Shown here piece by piece: positions 1-64,000 of a stretch of DNA of 64,000 nucleotides. Position 1 is the first letter of the stretch; the number at the start of each line of letters is the position of its first letter. The notes beneath the pieces are model-generated. The model did not search any database, was not told the DNA's origin, and worked only from the letters and a program-made list of their open reading frames with translations. A program made the position numbers and the translations under genes. Source of the DNA: Monocercomonoides exilis PA203 (Eukaryota > Protista > Preaxostyla); contig LSRY02000009.1 of the NCBI GenBank assembly GCA_001643675.2, positions 1,550,001 through 1,614,000 of the forward strand. Direction: 5' to 3'.

Positions 1-765
1 TTGATTTCCGATAAACTGAAAGTGTCCCAATCAAAAAAGGCTCTTCTTTTATTAGGCAATCACAGATCTCACCACGATCCAGAAGTTATTGCTTTTGCAG
101 AAAAAAACAATATTATCATCGAATTTTTACCACCTAACATGACACACCTTCTCCAACCTTGCGACAATTGCGTGTTCTCCAGATTCAAACAAGTTTTACA
201 GAACTCTTTTGTTGCGCCCTCGCATTTTACAACTTCTTCGTATCGAAAAGCTTTGGCTGATGTTCTGCCAGAAGCATTATCAGCAGCAACGTCTCCTTCA
301 ACGATAAAAACAGCATTTCTAAATACAGGAGTTTATCCAGTGGCAGCTGCACCGGTGCTTTCTCGTGTGAGTGGTTCCCCTGTTCGTCAGAAAAAATCAT
401 CTTCAGATAATTTATCTTCAAATAACTTAAAGCAAAGTTTGTTTGGAGATTTTTCTCCAAAAGAAAAACGAAAATTGAAAGTGGAAAAGCAAGAAAAGTT
501 GTCGACAGAAATGGATGAAATAGAAAAAATGGATGAAAAACTTGTTTTTTCAGAAGAAAAAGAAAAGGATGGACAGAATGAAACAGAAGAGTTAACAAAG
601 GTGGTGAAAAGGAAGGTGAGACTCAGGAGAAAAAGAATGGATGATGATTTTATGTATGGAAACGAAATGAGCTATATATTTGAGGAAGATAAAGAAACTG
701 AGGCATTTGAACGCAATTCAAAAAATTCACCATGCAAGCGAAGAAAAGTCGACGATGAGTCTTAA
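1..765 (+). mobile_element. 3' part of a pogo/Tc1-mariner-like DDE_1 transposase (5' end outside the window)
   Basis: Motifs LLLLGNHRSH (normally LLLLDNHxSH), FLPPNMTHLLQPCDNCVF and IKTAFLNTGVYP are typical of DDE_1 pogo/Fot1/CENP-B-type transposases. Confidence 0.85.
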
Positions 766-1035
766 TCCGTGGACAATAATGAAACGATTTTATTTTTTTG
801 AATGTTATTTCATTTTTTTGCATTGAAAGAGAACTTATTTTAAATATTGGATTGATTTGTCCTTTATTATAACATTTCACAAATGCAAAAATATATGATA
901 ATACATTTTGATTTGTTTCTTTTTTGTTTAATTCAATTATTAAACTTTTCAAACATCTTGCAAAACGTAAACCAAAATGTACAAAAAATATTGAGTGGAA
1001 ATAAATGTTAAAAAAAAACAGCGCCAATTTTGAGT

Positions 1036-1084
1036 CCACAACTACCGGGTTTTCCACAAACTACCAGGTTTTCCACCAAGGGTA
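1036..1084. repeat. Probable right terminal repeat of the pogo-like element, followed by TA
   Basis: GC-richer island in AT-rich DNA with the tandem subrepeat CCACA(A)ACTACCRGGTTTT x2, ending ...CCAAGGG then TA at 1083-1084. The partner TIR is not in the window. Confidence 0.5.
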
Positions 1085-1371
1085 CATGAAAGTTATTTTT
1101 AATTTAATAATCATTTCACTGTTTTTAAAAAAGGAAAAGAAGTCTTTCAAGAAATACATTTTTGATAATATCAAATGATATATAAAAAGTGTATTGAAAT
1201 ATTCGTAAAGCAATAATTGATTCGTTTTTGTTTTCTCTCACATTAACATAATACTTCAAAGCACTCGTAATTTATTTCTTCAACATTTGCATGGAATTAA
1301 AGTTAATGTGTTGTGAAAGCTTGCAATAAAATTATTAAATTTTTTTCACAACCTTTCAAATGCCTTCTTTT

Positions 1372-2100
1372 TCAATTTTTTCTTTTCGCTTCTTTTTTTT
1401 CATCATCTTCCTCTTCTTTCAATTTCCTTGAAATTGCAGTAAAAAATTCCAAGCTTTCATATGTTGTCATATCATTCAACGTTGGCAGCTGTATCCCCTC
1501 CAAAACAGCATCAACAGCTGCACATTTTAGAAATCCTTCAACGTTCACGCTTCTATTTTCTGATGCTTTTCTCAAGGAATAAATTTACAAGCAGCAAATA
1601 TCTCCATTATTCCCTTTTGATGCTCTAAGCACCTGAACAATGCTGCCAGTTAGTTCAGCAAGTACTTTATTCCGCAATATGTTTGAGTCTAAGAAATAAA
1701 AAAATTCCTTGAACCATCTCTCGATTACAAGCTCTTCTTTCGTTTCTTTTCCCATTTCCTCTTCTTTCTCTCTCTTCCAGTCGATACACTTTGACAGATA
1801 TTCTAATTCTTTTGTTGACTCTCTTGCAAAATGAAGCTCATCTGCAATCAATTCTTCCAAGCTTTTGTCAGTGTGCAATCTGTAAATCAAAAACTGCCAA
1901 GCAGACTGATAGGCCAGTCGCGTCAAATTTCTATGCTCCTGATAATGCAGGATTATTTCGATCATTTCATTCAAATTCTGTTCTCTTTTTATTTTTTTTT
2001 AAAAAAAATCGGAAAAAATCAATAAAATTAAAAGTTAAATAGCAATGCTCAAACGTAACTCCCAAAATTGCTTTAAGCCAAAAAAAGATATTTCCACTTC
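1372..2100 (-). pseudogene. Disabled copy of a lineage-specific multicopy helical-protein family (HQEHxNLTRLAYQSAW family)
   Basis: ORFs 1585-1974 and 1372-1575 are split by an in-frame stop. They are clearly similar to the copies at 7.9-9.2 kb and 54.8-55.5 kb. Confidence 0.7.
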
Positions 2101-3462
2101 CTTTAAAGTCTCTTAGCGATGCTCTTTGTTAAAGGAAATTTGTAGTTTATATTAAGTGTTTTGTGCACAATCATTTCAATCATCCAATTTAGAAAACAAT
2201 TCTGAAATGTTTTAAATACAGAGAAGAAATGAAATAAACAAGAATTCAAAAAAGAAGCAATCGCAAACAAGTATGATTTTCAATTACAGATTTCTCCTGC
2301 ATGTTTACAAGAATGAATCATTTTTTAAAATGAACATTTTCATCATTAATATTGAATGAGCGAATCTTTGGATATAAGAAAATTGAGTAGAATAATAACT
2401 TAAAAAAGCACAAAACTTTCACTGTACTTTCACTTGCTTTGAGTATTGGATATAATAAATAAGGTGTTTAAATGAAATATTTTATTTTTATATTTATTTG
2501 TGATATTATGGTATATAAATGAACTTTTTTTCATTCTCAATTAATGCGAAAGATTTTTGGACAATAAAAATGTTTCATATAAATTTATTAAGTTATACTA
2601 ATTTATAATTTTGATTCAATTCCTTTTCTTTTCTTTTCACTTAATTCTTTGCTTTAAACTGGATTAAAATGATTTTTTTTGAAAATCATCATGTGACTTA
2701 AAGCATATTTAAAGATTTTTATAATGATTAATATATGTATTTCATATGTTGTGTGTCTTTCATTAAGTCAAAATTTGAATAGTTTCGAAGTCGAAAAATT
2801 AAATTGAATAATTATGATTTCAAAAATATTGTGCCATATTGTTCCTATTAATTTAAAAATGTTTCATTTTTTCCAAAAAATAATGTTTACAACGATTTTT
2901 TAGGGTATCGATCTAATAGACTATCCATGGAATCATCTTTAAACAGTTTTTAATACTGTTACAGTGATCTTCACAAAAATTTGTTCACAGTCGAACACTA
3001 TGCTCTTGTCTCTTTCTTTTTCTTTTAACAAAATTTTTGTTCTTTTTTGAATGGGCAAACTTAATTTCATAAAACATAACTAACTTCGGTTAAGCTAACT
3101 TTATTTGAATGAAATGTGCTTGAAAAAATATTTCAATGAATGATATGCGAATAACTTTCAAAATTCATAAAACCTTTTAAGTTTTACGATTCTCTATTAA
3201 AAAGAGAAAAGATAAATTACCAATATAATCGTGGAGAATTGAGATTGATAAACAAATAAATTAATAAATAAATCTGTTTGTTCATCAATTTTTCAATAAA
3301 TAATAAAATGAAATTTTTATGCACTGAATGTCTTCTGAAAAGCTAACTCTCCTTCCCCAAGACCTGTGCGCTGTAAATGTCAATAGATAAATATTCCATC
3401 GAATTTTTTGGGCTAATAAATTGGAAATTTTTGATTAAAATCTTCTTCCAGATGATTGGCTT

Positions 3463-4308
3463 TTAAACTCTAATATCGCTTTTAATCCCGAGGTTTTTAT
3501 TCTCTTCTACAAGCTGTTTGCCTTTTGCAGTATAGAAATTTAAATAACCCCCTGTGTACGACAACCAAACCACGTCAATATGTTGAATCATTTCAGTGTT
3601 GGATATACTTATAATCTTTTCAGCTGCCTTTGCCCCGTTCAATATATATCCATAAGCACCCCAGAACATATCAAGTCTGCACAAGTCTTTAGACACAACT
3701 GCGGAGCAGTTTTGATGATGTCTTCCCAAGAAAAGTCCATCCCAATCATCTGGGAGTTGAGGCATCAAACGAGAAAGTGTTGGAACCAAATTCGAAGGAA
3801 CATTTGCATCATCTTCGAGAATAAGAACAGGTCCATCGACGCCAGTTTTCTTTGCTCTTTCAATGATGTCAAAGAAAACTTGAAGATGACTTTGCCAGCA
3901 ACCAACAACACCATAAAGCTTAAAATATGGACCCAATGTTTCGCAAGCTTTTGTAAAATTGAATTTCGTCCGAGGATGCATTCGACTCAAAAATGAAAGT
4001 CTTTCGTTTGTGCAGTCAGATGAGTTCAGAAGCTTCCCGTCGACTCCAGGAAAGAATTCGAACGGAAGCTTTGCTTTTCTAAGCTGAGAAGAAGCATGAA
4101 GCCTTCTATCGATTCTTCGTTCCAAATTTATAACATACACTCGTTTCATATTCATATCTTTTAATAATTCTTCTGCGGATAGTGCAGATTGTTCCGATAG
4201 ATTTGAGATGAAATAAATCAAAATCAAAGAAATAAAAGCAATGATCATGCATGCTCCGATCAACGCTGCAAGCATAACTTGATGTGATTTGTAAGAAGTA
4301 GCTTTCAT
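3463..4308 (-). CDS. Glycosyltransferase family 25 protein with an N-terminal signal anchor
   Basis: VYVINLERRIDRR, FFPGVDGK, GCWQSHLQ, LILEDDA, LPDDWD and AYGYIL motifs of GT25; hydrophobic stretch at about residues 12-34; intronless 281 aa ORF. Confidence 0.88.
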   Translation of the reverse strand: MKATSYKSHQVMLAALIGACMIIAFISLILIYFISNLSEQSALSAEELLKDMNMKRVYVINLERRIDRRLHASSQLRKAKLPFEFFPGVDGKLLNSSDCTNERLSFLSRMHPRTKFNFTKACETLGPYFKLYGVVGCWQSHLQVFFDIIERAKKTGVDGPVLILEDDANVPSNLVPTLSRLMPQLPDDWDGLFLGRHHQNCSAVVSKDLCRLDMFWGAYGYILNGAKAAEKIISISNTEMIQHIDVVWLSYTGGYLNFYTAKGKQLVEENKNLGIKSDIRV

Positions 4309-5992
4309 GTCAATATATTTGACAAAATAAAATTAAATGAACAAAAGAAAATTAAATAAAGATAAATAGCATATTCGATCAAATTGAAAATTGAATTTCA
4401 AATCATTCTTCCTAAAGTTTCCTCTGAACATGTTCAGGAGATGAGTCAACAAAAAAAATTAAAAATAAGTCAAAATGATGCCCACCAGAAGTGTTTCAAT
4501 CAAATTGGTAAAAAAAACACTTCTCGTGAATAGTGGAATTTAAGAGCACTTCAACAGAATGTATCATTTTTTTTTTCTTTGCAAGTGTCATGCAAAGGTG
4601 TGCTAAATGTTGAGCTCTTTGGTTCATCATCCGAAACACTTCGATTTTGTCCAAAGATTCCTCATTTGATGAAAATGCATTTTACCCAACAAATGCTCCA
4701 CAAGAACAAAAAACATTTAATGATCCTCCGCCACACAGCGATATTTTACCAGAAACTTTGCTGAAAGAAGATGGTTCATCCCAATCATTTGCTTCGCGTT
4801 TTTTCACAAAGGAAAAGGATACAAGCAACATTTAAGAAAAGCAAGGAAAGAATAAAAATGTTCAAAAGAATGCACGCGTCACATTTGCACATTCAGCTTG
4901 AAGTGGGAAATTTTCTTGAGAAGATAGATCTTGCAGATTTTGACTGGATCGAAGACGAATTGGTTCTGCTAGTGCTATTTTTCCAGGTCTTGAGTTGGTG
5001 AAAGGAGTGGTCAGTGATTCGTTGCAAAAAAAGAAAAAGCTTGAATGGAATTATCTCCAGTTATTTGTTCAAGAGCAGCTCCACAGTGTTATTCGAACTG
5101 TTTTTTCTTGCAGTCAGAAAAGAAAAGATGTGGATGATTGTCAAAATGTGCTTCCAAAAGAAACAAAAGGGCAAATGATTCAAGAGGTGAAGCCTGGAAC
5201 TGTGTTGGGATCCAAATGCATTGAGCGACGACTGCAGCCAACTCGCCGGGGTGATGCTGTGGCTTGCTGTGCAAACATTTTTCTTTCGATTCTGACTTCG
5301 CATTGACCAGCACTTGACCGCATCTGCAGGGCTATTCCACTCCTCAAAAGCATATTGGCCTCTGCCTTTCAAATGAAGAATGCTCAAGCACTCAGAATTC
5401 ATAATATGGCAATGCCATTTCCTCCTCAACAAATCAATCGCGTCTGCAGGATTCCCTTTTCCTTCGCCTCCTCCTTCTTCTTCTGATTTTCCATATATTT
5501 CAAATTCTTCTTCTGCAATTTGATATCCTCCATTTTTCCAAACACATTCTTCCTCACAGAAATCTCCAGAGCCTTTCATCAATCTGCCATTTCCACTCGC
5601 ATTGCCACCTGGAAATTCATTGTTCGGATTGCATTCACTAAAGCCGCTGTCCAATGTGTTCTCCTTTTCACTTTTCTTTTTTCTCTTTCTCTTTTCTTTT
5701 CCCTCTCTTCCTCTCTTCATTCCTTCCTTCCTTTCTCTCTCTCTCTCTCTCTCTTCTCGCTGTTTCTCTTTGTTTTCTCTCACTCGCTCGCTCGCTCTCC
5801 ACAATCCTTAACACAATCATTCGAAGAAGACAATGAAGATGAGACAAAGATATGGTTGGACTAGAATCAGCCAAGCCTTCAACTGTCTGTGAAAATTTTG
5901 CACAAGTCTCTTATGCTCCTCCTTCTTGGTTCAACTCAGAGGAATCTGCCCTCTTCTCTCTCTTCTCTTCTATCTTTTCTTTTCTTTTCTTT

Positions 5993-6072
5993 TCTCTTCT
6001 CTTCTCTTCTCTTCTCTTCTCTTCTCTTCTCTTCTCTTCTCTTCTCTTCTCTTCTCTTCTCTTCTCTTCTCT
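5993..6072. repeat. (CTTCT)n microsatellite
   Basis: Pentamer tandem array visible directly. Confidence 0.9.
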
Positions 6073-7869
6073 TAACTCTTTTCTTTCTCCTCCTTTTTCG
6101 TTAAATTTTCTATTAATTTCTTTTTGTGTCTCTTCTTCTTCTTCTTCTTCTTTTAATTTGACATGTTTCATGTCATTTCAAATTGACATGTATGAATTAA
6201 AACTGAGTCGCGGAATATTCAAACTGAGAAGAAATGTGACGAAAGAGGGAATTTATTTTGGTATTTATTGAAGATGAAGAAGACAATTGGCAAATTGAAG
6301 TAGACGAAATGTGGCTGCCAAGGAAGGAAGGGTTGCTCATCTTTCTGTGCTTGAAGGACATGGCTTTTCGTCCTGCGTGATTGAAAGGAATCAAAAATCA
6401 ACGAGATTGCGGATGAGGAAGATAAACCCTGATGAAAACGAAGAGAATGAGTTGGCTGTGCTTCAACAGCGAAGAGGAAGATGGATGGAAAGGTTGGCAT
6501 TCGCTTATCAACACTCACGATGCAGATGACAATGCTTCTGAAATGCCTTCTCTGATGCTCAACGCACAAAATTCAAAGAACCATGACAAACATAGAAGCT
6601 GGATGAAACAACGACTTTGTTGAAAAACAAACGATGAAAACAAAAACCATCAAATTCTCTTTCATCAGATGTGGCGACATAGAAAGCAAACTTCGATGAA
6701 AATCTCCTTGCTTGCGAAAAATGGCTGTCCCTTCGAAGAATGAAATTCAAGTGCTGCTGGCCTGAATGTTGTTCGACTGCAAGCTAATATTCGATAATTG
6801 GATGTCTCGTAGTTGGCGTTTCTCCACTCTTTTGAAGCAAAAGCGGAATCAGAAATAGAATTTAGTAGCTTTCCATATCTGCTCAGAGCAGTCCGTGAAA
6901 CAGGAAAGCCTTATAAATAAAACCGATATTTTGGGGTTCTTTTTTTCCATTGAATTCTTGCCTTTTTTTTGCGATAGATATCCATCTTTTGATATTGCCA
7001 GTCACTTTCCTTGCCAAAAAATTGTTCCACTGCATTATGCCCCCAAATGCTATATAATATTGTGCAGATTTTGTCCTTCACTGAATTCCATCCACTTTTT
7101 GTCTTCATTTTATAATATAACAGTTGAATTTGTTTTCACCTCTTGCTCCAAAAAAAATCATGAAAATCATGTATCTTCCGTAACTTCATTTATTTTCCAA
7201 TGCCTATATAATAATCTGCTCCATTCTCATCGTATTGCTCCACAAAGCGGAGATTGGCCATTTCAACAATAACTCACATTCCTGCACTTTGGAGAGGACA
7301 CAGACGGAAATATCTTCACAATCAATTGGGCAATATAAGTTGCATACAACATCATTTTTGTGTAATTGATGAAATTGTTGCATTCCCCTTGGCCATCCAA
7401 TTGACAAAAATCAAAGGTCAGAATTCCAATAATATTGCATCTCCACCATTTCTTGTTGTCACACAGGAAATAATATTTCAAATTCTGCAGGTTATGTTCA
7501 CTCACGGATTTCTCATTCTGTGAATGGAATATTCCGTTCTTTCGAATCTGATGATCATGTAATCCATTACAACAAACAAGAAAAAGATTTTCTTTTTCTT
7601 CATAAAACATTGCCAAAATGTTAACACGAGATGAAACGGTGTGAATTCATAGATTTTTGTGATTGTTTTGTGTTTTTATTTTCCATCTGCTTCTTCTATT
7701 CGATCATACACGAATTCAATGTGAATGATAAAAATGCTGTTGTTTTCTGGTACATTATTTCTTTAAAACACAGACGGAATTCAACACAAAAAAATTCACT
7801 GGTTTGCAGATATTGTTATGCTTGAATCCTTGATTGTTGAGGTTTTATTTTATTATTTATATTTGTTTG

Positions 7870-9207
7870 AAGAGTTGCTTTCTGAGCTTGAAGATTGCAA
7901 TGATAACGAGCAGAAGCAAAAAATCATTGAAATGAATGAACTTATGGACGAAATGGAAAGTATGAATTCAGATCAATATTAAGAATCGAGCAATTCGAAA
8001 AAATTCAGAAAATGATTGATGAAAAGAAAATGAATTTTGGAAATGTGATTCTGCTTTTGAAGCACATTGGCTATTGTGAAATGTTAAAGCGCACATCCAA
8101 CTCAAATTTTGGAAATTCTTCATTGGGAAAAAGTTTTGCCGAAATGATTATTTTTGAAAATGAGAAAAAAGAAGAAAAGAATGAAAAACTTTTGGCTGAC
8201 CTTTGCAAATGCTATACAATGCTCAGTTATCATAACCTTAGAAAGGAATTGCTTTCAATTTGTCTGTCTAGCCTTTTGAAAGCAGCTTTGAACAAAGATG
8301 ATAGTGAGGAGACTCGAAAAGAAGTGGAACTGGCTTTATCATGTTCAAGTTACATTGATGATGGAACTGAATGAGCATTTCTATTTCCCATTTTTGATGA
8401 GATTTATTTTTTCCTCCTTATTTTTCATCAGAAAGTGGAACAAGAACTTTTCTTGGATAAGATGACAGAAATCATCAAAAATCACCAGGAGCATCACGAT
8501 CACACTCAACTTGCTCATCAGTGCGCTTGGGAATTTTTGATTAATCGATAACACAAAGACAAAAGCTTGGAAAACTTAATTGCGAATGAGCTGCATTTTG
8601 CCAGAGAAGCATCAAGAGAACTGGAAGAACTGAGGAAATGTGTGGATTGGAAGAGAAAAAGAGGGGAGGAAGGGGGGAAAAAGACTCTGGAAGAGCTTGC
8701 TTTGATGAGATGGCTTGATATGATTGGTTCTTTCTTTTCTGATTGCAGATTGCCGAATAAAGAATTAGCTGAGCTTATCACAATCATTGTTCAGATATTT
8801 CGAGCAGCAAAGGAGAATTATCGAGGAATTTGTGATCAGTGCATTTATCCATTGAGCAAAGCAGCAAAAAATAGAGCTGTGAAGATTGAAGACTTGTTGG
8901 AAAGCAAGCTGTTGATATTGCTTTAGAAGAGATTACACAATCACATGTGTTCGATAAACAAACTCCGGATTGCTTGAATTTTTTCAGAATCCTTTGCGAA
9001 AGATTGAGAAGCAAAAGAGAAATAGAAAGTGATGAAGCGAAAAGAAAAGAGTTGAAAAGGAAAGTGCTTGAAAAGATGGAAGAAGAAGTATACGAAGATT
9101 GTATCATCAGTTCAGTTGTCGCAAGATTACAAAACAAAGCTTTGCCTGTAAGTTGGTTCCATTCATTGGTGATTATTTTGTTTGTTGCTGATCCGTTGGC
9201 TTTTTGA
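7870..9207 (+). pseudogene. Disabled copy of the same lineage-specific multicopy family
   Basis: FSELEDC..., LLLKHIGYC, NEKLLADLC, LHFAREASRELEEL and ELKRKVLEKMEEE segments are spread over several frames, with internal stops and frameshifts. Confidence 0.75.
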
Positions 9208-9583
9208 TTCATTTTGTGCTTTCATCTTTCCACTTCATTTGATTTGAACAAAATACCTGTTCTTTTTTCTGTTTTCAAGAAAAGTTGATGTTATTTTTTC
9301 GAAAATCAACTTTCTTCGTCTTTTGAATTTGATTTTTTTCGCATTTCAAATCCAATAAAGAGAGTATTTTTTTATTTCTTTAAAACATATTTCAACTTTT
9401 TTCCCTCTTCTTCAAGAATACTAAATATTTGAAACAACCATTTGTGATTCCTTCCTTCCTTCTTTCTTTGCTTTGCTGCTTTCCAAAGTGTGTTGAAAAA
9501 AGACAAAGAAAAAAAAATAAAAAGAAAAAAAAGAAAAAAGAAAAAAGAAAAAAAGAAAAAAATAAACAGTACATTTTTCAGCT

Positions 9584-12500
9584 CTATTGAAGAATCAAAT
9601 TCACTCCTCTTGAAAAGGCTCTTGAATCTGAAGGAATATCAATCTGTTTTGTGGTTGTTCCGTAATCAGAAACATAGCTTGAGATATTTGTATTCTCCTC
9701 TTTTCTCCTCATCCCCCTCTGAAAGTCTGAATTTACCGAACTTAAAAGACTCTTCCTTTCTTCGTATTCAGTTAGCAGCATCTTCTTCTTCCACCATCGC
9801 CGAACAAAAAACAATGCCACTGCAAACCCAACACCAACAACTGCAGCAGAAACAGCAATCATTATAATCATCGTCATGTCGTCAACCACACCAGAATTAT
9901 TTCCTTCACTCACGCGCAAAGGAATTGTTGTCAAATCTTTGTTGAATGCATTTTTAGTTGAAAACTTCGGCACAACATACTCATCTGATCCATCAGCACG
10001 CTCCATGGCATCAAGAGGAAATATCGCACAAACTGCATTCTCATTGCTGCAGTTCAATTTATTTGTCACTGCAATTTCTGCCAATTCGTCTGTGAATTTT
10101 CCGGCATTAGTCTGGTTTGCGAGCAGCACCATCAAAAGATTGTAATTCAGAAGACATTCTCCTGTCAGAGTCACTTCATATCCCTCTCCACTTTTCGCAC
10201 TTGAAATACTTACCGGCTGAGGTGTAAACAGACTCGACATCATATCAGAGGTAAACCCAACAAGCGAGCAGTTGTTGTTTTCTATCCAGAAACTGTCCGG
10301 AAGTTCCTCTGTGATTTTTTCTTCCCTACGACTGCTTTGCGCGTCAATTCTTGATTTTTCACTTTCGATTTTGGATTCAAAATTTATTGAGCTTCCAGCG
10401 CCTCTTATAAGCTCAATAGCACCTTTATCATCATTTTCCTGTGCTGTGTCGCTTTTGCATATAATGTTGTGAGCAACTCTCGGAAATGCCTCGAATTCAA
10501 CAGAGTTCCCTTTAAACGATCCAGGATCGATAGACAGATAGCTGTTTTCAGTGTAAATATCTCCCTCAAGCTTTGTTCTGAATGTAGTATTTCGCACAAA
10601 AACAGAACAATCAACGAAGCTCAAAAAAGAGCTGCTCCATTCACAAATATCGTTTTCAGAGTTTTCTTGTACTTCGTCAGCAGAAGAAAGAATTTCCTTA
10701 ATTAAAAAGCTGCAACCTGTTATTTCAACACAGCTACATCTATTTGCAGCCAAAAAGAAGCCTTTTCCAGAGATATGCGAATTGAAGGAGACGTTTGTGT
10801 TAACGAACTTAAGAGGAACATGAAGAGGAATCGAAGATTTCTCATCGTGCGATGAAGTGTTCAGATTTATATAAGAAGATGATGATGTCTGACGAATTGA
10901 AGATATGTTTGAGGAGTAGGATGTTGTTGAAAAAAGTGAAGTGGATTCTGTGAAGTGGTTATGAGTACTGCTTTCATATGAACTCTTTTCCTTCGCTGAA
11001 AACAAAATCAGCGATTTTTGATCATTTACAGTTATGTTGTTTAAGCTGCATTCATTCAACTGCAGATTCACTTTGCTTTCGTCGACCAGCTCGGAACAGT
11101 CAATGAAAAAAGATTCGCTTCTAAATAGAACTTTATTAAGATTCATCAAAGTACATAAGAGCGTTCCTGCTTCAATTTTGAATGTAGTAGGAATGATCAT
11201 TAGTTCATTTAAAGATGAGATGGTACAGCGTTCAATTCCAAATGTTCCCTCATCATCAATAAGAAAGAGACAGCTCACAGGCAAATTGGCAGTGATCTTG
11301 ATGTTCGTGTTATTCATTCTGCAATTTCCTTTGATAACCACATGAATATCCATTTGTTCATTACATTTGCAAAGTTTTGATTTTTGTTTAATTCCCTGCC
11401 TTTTATTTACTTCCTGTTCGCTTTTTTCAAATAACAGTCCAGCTCTATCTGCTTCTCCTTCCACAGAAAGTGAATTCCACGTAACAGAATCGAAGATTGA
11501 AGGCTCTCCAACAATACGAAGTGTGAGATGCTCATCTTTGTCTTCATCTCCAAAGATTTGCATCTTTCGAATGAAATCTGGAATACGCTGAAAGGGAATT
11601 AAAACTTTCTGTGAAATTGAAGGTGTTGGAGATGTCAAATGTGTCATCGCATAATTCACCGTGCTGCAAGGATCGTCTTTGCTTCCACAGAAAAAGATGT
11701 CCCAACCACTTTCCTGCTTTCCATATCCATCGCTTATGCGCTGTGAATTATTGCTAGATGAATGTGAAGAAAAGGTTGAAGTTTGCTCAGTTCGACAGTT
11801 CTTTACCGAGCTATCATATCCGCTAACATAAATATTTGAATTTCGATATGTTAAAAACTCCAGATAATCAACAACTTTTCCTTCTTCTTCGCTTTCAGCC
11901 TCAATCGAGTTCTGTTCTTTCCAAAGTGGATGATAAAAATTGATACCAAATTTCTCTGATTCTTTTTTGTTTGAGACGTTTGGACATCTGATGAAGATGT
12001 CGCGCCCGATATTCGCCTTGTTCTGAAACAAAGCAACTTCCTGAAACGCAAAAGGAAAAGTCTGCGAATGAAATGCCAAATAAACTGCTCCTCCTTTTGT
12101 TTCCTTCTCATGAAGTTGTGTGTCAAGACCATCATTGCAAAAGGTGCAATTTTTGAATAATAGCTCGGAACTCTCTTCAGGTTCATCGTCTTCATAAATT
12201 GTTGAAGAATATTTTCCATCACGCTTTTTCTCTCTCCAGTGAATGCATCCGCCATAAGGCTCAAAATCATCGGGACTCATAAACCCACTTAACGATGAGT
12301 TGTGCAATTCGAGCTTTTGTCGAGCGCTTTCTCTGCTTCGAAGAAGTAGTCCTCCCAAAATTTCTTCTGCGTTTCCAGAAGATCTCTCTGAATCTGTCAG
12401 ATCATTCATTTTGATGAACGACAAATTCGATATCAAAATATTTAGAACACGCTGCTCGCTCATCTTTTCTTTTTCGCTGGATTTATTTGGAGAAACGGAG

Positions 12501-15500
12501 ATCATGTCGTGTTTAATCTTCACATTTTCTAATGAAACATCATTCAACTGCAACAAATCTGCATCAGGTACAATGTTGAACAAAGCTGTAGTGATCAAAG
12601 TCTTATCCCCTTTAATGCTCAGATTATCAAAAGTCACGTCTCCTCCTTCAATGTTAAAAAGCAAATAGTCAATGGACTGTTCTTCTGTTATTGAAGAAAA
12701 GGAAATAATCATTTTTATCCACAACGAAGCACCTCTGATAACAGTAATAGCATTCTTTGTGTTGCTTGTCATTGGATGCAACACAAGATTAAGTCCTTCG
12801 AATTTTACACTTCCGTTTAACAAGATTACTTCTCTCCAGCTGCTGCTGTATTTAACGTTCACTTCCACTTTCCCTGCAATCCCTAGTTCGGTCGACGAGC
12901 AGATTTCTGCCTTCTCCAAAATAGAAGGCAGCGTCAGATACGCAAGGTCTACAACAATCAACCTGCGAGGCTCGTCAAGATGAGCCCATCCATATGATAA
13001 AGAACGGCACGGGAGATTGAAAGTTCCACAGCGTGCAAAATCTACTCCTCGAGATGAAGAAACAAATATCGTTGAGTTGCTATAAACAGAAAGAAATTCT
13101 TTAATACTGATGCCTTCTCTAGAATACCAAATATCAAAGCATCCAATTTGAGTTCCATCAACAGATTCGTCAACAAAGCTGAATATCCTTTGGATGTTAA
13201 AATCGAGCAAGGAGTGTGTAAAAATCTGCACATCTCGATATTTTTTGGCAGAATTATTGAAAAATGATAATTGGTCCAAAATTAATGATGCATCTTTCAA
13301 AATGCTTATTGACAATGCACCTCCGCTTTCAACAGCAGAACATGATTTAAATGAGCTGTTTGTAATTGCAAAGTATGTTCTATCATACAATGAACAGTCA
13401 ACAAATCCACCAGATTGCGTTACAGTTGTTATCAAATTTGAAGTGACATTTCTAACAGCAACATAATTTGATTGATAAAACGCTCCTTTAAATAATACAG
13501 AACTTTCAAAATTGGTGCTGATATTTTGAAAAGCGCAATCGAGAATAGTTAGTTTTTTTGCTCCGGAAGTACAAAGAATGGAATTCATTGTACCAGCTGG
13601 TATGTCACAAAAAACACTTCCAATAATTGAGAGAGATGCAAAATTGTCCAAATTGAAAAAATGAAACCATTCAAATGTCGCTTGTGAAGATAACGTTTCA
13701 TGAGCAAATGAATATCCTCCGATATTGTGAGATGGCTTGCTTTCACTGTCATACTTAAAGACTATGTGATCAAAAAAAACTGTTGAAGGGCTTTCATAAT
13801 TTGTTGTGAAAAAAATAGAATTATATGGATACATCTCCATTTTTGGACACAAAATAGTCAGATTCATCACTTTGAACGTGGTGTCTGAAAGAATAAAAAC
13901 TGTTTTAAATAGCACATCAAAATTATAAGTTCCGATCGAAATTATTCCACCGTTGTTTCCATTGATCTCTAAATCTATTCCATCTATTATGCAACTTGCA
14001 TCTTCAAACGTCTTTGCATCAGAAGCAATTGAAAACTTCATATCTTCGCTCTTTGTAACATGAGTTAAAGCTTGAAAAATATTTTGGCACGGTAGCTTTG
14101 TTGAAGAGCCACAGGCAGCATTGTAATTTGCAGTGGAATCCAATTCAATGTTGCGCCGAGTAACTTCAAGTGATTTTGTGAGAAAAAGAATTTCATCAGG
14201 TTTGCTTCTTCTCATCTGGGCAACAGCACCTTCTTTTTGCTCGGATATTTTGCTTTTCGAAAACAATTTCGAGCCATCGTCGTAATCAGCTTCGCTCACA
14301 ACAAAAACGTCATGTCCATATTTATCTGCAGTATTAACAGCGAAATAGCTTGCATATATACAAAAAAGACTCTGGTTGAACGATCGTTTATTTGCTTTCA
14401 AAAATATTGTATCTGCAACAACTACGTAAATTGCTCCTCCATAATCAGACTTGCAGCCGGAAAAATCACACTCAGAAACAAGGACCTGCTCTTCAACATC
14501 TTTCAGATAAAGTCCACCTCCGCTTCTTTGCGAATAACATCTCAAAAAGGTACATTGCACGAACACTGGCTCTGTTTTTTCGAAGGATTCCTCTTTATCG
14601 TAATTCCACTTTGTTTGCATTTTTTTGTCGTTGCCTTCAAATGGAAAATTGTTTCTTTCACGAATTTGTGAGTAATTATTTTGATGCCATATTGCGTGAT
14701 TTCCGCAAAAGTCAGTTTTTCTTTGAGGTATCTTAGTCGCGCGGTGCTCAAATATAACGCATGCATCCGCTTTCGAACTGCAATTAAAAAATAAGCATTG
14801 CTTGATTGCTGGGGAACGAATGCTGATTATATGAACAGCTCCAGCAGTTGTCTCAACATTTATATTTTCATTTTCACCGTTTATATCTTGGAAAGAAGAG
14901 TTTTCTATGGTTACAGCCACATTTCCAGTCACAAAGATAGCTCCTCCTGATCCAACATAGCTTGTGCAGTTTTGAAATTTACAATTAATAACATCAACAG
15001 TTAAAACGGTCAGATCTTGTGTTCTTGCAAAGATGCATTGGCCAGATTCATCACCCATTATATTCATCCACGTGCATGAGTCAAACGTAAATTCTTTATC
15101 AACAGAATGATCTAGGACAACTCTTTCAAGTGTTTCATTTGTGTAGTGCTTATTATCCCATCGAGAGCAAGAGATGTGTGTTGTGTTAAAATTATCCAAC
15201 GAGTGCGCATCAGCAGAGATCGAAGGAATTAGCACTCCATCATACACTCCGTACACACGATTGAAAGCAGAATTTGAAATTGTGATAGAGCAAGAGTTTG
15301 GCTTTTGATCTTGCATGCTCGCATTTTGCTTTGCACTGATATTGAAAAAAGTAGAATCAAGAAGCTCCAATGTTGATTCAATTACAGATGAAGCAAAAAA
15401 TGTGGTCGATATTAAAACAGATGAAAATGATGAAGATGAAACAGTAACTGAAACAGAAGGATTCCAAATAGCAGAATCACTTTTCATGGACGCAAACAAA

Positions 15501-15787
15501 TTCATTTCCATCGAATCTATCCGCGATAAAAGCGAGATGCCCTTGAGCTGTAAAACGCTTCCTGTTTTGGCAAATGAGCAGCCTAATTGTTGTTCTCTCG
15601 AAAAAGCAATGCAACTAACAACAGAAACATTCGAAAAGCTATCTTGCAAAATCGTAGAATCCCCATTGCTGAAAATAATACACTCTTTTTTGGTCAAAAT
15701 TGCTGAGTTTGTAATTCTCGTTTTCGTAAGCAAACAGCTCATTTCGTTGATTTCATGTCTATTCAAACCTGCAAAACATGTTCCCAA
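9584..15787 (-). CDS. Large single-pass membrane protein with parallel beta-helix (GGAI/FxxN, Pmp/pectin-lyase-like) repeats; true start uncertain
   Basis: 2067-codon ORF with repeated GGAIF/GGAIY/GGAVY and FxxNxA motifs, CG...PC motifs, and a C-terminal TM segment (IIMIAVSAAVVGVGFAVALFFV) followed by RRWWKKK. The called start is TTG, so the 5' end is unresolved. Confidence 0.75.
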   Translation of the reverse strand: MGTCFAGLNRHEINEMSCLLTKTRITNSAILTKKECIIFSNGDSTILQDSFSNVSVVSCIAFSREQQLGCSFAKTGSVLQLKGISLLSRIDSMEMNLFASMKSDSAIWNPSVSVTVSSSSFSSVLISTTFFASSVIESTLELLDSTFFNISAKQNASMQDQKPNSCSITISNSAFNRVYGVYDGVLIPSISADAHSLDNFNTTHISCSRWDNKHYTNETLERVVLDHSVDKEFTFDSCTWMNIMGDESGQCIFARTQDLTVLTVDVINCKFQNCTSYVGSGGAIFVTGNVAVTIENSSFQDINGENENINVETTAGAVHIISIRSPAIKQCLFFNCSSKADACVIFEHRATKIPQRKTDFCGNHAIWHQNNYSQIRERNNFPFEGNDKKMQTKWNYDKEESFEKTEPVFVQCTFLRCYSQRSGGGLYLKDVEEQVLVSECDFSGCKSDYGGAIYVVVADTIFLKANKRSFNQSLFCIYASYFAVNTADKYGHDVFVVSEADYDDGSKLFSKSKISEQKEGAVAQMRRSKPDEILFLTKSLEVTRRNIELDSTANYNAACGSSTKLPCQNIFQALTHVTKSEDMKFSIASDAKTFEDASCIIDGIDLEINGNNGGIISIGTYNFDVLFKTVFILSDTTFKVMNLTILCPKMEMYPYNSIFFTTNYESPSTVFFDHIVFKYDSESKPSHNIGGYSFAHETLSSQATFEWFHFFNLDNFASLSIIGSVFCDIPAGTMNSILCTSGAKKLTILDCAFQNISTNFESSVLFKGAFYQSNYVAVRNVTSNLITTVTQSGGFVDCSLYDRTYFAITNSSFKSCSAVESGGALSISILKDASLILDQLSFFNNSAKKYRDVQIFTHSLLDFNIQRIFSFVDESVDGTQIGCFDIWYSREGISIKEFLSVYSNSTIFVSSSRGVDFARCGTFNLPCRSLSYGWAHLDEPRRLIVVDLAYLTLPSILEKAEICSSTELGIAGKVEVNVKYSSSWREVILLNGSVKFEGLNLVLHPMTSNTKNAITVIRGASLWIKMIISFSSITEEQSIDYLLFNIEGGDVTFDNLSIKGDKTLITTALFNIVPDADLLQLNDVSLENVKIKHDMISVSPNKSSEKEKMSEQRVLNILISNLSFIKMNDLTDSERSSGNAEEILGGLLLRSRESARQKLELHNSSLSGFMSPDDFEPYGGCIHWREKKRDGKYSSTIYEDDEPEESSELLFKNCTFCNDGLDTQLHEKETKGGAVYLAFHSQTFPFAFQEVALFQNKANIGRDIFIRCPNVSNKKESEKFGINFYHPLWKEQNSIEAESEEEGKVVDYLEFLTYRNSNIYVSGYDSSVKNCRTEQTSTFSSHSSSNNSQRISDGYGKQESGWDIFFCGSKDDPCSTVNYAMTHLTSPTPSISQKVLIPFQRIPDFIRKMQIFGDEDKDEHLTLRIVGEPSIFDSVTWNSLSVEGEADRAGLLFEKSEQEVNKRQGIKQKSKLCKCNEQMDIHVVIKGNCRMNNTNIKITANLPVSCLFLIDDEGTFGIERCTISSLNELMIIPTTFKIEAGTLLCTLMNLNKVLFRSESFFIDCSELVDESKVNLQLNECSLNNITVNDQKSLILFSAKEKSSYESSTHNHFTESTSLFSTTSYSSNISSIRQTSSSSYINLNTSSHDEKSSIPLHVPLKFVNTNVSFNSHISGKGFFLAANRCSCVEITGCSFLIKEILSSADEVQENSENDICEWSSSFLSFVDCSVFVRNTTFRTKLEGDIYTENSYLSIDPGSFKGNSVEFEAFPRVAHNIICKSDTAQENDDKGAIELIRGAGSSINFESKIESEKSRIDAQSSRREEKITEELPDSFWIENNNCSLVGFTSDMMSSLFTPQPVSISSAKSGEGYEVTLTGECLLNYNLLMVLLANQTNAGKFTDELAEIAVTNKLNCSNENAVCAIFPLDAMERADGSDEYVVPKFSTKNAFNKDLTTIPLRVSEGNNSGVVDDMTMIIMIAVSAAVVGVGFAVALFFVRRWWKKKMLLTEYEERKSLLSSVNSDFQRGMRRKEENTNISSYVSDYGTTTKQIDIPSDSRAFSRGVNLILQ

Positions 15788-16832
15788 AATTTTCGTGTTG
15801 TCCCTTATGAGTCGTGCATTAATTAATCTATTCTTCAGTGTGTTATCGAAATATAATGACGAGTTCTGCTTCAGATCCTCAAAAGCGCTATTTGAATCTT
15901 TATTTTCACTATCGATTCATAGTCGGATTCAGAGTAAATAAAACATCCATTGGAATTTAAAATGATGATGCATTTTTTGAGCAAATTAAAAGTTATCATT
16001 TCTAAAGCATTTAAAGGCTATAATTAATCAACAATAAAAAAATGAAATATTAAATTTAAAATATGGGTATATTTTAAAAATCGAAAGAAAAAAATGGCTT
16101 GTAATTTAATTAAACATATTATATAAACATTAATATTTTTGATGATGTTGATTATGACAAGTTTTTTATTATTGATGCTTCATTATTTAATAAAGCAAAA
16201 ACTATGTGTAAGTCTGGAAAAGCATTTTTATCAACTTTCCTTTAATTCATAAGTTGCAATTTTCACTAAAACCACTTTATGAAAATGAGTGTCTTTTTTA
16301 TTTATTTTCTTTGATTATTTAAAGATGCAAATCGTCTTAACCGTTTCAAAAAATTTTCTTTTTAATAATATTCATTACTTTAATCAAATAAAAAATCTCT
16401 TTTTTATTCACAACTTTCATGAAAATAAATTGCGTTGAAGTGAACAAATATCGATAATATATCCCAACAAAATACAAATTATTACTCTAATTAGAGAAAA
16501 GAAATCAAGGAGAACAAAATATAATCTAAAATGTCCAAGCACTATTAGAAAATAGATAATTAAATAATAAAAATAAAGCCGTTAATAAAAATATAAAAAT
16601 TTGAAAAATATAATAAACTTCTGAAAAGAATTCGAAAGCATCGTCAATAAACATACAATGCATTATCTTTAGGCATAACGAATACTGAAAAAAATATTTT
16701 AAATTACAAAAAAATTTTTTCCTCTTCAACTCCGAAACTTTCTTTTCTCTTGTTTTTTGCTTTCTTTCTTTCTTTCTCCTCTTTTTCTTCTTTTTCAAAT
16801 CCATCACCTTCAAGTTTCCATTTCTTTCTCCT

Positions 16833-19800
16833 TTAATTCTTAAACCTTTCTCCCTCAATCTCTTCTTCCCAATCAAATTCTTTGAACACATCCTGTTCAA
16901 CTTCTCCTTCTTCTTCTCCTTCTTCTTCATTCCTCTCCTTCTTCCTCTGATGCGACTTATTCTTCCTTTTGCCCGGCTTCTCCTTGTTTCTCTTCTCCTT
17001 TCTGTCTCTTTTGTGTCTATTTCTCTCAAATGACTCCTCATCCCTCTCTTCAAATGAACCTTCACTCATTTTCTCTCTCTCCCTCTCCCTCTGCTGATCC
17101 CTATGCTTCTTCTTGCTATTAAGTTTATATTCTTCTTCTTCTTCCTCTTCTCCTTCCTTTTCCTCCTCTCCCTCTTCTTCACTTTCCATATCCTTCTTTG
17201 TCTTTGCCTTCGTCTTCGTCTTCTTTTTCTCTTTTGATTTCTTTGATTTTTCTTTTCCCTTTCCCTTTTGCTTCTTCTTCTCCTTCTTCTTCTTCTCTCT
17301 CTTTAAGTCACTTTCATCTGCACGTGAAAGAGTGTTTGAAGATGTTGCACCATCATCCATATTCATCACATCAAACACATTTATATCCATCATCATCTTC
17401 ATCTTCCCTGCTCCTATTTCTCCTTCTTCTCTTCCTTCTCTTCCCCCTTCTCCTTCTTCTCCTTCATCATCATCATCATAATAATCATCAAACACACTTT
17501 CTTTTCCTCCAATCTCAGACTTCGCTCTGTTTGCTGCCATATCGTCACTCGTCACGCTGTTTCGTGAGTAATCTGTCGGTGCTTCTGCAATCATCTGAAA
17601 TGAATAAGAATTATTTGGTATATTTGGATTTATCGTTCCATTTGGCCTATTTATTGTATTTATTCTATTTGTTTCATTAAATACATTCATTGCATTCATT
17701 GAATTTGGAACATTCTCCATTCTTCTTATGCTCTCTGGCATTTCTGCCTCATCATGTTCTCTTTCTCTTTCTCTTTTTCCTTCAAAATACTCGCTGCTCG
17801 TCTTAAACAGCTCACCACACTGTTGACTCTTCCCTTGAAACGGGACTTGTTCTCTGCCTCTGTCTTCTCCTCTTCTCAGCTGACAATTCTGCATTGGATT
17901 CATCTCATTCATTTGATCCATCTGGCTAATTTGATTCATTTGTATTGCATTATGTGGCTCAAACTCTTCTGCCCCAACCAAACTGAATGGCAAGTCCTGC
18001 TCATCCATCGGACTTCTTGGTGATGAAAGAGAGAAAGAAGAAGAGGAAGTTGGAGAAGCAAAGCGAGAAAAGGAAGAAGTAGAAGGAGCATATGGATCAA
18101 TGATAGCTGATGATTGTGCACGAAGAAGAGAAACCTTTGATGATGAAGAAGACACCGCCAGAGGAGAAATGGAAGGTGCCCTCCCTTTCAGCTGCAATGG
18201 AGAAAGCGGAGGAAGATTGGAATAGAACGACAAAGAAGAAGAAGAAGAGGAGGAAGAGGAAGATGAAAGAGTCAGCTTTGAAGAAGAATCTCTTTTCATC
18301 TTGCTTTTCCCCTTTGAGTGTCCTTTCACAACTTCCTTTGACAATTTCGAATTCTTCTTCTTCTCCTTCCCCAGCCGCACTGACAGCACAATCAGCACCA
18401 CGATCACCACAAGACACACAAACCCAACTGCTATCAAAGCAATCACACTCCAACTGAAGAACGACTCTTGTTCAGACAGAACAGCCTGCTCTTCAAATGT
18501 GGCATTGCGAAATACAATCAGCCCTGTCTCTTTAACAGAAGCTGCAGATGCTTCCGTCCAAAACACAAGCTGGGCAGCCAGTTCAGACTCTTTTGGAGAG
18601 GAATCGAGGAGATCTGAAGAGAAAGCAGCCACAGCTGCCTCCTCGTTTGTGAAGTCGGTGATTTCGTGCAGTTCTGTGACGACTTCTTCGCCTGTGGTGA
18701 TTTTGACACGCGCAGACAAGTTGCAAGGGACAAGAGAACTGCCAGTGAAGAGCAGGCGATGTGTTGATCCACTTTTGCTGTGTTTGACTGAGTCTAAAGA
18801 AGGAACGAACAAAACACTCGGAAGTGTCTTGCCCAGCCCCTGAAACGCACACACGTTGCTTCCAAACCAAAGAGAAGAGCTGATTTCATTGTCGTTGCTT
18901 GTTTCACTGCTTCTTCCTCTGTTTTCTTCATCTTCTTCATTTCTTCCTCTTCCTCTTCCTCCATTCCCATCTCCTCCATTCAGCGACACAATATCCACCT
19001 GGCTTTTCTCCGAACAGAACAAGTTTCTCCGAGCAGAAGGGAAATCAATGCTACCCTGTGTGTTGTTTCTGAATGTGATTAGTTCCAATGTGAGGTTCGA
19101 GTTGCTAGCTGTTATTCCGCCGATGGCTGAGTCTTCGATGGAAGTGGCATTGAATGAGGCAGATGTGCTTGTGAAGTGCAGAAGAGAGCTGTCCCACACA
19201 CAGACACTCTCATCTGCTGCATTTTGAGGGTGGTATTGATGAGGAAATGTGTTGGTTGAAGAAGAAGAAGAAAGAGAATTTGAAGTTAATGTGTTTAGGA
19301 ATGAATTGTGTTGCGGTTTTTGTGGAGAAGATGGCTGTGGATAATTATCATGTTTCGTGTATGTGAAAGAATCCAAATAATTTTCATAATCAATAGAATT
19401 GAAGATATTGCTTCTTTTATTTCCTCCTCTTTCTCTTTCTCTTTCTCTTCCAGAAAACCGACAATATTCAAACCTCACCTCTGCACATTCACTCAAATGG
19501 CAGTATTTTCCTTTTGTTTCGGGCGAAGTGATCGAAGAAACAGACACATTTGACAAGAAAAGAAGATTTTCCACTTTTGAAGCAGAAAGAAAAACAGGTT
19601 TGTGGCCATTTTCGGTGAGAGAATTTAGAAAACAGGAGGAAATGGATATGATGATGGAGGTGGAGGAAGAGGAAGAGGAAGAAGAAGAAGAAAGAGAAGA
19701 ACGAATAGGAGAACGAGGAGGAAGAGGAGAAGAAAATTGCGTTTTTGACTTTATTTTTTGGAGAGAAGGAGAAAAAGAAAAAGAAGAAGATAAAGAAGTA

Positions 19801-22800
19801 GAAGAAGAGGAAGAGGAAGAAGAGGGAGTAGATTCATCAACTGGATTCAGAACAGGCGGAGGCGTTGTCTGCAGACTTTGTGGAAACTCACTCGAAATAG
19901 AATAAGAATGTTGTGTATGACTTGGCTGATGAGGGTAGAAGACACTTCCATTCACAAGTGTTGCATTTATGATTGATATTTCATCGAAAATGGCTGAAAA
20001 TGAAGAAGAAGAAGAAGAAGAATCAACTGAAGTGAAGTCAAAGACGCTATCAAAGAAATATGAATCATTCACTTTCACATCTTTCACATCCAAAATTGTA
20101 TTTTTCACAGTCAAAATGTTTCTTCCTTCAAAATTTTCTGCTTTCAATTTTTCCACATTCAACTGTTTGACCCCCTCCACACTGAAAAGAGGTTGATTCT
20201 CTGATTTGATAGAAGAAATGGAGAAATTGCGAATTTCAGTAAGATTTCCGTTGTTCAAAGAGAACACTGATCGTGTTGAAGAAATGTTGTTCAGCGAAAA
20301 CGAAGAAAATTTCAGAATTTTCACATTTTGCGAATGGAAAAAGGAAGATGAAACAGAAACATTAACAAAGGATAATGTTGATAGAGACGCAGTTTCTGTT
20401 GATTGGACATCAAAAACTTGTTTGTTAAGCTCAATAAACTTGAATGTGCAGTCAGAAACAGACAAATTTCCATCCAGTGATGAAATTAATGATGAGTTTA
20501 TCTGGTTATTCAGCAAAGAGCCATCAAAAATGCATCTTTTGAGGTTTAATTCACCTTCTGCCTCACAAATGAAGCTGAGTTGAGAAAGAGACAAGCTTGA
20601 TTGGAAGATAAAATCTATGCTTTCTATAGACACATCTCCTGATGTTGCTATCACTGCATTTGCTGTTATTCTTGTTCTTTCTCCTCTTTCTCCTTCTCCT
20701 TCTTCTCTTCCTCCTTCTCTTCGTCCTTCACTTTCTTCACTTTCTTCACTAAAACTCTCAATTCTTCCTTCCACCTCCACTTCTGCCTCCAATTTCGTCT
20801 CTGCCACAACCGAAATTCCACTCAACAAAATCGAATATGCACCAAATTTTGCTCCTTCTTCAGAAACAACCACGTTTTTCCTCTTTCCAAAGCCAACATG
20901 CTCAGTTGCTGCTGCTAATGTTAGACAAGGCACATTTTGTGAACCGCAGCTGTTGCAATCTTCACCCAATTTGCCTGAAACAAACACGAAATCTGAGCGA
21001 AAATGCACCAAAAACAGCAAAAGATCCACATCTTCGCTGTTATCCCCTTTTCTTCCGTTAATCGAATCATTTGACTGGAGTGAAGTTTGCTTCAAATCTA
21101 ACAGAAACCGCTGAGTTGTTGCTATTTCTTCTAAATTTGGTGATTGAATGTACAAATCTCTGCCAAATGTCGCTTTATTTCCCAAAAAGCCCAAATGCGA
21201 CAGGGAAAAATTGTCTGCCTTTGAAGGAGAGCAGTTTAAGAAGAGAAACCCACCTCTTCCAATTGAATTGCACTCATTGGAATTGCTTGCCTCACAATTG
21301 ACAGAAGACAGAGAAGTCAACGAAAGCATGCACTCGGGATGCAAAATGAACGAAATGCAGCCACCGAAAGAAGAAGAAGGGGACGAGCAAGCAGAAAAAG
21401 ACGAGTTGTAAATGGTAAGATTGCATTTTGTGTGGGTGTTTGTGTGGCTGAGGCAGGAAGGCACATTTTGAGTGCTGTTGATGCCAGTGAAGGAGCAGCT
21501 GGTGATGTTCAGGAAGAGAATGTGGTTGTTCATTGGATAAAAATGAGTGGGGAATTTGGAGTTGGTTTTTGATTGAGAATTGTCTTCTCCTTTAATTTTT
21601 GATGTTGTTGACTCGGATTCTGAATCATATTTTTCTTCTCTTTTTGCTTTTTCTTCGTCTTCCGCTTCGCATTCAACTTCTTCTTCCGTTTCTTCTTCTT
21701 CTATTGGAGTAAAAGAAGTATATGAAGAAGAAGAGGTATATGAATTACAAGAAAAAGAATTTGAAGAAGAAGATGATGACGACGATGACGATGATGATGA
21801 AGAGGCAGCAGACGGCACAATCTCAATCACTGCCCCCTTCACACTCAGATCGTGAAAGAGAACGTTTTCACACTCAAAAGAATCAGTTTCCTCATTCAAA
21901 ATGATAATCGACTTTTCAGCAGCCACATTTTCATCAATGTCAATTTTCACCCCGTTTATTGAAACACTTCCGGTTTCAATGGAAAGCAAAGGAAAGTGTA
22001 AAGTTTTGTCTGAATTTGAAGAAAATGGAGCAAAAGAACAGGAATTGAGGGTTAATTTGTGGCCAGATGAGGAAATAAATGAAGAATGAGGAGGAGAAGA
22101 AGAAGAAGAAGAAGAAGATGATGAGGAGGAGGAGGAAGAGGAAGAGGAAGAGGAAGAGGAAGAGGAAGAGGAAGAGGAAGAGGAAGAGGAAGAGGAAGAG
22201 GAAGAGGAAGAAGAAAGAGAAGAGGAAGAAAATTGCAAAGGAAAAGAGAAAATGAGTGATTCTAAGTGTAATTCGCCCGTGTTTGTGATGATTGGCTCAT
22301 TGATGCTTGTTTGCTGTGAGGAAATGTCTGAAGGGAAGTGGAGAGTGGATTTGTGGGAGTTTGAGGAAAGAAGAGAAGAAGAAAGAGAAGAGGAAGAAGA
22401 GGATGATGAAGAATAAGATGATGATATTTCACTTTGTGAGCACTTTATGACAAGCCTGTCAAATTTCATAGTCTCCCCAACATTCACACTCTCCACCACT
22501 AACAGCTCCTTCATCGTCATTTCATCTTCTGGAAAATGCCTTCGTGAATATGCCATTGTCAAGCAATGTTCTGTGCTGTTTCCACACCCAATCGCATCAT
22601 AGCCATCTGCACCTGCAAACACCCTTTCGCTCTCAAATCCAACGAGAAATAGCAAAAGATCAACTTTTTCTGTGAAATGTGAGTCATTCCCACAGAATTC
22701 ATTGGGTTCTGACTGAAACGGCATCACATTGAAATTGAATGAGATCGCATTGACTGAGCTGTTCAGCACTTGTGCAGCTATAAACAGGCTTTTCCCACAA

Positions 22801-25038
22801 AATGCATAATTATCTTCAAATCCCACAGAAACAAATCGGAATTGGGGGTTTGCCGGCAAATTTGTATTTAGTTGCTGTTGCAGGCAATCCAGAAACATAA
22901 ATCCCCCTTTGCCCGTCTCGGCGTTTGTCCGGCAATTTTTGACAGTCGTCCCATTTAATTTTAATTGCATTGAATTTGTGAGAGAAATAAACATTACTCC
23001 TCCCTCTTCGCTTGAGTCAGAAAAGCAAGTGTCAAATGAACCAGATTGGATGTCGAGGGAGCCTTCGCTGTCACCTGAAATACGGAAGACTGAAGAAGAA
23101 GCAGAAGAAGAGGAAGAAAAAGAAGATGACGATGAAGAAAATGAAGAAGATGAAGAAGAAGAGGAGGAGGATGATGAAGAAGAAGAAGAAGAAGTATCAG
23201 AATTAGAAGCAAATGACACATTCACATCATTCATCTGAATAGAAGGACGAAATCCTGCACTTGGGAAGCCAGAAAGTGTTACTAATGTTCCAGTTTGGCT
23301 TGAAATGTTCTGAAATTTTGACTGAAAAACGAAAAAATGAGATACGTTTGACAGAAGAGTGAAGATATTTCCTGTGAAAGCAGGTGTGTTTGTGAGAAGG
23401 AGAGAGAAGAATGTCAAGTTAACAATGCCAGACTGAGCATTGACTAAGACATAGTTCAAAGGAGGAGAGGAAGAGGAAGAGGAGAAAGAAGAGGAAGAGG
23501 AAGAAGAAAGAGAAGAAGAAGAAGATGATGATGAATAGCCAAACACATTTGCATTTTTGCTCTCAAACGTCACATTCTCCATCAAAAGTGCCTCGTTTTC
23601 GGTTTGAATCAACACGCCCCCATTTCCAATCAAGCCAGGTATCAACACCTTCACAAACGCAAAAGTTAGTCTTTTCTCGTTCTTTATGATCATTTGCCCT
23701 TCTTCTCCTGTTACAATCTCTTCTCCCACGTCAATCACACTCAAAATGCCATCTGTTCGATTCGTCACCACTTTCACTTCAGTCAAATTCACTTTCTCCC
23801 GAATGTACGAGGATTCTGCTACAAAGATTGTGCACATATCATCATTGCTAATGCCACTTATTCTTCTTCTTCCTCTTCCTCCTTCTCTTTCTCTTTCTCC
23901 ATTTCCTCCTCCTCCTCTCACCAACCTCCTCTCCGCCCCTGGTATCGTCAAACACGCCACCCTAATCTCTCCACAATACAGCACATCTGCCCCAATGTGA
24001 GTCATGCTATTTGCATAAGCAACTTTCCCTGTCCATCCAACGATGAAACGAAACAGGTTGTAATCTGTGTCATTATACAGCCACGTTTCATCCTTTCCCC
24101 AAATCGAATCAGTTTCGTTTCCACTCTCTAAAATTGATTCAAAAAATGGAAAAGTTTGCTTAGAAATCTGAGAATTCAGGTCAATGCCATGGAAAAAGAT
24201 GTCATTTCCGACTGTTGCAAAGTTGTCTGCAAAGCGAAGTTCTGCTAATTGCCAAGCAGAATCATCAGGTGTGTTCATTGTCATGTAGATGGCACCTCCT
24301 CTTCCTCCTCTTCCATTTCCTCTTCCATTTCTTATTTTATTTGTTTTTGTAGTAGTAGTAGTAGTAGTAGTAGTAGAAGAAGAAGAAGAAGAAGAAGAAG
24401 AAGAACTATCATCATCCAATGGATCCATACACGCCACACAACCAGTAAAACTTGTGAACGACACTTTCTCTTCACATGAGCCACACACAACACAACGTGA
24501 GCAATTGTACTCAAATGAGGCACATTCAACACATTCTGAGCATTTGGCACATTTCACACTGTTATCTTCTGCCACTTCGCATTCAGAACACGACTGGCAT
24601 TGCAGACAGGAGATGGGGGAAGAATTGAATGAAGAGGTGGAGATATAAGTATTAGAGGTTGTGTTACCGCAGTTATTATAGCATTTGTCAACTTCTTCAT
24701 TTCCAACTTTCTTTTTCATTCTTCCTCCTTCTCTTTCTCTTTCTCTTTCTCTTTCTCTTTCTCTTTCTCTTTCTCTTTCTCTTTCTCTTTCTCTTTCTCT
24801 TTCTCTTTCTTCATTCCATTTCCCATTCTTTCTTCCTCCCCTTCCTTCTCTTTGCTCTTCGCATTCTCCACATCTTCCACATGGCTTGCAATTCTGACAT
24901 ATTTTCGTTATTCCTCCAGTGATGACAACTGGGTTGAAGTTGTAGCAATGAACATTAATTACTCCTCCTCTTTCTGATTGGGGGCTTTCACACTGAAGGA
25001 AGGAGGTTTTGTTGAGTGTGAGGGCAAAGGGAATGGAA

Positions 25039-25072
<34 letters not shown>

Positions 25073-27782
25073 GTGATGAAGATGAAATGACGCTTGAAAT
25101 GTTTCCTGCTGAGTGAATGTTTGTGAATGAGCCATATTCAATAGAGATGATGTTGATGTTTGAATTGGATGAGTGAGTGCTTGTGAAGTGAGAAGAAGAA
25201 GAAGAAGAAGGAGAAGTTGGAAAATGAGGTGATGGTGATGACGACGACGACGATGATGATGATGAATTTAATGAAGAAGCAGCAGCAGCAGAAGAAGAAG
25301 AAGAATGCAAAGAAGAAGAAGATATATGTTTCAATAAATCTTCATCTTGCACAAAAGCAACCAAAAAAGAACAATCAGAAAGTTTGAAATCCCTCACAGT
25401 CAACTTAATCGCATTGAATTGCCCTCCATTTATCTTCAAAACAGACACAAAATATTCACTTTCTGCTTCAGAATTTGACATCTTTGCACCACAAATCGTC
25501 ACATTCACCAATTCCACCGTGCTTTCCTGGCTCTTCATCAGCAAAAGAGAGGCATGTGGGTGTGAATTATGCACAAACGTTGTCTCATTCACTTTCAACA
25601 CCCCCTTTTCAACAGAAATAAACTGCTCCGCATTTTCTCTCAGCCCTTTCGTCGGCACAATCGAAACACCTTCTCCACACCCACAAACATCCACTTTTTT
25701 GTCCCCCACCACCACTTCTCCTGTTTCCAACTCCTCTCCTCCTCTCAGCTCATCCAGCACCCGCACCACAATCTGTGTGTCTGTGTCACTCGAATTCACA
25801 GCATGTGCCAGCGTCACACACGCATGTCCTGCATTCCACCCACAAATGTCTCCTGTCTCTTCATCTATCGCATCACTTGCTCCTCCTCCTCCTCCTCCAC
25901 TGATGTTTCTGTATCGCAATGGAAGCCATTCAGGCTTCGAATAAACAATGTTGTTCTGCCCGTTCTTCGTCTGATATGCCAGCCGGTTCGAAGACGTGCT
26001 GTTTGTGTAGCTCTCAAAAAACGGTGTTTTGTCGCCACACTTCGCATTGTCGTCCACAAGAAACACATCAACCCCTTTGACATTCCTTTCTCCTCCACTG
26101 CTTGCTTTTTCCAACGTGCTGTTCAGAAAGAGAAGATACTTGAACATCACAATGGCTGCTGCTTCTCCTTCTGTTGATGATGTTGTTGCATGTGATGATG
26201 AGAAAGAGGAAAATGATGATTTTGATGATTTTGATGTCATCCCCATCTCCTGAGGAATTGTCAGCCATATTCCTGCCCCTTGCCACAGAGCAGAACAATC
26301 TCTGAACTCAGCTGCTCGCACACGGAAGAAAGGGCATATGCCCATCGCATGGATTGTCCCGCCTTCCAGTCGGGTTGCTCGTGATGGAGTGAAAGAGGAA
26401 GAGGAAGAAGAGGAAGAAGAAATCAAAGAAGAAGCAGAAGAAGAAGCAGAAGAAGAAGCAGAACTGTCTCTTTGGAAGCATCGGATGTACTTTGTCTCGT
26501 CTATCTGTGCATACGACCAGCTCTCTGGCGGCTCGTCCTGGAACAGCAAAGAGCAGGATGAGTTGCCTGTGACTGTGGAAAGATACACTGCAGACCCAAT
26601 CTCCGCGCTGCAGCTGGTGAAAACACACCCTTCGAACTGCAGGCAGTCTGCTGTCACAACCGCAACAGCCCCGCCGAAGCTTGCTGAGCACTCCACGAAC
26701 TGCGAGCCGATGATGACTGGAGTTAAAATCAGTTCCACACACACTGCCCCTCCCGTCCCTTCTGGTGCGGTGCAGCGGTCGAACAGGCAGTCCCGCACTT
26801 CCACGTTGTAGTGAGGCCCCAGAGAGAGATAGATGGCACCACCAGACGCGCCAGTGCAGCTGTGCCATTCACACGATGTGAAGGTGAATGTCTCGTTCAG
26901 CTGGCTCTGGATTCGATCCATGGAAGAGTTGTCGTGATACGCTTCGTTCGAAAATGAATTGCGATTGCATGCTGTAAAAGACGTATTGAACGCTGAAAGC
27001 GAAGAAAATCCCGAATTTATGTCTCCTGCGACTCCCCCATAAATCACATCCGACACACTCTCGAATCTGCTCCCACTAATAATCGTCTTCCACAACTCAT
27101 TCCCCCATTCTCTTCTTCCGAGCCCCTCTCCGTTCCCTGCTCTCCTGCTCATGTTCCGCATCTCGCATAAATCCACCTTCCACTCCCCTCTCCTCAAATC
27201 TCCCAAAAACGGACCACTACACAGTTCCATGCACTCAAACGAGCTCTGCTCAACACGCACTCTCCCAACATTCAACCCTCCATTTTCCTCCTCGCAATCT
27301 TGTACGAGCGGCCAGACTGCGCAGTTTGGATGCCTTGTTATTAAAGAAAAATTGTTTAGTATGATTAAACCATCTTTTAATTGGAGTTGGCTTTTTTCGA
27401 TAAATTTAAAAAGACATAATGAAGAAGTTTTCATATATAGGAAAGATCCATCTTTAACAATTACTGTGTTTTCATTGTCGACGAATACCAATTCAGCATA
27501 TCCAATAATGAGCGAAGAATTTGATACAGTAAAATTTGTATTAATTTCTGTTTTTGTGCAAGAACTATAAAAATTATCTATTCCTTTGGTAAATTTTGAA
27601 TGTATTGTTGCGCGTTTGTTTTTCGTAGTATTAAAGAAATTAAGATCTTCATGGCCAAAAAGCAACGTTTTCTTTTCTATTTTTGCTCTGTCCTGAATGA
27701 AATCGTCCAAGCTGTTGGAAAGTTCTCCAAAATTTGTAAAACACAATAAGGAACCGATGAAAATAAAACTCGCTGAAATCAT
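16833..27782 (-). CDS. Giant (3649 aa) type I membrane protein with beta-helix repeats, poly-Ser tracts and a charged cytoplasmic tail
   Basis: N-terminal hydrophobic signal-like peptide; many GGAI/GGVM/FxxN and CG..xxC motifs; TM segment WSVIALIAVGFVCLVVIVVLIVLSV near 18380-18450; uninterrupted 11 kb ORF; paralogous to 9584-15787. Confidence 0.8.
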
Positions 27783-28123
27783 AAGTGCTTTCAGAAATAA
27801 TCAGCAATTTGTAAAAGAAACGTTGTTTTCATCGATAATGGGTATGAACACTTCAGTAAATTATTATTTGCAAACGAGATTAATTGCGTTGACTATATAT
27901 TTCCAACAGATTATATAACTTTATCCTTTTCAACTTCGATATTTTTTCTCAGTTTTTCCATTAAAATATATTTTGAAAAAATCTTTTTCAAAAAAATAAA
28001 TTGAAGAATTATCAGATTCAATTCAATGTTTCGTAAATGAAATGGCGAGAAAGAAGCCTTCAACACTGAAAAATTGATGAATCTTTCATAATACTTCAAC
28101 TCTACTCATTTGTTTTCTTTTCT

Positions 28124-29179
28124 TTAGTTGCTCTTCTTCAACCTGATAGCTCTATCCTCCATCTTTGAGATACGGATACCCTTGTTCTTTGGAATAGAGA
28201 TCCATGGCATAGCTCCTTTTCCAATCACAAACACGTAATTTTGACGTGTGGCAAATGAATTTCCACCCAAATCTTTGATGTGAACAATCTCGTGCGATCC
28301 AGGATGCTTCTCTTTTGTGGTTATCATTCCAATACGACCAGCGTTCCGACCACCAGTTGCCATGCAAATGTTTCCGACCTCAAACTTGATCCAATCTGAA
28401 ATCTTCTTTGTCTTCAAGTTGATACGAACTGTGTCATTAACCTTGATCTTTGGATCTGGGAAGCGGAAAGTGCGTCCATCGTGGGTAACGCAGTATGGAA
28501 TGCTTCTGAATCCAAGAGCAACGCGTTGTACTTTTCCAAGTTTGTACTATATTAATTTTATTTGTTGTATGTTGAAAGAATGATTGTTTGAAGTAATTTC
28601 GAAAAGAAAAAAGAATTTCAAACAGTTGCTTCCTCCGGGCGAATCCTGTGGAGAAGGAATCTTCCTTTCACATCATACAACAAACGGAAATGCTCGTTAG
28701 TTTTTGGAATTGAAATAACATCTGAAACAAGAAGAATTTTTAAAATGATGAAATATTCGTTTAAGAAATGAAACACATAAATAAGTACGCAACAAAAAGA
28801 AATTGCGATGCACACCTTGGAATCCAAGTGGGTATGTTGGATCTGTGCGAACAACACCATCAACCAAAACGTTTCTGTGATGCATAACCATTCCAGCTTC
28901 TCTTCCAGTAAGTGCATAGTGAAGACGATTTCTGAGCACAATAATTGCTGGGATGCATTCTCTTGATTTGTGTGGTCCGGGTGATGGTTTTGGTGCCTAT
29001 GATTAAAAACATTCAAGTCGCGAATTTTCCACAATTAAAAAATAATTGAAGAAGTTAATAAAAATTCAACAAAAATATTCCAAAATTCATGTGCGTACCC
29101 ATGTTCCACCAAGCTTGTTCAGCATCCAGTGACGTGGTGCGGCTAAACGTTTCAAGTGCTTCTTTGGTCCTCTCACCAT
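28124..29179 (-). CDS. RPS4: 40S ribosomal protein S4 (eS4), 4 exons
   Basis: Exons 29179-29099, 28996-28816, 28721-28624 and 28546-28124 join at GT-AG junctions into 260 aa: [15 protein letters not shown]...THDGRT...GGRNAGRIG... Confidence 0.97.
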
Positions 29180-29423
29180 TGTTGTATTTTGATCCAAAAT
29201 TTTCCCCTATTCATTAAAGTGCTTGTGCAATGGGTGTGATCATAAAATTTTTGTGTTTTAGATTGGCAAAATATAATTACAAAAACAAGTTGATGAAGAA
29301 TAAATATTGTACAAAATATTTGATTAACAAGAAGTTAAAATGAGAATTTGCTTCCTGTTAGTTTTTGGGAAATGTTAGTTATGAATTGATCTCAAAGAAC
29401 TTATAAATGAAAGATTATGAGAT

Positions 29424-30226
29424 TTACTTTCCTCCTTTCTTCTGACCTTTCTTATCTCCACCTTTCACTGCCTTCAAAAGCTTCTTCTCTTTCTTCTGCT
29501 TTCTCTCCTTCTTCACCTTTGGTTTCTTCTCCTTTTTAACTTTTGGCTTTCTCTTTGGAGCATCAATGGCAGCAACACGTTTTGAGTCTCCTGAAATCTT
29601 CAAAATCTGTCCACGTAATTGCTTTTTCTCTGTGGCAGCAGGATTGACAATAATACGTGAGCGATAAGCCTTTAATCTGTTAATATTCTCCAATCTTTCA
29701 GTTCTGCGACGATGATCAATTGAAATGCAAAAACGTTTTGCCATGACCTGTGAAATTTTTGCTTTCTATGAATATGAAGTGTGATTTGCATGAAATATTT
29801 TTCAAAAAAAAAGTTTTATCTCACAAATAATCAAATTCAAACTTTCAATTCAGCAAGGGAATATCCACGTCCCTCTCTAACTTTCATGTTGTAACGTTGA
29901 GTGGGGCAGTGAATAACTGGACGGAACTCTCCATCAAATGGACGTGGGAAAATCTTTCTTGCTTTCTTAAAACGATGGATTCTAAAAAAAATTTTTTATT
30001 TATAAATAATTGTCGTTGAATGAAATGTGCGAAAAAACGAGGGGGAAATAAATATTATTCACATTAACTTTTTAATAAGATAACATTTAAAATAGAAAGC
30101 ATACCTACGGCGCAATTTCTTTCCAGCTTGGTCAAAATATGTTCTCACCAAACCCTTCTGGGAAGTGTTCTGATTCCAATGTTTGCGCAAATGTACGCTT
30201 TGAATAACGTTATTCTTTGAGACCAT
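29424..30226 (-). CDS. RPL13: 60S ribosomal protein L13 (eL13), 3 exons
   Basis: Exons 30226-30105, 29981-29843 and 29765-29424 give 200 aa: [61 protein letters not shown]. Confidence 0.95.
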
Positions 30227-30852
30227 TGTAAACGGATCGCTTTCGGCAGACGAGAAACAAAAGTGTCCTGTTGAAGGGCCGTATTACGGCTTTTAATGAT
30301 CAGCAAAATTTTTATGGAAATATGGGTTGAAATTTTATTTGTTAATTTTTTGTTTGATATTTAGATGTATAAAAATATTCATATTATGATCATTAAAAAA
30401 GTTTTAAGAAAATTTTCAAATTCTTTTATACAATTTGAAAATTTGGAGATAAGAAAAGTAAAAGTACCAAAAATATTTCCAATTAAACTTTCCTTCAAAC
30501 AAATATGTGAAAAAATGAAAGAATCAAAAATAACTGAAATGAAGTATTGTAGTCTGTGTTCACTGTGTGCACTTGCTCAAGTGCATAAATTTGGTACGTT
30601 ACTGAATGGATTGATTCTGAAAAATTAAAGCACGCACAAAAAATAACGATTAATTTATAACATTATTCAATTTCGCATCAAAATGATAATAAATATATTA
30701 ATAAAATAAATAAATAAATAAAAATTGAATTAATTTTTGCATGCACCATTCTTTCTTTCCTTTCAACAATTATTTTAAAAATAAATTTAATTTCTCTCAT
30801 TTCTTCAGAATTTAGCTTTATTTTTTCTAATAAATTTTTTATAAATATTTTT

Positions 30853-31800
30853 TCATTTAAAAAATGTTGCACACTGAGAAAAAGCAAGTGCTGATCCTGT
30901 GTCATACGGATAGCCAGATCCAAAATATGAGCAGCCAGGAAAGCCAATTGGACCTAAAATTATTAAAAAATAGGAAGAAGAAACAAAAACGAAATGTCAT
31001 GGAGGATGTTTTTAGTTCAAAGCATACCTCCATATGAACCAAATGGAAACTCTGAGTTGAAAAAAGAATTAATTGAATTTGGAAAATATTTTTGGGGAGA
31101 AAAAAACCGAATTCGAAGAAAAAAATATTGAAGAATCATAAATTTGTAATTTATTTTCCACACTCAAACAAGGATTTCCGCTTCCCATGAATGCAGAATT
31201 ATCATTAAAAGCAGCAGATCCAAAGGTTCTCATTGCTGGTGTATATCCTTTTCAATAAAGGTCAGTAAAAAAGCATGTTGAATAGAAAAAGATGGAAGCT
31301 TAAATACCAACAGTGCACGCAGGAGAAAACCGAGATTGTGGTTGCCATGGGAAAATGTTTGACCTGGTTGGAAGGTTCATAGCTCTGTTGAAATATTTGG
31401 TATTGATATTTCGAATTTTTTTAAATTTTTTTTAAAATTCATCAAAAATAATTTCGATATAAAATTTCATTAAAACAAATAATAAAGAAAGAAAAATTAC
31501 AAATACGGTTTATTAATTAATTAATATAAAGCTAAAACGATTTCAAACAGAGTGTCGCATTCAAGATCTTCTTCAAATGAGCAAATCGGAGGCATTCCCT
31601 AAAATCTGCAGAAATAAACAGTGTATCAAAAACAATAATATCATACGCAATCTTCGTCAAGGCATTTAAGAACAAAAATTAACCGTAAAAGCGCAGAAAT
31701 CAACATTTGCATTTTTTGGAAACTGTAAACATTTGATCGCCAAATCCCACCAATTCTTCAAATTCCTGTAAAAATACAGTTATTTTTTTTCAATTCTATG
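30853..31800 (-). CDS. Multi-exon gene of unknown function (Gly/Phe/Tyr-rich C-terminus); 5' end not resolved
   Basis: GC-richer blocks bounded by AG/GT read ...PWQPQSRFSPACTV, GYTPAMRTFGSAAFNDNSAFMGSGNP, FPFGSYG and GPIGFPGCSYFGSGYPYDTGSALAFSQCATFFK-stop. Confidence 0.5.
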
Positions 31801-32073
31801 TTTCAATAAGCTCTCTTGCACTAATTACTGTAATATGGTATGGTAAAAGCTTTTTGTATTCAAAATATGATGCTAAAAAGAAAAGATCATTTCTCTTTTT
31901 TCACAATGTAGATGAAAGTTAAATACGAGAACAACTTTCATTATGGAAATGGCCAACTAGAAAAAACATACTTTCACATCTGTTTCAAATGAATATGGCA
32001 AATTGAACAATAATTAAAGAATTTGATCAAAAATGCCCCAGTATTTCTTTTTTCTTTTAAACATTTGAATTTT

Positions 32074-33391
32074 ATGGAAGAAGGAAAGATATTGAAAAGT
32101 CAGTTCGAAGGAAAGACATTTTACGAAGCATTGGACTTGAATAAGGATGCAACTGAAGCTGAAATTAGAAAAGCTTATTACAAAAAAGCTCTTCTTTGTC
32201 ATCCTGATAAAAACCCTGAAAATCAAGAAGTATTTTGTTTATTTTTGTTGTTAGAGCGTTTATTTTTGTTTCCTTTATTCCAAAATTTATCAAGCAAGCA
32301 AAAGTTGATTTTCAATATCTTTGTGTGTATTTTTGTGTAAAATTTTAATTCATTGAATGGTATTTTTATTTCGATTTGAGCAAAAATTTATGACACTCTT
32401 TCAAACAAAGAGAAGCGATTAATTTATGATGAAACTGGAAAAGTTTGTGATTCGAAAATTTCATTATATTTATTTTTCCAATCTATTTAAAAGGCTGTTC
32501 ATTCAGACATTGATGACCTTCCTCCCCATGAACAGCTTTCTTTAATACTAGAGCGTTTTAATGCTCACAAGCCAACCAAAGATGGCATGCAATTTTTCAT
32601 CATGCAATAATGCGAATTTTTCACTCATTTTCTACCGGTTTTTTTAACAGATTTTGAAGATTTCTTTGCTTCGCGAACATCTGGAAATGAAGAAGAATTG
32701 AAAGATTTGAAGGAAAATTATATCCGCTTTAAAGGAAACATGAAAAAGTTTGGAGCAAATTCGTTTTTCAAGCCTCGTTCATTGATTATTATTATTATTA
32801 TTATTATTATTATTGAAATTCGTGGTATGATCTTTTTTTCATATTCTATTTTTTATTTCAATTAGAGCGATTCAGTACATAATTGGATGTGAAAAAGAAG
32901 ATCTTCCAAGATTGTGTGCTCAGATAGAAGAATGGATAAAGGAAGGAGAAGTCAAAGAATACCCTGACTTTCGTAAGACAAAAGTTGGCTGCAATTGTTC
33001 AGGAAAATCAACCAAAAAAAATAAAAAATTAAAAAATGAAAAAAAATTGGAAGCTGATGCAAAAAAAGATCATGAGGAAGATGATGAAGAAGACGAAGGA
33101 AAAGAAGATCTTGGAGAGAAGGATAGCTCTGATGAAGATGAAGATGAGGAAGAAGAAGAAGATTTCGAAGAGCTTGATGATTTTATTGTGGATGACGATG
33201 AAAATGAGGAAGAAGAAGCTTGCAACGAAGAAAATGAAGAATCGACAAAAAAGGGAAAACTATCATCAAAAACTAATAAAAAAAATATTCAAACAAAATT
33301 TGGGGATACAAAGAAAAAAAGGCTGAGACAACGAGCAAAAATGATGAAAAAATCCAAAAAAACATCAAAGTTAACTCACAAGAAGCAATGA
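32074..33391 (+). CDS. DnaJ-domain protein, DNAJC9-like, intron-containing
   Basis: J-domain FYEALDLNKDATEAEIRKAYYKKALLCHPDKN. Later exons read EELKDLKENYIRFKGNM and EKEDLPRLCAQIEEWIKEGEVKEYPDF, as in DNAJC9 proteins. Acidic tail. Confidence 0.8.
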
Positions 33392-35099
33392 ATTTTTTCT
33401 TCTTATTAACCAATACTTGTCTTTTGAAAAGATACAAAGATTTTTCTATAAAATCAGGTTTAACATTGTTTAAGTCATTGTTTTTCTATTTATTTTCAAA
33501 TAATATATGGGATAAAATTTTTGCAGTTATGAAAAAAACTGTGGTTTGTTCCAAACTTTGACTGCAATAATATCATAACAAATTTTTCATTACAATGCAA
33601 AATAAATGCAGAAAATTCTAAAATTGAGAATAATATTTGAAAGTATTGTGCGGAACAGAATTCGTAAAGATAAATATTTTGACCCATATCATTATTAAAT
33701 CAAAAAATATTCTATTTTGTGAATAGAACCACTTTTATTTATTCAATTAATAAAATAGATTTGATAAATTTGAATTTTATAAAATTTTTTTGAATTGACT
33801 GAATCAATTTCGAATTGATCCAATCTTATCTGAAATCAAAATAAACATTTTCTGTGGCGTATTTTATCAAACAAGTTTCGTATTCGATCTGTGTTTTGTT
33901 CATTAATTTTTCATTTTTATCAGCATAATGATATGGGTGATTTTTTTTGATATCATAAAAAATGATCAAAAATCGAAAAAATAAAATCTATTGTGGCATG
34001 TGTTGATCAATGAAAAAATTTGGTTTTTTTGAAAGTCCATAGCTTTTGAAACTGTGATTTATATGTGTTTTATTTATTAATTGAAAAAATCATACCTTTT
34101 TTCGTCTTTAAGAGAAAAGAATATTTATTATCAAGTTTCCCTGAAAAATGGGTGATTCTTTTTGAAAAGTCACAAATGTTTAATTTTCAAATATATCAAA
34201 TAAGCCTGGGTGACTGACTGACTTTGACTTGATAAAAAGTGAAATTTGACTGACGCGATGGAAAAAAATCCCGTCACTAAAATTATATACATTATTTGCT
34301 ATATTTATAATTTCAGAATAATTTCAATTAACTTGATAATATTAAATAAATATTTTTTTAAAAAACGATAGGTTGAAGTTTTCGAAAATATAACTGTTGA
34401 TTATTTAATTAAGGGGAACTGACAGAACTGACGAAGGTGGATAATTTTGATCAAAAAACGTCAATGGAGTCAGTGGCAGGCAGTGGCACCAAAAAATGTT
34501 CAATGGGTGAAGAAAGAATTAAACTGAAAGAAGAATATAAAAACAGCCTGTTTGATATCTTCATCGTTTGATCTTTTTTTTATTCTGACAAATAACAAAT
34601 GACATATTTCAAAACAGACACATTTGAAAAAGTTGTCTGAATTGAAAAAAGTGCACTTCCAATTTGTTTGTCTTGAAAAATGTGAAAACTCAAAATATGT
34701 TTCAGATTTCTTTTGAAATGCAGCTTTTCTGAAGTTGTCGAAGAAGATACAGAAATATTTATTTCGCTTTTTCTTTATTTGGAGATCTGCAAATCGTATC
34801 TTCTGAGCTGTGTCTTGCGTTAAAAACTACACCTTGCAACAAAGCTTGCTGAGAAAGAACCTCTTCGAAAATATTATCCTGAAATAAAAAAGATATTTTT
34901 AATGTCTGCAATCGTTGGAAGCACTACTGCAAGTGTGTTTCTTTTTTTGCAATCCACTTTTTCGTGTATTCATATTTGTAATATTTGTTAATCTGAATAA
35001 ATGAAGAAAACAACGTTTATTTCTATTCTGGTTTCTTTTTTTAAAGATCATGAACATAGCAGTTCACAGTAGTCTCTGATGAAGAGCGTTTTGGAGCAG

Positions 35100-36340
35100 C
35101 GGTTGATTGTGGATGGAGGTGTTATGTGCACCTCCAATATGGAGCTTTCTGCGATGTTTTCAGATCCCCCTGTCACACAGCTACATTTGCTTTCATTATC
35201 GATAAGCAAGAATTTTGGAATCAGATATTAATCCGAAGTGAACTCAATTCCATTGATCTTCTGATGAATTTAACAGATCGTTGCTGCATTCTTCGATTGT
35301 CTCAGTTTTAAATATTTGGTGGTGAAGATTCAAGGCTAAGTTATGGGGCGAGTTGTTGCATTGTGTGAAGTGGGGAAGATTGTGGAGAAGGAGCTGTTGG
35401 TAGCGGGGCTGAGGATGGAGGAAGTGGTTCTGTAGCCAGCAGAAATTGCGCTGGTTGCTCTGGAGGAGCGGGAAGAGGCGGAGGAAGGAGAAAAGGGATA
35501 CAAAGAGGGAGAAGAAAAGGGAGAAGAAGATGGAGGGAGAGAGCGAGGTGATGGAAATGAGGAGAAAGGCGGGTATCCGACAGCACACGGAGAGTTTGTG
35601 GAGAGAATCAAAGAGAACCAGGGAAAGCTGGAAGAAGCGATGGTGCAGCTGGTTGTGGAGGCACAAGGGCTGAGTCGGCTGAGGTTTGTGAAGGCGGAGG
35701 CTGAGGATGAGGCAGGTGCAAGCAGCATTCGATGAAACATGAAGTGTAAAGTGTTTTTTCGGTAGATGGCATCCAACAGGAGAACAGGAGAGCAGAAGAA
35801 GAAGCAGCAGATGGAACTTTGGGCATAACTTCAGATGGAAGCGAAGAAAATGTGGGGAAAGATGTGGAGCAGGTGGAAATTTCAACAAATGATTTGGCAA
35901 CAAATGAGGAGTCAGTGAGAGAGGGTAGTTCGATGGATTTGGAGAAGGAAGAGGAAGAGAAAGAGGAAGAGGAAGAGGAAGAAGTGATAGAAGGACGAGG
36001 AAGAAGAGGAATAAGTTAAGGGGTGTATTTTGGATATTTAATCGCTGCATGAAAGGTTTGAGAGGATGATCGATGAGAATTCGCATGGGAGCTTGCGGGA
36101 CTATCTGGCTACGATGACGGTGACGGGGGTGCTGGTGGAGCTGTGTGCCAAGCAGGAGCGGATTGTGGAGAAGCCTGTTGTGGAAGGGATGATCCAGTCA
36201 GACGTGACGATGATCATCAAGTTTATTGGGGAGAAGCGGTTTGGGAGGATAGAGAAGAAAAGAGAAGGGGGTGGTGGTGGGGGAGGATGTTTGGCATCGG
36301 ATGGTGCATAGCTGCATTTGGAAAACAGATCCAGCAATAA
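35100..36340 (-). pseudogene. Fragmented host-like gene inside the hAT-like element, paralogous to the 59.6-62.5 kb gene
   Basis: SSRSSRATSAISAGYRTTSSIL here vs SSRSSRTSGAIADGYRTTSYVI near 61 kb, with matching nucleotide blocks; broken reading frames. Confidence 0.55.
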
Positions 36341-38443
36341 TCGATGTAATTAAAAGATGAGAAGACGGAAACCAAAGTGAGAATGAAATGAATGAACTTG
36401 ATATAAAGTTAAGTTCAACAAAAAGGAATCAAATATTTTTTGCAAGATGAAAACATTAACGGATTGGACAAAGTTGAAAATACATATGGATTTAATTATT
36501 GTTTTTTTTGAAATCCTTATTTGAAAAAGAATGACAATTGTTCAAGTTATGCTTTTCAAAATAACTTTTTTTTGTATATTTGTTTTCAATTCCTTGTTTC
36601 AATCTCATTTTCAATTTTCATCTCCATTTTTAAAAAAACAAATATGAGAATGTTATAGTTCTTTTGCAAAAGGAAAACAAATGGAATATCAAAGACTTTC
36701 GTTTCCAAATTGAAAATATTGTATTGACAAGACTTGATTTGGAAAAAATGAAAATAATCAACATCAAAAAAAATATATGAATTATTATCATAATATTTGC
36801 ACAATTTAAAATCAATCTTCTGTACCAATCAATAATCTTTTTTTCTTCTTATCTCTGCTGTCTTTTTATCCTTTCACAAATCAAACTTTCAACTCAAATT
36901 TCATGTTCAAATATTTACTTCTTTTCTTTCAATAATTAATCTCTTCAATTCTCTCAACCTTATTCCCATTCATCATGCTCTCTTCATTCTCTAAACTGTC
37001 TTCATTCTCTTTATTCTCTTTATTTTCTTTTCAATTTTCTTCTCGTTTCTGTTCCTGTTTCATTTCTTCAAGTATCTCTTTCTTCGTTTCTCCAACAATC
37101 TCTTGTGAAGACGCAAAATATGAAGAAATTCAATCAAATGGCGTAAATGAAGAAGAAGAAGGAGAAGAAGAAGAAGAAGAAGAAGAAGAAATTGTGCGAT
37201 ATGAAATGACATCTATACATCGGAAGAAGAAGATGATGATGCATGAATTGCACAAGATGATTGGCTGCTGAAAAATGTGAATGCGAATGCTAATAAACAA
37301 AAACCAAAATTTTTTCAGAATTAATCTTTTCCTTCTTTCTTCTTCCATTTTCGTATCTTTTTCTGCCAAATTAGATCCTCCAAATCCTTCAAACATTCAG
37401 CTCTATCATCCCCACTCTCCAACAAAAAATTGGAAACCTATGTAAATCTCATTTTCATTCCATTTCTTTTTATTTTTCTCTTCCCCTTCTTTCATAAAAA
37501 AAATCATCTTTCCTCAAAAATAATTCTTCACCAAAGTACAATGCAAGCCATCTTCGATTTATCTTGAAATTCATCAATATTCATTTCATTTTCTTCCTTG
37601 CTTTTTTTCTTCTTCAAATCCATCTAACCCTTCGCTTTTTAAGTTAGATGAATGAAAAAAAAATTATAATCACTTCTGAAAAAGAAACAACAAACCTTCA
37701 GGGCTTCGCTTAAATCAATATCCATATTTTATTCCGTTTGAACTTGTTTTCTTATAAAAAAATACATTATTCGTAACTTATATAAACCGTTTCAACAACT
37801 TATTCGCTAATCATCTCACCAAATATTTTCATTCTGCACAGTTTCCATTTAAATTCGCTTTTCTTGTTGAATATTCAGCCAAGAAAGAAATGCCCAGCTT
37901 TTTCTCATTTTCGACTATTTCAATCAATGTACTGAAAAAAGCATAAAACCTGTCAATAAACAAATATAAAATTATGTGAATCGAACAACTTTCACAAAAT
38001 GAAAACTTTAACTTGTTAAAAAAAATATTTATTGGCATAAATATCATTAGTATTATGGTCCAAATTTGTGAAATATTGAAAAACGATAAAATTTAGAAAA
38101 CATCATTAAAAACAGTTGAATTAATTTTTTTATGTTCAATTTTCATTTTTTTATTTTCTTTAGGAAAGAAAATCGAATATCAATTCCTTCTCTTATAATT
38201 GAGAACCACGATCTATGGGTAGTCGCCCGTGAGGATCAAGGTTGTGAAATGGTGGAAAATTCTGAAATGCAATCGACAATTTCACAACAACTTAGCCATA
38301 AACCAACAATTGGATAAAAAACGAGCTAACCAACTGAACAAGCGTTATCACATACTTTATTAACGCTAAGAAAAGGAATAAACAAGAACACCATAACTCG
38401 AAACACTTATTTACATGGGTGGGAGTGAAACGGTGGTGGGCCA

Positions 38444-38546
38444 AAGAGAAGGAATTGATATTCGATTTTCTTTCCTAATAAAAGTGCATAAGCACCTTTA
38501 TTGTCAAGAAAATCTTCAATCAATTCCTTCTCTTATAATTGAGAAC
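38444..38546. repeat. DIRS internal complementary region (ICR)
   Basis: The first part is the reverse complement of the left terminus (38160-38194), the second part is the reverse complement of the right terminus, and the two overlap at TAA. Confidence 0.92.
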
Positions 38547-38551
38547 ACAAG

Positions 38552-41500
38552 TTAATTGGGAGATGATGAGACCATCATCAGAACAGCTTTCGTGATCGTC
38601 CTTTGCTTTTCCTCTGATTCCTTCCTTATTTGGGCCCTTGTTCTGATTATGAACTCTTTTACCTGTTCTGGCGGATCTCCTTTTCCTTCACTGGGCTCTT
38701 CAATCCTTGTAGGCCTCATTGGCTGTTCTTCCCCACTTCTTTGTTCTGCATTCTCTCGTTGACAAATAGAGCTATTGGCTTTTGGTTTAGTTGTTTTCTC
38801 ATTTCCGCCTCTCTTCTTTGCTTCGGATCTTCTGTACATGGCTGTGCTGTCTGCATCCTCTCTGTTCGCTCTATCTTCTTGATCGTTTGTTGCAGAGGCA
38901 ATAACGCGGGCCATTGATGATGCTAGGTTTGATCGAAAATAATGTTTGACCAACGTGTTTGTTCGTGGTGACAATCTTGCAAACCTTGCCACTTGTTCTG
39001 GGGGAATTCCTGCCATCGTCAGTGCTGAAAGGCTTGCTGCTTTGATCGAGTATGGTGTGAATCTCTTGGGCACTCCTGCATCATAAATCGCTTCCTTTGC
39101 GAGCTTCCGAATTCCTTCTACAGCTAACGGATGAAAGTTCTCTGTGTTAAGAAGCAATTTGTCTGTGTGACTGTTTTTCTCTTGGACTTTTTTCCACAAT
39201 TCCTGGATCGCTGATGCGGGACAAATCAAACTCAGTTCTGGTAAGAACGGAACAGCAATCTCCGTGCGTGTGTTTGAGGTCTTCAACTTTGTGTCCAAAT
39301 ACACGCCTTCCTCCTCAAACCTGCTTTCCAACATATTGATCCTCTCGAGCTCCGTGAATCTACAAGCTGAAAACAACATCGTTAGAACAATCACTTTCAT
39401 AGTGAGCTGTTTAAAGCTTAACACTTCATTTGGTCCCAGGCCAGAAAAGAAATTAAGCACTATTCGAGGATTCCAAATGTCTCCTGTCCTCTTCTTTCTT
39501 GACTTGTCCGTCCTTCGGAACGATCTAAAAAGGGTACGAATAATAGGGATGTCTCCAAGGAAGGAAGAGAATACAATATTGGAGTAAAGCGATACTGCTG
39601 CCCTTGTCAATTGAAGGCAAGTTAACTTCATGCCACCGTTCCTAAGCGATAGAAACACATTTGCACAACATGCGGCCCACTCTTGAATAGACTCCGGTAT
39701 TCTTCCATGTCCACACTCTCTCCATTGTTTTCCAAAATGAGCAAATCCATACAGATACCCTCGCCATGTGCTCTTGGATATGCCTGCTCTGCACTCTTCT
39801 GCTAACGAGAAAGGGATTGATTTTTGTTCCAATGCATTCTTCCACCATTGTTCCCCATCGCGTAAGGTGCATTCAGCCAGATTATCCTCAATCGACCTGG
39901 TGGAAGACTCGCACCTGTCCATTGCATCGATGGACCCTTCCGCAGAACCTCCTTCTGATTCTTCCAAGTCCATTCCAAATGGGGAATGGACCTTAACAAG
40001 CTCTCCCAATTCTGTCCCTTCCAATTCGGCAGGAGTAATATCACTTGTGCTCTCTCCTGTCGTGCTTTCTGGATCGTCGGAATCACAAGCGGGATCGGTG
40101 GATGAGCTAACACGACTTCGTTCTTCCAGGGAAACATCAGTCCGTCTTCTGCAAGCTGACTTCCTATTCCGCACCATCTTCCCACTTTGCGATTGTGTTG
40201 CGCTGCAAACGCGTCCAGCGTTGGAGCAATGTTTAGTTTCGTCATTATCTTTTCCCATTCTTCGTCCTGCACCTCGTAGTCTCCTGCTCTCTCCAGTCGT
40301 GATAACGCATCTGCTCTTGTGTTCAGTACACCTGGAACATGTGACGCTCTCAACTCTATGCCTAGATCTTGTTTTAGTCTCCATAATTTCCTCAGCACTG
40401 GTCGAAGCTTCTTCCCTGCATTCCATCTGTTTATGTTGAACACCACGGATGTATTGTCCGATCTTAGGTGAAGAAAGGACACGTGATGTTCCTGAAGGAT
40501 TGGTGAGAAGTGGCTCAGAGCAAGAAATACTGCCATTAGTTCCCTGAAATTGGATGATTGCTTTCTCACTCTGTGGGGGAACGGATTGTGCGCATCGAGG
40601 AGCTGGTTGTTCAAGAGGAGCGAAGCTCCCCAAGCCGTCTCCGATGCATCTGTTGTAAGAGTTGCATCCGGGGAAAATACTGGGATAAGTCTGCGTCTTG
40701 GGTGTGCTCTCAACCTCGATATCCATTGCCGAATCTGTTGCAGGATTGACGCATTCAACCTCAATTTGCCTTTCCATCCTCTTTCCTTTATTCCTTTCTG
40801 GAGCATACGATGCATGGAGTGAAGCCATAGAGAAGCGTCTGGCTGAACAAACCGAACAGCATTGAGTTTTCCAATAAAGGAAGCCAGATCTTTCACTTTC
40901 ACAATTCTTGCTTTTACACAATCCTTTTCCCATCTGCGACACAAGCGAGTCAGTGCTTCTTTTCTGTCTCTTGCAAGCCGAACCTTCATCTTCGACGAGT
41001 CCCACTCGAAGCCAAGGAAAGAAAACTTTCTTCTTGGTGTCAACTGGCTTTTCTCCTGGTTCACCAAAAGACCTAATTCCTCCAGAAACCTGATAATCTC
41101 TTTGGCGGCTAGTGCTAAGAATTCCTTGTTCTCGTGTAATATAAGGAAATCGTCCAAATATGCGATTACCCGAACATCCCATCGTTTCCTGATTTCTGAA
41201 GTCACCTTCCTCATCGCGTGCGTGAAAACTCTTGGGGCGTCTACGAAACCAAACGGCATTCCTCTGAATGTGTAGTCTTTTCCAGAAAATCTGAAAGCCA
41301 AATATGGTCTTAGGTCTTTGGATACCGGAAGCAGATAGTAGGCCTGTTGCAAATCCACTGAGACTGCGAAATCTTTTCTTCTCAGCACACGCTCTACTGT
41401 CTTTTCGTTGTCGCATTTGAAGTGCGTCTTTATCAAGGCAGCGTTCAATCTCCGGCAATCCAGTATCTGCCTCCATGCTCCCGATTTCTTTCTGATCAAA

Positions 41501-41857
41501 AACACGTTGTTCCTGTGCCTCACCTCCTCTGACCTTATCTCCTCCACAATTCCTGTCTCTATCTGTTCCTGCAGAAGATCTGCGAACACCTTTCTTTGAT
41601 CTTCGTTTGAGTGAACGGCTCCATCTCTGAACGGCATATCCCTTAGCTTCATTCTCATATGTTTGCTTTTCCACATCGCCTGCACGCCCTGTTTTATCAA
41701 CTTGGCACCACCAATTCTTTCCCAAGCCTCTATGAAAAACTCCGTTCTTCCTCCAATCCTTGTCCTGCCCATGACTCCTTTCCTCGCTCCATCTCCCCTC
41801 TCTATTGTTGACCCCGACTTCGGCTGTAGTATCTCCAGTTCGTTGTGGTCCATCCAT
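38552..41857 (-). CDS. DIRS tyrosine recombinase ORF (YR in the C-terminal ~400 aa; long N-terminal overlap with pol)
   Basis: SAM-like region (STWRGY...RAAVS), IWNP, SACRFTEL, TKLKT, ICPAS, FTPYSIKAAS and LVKHYFR, matching the layout of DIRS YRs. Confidence 0.85.
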   Translation of the reverse strand: MDGPQRTGDTTAEVGVNNREGRWSEERSHGQDKDWRKNGVFHRGLGKNWWCQVDKTGRAGDVEKQTYENEAKGYAVQRWSRSLKRRSKKGVRRSSAGTDRDRNCGGDKVRGGEAQEQRVFDQKEIGSMEADTGLPEIERCLDKDALQMRQRKDSRACAEKKRFRSLSGFATGLLSASGIQRPKTIFGFQIFWKRLHIQRNAVWFRRRPKSFHARDEEGDFRNQETMGCSGNRIFGRFPYITREQGILSTSRQRDYQVSGGIRSFGEPGEKPVDTKKKVFFPWLRVGLVEDEGSACKRQKRSTDSLVSQMGKGLCKSKNCESERSGFLYWKTQCCSVCSARRFSMASLHASYAPERNKGKRMERQIEVECVNPATDSAMDIEVESTPKTQTYPSIFPGCNSYNRCIGDGLGSFAPLEQPAPRCAQSVPPQSEKAIIQFQGTNGSISCSEPLLTNPSGTSRVLSSPKIGQYIRGVQHKQMECREEASTSAEEIMETKTRSRHRVESVTCSRCTEHKSRCVITTGESRRLRGAGRRMGKDNDETKHCSNAGRVCSATQSQSGKMVRNRKSACRRRTDVSLEERSRVSSSTDPACDSDDPESTTGESTSDITPAELEGTELGELVKVHSPFGMDLEESEGGSAEGSIDAMDRCESSTRSIEDNLAECTLRDGEQWWKNALEQKSIPFSLAEECRAGISKSTWRGYLYGFAHFGKQWRECGHGRIPESIQEWAACCANVFLSLRNGGMKLTCLQLTRAAVSLYSNIVFSSFLGDIPIIRTLFRSFRRTDKSRKKRTGDIWNPRIVLNFFSGLGPNEVLSFKQLTMKVIVLTMLFSACRFTELERINMLESRFEEEGVYLDTKLKTSNTRTEIAVPFLPELSLICPASAIQELWKKVQEKNSHTDKLLLNTENFHPLAVEGIRKLAKEAIYDAGVPKRFTPYSIKAASLSALTMAGIPPEQVARFARLSPRTNTLVKHYFRSNLASSMARVIASATNDQEDRANREDADSTAMYRRSEAKKRGGNEKTTKPKANSSICQRENAEQRSGEEQPMRPTRIEEPSEGKGDPPEQVKEFIIRTRAQIRKESEEKQRTITKAVLMMVSSSPN
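39802..41853 (-). CDS. DIRS pol: reverse transcriptase, RNase H and DNA adenine methyltransferase-like domain
   Basis: RT: ILDCRRLN, DLQQAY, MPFG, YLDD, FLG. RNase H: TTDAS..WGA, RELMAV, RSDN, NTRADALSR. MT-like: LDAFA, DGLMFPW, HPPIPL. Confidence 0.95.
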   Translation of the reverse strand: MDHNELEILQPKSGSTIERGDGARKGVMGRTRIGGRTEFFIEAWERIGGAKLIKQGVQAMWKSKHMRMKLRDMPFRDGAVHSNEDQRKVFADLLQEQIETGIVEEIRSEEVRHRNNVFLIRKKSGAWRQILDCRRLNAALIKTHFKCDNEKTVERVLRRKDFAVSVDLQQAYYLLPVSKDLRPYLAFRFSGKDYTFRGMPFGFVDAPRVFTHAMRKVTSEIRKRWDVRVIAYLDDFLILHENKEFLALAAKEIIRFLEELGLLVNQEKSQLTPRRKFSFLGFEWDSSKMKVRLARDRKEALTRLCRRWEKDCVKARIVKVKDLASFIGKLNAVRFVQPDASLWLHSMHRMLQKGIKERGWKGKLRLNASILQQIRQWISRLRAHPRRRLIPVFSPDATLTTDASETAWGASLLLNNQLLDAHNPFPHRVRKQSSNFRELMAVFLALSHFSPILQEHHVSFLHLRSDNTSVVFNINRWNAGKKLRPVLRKLWRLKQDLGIELRASHVPGVLNTRADALSRLERAGDYEVQDEEWEKIMTKLNIAPTLDAFAAQHNRKVGRWCGIGSQLAEDGLMFPWKNEVVLAHPPIPLVIPTIQKARQERAQVILLLPNWKGQNWESLLRSIPHLEWTWKNQKEVLRKGPSMQWTGASLPPGRLRIIWLNAPYAMGNNGGRMHWNKNQSLSR

Positions 41858-42725
41858 CTCTCTGCCGCTTTCCTTCTCGTGTTGCCTGTGAGCGGGGTCC
41901 TCTCCGAAAAAACTGTGAGCCCCAGATCTTTCTTGGGCCAGTGTAATTTCTTCTTGGAAGCCCCTGTGTTGCAGAGCTCCTCTCTCCTTTAGACCATAAG
42001 GAACTTGTTGACTTTCTGCTCGTTACTTTAACGGGGGTTGAGGAGCTTGTCGCCAATCTTGTCTCCTTTAAAATCTGCTCCTGGCGTTCGGTTAATAATC
42101 CCGTCACATTTTCTGATTTCATTTGCTCCGCCATCCGAAAACCAAATCTTCCTTGCAGCCTGGTTGTTCTCGCCTCCTGCAATGCCTTCGCTATAAGCAG
42201 TAACGCGTCAGCTCCCCTTTGTGCACTTTCCCGATGAGGGTCTGAGTCCGCCAAGCTCAGAAGCTGAGCCTTGAAAGCCTGATACAAACACAGCTCTATT
42301 CTATAACCCGCGGAATCCAACGCATCATTAAACCAATTGGCCGATTTTTGGAAGGGGGGAGGCACTGGCTGCAATACTGGGCTTAGATCCTGAAGCGCGT
42401 ATTTTTGTTCAATACTTTCTATTGAAAAGGCAGGAAGTTGAAGATCAAAAATGGATCTATTTGGTTCCTGACCGAAAATGCTATTAAAAACGTCAGCAGC
42501 CCTTTCGTGCAAGTCTGAGTCTGTTTCTTCTTCTGTGCTCTTTTCTTCGGTTGCTCTTGCCGCTGTTTCCGGAGGACTTGATTGAGAAGATACCGACGCA
42601 GAAGAAGGAATTGGTGGAAGGAGCGTTTGGACCCCAAGCTGGCTTTGCACCCCACCTGGCAGTGAGGCTGCTTCGGTTGCCGGTGTAAGTCCAGTTGTCT
42701 GCGGGAAAAATGGTGATTGCATCAT
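41802..42725 (-). CDS. DIRS ORF1 (gag-like)
   Basis: First ATG just inside the 5' terminal repeat; 307 aa ORF in the gag position upstream of pol. Assigned by position only. Confidence 0.75.
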   Translation of the reverse strand: MMQSPFFPQTTGLTPATEAASLPGGVQSQLGVQTLLPPIPSSASVSSQSSPPETAARATEEKSTEEETDSDLHERAADVFNSIFGQEPNRSIFDLQLPAFSIESIEQKYALQDLSPVLQPVPPPFQKSANWFNDALDSAGYRIELCLYQAFKAQLLSLADSDPHRESAQRGADALLLIAKALQEARTTRLQGRFGFRMAEQMKSENVTGLLTERQEQILKETRLATSSSTPVKVTSRKSTSSLWSKGERSSATQGLPRRNYTGPRKIWGSQFFRRGPRSQATREGKRQRDGWTTTNWRYYSRSRGQQ

Positions 42726-42918
42726 TGATCCGATCGTGGCGACTACCCATAGATCGTGGTTCTCAATTATAAGAGAAGGAATTGATTGAAGATTTTCTTG
42801 ACAATAAAGGTGCTTATGCACTTTTATTATCGAGAGATAAAAATTGATTTCACACTGACGAGAAAAAATTCTCCTGACTGACCGAACATTCAATTTTTCA
42901 ATCCGTCACCCAGGCTTA

Positions 42919-43072
42919 ATATCAAAAATTTCATATTTAATTCAAATTTTCGTTTCCACTTTCGAATCTTTTATTGAATGTGTGAAATTGCATTATCCTT
43001 AAATAGATTCCATATTGGTGAAGTTTGGTGTATGCCAACGAAAATTTGAATAAAATATGAAATTTTTGATAT
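42919..43072. mobile_element. ~150 bp MITE; its first bases are duplicated as the TSD of the hAT-like element
   Basis: ATATCAAAAATTTCATATTTAATTCAAATTTTCGTT at the left matches the reverse complement of 43037-43072 with one mismatch; bounded by ATAT. Confidence 0.75.
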
Positions 43073-46000
43073 GGGTCATTATTTTTCATATCGTAACTTT
43101 GTTCGAAGAAAGATCTTTTTTTAAGTAATTGTGGTATAATGAGATAAGAATCAAAAATACATGTTTATAAATAAATAGAAAAAGAATCGCGATCGAATTT
43201 TTGAAAGTCAAGTTAATTTGAGAAAATCATATAAATTCCATTATAACATTTATTTATTGAGTTATTTCTTTTATTTGAATTATTTGATATCACAGAACCC
43301 AACAAGTTTAATTATTGTTTGTATATAATTTAAATTTGAGTGTGATTTAATAGCATAACTTTTTTTGAGATGATTCGTATGAGCTATCATCAGAAAATGA
43401 ATTATTGATTTATTTTTGAAAATTTTAGAGAAATTGATGAATTTTATTTTTTTGTATTGTTATTTATGACTTTATTACAGTTATGAAAGACACTTATTTT
43501 ATTTATAGCATTTTTGATGTTACAAGTGAATTAATGTTTGTCGAATTTTGTTGGAAGGAAATGCGAATAAGAATCAAAAAATGGATAGAAAAATAAACTT
43601 AATAAGGAATATTTTTTATAGATTTTTGAGAGCTAATGAAAGAAAATGATCATTGAGGTTCTAAAATATTTTTGAACTGTTTCTTAAATTTTCAAAGTTT
43701 TCTTCATTTTTCTTTGTATGAAACATTTAACATAACTTTGTTTGTGGAAAAGTTTATTGTTTTTGAGATGTGCACTTCATTTTTCATTGAGAAGAACATT
43801 TATTAATCTGAATTTTCAAGAGATACTTTTTTTTTTGAGAAGTTTGATAGAAGAACTCAAAAAACAAAAAACCTTAATTCGATATATCTGAAAACATAAT
43901 ATTTGCAAAAGTAATTCCAATTTTTCTATTTCTAATGATCAGGGAATGGGGAAATGAAAAGAAATACTGAAAAAGCCAACAAAAAAGGCAATGAAAAACA
44001 AGCGAAATTAATGAAAGCCAAATTGAATCTTTCATATTGATCAGTTTCATTTAATTCATCAACATTAGGCATATTTTTTGGATGAATAATAACATGTCAG
44101 GCAATCACATCATCCTTCAGCGTGCTTTTCTAAATGAAAAACTCAGAAAAGCAGGTGCTGAATTTGACATATTTCGAATTGTCAACACTTTGCCTGAACG
44201 GATCAACAAATAAAATGACAATCCAACAAGCCATCAGAAAAAAATCATTTCAAATAAGATTCTTCTGCTTGTCTCTGATCATTATTGCACTTTATTATCT
44301 CTTGCATTTTTGTCAGAACTCATTCTCCCACCACACTCCATTCCTCTTTTCTTTCAGCCTTGTATCTGCTATTTCTTCTTTTTAACTTTCTTCACTTCCT
44401 CTCTCTCTCTCTCTCTCTCCTCCTTCACCTCTTCCTCCTCCTCTTCTCCATTCTCCTCCTCTTCTTCCACCTTCTCTCTCACTCATCTTCTTTCAGTGCT
44501 TTCTCTTCTTCTTCTTTCTTTTTTTTTGCTCCTTCATCATTCTCGCTTCCTCTTCTTTCCTCTTTCTCTCATCTTCTTGATTCTGCATCTCAATTATTCT
44601 GTCCATCTCCAATTTCTTTTGCCACTCCCTTTCCTCTTTTTCTCTTTGACTCTCCCATTTGTCCTCCTCATATTTCGTTATGAACTGCAGGTTGTCTTGA
44701 AGCACTTTTCTCTTTTCAAGCTTCAGTTGTGCTTCACTGCCTGTTCTCTCGCAATGCGCTACGCCTGGTCTCCTTCTCTGAGGGTGATTTTCTCAAACAC
44801 ATCCTTCGCAACATCAATCGACAAATCAATAATCACCGGCCTTTCTTTCATCTTCTCCTCATCTTTCATCCTTTCCTGGTTAGCGCTCGTCTGCCTCCTT
44901 TCCCAAAGCTCCACATCTTCCTCGTATCGCTCAATGCCCTCCTCTCTTATTCTGAGCTTGTTGAACCAGATGTCCCATCGAGAGAAAAAGACATAGAATT
45001 GGAAGGAGCTGCCTGTGACAAAGTAGTCGGAGCTGGATGCTTCTGCTTCATCAGCCCCTGGTGTCGCATCAGATACGCTTCCCTCATCCGCTTGATGTGC
45101 ATCTGGATGTCTGCTGAATTCTTTGCCTCTGATACTTCAGCCGCGCTCATGTTCTCCTTCTCTTTCTCCTCTTTGCGTGCCTTCTTGCTCCATTTCTGCT
45201 CCAACTCCTTCCGTTTCTCCTCTTTCTCCTTCCTGATTCTCGAATGCGACTTCTCCTCCATCTTGAACGGGCGTGTGAAGAACGGATGAAGCTCCTCGTC
45301 TGACGTGGGAAGGCACGTCACAGACGTCGACGTGCTCGCATTCTGCCCAGCAGCTGATGCTTGCCAATGCGATGCACGTGTTGAAGACAGGTTGTCTTTC
45401 TGGATCAGGCTCAGGCTCTGGTTCAGCTGCACTGCTCCCTCTTCAGCACTTCCTTCGCTCTTCTCTCTGTCGTTCACCGTCATCCCCTATTTTTCGCCTC
45501 TTTCGGTGTCTGTCTGATTGGCTTTGTGGCTGTCCTGCTGTGCTTGTTTCATCGACGGGATTTGATGCTCAATCTCTTCGCTGTTTGTTTCGTCAGCTGG
45601 TAGCATCGCCTTCCGCTGAATGAGCATGTTCAGCTCATCCTGCTTACTTTCCGCCTGCGAATCACTCTCTTCCTCTGAACCCTCTTCTCTTTTTGCTTGT
45701 TTTCGTCTTTTTGAGGCTTTTCAGACGTTTTCTGGCTTCCTTCGCTGCAACTGTCAGACGACGAGGCTTTCTGCCCTGCTTCTTCATTCTCTTTGACTCT
45801 TGCTCCAATTTCGCTTGCGTTCCCTTCTCCTTTCTAAGCTTTCCTTTTCTCCTTCAACATCTCCTTTCTCCTTCTTTCCACCTCTTCTGGTGTGATGCTC
45901 GGATCCAATGTAATGAAAGACGATATCTCTAATGGCTTCCCTCCCGACATCTTCTTCGCCACAGATATTTTGGGCAGCTTTTCCTCTTCTTTCTCCCTTC

Positions 46001-47400
46001 TTTAAATCTCCTGCTGCTCTTTGAACTTCTTCATCACCTAGTCGATCGTCTTCTGCCTAATCGATCTGATTGACGTGGGCTTTGCATTTCCATATCTTCC
46101 TTTCTTCGTCAGAAACTCATTCTTTTTCTTCTCATCCTGCTTCTCCAATCTCTTCTTCTTCTTCTTCTTCTCTTTTCCTTCTGTTCCATTCTCATAAACG
46201 CTGTCATGCATTGAATTCATCTGGCTATCCTTCTTCAAAGCCCTCGATCTATCAACAATTCCTTCAACAGCCACAAAAATCTTTCTTTTTTGCTTTTTCC
46301 ATTTTCTCTTCTTTGCCTTCCTCTTCCCCTTCCTTTTTCCCATCTTCCTCCTCTTCCTCCTCCACCTTCTCTCTCACTCCTCGTCTGCCCCATCCTCCCA
46401 TCTCCTCCAAACGGTCTCCCACACACATTTCCTCCCCTTCCAACCCCTCTCAGCATGATGTTCCAAAACATCCCTCTGCACCTGCTTAACTTAAATGCCA
46501 CCTTCTCATTATCCTTCCCCATCTCCACACCACATCCCTTCACCACAATCACACCCCCCCCACAAACAACACAAACTCCACCCAATTTCATCTTCAAACA
46601 GCTCAATTCCTTCCAACAAAACCGACGTTTTCCTTAATTTCCTCATATTTTTGTTCATCTTCTTCCCTTTTTCTTCAATTCATGTGTGCCAATTGACTGA
46701 AAGCTTACGCTGCAAGATCCTAACATCGCATTTTGAAAATGAAAATGAAAATTGAATTCTTGTTAAAAATCAATAAAAGATGGAAGCCAACTCCTCATAT
46801 TATTTTTGTCCTTCATAAATTTTCATTTTCGTCCATTTTCGTCTCAAGAATTATCGAAAATCCTCAACATAATTTGTTGTCTCCATTAAACATCGAATAA
46901 CATTTGCTGTTTCATTTCTTCGCTTTAATATCTGAAATCTCCCTGAATAGAAATACATCGATCGTAACATTTGAACGTCTAAATAAAAACAATATCATCA
47001 AATTATTTGTTTTGCGTTTTCACACAAAAATGGAAAAAATAAATCAATAATTCATTTTCTGATGATAGCTCATACGAATCATCTCAAAAAAAGTTATGCT
47101 ATTAAATCACACTCAAATTTAAATTATATACAAACAATAATTAAACTTGTTGGGTTCTGTGATATCAAATAATTCAAATAAAAGAAATAACTCAATAAAT
47201 AAATGTTATAATGGAATTTATATGATTTTCTCAAATTAACTTGACTTTCAAAAATTCGATCGCGATTCTTTTTCTATTTATTTATAAACATGTATTTTTG
47301 ATTCTTATCTCATTATACCACAATTACTTAAAAAAAGATCTTTCTTCGAACAAAGTTACGATATGAAAAATAATGACCCATATCAAAAATTTCATATTTT
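43052..47400. mobile_element. Foldback-like unit with ~366 bp inverted repeats (core GGG...CCC element 43073-47379 flanked by ATAT)
   Basis: 43052-43417 is the reverse complement of 47035-47400, with no mismatch seen on reading. Confidence 0.85.
44300..46640 (-). pseudogene. Fragmented charged/coiled-coil host-like gene between the long inverted repeats
   Basis: Coding-like GC content; E/K-rich ORF pieces (44947-45483, 44493-44705, 46038-46343) separated by stops and frameshifts. Confidence 0.45.
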
Positions 47401-47954
47401 GTTCCAAACTTATTCCAGATTCATATAACAATGCACATAACATTATTATGCAAAAAAATATTTGAAACGAAATCCATAATTATTATTAATTTTTATTTTT
47501 GGATACAAGCTCGATATTTGAGGAAATTACCAAAGTTAATGAGTGAAAGGCTATAATTAGAATATTGTTTGAATTATTATATTATTAAAACAGGTATGGA
47601 AGTTTCACTGAATTGTCAATGCTTCTTTTATTGATTTCATATTTACTGTTACAATTTGTGTTTGTTAATGAAAAAGTATGTGGTAAATTTGTTCATTCGA
47701 ACTGAAAATTGGATGAAGACACAATTGCGTGAAGATTTGTTGGATTCTCAAAATTTTCAAGTTGAAATTAAAAGAAGAAGAAAAATCACTGTCTGTATAG
47801 AAATAGCTTCATTTCCACCTTTATCATTATCTTCTTTTTTTCCCTCTTCCTCTTTCTCCAATTCTTTTCACTCCTTTCAAACATATCCGTCTCTCTCCTC
47901 TATCTTATGTGTTTGTTGTTCACTTTTGTTTATTATCACCGAGTAGTCTGCATT

Positions 47955-49075
47955 TTAAATCGTCTTCTCCATCCTCGTCTCAATTTCAGGCATCTCTTTT
48001 TTATCCACACGATTCTTTGCCAAATCAGTCAACTTTGTGATGATTGTATTTGAAGGCATTGGCGTTCTCTTACATGGAGTGGGTGCAGTTGTGGATGCGA
48101 AGAACGACTGGCTCAACAGAAAAATGGAAAGTGCTACTGATGCACTCTTTGGCTGAGGGAAAGATGAAGTGCGCAAAAGCATGGAAGAAGATTGGGCTGT
48201 TGAAGGATGAAATAAAAGACATCAAGAGTGGAAGAATAATGAAATTTAGGTTTAAACAAAAAGGTTTGTTATTTTTTGATTGATTTTGTTTTTTTTAACA
48301 ATTATTTTTAAAAAAGAAATAGCTTTTCGACTTCATTCAATACTCATCCATTTTTCATGCATTGGCGTAGTCATCGCCATCTTCTTTAACTTCTTTCTCT
48401 TCGTCATCTTTGGCATTTTCTTCATCAAAGTTAGCACAACACCTAATCCATCCACTACACTCTCCCAATGCAACACTTCATCAAGCAGCATCATCTGCTT
48501 CTTAGCTTTTGTCTCTTCTCTTCAAGCACACTTCTGCTCCCCTGTCACTTCTCTTATTTCTCCCTGTCTTCCCTCTCTCTGAGATATCTGAATTTACAGA
48601 ATGCTTTTGTTCTTCACGTACCAGTTCAACACTATCATTGGATGTATTTGTGGAGCATGTCTCACTCCATTAAACAGATAAGAAGAACGACAAAATAATA
48701 TAGCTGCTAATTACACTTGCCCATTCAACACAATGAAACATCCTTGCGCTGTTTGCAGTGGGGAAGATGGTGTTTCGGAAAAAGTGTGAGGAGAAAGAGA
48801 AGGAGAAGATAGAGGAAGAGAATTTGATATATTATCCGGAAGAAGAATGGAAGAACGATCGGGTAAAGACTCAATTGAAGGAAGAATAGAGGAAGGATCA
48901 GGAAGAGGGAGAGGAGAAGAAGAAGAAGAGAAGGAGGAGAAGGAGGAATATGAAGATAGTAAGGTTGATTAAATTGTGAAGTGATTTTCTGAAGAAAGAG
49001 GATAAGAAGAAGAAGGAATTCGGGATAAAGAAGAAGAAGGGGAAGGGGAAAAGGGAGAAGAAGAAGAAAATGGAG

Positions 49076-49106
<31 letters not shown>

Positions 49107-52100
49107 CAATTTGAATGAAATGAATCGTCCAGATGGCTTTTTTTCTCATCAGAATAATGAATGAAAAATGAAATGAAGGCGCATTTGGTGAACGGTCGTT
49201 GAGAGGAAGAAATGTGAATGTAATAATTTTTGGACCACATGGCGGCTCTGCCAAATAGAATGACATAAAGGCATTTGAAGGTCGATGCTCTGTTTCAATT
49301 CGAAATGAGATCAAGAAACAAAGAAGAAGGTGAAGAAGCTTGTTGATTCATTGTAGATGCAGAAGAAGAAACTGAAGCGGATGAAGTGCCATCAGTTGAC
49401 AATGAAATCGAAGATGATGGTGATGAAGAAGATGAAGGAAGAGGAGTAAAACTTGAAGGTAGCTGGATTGAAGTGTGAATTGGATAAGCAGAAGGGTCAG
49501 ATGGATGGGGCTCTTGCATTGAAGTGAATGTTGATGGATGAAGTGGTGGGTGCAAAGAAGAAGAAGATGATGAAATCGTTGAAATGATAGAAGATGATGG
49601 AGGATAAGAGGAAGAAGAAGAGGAAACATAAGAAACATCAGGAGTGCCTTGAAAAGCCATTTGAGACATTGGCAATTGAGCAAAAAATCATCTTTCTGTG
49701 GGGCCAATCCAAACTGCTCTGCTAGCTTCTTCATGCTTGTTGCTGACAGCATTTGCTGGATGGCCTTTTCTTGATCTGCTTTTGAGAATTGCATTGGATA
49801 ATTGTTTTTTATCACCACATTATGCATCGATTTGACCATAGCTTCTTGCTCTGGTGTCATCCGTTCAAAATCTAATGGATCTGTTTGTTTTTTCTTTCTA
49901 GGCTTTTTTGGAGTTACCCGATTTTTTTTCGTTTTTCTTTTACGTGCTGCTTTCTTTTTTTGATTCGCCAAAGCTATTTGCTTTGCATCAATACCGTTTT
50001 TTTACGACGAGTTTTTTGCATCGTCGATCAAATTAGACTCATTTTTTTAAGTTTTGAAACTGAGCAGCCGCATTTTGTGACTGCAGAGGATTGAAAAAAA
50101 GAGCATGGGGCGTTTTAGTGAAGTTATTGACATTCACAGTGACCAATGCAGAGGAAGGCATCTGGGGGGACTAGGAGCTTAAAATAGGAGGAGGCTGAGA
50201 AGATAAAGAAGAGAGAGAAGAGAGAGAAGAAGGGGTTGAAGGAACTGAAGAAGGAGTTGTAATAGAAGTGGAAAAAGAAGAAGAAGAAGAAGAAGAAGAA
50301 GAAGAAGATGTTGATATTGGAGTTGATATTGAAGAAGGAGCAGTAAATGACGATGATTGCCGTGAAGGAGAAGCAGATGCTAAAGAAGGAGTTGCAGAAG
50401 GAGCAGGCAAAGAAGAAGCAGAAGTGGAAGAAGATGATGTATTTGTTATAACAACAACAGGAGGGGGAGGGGGAGGAGAAAAAGAAGGAGCTGTAGAAGC
50501 AGGAGTAGCAGGAGTAGCAGAAGGTGAAGAAAGAGAAGGAGAAGCAGGAGCAGGAGCAGAAGCAGGAACAGGAGAAGGAGAAGGAGAAGGAGAAGAAGGA
50601 GGAGAAGGAGAAGAAGGAGAAGCCGAGTTTATGAAAGGGAACGGATGAGACTGAAGGGCAGTTGTCTTTGACGATGAATGGTAGTATGTGGGTGCGCCGT
50701 TCGCCTTCTGAGCAAAGAAGACGATTGAGCCATTGGAGGAAGAAGAGGCAGAGGCAGAGACAGTAACAGAAGAAGGAGAGAAGGATGCGATGGGAGACTG
50801 AGAAGTTGTTGATGATGATGATGATGAAGAGGAAGAAGAGGAGGAAGGAACTGAAGAAGAAGAAGAAGAAGAAGAAGAAGAAGATGATGATGATGATGAA
50901 GGCAAAGAAGTTGCAGAAGAAGAAGGAGCAGCAGAAACAACAGCCCCACCAACCTGTGAACTCAACCCAGAAATCACAGCCAATCCACCCACTGAGTTAG
51001 CATGTGTTGCAGCAGACGCTGCTGAAGCTGCAGAGGCAGCCGAAGCAGCTTTCACAGAAACGGCACCAGAAGAAGCGATCGAAGGCTGAAGAGCCTTTTT
51101 ATTGAGGAGCATGGCAGTGGGGCTGGGGTTGTTGAAGGGGCCTGCATCGAAGTTCTGGTAGCGGTGGGGGTAAGGAGTGGAGGAGATGGGTGGGGTGATG
51201 AAGGTGAATGAAGAAGAAGAAGAAGAAGAAGAGGAGGAGGAAGGAGGAGGAACAGCAGAGGAAGTTGAAGTGACAGGAACAGACAGTGGAGCATTCACAG
51301 GGACAGCAGACATCTGAGGCTGCAAGGCAGAGGAGGAGGAGGAAGAAGAGGAAGAGGAAGAAGAGGAAGAAGCAGCAGAAGCAGCAAAAGCTGGAGAAAA
51401 GCCACATGAAAAAGCAAAAACAGCCTTTTGATTGACAGATGACAGAGGAAAGGGGTAGCCAACGACAGATTGAGCAATGATTTTGTTCTGTTTAGTCAGA
51501 GCAGGCGAGTGAGAGATGGACTGAGCAAGAAGAGCAGCAGGAGAAGAGGCAGACAGAGGAAGAGAGTGTGATTGAGAAGCAGATGCAGAGGAGAGAGGGA
51601 AGGAGGTGATGGAGGAAGTATTGGGATTGACAGAAGAAGAAGAGGAAGAAGAAGAAGAAAGAGAAGAAGAAGAGGAGGAAACAGAAGAAGATACCCATTT
51701 CATTTCACTTCTGTCTAACTCGTCAATGGAGTTGGGGTTTGGCACAGGGCCACTGTTTTTGCAGGAGCGTCTGGGGACAATAGGAAACTTGGCAGAAGAA
51801 GAAGAAGAAGAAGAAGAGGGGGAAGAAGAAGAAGAAGAAGATGATGATGATGACGATGATAATGAAATTGTTTCATTTGAATGAGGAATAAGAGAAGCAT
51901 CAGGAACTTGTGGAAACGAAACAGAAGAAGCAGAAGCAGAAGAAGAAGAAGAAGAAGAAGAAAAAGAAGAAGGAGAAGAGCCAATTCCAGCAATTGCAGG
52001 CGAAGGAGTCGGAGAATTCGAAGGCGGAGAAGACGTCTGATATATTGGAAGCACAACAGGAGGTTGTGTGTGGCAGGTGCGCCGACGATGGCGAGGCTTA

Positions 52101-54400
52101 GAGGAGAAGCTGAATGTGCTGTCAGCATCTTCTTCTTCCTCTTCTTCTTCGCCTTTGTTTTCTTCTTCCTCTTCCTCTTCCTCTTCATCTTCTTCGTTTT
52201 CTTCATCATCGTCTTCATCTTCTTCTTCATCTCCATATCCTTCTTCTACTCTTCTGCCATCAATTTCACTTGTGCTTTTTCTTTTCCTTCCCCTTTTCCC
52301 TTTTCTCCCTTTTCTTCTTTTTCTTTCTTCTTCCTCTTCTTCATTATCATAAACCTCTTCCTCGTCTTCTTCGATTTCTTCTCCTCCATTTTCATCTGGA
52401 ACAATAAATGGATGAGAAAAGGAAGAGGAAGAGGAAGAAGAGGAAGAAAAGGAAGAAGAGGATGATAAAGAAGAAGAAGAAGAAATTATTTGTGAAGAAT
52501 TATCAGCTTACTTCTGTTTAGAGTCACTTGATGATTCCGACTCTTGTTTTGCTTTCTCATTCTTTGCTGTTCTTTCCTTTTGTCCAGCCTTCTTCTTCTT
52601 CTTCTTCTTCTTCTTCTCTCTTCTTCATTTTCTCTTCTTTCTCCTTCCTCGCATTCTCTCCTCTTTCCACATACCTTTCATACTCTTCAGCAGCGCCTGG
52701 CGTTATGTCTTCATACACTTTTGCTGCAAGGGCATTCAGCCGCTGATAAGTGCTTGTGCAACCCAAATGAGGATGAAGAGAAAGAGAACGAGAAGAGGAG
52801 GAAGAGGAACAACAACAAGAAGAAGGAGGAGGAGATGATGATGTTGTTGATGATGAAGCACTTGAGGAATGAGAGTGTTTCTGCTGTGCCACCATTTGTT
52901 GACTAACAATTGCTGTCTCAGTTGTTTCTTTGGCCGCATCTGGCGAGCAGATGAATGCTTTCTCAGTGAGGATGACATTGGCATCACACACCTCCGTCAG
53001 CAGCCGAAAGACCGACGATAGCAGCGCCTCGTCTCTCGGCGCATGGAACAGGAGCATCTTTGCGGTGTTGGATGCTCTCAGCAGAAGAGAGGCAGACTTC
53101 TCCTTCACCGTCACTGCACGCACCAAGGCAGACAGTGCTTGAGCAGCCGATGCGAGGACAACAGGAGACGAGTTGTGCATCACAGATAAGAGGAGCGCTT
53201 CGTGCACTCCCCGCACAACAAGTCCCAGACGCTCAGAAGGCGTTGTGAAGGAGGACACTTTGTATCTCATCGACGACAGCTGTGCTGCTGCAATAGAAGA
53301 TGCCATTTCTTTCTCTCCTTTTTTGTTTCGCTGCAGTCTGCTGTCTTGTTGAGAAGAAGGAAGATGCGAAAGAGAAGAAGGAGAAGAAGAAGAGGAGGAA
53401 GGAGAGGAAGGAGAGGAAGGAGAGGAAGGAGTGGGAAGATGGAAATGACATCAGCGAAAAGTGTGTCAACTGCTGGTAACACCACAAACACCACAATACA
53501 AAGCATGTCGGCTGCCGCTGTGTGCAGTGTGCATTAATCGACATCACTCCAAAAGACAGGCAATGCTGCATTTCCTTCTCGTCCTGATCCATTGCGCTAT
53601 CTGGATGCACTTTCTGAGCCTGCGAAAGCTGTCAACACATCCACACATTCCCTTTCACATTTTCAGTCTTCTTCTATCTCTCCTGTATAGCTTTCATCAC
53701 CGGTGTCTCTAATGTCTCCAGTGTCGCCTGTGTCGTTGCGCTCTCCTCCGTTTTCTCCTTCGTCTTTATCACAGGCATCATCAATTCCATCCACTGCTGT
53801 TCTGAGCGCATCTCATTATTTCTATTCCTCTATTTTTTCCCTCATTCGTCTCCTATGTAATCTTCATCTTCTTCGTTTTCTTTTGCTGTCACTGCTTTTT
53901 CTCCATATCTTCTTCTTCGGGCTTCCCTTTTAAATCATCATCTTCTTCATGGTCTTTCTCTTCCTCATCTTCTTCTCCCTCAACTCTTGCCTTCTAGCAC
54001 CTGTCCATCTTCCTCGACAGATTCTCAGCCGCAGTGCAGCTGAAAATCTTTAATCTCTCTTTCGTGCTCTACTCAGATTATCAGTCCCAATTTCTGTTGT
54101 TGTATCGACCAATACTCGTTTCAATGCCCATCTCATCCTTCTCACCAGTGAAGCTGCCTCCTTGTTTTGTGCTGTTGTGACGAATTACTCAGCAGACTCG
54201 CTCTCTTCTCACATCTATGCTAATGAAACTGAGAATAGCAATAGAAATTGTGAAGATAATAGAAGTCCTTATGCAAGTGATAATAAAGGTGGATCAAGTG
54301 ATTCTGCAAATAGCGGAAAAAGCAACAACAACAGCATTGAAAGCAGTGGGAGAGGAATAGGAGTGGGAATGGGGAATGAACAAGACATCTTCTGTTAACA
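47955..54400 (-). pseudogene. Long Ser-rich low-complexity gene(s) broken into fragments, including a HEAT-like segment
   Basis: Consecutive minus-strand fragments (52557-53306, 50171-52054, 49348-49971, 49295-49675) in shifting frames. The segment SFTTPSERLG...HEALLLSV...QALSALVRAV resembles HEATR6-type HEAT repeats (tentative). Confidence 0.45.
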
Positions 54401-54789
54401 ATCTTCTGGTGATTCTTTGCAGGCTAGTGCAATTTTGTCTGAAGAACAGCAAGATTCTTGTAAGAATTTAACAATCGAGAAAATATACAAACTTGAGAAA
54501 TAATAATCTTTAATCGACACTCATTTTTGATAAATAAAACGCATTATTAAATTTTTGTTTTTAATCTTTTGATTGACATTTCAGAAAAACATCATTCATG
54601 AACATGCAAATCTTTTTATCTCGAACATTAAAAAAAGAGGACAAATGAATTATTCAAAGATGAATGAAGTGAAAAGACAAAAAAAAAAAATAATCAATAA
54701 ACTATTTTTTTATTCTAACACGAACAAACAATTCTTCTATTATTAACAAAAAATTTTCCCCAAATTCCCCCTTGTTAATGTAACAGCGC

Positions 54790-55505
54790 AATCCGATGAT
54801 GCAATCCTCGTATCCTTCTTCTTCCAACTTATCAAGTTCTTTTCTTTTCATCATTTTTATTTTTTCTTTTTCGATTTCATCATTCTTCTTTCATTTCGAT
54901 CGATATGAAATTGTTATTAAGAATCTCAAGCTTTCAAATATCATTTCGTCATTTAATGCCCGCAACAGAATCTTCTCTGAAACAGCATCAACAGCTCCGC
55001 ACTTCAACAAGTCTTCAACTTCCACATCCTTGTTTTCTGTAGCTTTTCTCAAGGAATAACTACACCAGTGACAAATTACTTTGTAATTATCCCTTGATGC
55101 TCGATACACATGAACAATTCTGCTGAAAAGACCAACGTATTCTTCATTCCTCGACCGACAACAGCTAAAATAAATCTTCAATGTTACGATCCATCTCAAT
55201 ATAATAAGCTCTTTTTTCTCTTCTTTTCCTATTTTTTCCTATTCCTTCTTTCTCTCTCTTCAAATCCACATTTCTTGCCAACTCTTCAAATTCTCTTTTA
55301 ACTTCTCTCACAAAATGCATTTCATTCACAATAACACACTCCAGCTCTCTTTCTTCGTGTAACCTCTTGATCAAAAGCTCCCAAGCAGACTGATAGGCAA
55401 GTCGTGTCAGATTCTGAAGCACCTGATGATATTGAATTATCTCTTTGATTTCATTCAGATACGGTTTTGGTTCCATGAGAACAAATGAATAAGGATGACG
55501 CACCT
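54790..55505 (-). pseudogene. 5'-truncated, frameshifted copy of the HQxxxNLTRLAYQSAW family
   Basis: YLNEIKEIIQYHQVLQNLTRLAYQSAWELLI and VEDLLKCGAVDAV occur in different frames; similarity stops near 55.5 kb. Confidence 0.75.
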
Positions 55506-56638
55506 TAAATTATATTCGCGAAGAACTTTGATTGATGATCTGCGACAGCCTGAGAATGTTTGAGATGCTTGTGTACACTGTTAAGTTGCACGCATGCAAG
55601 TTAAAGCACTGCTGAAGAGTAAGGTTTTTTCTTATTAACATTGGAACAAGCAGATACTTTCATTGATTTTCTGCAAAAAAAAAAGATGATATTGTAAACT
55701 GCACGAAACTTCAATTTGGTAAAATATTACAAAACTTACGACGCTACATCGGCTGCGATATTTTGAATGAAAATATAATCTTGCGATATACAAAAAAAGT
55801 GAGTTCATGTGCAATAAAGAAATGGCCCAAAAGAAAAAGCAGGAGGAGAAGAAGGTTAAAAAGTGAAATCAATGTTTGAAAAAACTTATAAAGGTATTAA
55901 AACCATTATCCAAATAATCAGATGCAGACTGGAAAAAATGATTATTCTCTTCGTCCTCGTTCCACAAAAAGCCGTCATTCTTCAAAAATCTACGACTTAT
56001 TGATATATCTTGCGGAGGATGACCCCAAAGGGTGTTTTTTAAATTTCCTATACCACTCCAAAAAAGGAAAACCGTTTAGCGATGAGATTTTTGCTCTCTT
56101 TAATAGTTTGTTTTTAATTTTATTTTCACTTATTTCATTGTGATCCATTGGTTTATTTTATCTTTCAATTTTTTATGATTTCTTCGCATATAAAGAAAAA
56201 ACTACGAACATATTAAACAAATTATTGCAGCTGTACAATTCGTCAAAAACCAATGCCAAAGTCTGCATTTTGAACTCGGTTTCTTCTGATTTTTCCTTCC
56301 AGGAGCTGCAAAACTCCGGATGGAATATTACGAAAGCAGAGTATTATTACTCAAGAAGAAAACATTGTGATCCAAACGAAGAAAAACAGTTTGAAATGTC
56401 AGAAAAAAGCTTACAAAAAGGTTTGATTTTCTAATGTGAAATTTGTAATATATTCGATTTTATTGTTCTTTCTTTCTTTCTTTAAAAAAGAAAATGATTT
56501 CACATTGGCAGAAAGTTGGCTTTTAGCCCATAGTTCTTGCAGTTGTCAAAACGATAGAATTTCAAAAAAAAGTGTGATCCTTTCTTCTTCAATAATATTT
56601 CTTATTAATAAAAATTTATTCTGTATTTTATATCGCAG

Positions 56639-56776
56639 AAAAAAATAAAGAAGATAAAAACAATGAAGAAAAAAATAAAGAAGATAAAAACAATGAAGAA
56701 AAAAATAAAGAAGATAAAAACAATGAAGAAAAAAATAAAGAAGATAAAAACAATGAAGAAAAAAATAAAGAAGATA
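56639..56776 (+). repeat. 30-bp minisatellite, about 4.5 copies
   Basis: AAAAATAAAGAAGATAAAAACAATGAAGAA repeated exactly; reads KNKEDKNNEE in the transposase frame. Confidence 0.9.
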
Positions 56777-57829
56777 TTAATAATAAAGAAAAAAACAAAG
56801 GATATCAAAAATTTAACAAAGAAAAAATATTCTCCTTCTCAGAAAAAAGAATTATTGAGAAAACAAAAAAAGAATTATATTCTGAAATGAAAAAAGAAGT
56901 TGAAATAAAAATATCTTGTTCTTCTTTCTGCAAAAAGACAATAAACTTCAAATAAGCAAAAAAACGTACTGATCTTTGTGAGTTGTGTGTGAGAGGAGAT
57001 TTTTTAACAAACAAAGAAAAAGAATTGAGAAAAAACAAGAAAGAGTTGAAAGAGGAAGAAAAAGAAGAAATAAGATTGATAAATGAGCATAAGAAAATGG
57101 CACAAAGCCAGAGAGACTTTTTTAATTTTAAAAGAAATAATTTGAAAATGAATGAATGTGTTATATTAATGGATTTTAAAGAAAATTGGTCTCTCCCAAT
57201 TTCTTTTAATGAAACTGGAAGAAGTTTTTTTAAAAAGAAACAGATTTCTCATTTATGTTTTGTTGTGTATTGTCTTGATAATTATGGAAAAATGAAAAAA
57301 TGTTGTTTTAATTTTTTTTCTGAGATTTTATCTCATGATTACCGTTTTGTTTTGGAATGTTTGAATAAATTGTTACGTTTTGATATTTTTATGAAGGTTA
57401 ATAATTTTTGTTTTTTTTGTGATAACGGTCCACATTTCCGTAATTCGCATATTTTGTATTCATTGTTTTCTCCAAATTCAATTTTGTTTAAAAACAAACA
57501 TTGTTCATTGTCGTTTTTTGCCGAACATCACGGTAAAAACGACTGTGACAGTGAGTTTGGATTGTTAACAAACATTTTGAATCATTATTTAAGAAACAAA
57601 GAAATTAACACTATTTATGATTTAATAGATTTTTATTGTTGTTATTTTCATACTTATTTATTTAATATCGATTCCGACAATTCAACTATTTTTTTGTCTG
57701 AAAGAAATATTTCTTCTTTTGAATCAGCTTCTTCTTCGTCAGCATCGGCTTCTTCTTTGCAATTAACAAAACCAATTGAAACAAAATGCAATACGGAGCA
57801 TTTCTTTTTAAAGTATTTGACTCAATTTT

Positions 57830-57878
57830 ATTATTTATTTTTTTATTTTATTATTTATTTATTTATTTTTTTATTTTT

Positions 57879-57965
<87 letters not shown>

Positions 57966-57967
57966 TT
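57830..57967. repeat. (TTTA)n microsatellite, probably intronic
   Basis: Tetramer array between GT (about 57812) and TTTTCAG (about 57978). Confidence 0.9.
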
Positions 57968-58586
57968 AAAATTTTCAGACACACAGAAATGGAAAATACT
58001 ATTTGGGGAGAGCTAACTCTCAATGGAATGAAAAATTATTTGCATTTCTCAAATAATGATGGAAAACTTTGTTCGGCTGCTCTTAGCACATTTGATGAAA
58101 AAGAGATGGATGAAATGATGTGCAAAGAAAAAATGGTGGAAGATAAAAGAATTAGAAAGATATTTAAAAGAAAAGAAAATGATTTGAATGAAATTTATAG
58201 AGTGAAAAAAGGAAAATTCGGAAAAAATGTGAAAAAAGTGATAGAAAACCGATTAAAATTAATTGAAAAGAAAAACTATGAAAAGTTAAATAATTTTAAT
58301 GATAATTTTTATTCTAATTCTATGTTTATTAACAGACTCGACTGCGTGAAGAACAGCTCAGGTATGTCTCAGGTATGTTCTTTTTCAGAATCATCAATTA
58401 ATTCAAATTCTATTTCATATAATAATAATTCAAGTTTTAATTCTTTTGATTCTTTATTATTTAGTCAACCACTTGAAGACTGTTTCGCTGATTCTGTTTC
58501 CGATAAAAGGTATGAAGGTATGTGTTGTTCTGATTCAATTGAAATGGATGTGAGTGATGATGATGTGATTATTACTGATTATTAAT

Positions 58587-58621
<35 letters not shown>

Positions 58622-59599
58622 GATTGTCAAATTTTTCAAATAAACTCCAAATGAATAAAACTTATTTGCAAAAATATTTCATATTCGAAAAAAAAAATTG
58701 TAACTCACTTTTGCTTTCTCAATGATTCCTTAATTTTTTTCAAAAAATAAAGGTTGAGAGCTAGACTAATTCTATCCTGTTATTTTCAATTTTTTTAAAA
58801 AAGAAAATAACTTGCAGAGTTTGGGCTCAGAATTAGTTTCCCAGGAAAGTGAGTTATAATTTTTTTCTGATAAAAAACTTAAAAAATGAAAATAATTGGA
58901 TTCGAAACAGATATTAATATTGTTTGATATTGAATAAATAAACATTCTGAAATAAACAATAAAGAATATTGAAAATATAATTTTTAAATAATGGGTGGAA
59001 CATAAGTCTTAAAGGAAAAAATTTTTCCCCATATGAAAAATAATGACCCATATATTTGAAAATTAAACATTTGTGACTTTTCAAAAAGAATCACCCAAAT
59101 ATGAAAATAGAAAAATCAAAACTTAAAAAAGAAAATTACAAATTTCATGACTTGCAAAACTAAACTATTAAAGAAAAAATTTATTTATTGAACAATGTTG
59201 ATGGATATTAGTGTTCAAAATTTTATTCTTCCAAATTATATGCAACGCATTTTAAATTTATTGATCATAAACTTCATCACAAAGTTCCTGTTCCAGCCGT
59301 TCACTTCAACGGTATAATAAAACAATGAACTTGATGGAGGGGAAACAACAACAGACGATCACAACAGAGTCAATCTCTACTTTTCTTTCCTAATTATTCT
59401 AATGAAATGTTTTTCAAACTTTCTTCTCCATTTGTTGCCCATCTTTTTTCCGTTTCTACTCCACTTCATCTCAATCTCTGATTTAAAAATGTTGTCAATT
59501 TTGACTTCTTTTATCTCCAATGTTTTCCTTGTGAATCTTTCATTACACTGTTTTTTGCTTCTTGTATGAAAAAAAGAACTTGTGAAGCTTATTTTGAGA

Positions 59600-62500
59600 A
59601 TTCATTTCGCTCATTTTCTTTTCTTTCTTCTCCTCTCAGTCAGCTCTCTCTTCCTCAAGCACACCTTCATCTCCAGGATCAATTTTTCCAACCTCAGCAT
59701 AATCCACCTAAACTCCCTAACAAACACCTTCTCCTTCAACTCCTTTTAAAGTTCCAACAGTTCCATGAGCAGCGTCATCTTGGAATACAGAAACCAACAA
59801 ATTTCCCCAGGTGAATGTTTTCTTGATGTAAATATCAGCAGGTTCCATATGATTGAAGAGGTAAATGAAGGAAGAGGAAGAGGAAGAGGAAGAGGAAGAG
59901 GAAGAGGAAGAGGAAGAGGAAGAGGAAGAGGAAGAGGAAGAGGAAGAGGAAGAGGAAGAGGAAGAGGAAGAGGAAGAGGAAGAGGAAGAGGAAGAGGAAG
60001 AGGAAGAGGAAGAGGAAGAGGAAGAGGAAGAGGAAGAAGAGGAGGAGGAGAAAAAGGAAAAAGTGTATTTTTACGATTGACATGATATAAATATAATATG
60101 TTATTCAATTAGCTGCATATGACAAAAAGATAGGCCAATGAAAATGCAGGGGGAGAGTGGAACAGAGGCAGATTCTTCAATTTTTGAGATGACAGAAACA
60201 CAGTCTAACTCAAATTTCTCACCAAATGTTCCGATCAATCAGATTTTGGATTCATCTTCACTCGTATCTTTCGGAATATTTGTATTGAACAAAGGAAAAT
60301 TCAAGTTATTCTCGAACTTTGAGAGATGCTCTTCTTCCTCTTCCTCTTCATTTTTCATTCTTTTTCCTTTTCCAACTGGATCATGGTGCCTGTCGGCTTC
60401 ACCATTCAGTAGGAGAAGCAGCATAGAGAAAATTGTTACAAGCGCTGAAAAGCCATTGCCATCTTCAACTTCATCAACAGCGCCTGCGATTGACACTTCG
60501 GATTCATCGGTCTTGGCAGCATCATACGCATCTGCAGCAGGAATGGATAGTTTAGAAAGGCGACTGAGGTGAATTCGAGTTGCTTGCCGCTTTCGTTGCT
60601 TCTGCTGTAGTAACGTGCATATGTTGTGGAATTTCTCAACATGTTGTTTGGGATTGTTTTGCGAGTCCGCCTTGCGGCTCCACCTGATGATGCTTTCTGT
60701 ATTGCATGTGGAGCAGATTCTTTCGTTTACTGCTTCGACGGGAATGAAATCGGAGACCAAATATCTTTTTTGCAGTGGATGTGAATGCTTTCTTGAAGGT
60801 TTCAATCTGTTTGTCCCTTCGCTGCTTCTATCTGCGATAGTGTTGATGGAGATTTTTTCACCGCAGCCGATTCGTATAATATCGAAGATAGGCAATGAGA
60901 TGATGGGGCGAGGGATGGCAGCACGTTATTAGAGGAAGAAGCAAGGGAGAAGGCGATGTGGAAGTGGGGGTTGATGACATAGGAAGTGGTTCTGTAACCA
61001 TCAGCGATTGCACCTGAAGTTCTTGAGGAGCGAGAAGAGGGAGAAGAAAATAAGGAGGAGAAGATGATGAGAAGGAGGTTGAAGAAGAAAAAGAACTGAG
61101 AAATAAGAAGAAGAGGAAGAAATGAAGGAGATGAGTCGGAAAATGAAAATACTGAGAAAGTGAATGGTGATTCAAAAATCTGCTGCTGAATCCTTCTTCG
61201 ATTTTTGATTTCTGGTAGAAAATCTGAACAAAAAGTGGTTTGAATCGTCACAGGCTTTTTCTTCTTTTTTGTTGATTTCCATTTTTTTTTGCTCCTCTTT
61301 CTTTCTGAGCCTTTCTAATGTCTTTGTCAAATCCATCTTCTTCTTCCTCTTCTTCCTCCTCCTCTTCTTCTTCATTTTTCTCATTATCTATGCATTTTCC
61401 TGTCAGATACAACGATCCCTTTTCATCTTTATCACTCACAAACTCATTTGCATCCCTCTTCTCATCCTTCTTCTCTCCCTTCCCTTCCTTCTCCCCACCC
61501 ACACGAATCCCCTGGCTAGCTACAAATGCAGCATTGTTCAGAAGGATGCTCTGTGGCTCAAACACATCCCTCGTCGCTGACACGCTGCTGCTTGCAAACA
61601 CACCGGCATTGCTCAATCTGCTCTTCCCGAGAATCGCACGAGGGATCGGCACAGTCACAAGCGGTGGAAGCGAGGAGGAAGAAATAGATGATGGAGAAGA
61701 AGATAGACAGGAAGAAGAAGGAAAAGGAGAAGACATGTTTGACAAAGTGGAAGTGCTTGGGGTGAACGTGCAGAAGGACTTTTGTATATGGATGAAGAGG
61801 AATCTGTGGCTGGAGATGATGGAATGAGTGGCTTTGGAGGAGTTCCAACAAGCAGAGAAGTGGCAGATAATTGGGTGTAAGGCAAGAGAGAAAAAGGAGG
61901 AGTTACAAATGTTGTGGAGGCTGTGATGTTTTGAGTGTGCAGCTTGGCAGATGAGAGTGCGCTGTCGAACAAGCAGAATGTCTGCTGCAATTCGTCGTCA
62001 TCATCATCCCTCCACTCTTCTCTCTGCCTTCTTTCTGTTGTGCCTGTGCAAGCCTTGGTCGAAAGCGTCAACTTGAAATGTGCAAAACTCGTCTTTCTCT
62101 TTCGTCCTCTTCTTTGTCTTTGGCTCTTCATACTGCTTCCCTTTCATCTGCACAGCATTCATCTTGCAACTGAACTACGCTTTCTTTGCCTCTTCCATTT
62201 GAACTTGTACTCCTCTCTCTTCGCTTCTTAACGGTATCACAAAGCAAGCAGATGAACGCAATGTGCCTTGAAGCTCCTTCCCTCTTCCACTGCTATTTCT
62301 CATTCGGCACAGCCTGCGCACAGAAGCCGTTCCAAGTGCTGAAGCAGAGCAGAATGCGCCTATGGGGAAGAGGAAAACAGTTCAAATGCACAAACAGCGA
62401 AGCTGCAGAATGCATTGATGGTGATGAAAATACTGATCAGAGCAGGAAAACTGAATGAATTGATTTTTGGCTCGCCCGGCAGCTCTGAAGAATTGAATAG
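59600..62500 (-). pseudogene. Fragmented gene of unknown function (GYRTT family)
   Basis: Minus-strand fragments 61655-62131, 61248-61745, 60802-61251, 60239-60895 and 59746-60108 in changing frames; paralog at 35.3 kb. Confidence 0.45.
59868..60037. repeat. (GAAGAG)n microsatellite
   Basis: Pure hexamer array of about 170 bp. Confidence 0.95.
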
Positions 62501-64000
62501 TTAAAATATATTTGCTGATCTATTCTTTGATTCAACTCGAAATGTGTGGAATATTACTAAGATGAAGCAGAAGTTGAGAGGAGAAGGAAGAAGAAGAAGA
62601 AGAAGTCAGGGACGAAGAAGATGGTGAAAATGAATATTTATAATGATTAACAAATCAATAAATAATGTAAAAAAATTCCAAGGAAGAAGAAGGGAGGTTC
62701 CATGTAATGTTTTTTACCGAATGAAATATCTCATTTAACAAGTTTATTTCACAACGAAATTAAAAAACCCAAATTGCAAATATTTTGGCTGATATTTTGA
62801 AATTAATCAATAAATCTGCATTTCTTCAAAGTAATTTGCCTTCTTTTTGCAATTTCCTCTCCTTTCTCTTCAAAAATTGAAAATGATGATATCTCATAAT
62901 TTCCTTTCCTTTCTATTTTTCCTCTTCCATTCAGCTCACAAAATCATCAGAAAATATCAACCCCCTCCTTTTCTTCATCTTTCCCTGTCTCTTCCAAAAT
63001 ATCTACTCCTCTCATAAAAGTTACCCCCTTTTCATATAAACACTTCAGAATACTCTTTTTCTTTCCTGCTTTTGCCCTCTTTTCCTTTTTTCAAAATCCA
63101 TTTCACCCATCAACAATGAACACATCCCTCTCCATCCTCAGCCACTTCTCAACACATTTTCTACATTATCTTCCATAAATCTCCACCCACTCTTCCCCAC
63201 CCCTTTGTCTCGGATTTTATTTCATACAAAAGCCCCTCTTGAAACATTAGCATTCAAAAACATACTCAACTCCTACCCCCTGCCACAAATAATTCTCTTC
63301 CATCACTTGTATGCACCATATTTCTCATATGCCTGGTGTTGATGAGATAAACATCAAATCCGACTTTGAATTCTTGAGAATATTATTAAAGGAGAAGATC
63401 ATTCCAAAAACAGAAAAAACACCTCTGAACATCCATCACAACGTGAACAGCCTGAAAAGACCCTCCAGAAAAATGCACGATGTATTTTGTGGAGATGTAT
63501 TCCTTATTGTGTTCAACCATTCTGAGACTGAAATGAAGAGATTGATTTATTTTCAATGATGATGGCTGTTGAAATGAGTGCGTTTGGCAAAATACAGTCG
63601 AAGGGTAGTTTGGTCTTTATTTATTTTCCTTTTTATAAATATTCGCCTTTTGATGTAATTTGTGTAGTTTTCATGGCGGCAGGCCCAAATTAATGAAAAT
63701 GAATGAGAGCGGAATATCTCGTTGTGCAGGGTGACCACCGAGTTGAGCCAGCAAACTCATACAAAAAGTGCCTTGGGTGAAGGGATTGGGAAGGGAATTG
63801 GAGATGATATTTTTGGAATAAGAAGTTTTAAAATGATGAGTGTGGAAATGAGTAAAATACATAAATTTTACATTATTCAGAAGAGAAAGATAACGAAACA
63901 GTTGAAAGAGAAGCGAACGTTGGTGAATCAACAATGAAAATTATTTATTGTCAAAAATTGATGATTTTTTCTATTATTTGTTGATTTCAACTTATCTTAT

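Follow-up and report, generated by a model that had tools for sequence, protein, structure and literature searches.

We asked how the interleaved mobile elements between positions 34150 and 59096 of the window (the whole 64,000-nucleotide stretch of Monocercomonoides exilis DNA that was analysed) came to lie inside one another. The initial annotation described four layers: an outer element whose terminus harbours a MITE of ~150 bp, a hAT-like element in that MITE and a DIRS element in the hAT-like one, with 59031-59096 as an uninterrupted copy of the terminus. All its coordinates were reproduced at base level, with the 8-bp ATATCAAA, the TTA and the ATAT flanks present as claimed, and the three excisions leave 66 nt that are the exact reverse complement of 59031-59096. 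We interpret these matches differently. The region is very probably a single 240-bp MITE, M (34150-59096, target-site duplication (TSD) AAAT), stretched to ~25 kb by two independent nests. The left nest is three-deep, M hosting the hAT-like element (34201-42918, 8-bp TSD), which in turn hosts a DIRS1-like element (38163-42829). Likewise three-deep, the right nest consists of M, the element Y within it (43073-47379, 4.3 kb) and the element Z within Y (about 47397-59030, 11.6 kb). The locus is an ordinary transposon nest.

A probable single MITE in three pieces

The remains of M and its duplicated target are as follows.

34146-34149, no strand: TSD of M, left copy, AAAT, immediately before GGGTGATTC; AAAT again at 59097-59100
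34150-34200, + strand: M piece 1, comprising left arm GGGTGATTC...TTTTCAAAT, ATAT and the first 4 nt of the core; collinear with 15 copies
42927-43072, + strand: M piece 2, the remaining core up to the ATAT duplicated by Y; between M arms in 29/29 nearest relatives
59054-59096, + strand: M piece 3 (right arm), matching 34150-34192 exactly in reverse complement; AAAT at 59097-59100 follows

Joining 34150-34200, 42927-43072 and 59054-59096 gives 240 bp that align with 15 genome copies at 84-90% identity and 0 gaps. The rebuilt sequence has a TIR matching at 63/63 positions and AAAT on either side, and thus the full-length collinearity, TIRs and 4-bp TSD of an M-family member. Arm sequence of M gave 908 first-look candidates genome-wide. 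TSDs of nine other M copies have the form A-N-N-T (AAAT, ATAT, ATTT and ACAT were seen), with AAAT in about 3/9; since AAAT is a common target of the family, the equal TSDs flanking M are only weak evidence taken alone. Canonical copies read through both insertion points: L001, L003, L008 and L009 carry ...CAAATATATCAAAAATTTC without interruption where the hAT-like element sits, and L001 and L004 carry TTTTTGATATATTTGAAAA at the site matching 59050-59053.

The 142-150-bp unit (34197-34200 plus 42927-43068) that had been taken for an inserted MITE has ATAT on each flank. Its 29 nearest relatives (81-90% identity) all lie between the same two M arms, as does the core in 9/9 copies found via the M arm. 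The tetranucleotide at the core/arm junction, mostly AAAT among relatives and not ATAT, is a fixed part of the family in other copies, an outcome that the initial annotation had itself named as contradicting its reading. We therefore reject a free-standing 150-bp MITE: the core never occurs without M arms among the 29 nearest relatives, and the supposed TSD is part of the family. M (~240 bp, GGG..CCC ends, 63-nt perfect TIR) would have inserted at AAAT and would afterwards have been struck twice, in two independent events.

The two nests

In the left nest the following features were found.

34193-34200, no strand: hAT-like TSD, left copy, ATATCAAA, exact 8-bp match; the bases belong to M
34201-42918, + strand: hAT-like non-autonomous element, 4,051 bp of own sequence, interrupted by DIRS; 14-bp TIR TAAGCCTGGGTGAC
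42919-42926, no strand: hAT-like TSD, right copy, ATATCAAA, exact 8-bp match
38160-38162, no strand: TTA, left DIRS junction, crossover trinucleotide
38163-42829, - strand (genes): DIRS1-like retrotransposon, 4,667 bp, with RT, ITRs and ICR
41802-42893, - strand: DIRS1-like open frame
39802-41853, - strand: DIRS1-like open frame, RT/RNase H (RVT_1, E=2e-28, 100 bits)
38552-41857, - strand: DIRS1-like open frame, tyrosine recombinase at the C-terminus (weak Phage_integrase match)

The hAT-like TIR is perfect over 14 nt and 90% identical over 21 nt. The genome contains 41 occurrences of its terminus and 2 of a reversed control, and the 8-bp flanks vary among the 41. A second perfect 8-bp TSD pair was found at C80:362197/366888, with ATTTAACA on both sides; at two further candidate pairs of termini the 8-mers do not match. 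Short TIRs and an 8-bp TSD that varies between copies suggest a hAT relationship and give the element its name. ORFs of the element gave no Pfam match and no transposase domain, and 0/41 genomic PF05699 matches fall between paired termini of the family; the label therefore stays "hAT-like, non-autonomous". A genome search for an uninterrupted copy showing the predicted empty site of the DIRS element gave none. As first guest of the left nest, this 4-kb element would have entered 51 nt from M's left end, duplicating ATATCAAA.

The DIRS1-like element has ITRs of 62 nt at 94% identity (38166-38227 and 42738-42799). Its ICR (38444-38546) is made of the reverse complements of the left and right ends with one TAA in common, the 3-bp overlap of a circular junction, and the junction CTTTTA-TTA-GGAAAG is the same in all other DIRS copies. 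The Phage_integrase match (residues 818-959 of ORF 38552-41857) reaches E=4e-5 and 23.9 bits, under the Pfam cut-off of 27.1 bits, and no Pfam model matched a methyltransferase domain after RT/RNase H. At least 11 copies of the family are present in the genome, 4 of the others being identical to this one over the terminal 100 nt. The right junction here reads TTA (42827-42829). Across 11 copies the left junction has TTA before GGAAAG in 10, its third base being the element's own, and the right junction has TTA (4), TTG (6) or TTT (1); only TT is common to both, the third base being variable at one junction. This survey shows recombination at a short matching sequence with no true TSD. TTA, previously read as a target-site duplication, is the crossover trinucleotide of the DIRS 3-bp circular junction, which fits the published DIRS1 model (PMC3266345). 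The element would have recombined into the hAT-like element 89 nt from the latter's right end, entering through this TTA without true duplication. DIRS within hAT-like within a MITE-family element is a genuine, base-exact nest in which each excision gives back sensible host sequence, and neither the hAT-like termini (41 against 2) nor the DIRS copies (at least 11) are a product of chance.

The right nest comprises the following features.

43073-47379, + strand: Y1, 4,307 bp, terminus GGGTCATTATTTTTCATAT, TIRs of about 354 nt (inverted repeat I1)
59050-59053, no strand: Y TSD, right copy, ATAT; the bases belong to M, and canonical M reads through
59035-59049, - strand: Y's original last 15 nt, severed by Z; with 59031-59034, the reverse complement of GGGTCATTATTTTTCATAT
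47397-59030, + strand: Z, 11.6 kb, lacking its left terminus, right terminus ...AAAAATTTTTCCCC, delimited from family copies
59031-59034, no strand: Z TSD, right copy, ATAT, equal to positions 16-19 of Y's right end, as judged from other Z copies
47361-47383, no strand: 23-nt direct repeat, left copy ATATGAAAAATAATGACCCATAT, identical to 59031-59053
47365-47396, + strand: patch in place of Z's first ~35 nt, mirror image of Y1's left end and left flank

The Y terminus has 43 exact genome matches, mostly as +/- pairs 4-5 kb apart, and the family counts about 20 near-identical copies. Among the other complete copies, 14/16 have 4-bp TSDs, mostly ATAT, which vary by copy (ATAT, ATTT, AGTT); the left TSD copy of Y1 is at 43069-43072. 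Y1 has no recognisable transposase. Z is 95-96% identical across its entire length to C80:209641-227336, and several more partial copies exist; other Z copies have the canonical termini GGGG[A/C]AAAATTTTTT and ATAT TSDs. The Z ORF 56983-57969 lies near unnamed eukaryotic clusters and DUF7869 in an Atlas feature search (scores 0.94-0.96). Y, a 4.3-kb long-TIR relative of M, would have been the first guest of the right nest, 43 nt from M's right end, duplicating ATAT. Z, an 11.6-kb relative, would then have entered Y's right terminal repeat at its ATAT (positions 16-19).

The junction between Y and Z holds traces of a further event. In the repeat ATATGAAAAATAATGACCCATAT, Y's last 15 nt stand between two ATAT tetranucleotides, the first of which lies within Y's right end. 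Past the terminus, 21/21 nt of Y1's right flank match its left flank in reverse complement. In 15 other Y-family copies such mirroring is confined to the palindromic TSD. We infer, from this one locus, that the Y/Z junction broke and that Y's other arm served as the template for its repair. Copying that overran the terminus into the flank would have restored a complete Y right end and mirrored Y's left flank, and the same repair would have removed Z's first ~35 nt and produced the 23-nt direct repeat. Alternatively, Y1 may have landed in a pre-existing palindrome. Elsewhere in the genome, the Y-family copy L026 (C80:1138737-1144946) has flanks mirrored over at least 194 nt.

Readings of the whole locus

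In the linear four-layer nest, DIRS occupies hAT and hAT an independent ~150-bp MITE, which itself sits in the terminus of an outer element; 59031-59096 would be a second, uninterrupted copy of that terminus. In its favour, the excisions yield the exact 66-nt match, and the core carries inverted ends of its own (32-36 nt) with ATAT either side. However, the core lacks M arms in 0/29 nearest relatives, and the tetranucleotide beside it belongs to the family and is usually AAAT. The putative outer-element junction (arm+ATAT+GGGTCATT) has no second occurrence in the genome; the 21 nt beyond the arm are ATAT followed by a terminus belonging to the distinct Y family, and a complete Y1 (43073-47379) is left unexplained. 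The match is exact because M has a perfect 63-nt TIR, ATAT is palindromic and the 19-nt Y termini are identical. Judged by its letters, the "exact reverse complement" is M's two arms, each adjoining ATAT and a Y terminus, and 59031-59096 joins Y's terminal 19 nt to this MITE's right arm. Thus DIRS within hAT-like within a MITE-family element stands, whereas the third layer is the core of the host MITE, and the fourth layer and the reference copy are the arms of one 240-bp MITE split by Y and Z (43073-59053). We give the linear reading almost no credence and count it as already refuted by the unique junction and by the relatives whose core lies between arms.

It is just as hard to credit that a single ~25-kb cargo-carrying or autonomous GGG..CCC element, and not a MITE, runs from 34150 to 59096. 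Perfect inverted repeats and a matching AAAT TSD would suit such an element, but its interior consists of separately bounded hAT-like, DIRS, Y and Z elements, each with its own TSD or junction, the remainder is exactly a canonical 240-bp MITE without gaps, and the composite junctions occur in no other genome copy. An assembly artefact, with a mis-join inside multi-copy Y or Z uniting M halves from different loci, is slightly less far-fetched and still very unlikely. Y is present in about 20 near-identical copies and Z in several, the ONT reads behind the assembly have an N50 of 8.9 kb (PMC8767320), below the length of Z, and no junction is bridged by any listed piece among short Logan contigs of one sample, probably the assembly's own. 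Against this, a mis-join needs two unrelated half-MITEs of the same subfamily that fit perfectly, with a 63/63 TIR, complementary breaks at one ATAT and a shared AAAT TSD, and the read check reported no joints and no skipped forms. A single MITE carrying two nests is the reading that we adopt.

Landing sites and comparison with known systems

The initial annotation also proposed that TE ends are preferred or tolerated as targets. This is borne out in part for Y, which lies in or adjoining M-like MITEs at 4/20 loci where a small control set, not randomly chosen, gave about 0.7%, and for the ATAT in Y's terminal repeat, which two GGG..CCC elements struck. It is not borne out by the other DIRS copies, which lie inside hAT-related repeats, away from the ends, and in a MITE of 240 bp any insertion is bound to fall close to an end. 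We tentatively consider that GGG..CCC long-TIR elements combine biased landing (in related MITEs and each other's terminal ATAT) with repair by arm-to-arm copying, a possible if on balance doubtful reading. The recurrent target may be an ATAT that lies 16-19 nt into the terminal repeats of these elements, and arm-to-arm break repair may overrun the terminus and overwrite adjacent DNA, giving mirrored flanks (21 nt; at least 194 nt). If both were true, MITE arms would be hot spots of nesting and an origin of local inverted duplications. That Y is enriched in M-like MITEs, that an ATAT recurs as a target within Y's terminus and that flanks are mirrored is unsurprising in kind; all three observations provide testable leads on the targeting and repair of long-TIR transposons.

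The significance of the locus is mostly corrective: it is a clean, fully resolvable case of a 240-bp MITE inflated to 25 kb, in which TIR symmetry and a palindromic TSD can mimic an "independent reference copy". As about 35% of the Monocercomonoides exilis assembly is "unclassified repeat" (PMC8767320), the boundaries, TSDs and termini of M, Y, Z and the hAT-like and DIRS1-like elements are useful for repeat curation.

M, Y and Z have in common GGG..CCC ends and AT-rich 4-bp TSDs of the form AWWT (ATAT in Z copies), the form published for Sola2 (Bao & Jurka 2013, PMC3627910). This pattern of TSD and terminus suggests that they are Sola2-like. A Sola2-type DDE transposase was found in them neither by Pfam, which has no Sola model, nor by word search. 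They resemble Sola2 (PMC3627910) in their TIRs, in TSDs such as ATAT, AAAT and ATTT, and in including large or chimeric elements with common ends and different interiors; unlike in Sola2, membership is suggested here by termini and TSDs. The DIRS1-like element agrees with DIRS1 (Piednoel et al. 2011, PMC3266345) in having ITRs, in an ICR that complements both of the termini and overlaps by 3 bp, in overlapping long ORFs for RT/RNase H and tyrosine recombinase (here below the Pfam cut-off), and in recombining into a matching trinucleotide with no TSD. It differs in its trinucleotide, TAA/TTA against the commonest published NTT, in having only TT common to both junctions across copies, and in its metamonad host, DIRS1 presence in metamonads having been rated uncertain (PMC3266345). 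In nested MITE/TE multimers (Jiang & Wessler 2001, summarised in PMC5172404), MITE-type elements prefer other MITEs; small MITEs likewise serve as landing pads for independent insertions, and un-nesting proceeds base by base through TSDs. Unlike those multimers, the present nest has an oxymonad protist host and Sola2-like, hAT-like and DIRS1-like elements, and its 240-bp host bears two three-deep nests of 25 kb in total.

Two nests in one MITE

Junctions were read directly from the window and motifs were placed by script. Genome searches covered the 82,301,135-bp assembly of 101 contigs (C-numbers below denote its contigs). This M. exilis ONT assembly is described as 101 contigs, 82.3 Mb, with an N50 of 1,379,369 bp; repeats make up 46% of it, the majority unclassified (35% of the assembly) (PMC8767320). 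At the base level, all elements described in the initial annotation are present as stated. The nest is real and base-exact, but ordinary: a MITE with GGG..CCC ends, here called M, holds a hAT-like element that carries a DIRS1-like element, and it also holds an element, Y, that carries another, Z.

34150-34200, 42927-43072 and 59054-59096, the three pieces of M
34201-42918, hAT-like element, inserted in M
38163-42829, DIRS1-like element with minus-strand ORFs, inserted in the hAT-like element
43073-47379, Y1, a complete 4,307-bp Y with TIRs of ~354 nt, inserted in M
47397-59030, Z, 11.6 kb, inserted in Y
59031-59049, a further (third) Y terminus

The hAT-like element ends in TAAGCCTGGGTGAC and its complement (34201 and 42905-42918), and an exact ATATCAAA adjoins both ends (34193-34200 and 42919-42926). 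TTA stands on either side of the DIRS-like element (38160-38162 and 42827-42829), and a small unit with 36-nt inverted ends occupies 42919-43072. Excising the three in silico leaves 66 nt, GGGTGATTC...CATAT, that are the exact reverse complement of 59031-59096, as had been claimed. The latter segment had been taken as an external reference copy, and the whole as a linear stack four deep. Instead, 59031-59096 consists of the M right arm, ATAT and a Y terminus, all within the same MITE, and the 66-nt identity arises because the M TIR is perfect, ATAT is palindromic and the Y termini are identical. The stack thereby becomes one MITE with two nests, each three deep.

Searches with the M arm, GGGTGATTC...TTTTCAAAT, gave 908 first-look genome candidates, often as plus/minus pairs ~245 bp apart. 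All nine arm copies that were fetched show the arm, then directly ATCAAAAATTTCATATTT..., which is the supposed independent MITE of ~150 bp, and then the inverted arm. Likewise, the 29 best genome matches of that 142-bp unit (81-90% identity) are all flanked by both arms, and the arm/core junction in them is mostly CAAATAAATCAAAAA, not ...ATAT.... Since the unit lies between arms in all of these copies, it forms the core of M, a MITE family of ~240 bp, and is not a layer of its own. The ATAT previously read as its TSD is a fixed component of the M family with slight variation, a finding that the initial annotation had itself named as telling against its reading.

The 4-bp TSDs of M copies follow the pattern A-N-N-T (AAAT, ATAT, ATTT, ACAT). 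Joining the three pieces in the window gives 240 bp with a perfect TIR (63/63 nt) and AAAT on both sides, and this reconstruction aligns gap-free with 15 copies in the genome (84-90% identity). The gap-free join, perfect TIR and AAAT flanks make 34150 and 59096 the two ends of one MITE. To the right of the third Y terminus stand ATAT, the M right arm (ATTTGAAAATTAAAC...GAATCACCC) and AAAT; the sequence of M without Y and Z is predicted to be ...GAAATTTTTGATATATTTGAAAATT....

The two halves of M fit each other, and this internal consistency argues against a mis-join. Four runs of Logan contigs, all of a single sample and study, were checked over 42700-47600; they give depth in every bin and zero joints, which says nothing either way on the assembly. 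None of the pieces listed for this region bridges a junction, and their loose ends stem from other copies of Y and Z. A related family has a terminus, GGGTGATTTTTTTTGATATC with ATAT before it, at 33935-33990, 215 bp upstream of M.

The hAT-like and DIRS1-like elements

The genome contains 41 occurrences of the hAT-like terminus, versus 2 of the reversed control, and the 8-mers beside these 41 termini all differ. A second perfect 8-bp pair, ATTTAACA, surrounds a 4.7-kb copy at C80:362197-366888; the 8-mers of two other candidate terminus pairs do not match. The differing 8-mers and the second perfect pair indicate that the 8 bp are a true TSD and not element sequence. The hAT target is nTnnnnAn, and the 8-mers appear loosely in keeping with it: position 2 is T, and position 7 is A, each in roughly half to two-thirds of them. 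Without the DIRS insertion the window copy amounts to 4,051 bp, in whose ORFs Pfam found no transposase domain, and none of 41 genomic matches to the hAT dimerisation domain (PF05699) falls between paired termini of the family. As far as this evidence goes, the element would be classed as hAT-like and non-autonomous, and no further.

The minus-strand ORFs of the DIRS-like element match RVT_1 (E=2e-28) and, weakly, RNase H and a tyrosine recombinase (Phage_integrase, E=4e-5, under the Pfam cut-off). Two minus-strand ORFs, one of 1,101 aa for the recombinase (38552-41857) and one of 683 aa for RT (39802-41853), overlap by ~2 kb in different frames; this corresponds to the 'long ORF overlap' that PMC3266345 gives for roughly half of DIRS1-like elements. 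Each ITR measures 62 nt (94% complementarity), and the ICR (38444-38546) joins the reverse complements of the left and right ends, in that order, through a single shared TAA.

Ten further copies in the genome all have CTTTTA-TTA-GGAAAG at the ICR junction. The left genomic junction reads TTA+GGAAAG in 10 of 11 copies; at the right junction, CTTTTA is followed by TTA in four copies, TTG in six and TTT in one, right ends of the other copies being taken from ITR matches. Keeping one TTA on excision, as the initial annotation proposed, thus gives the correct empty site, but TTA belongs for the most part to the element itself, and across copies TT alone is common to both junctions. These junctions agree with the '3-bp circular junction' of DIRS1-like elements, in which integration proceeds by recombination with a matching genomic trinucleotide, without a TSD (PMC3266345).

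Left flanks of the DIRS copies are T-rich, with TTTT within 6 nt before the TTA in 8 of 11, similar to the element's own CTTTTA end. Such likeness may explain why the window's DIRS element landed where the end of the hAT-like element is T-rich. Four other DIRS copies share its terminal 100 nt without a difference, and its three frames are open; the insertion therefore looks recent. A search for the empty site in other hAT copies gave 0 matches at up to 3 mismatches, an uninformative result as the family interior is heterogeneous. Two other DIRS copies (C12:290163-294059 and C37:972553) have flanks 73-80% identical to the hAT-like interior, at about positions 3000-3500 of the window's element; this interior is a dispersed repeat, struck more than once by DIRS.

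Y, Z and the junction between them

The Y terminus, GGGTCATTATTTTTCATAT, has 43 exact genome matches, mostly plus/minus pairs 4-5 kb apart, and the junction of M arm, ATAT and GGGTCATTATTTTTCATAT is unique in the genome. Sixteen other complete Y copies have differing flanks, with a direct 4-bp TSD in 14, mostly ATAT. The segment 47380-59030 is a repeat, Z, with a full-length match at 95-96% in C80:209641-227336 and partial matches at several further loci. Canonical Z copies start, after ATAT, with GGGG(A/C)AAAATTTTTT... and end with ...AAAAATTTTTCCCC before ATAT. These ends place the right end of Z at 59030 and its TSD ATAT at 59031-59034, positions 16-19 of the Y right terminus. Z thus inserted into the Y terminal repeat and severed the last 15 nt of Y (59035-59049).

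We rejected 43073-59049 as a single 16-kb element because a complete Y end lies at 47361-47379 and 47397-59030 belongs to a distinct family bounded by GGGG termini. A Helitron, considered for Z on account of its asymmetric ends, was likewise rejected, since canonical Z copies have TIRs and ATAT TSDs.

The left Y/Z junction is non-canonical: 32 nt replace the first ~35 nt of Z. This patch comprises the last 15 nt of Y, ATAT and then CAAAAATTTCATA; it is an exact mirror image of the Y1 left end and left flank (21/21 nt beyond the terminus) and yields a 23-nt direct repeat (47361-47383 and 59031-53). We infer, on indirect support, that the junction may have come from arm-to-arm break repair. A break at the left end of Z would allow the broken Y arm to prime on the other arm of Y (354 nt of inverted homology); copying would then continue beyond the Y terminus into flanking DNA, after which the end would rejoin Z at the shared TTTTG(TTCC). 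Alternatively, the mirrored flank would precede Y1, which would have inserted into a palindrome already present. The indirect support comes from one other Y-family copy, at C80:1138737-1144946; in fifteen others, mirroring is limited to the palindromic TSD itself (4-5 nt).

In this Y-family copy (terminus GGGTCATTTTTTTTCATAT) the two flanks mirror each other exactly over at least 194 nt and resemble coding sequence; its 4-bp 'TSD' is inverted, not direct (ATTT/AAAT). Either flanking DNA was duplicated in inverted orientation, or the element entered the centre of a palindrome. In another Y copy (C15:432901-438100) a right terminus occurs twice, 270 bp apart at locus positions 4730 and 5000, with ATAT after each; this suggests a duplicated or nested end.

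Z contains long purine-rich or Glu/Ser-rich low-complexity frames (48700-53600), such as a 627-aa ORF at 50171-52054. The ORF at 52557-53306, minus strand, weakly matches DUF4042 (HEAT-repeat-like; E=9e-5, under cut-off) and is possibly a captured host-gene fragment. A tandem array of 15/30 nt (AGAAAAAAATAAAGAAGATAAAAACAATGA) and an (ATTT)n run lie at 56592-56846 and 57833-57967. The C80 copy of Z has an expanded 120-nt array at the place matching 56637-56827, and an additional ~4.9 kb between two large matching blocks.

Element ends as proposed landing sites and the affinity of M, Y and Z

The suggestion that TE ends serve as landing sites holds in part. Four of 20 Y loci (window, C30, C32, C73) lie inside or abut an M-like MITE, versus an M-like coverage of 0.7% in 131 kb of control DNA, a small, non-random set made of DIRS flanks and the rest of the window; at that control rate, the chance of at least four is ~1e-5. 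This supports a preference of Y for TE-in-TE landing. DIRS, in contrast, shows no preference for TE termini: the C12 and C37 copies sit in interiors of hAT-related repeats, 0.7-1 kb from a hAT-related end as judged by homology to the window copy. Any insertion in a 240-bp MITE is, by construction, at most 120 nt from an end. Preferential nesting of MITEs in MITEs has long been known (Jiang & Wessler 2001, as cited in PMC5172404). A different GGG..CCC element (end GGGACGAAATT..., C46:268539-268568) occupies the same ATAT as Z, positions 16-19, in another Y terminus, a possible recurrent target.

M, Y and Z all have GGG..CCC ends and 4-bp AWWT TSDs. ORFs of Y and Z gave no match in Pfam, which has no Sola2 model. 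For the Z ORF at 56983-57969, Pfam and a word search were both empty, and Atlas placed it near unnamed eukaryotic clusters and DUF7869 only. Judged by TSD and termini, the three are Sola2-like: Sola2 elements of dictyostelids have 4-bp AWWT TSDs, with ATAT, AAAT and ATTT named, just as in M, Y and Z (PMC3627910).
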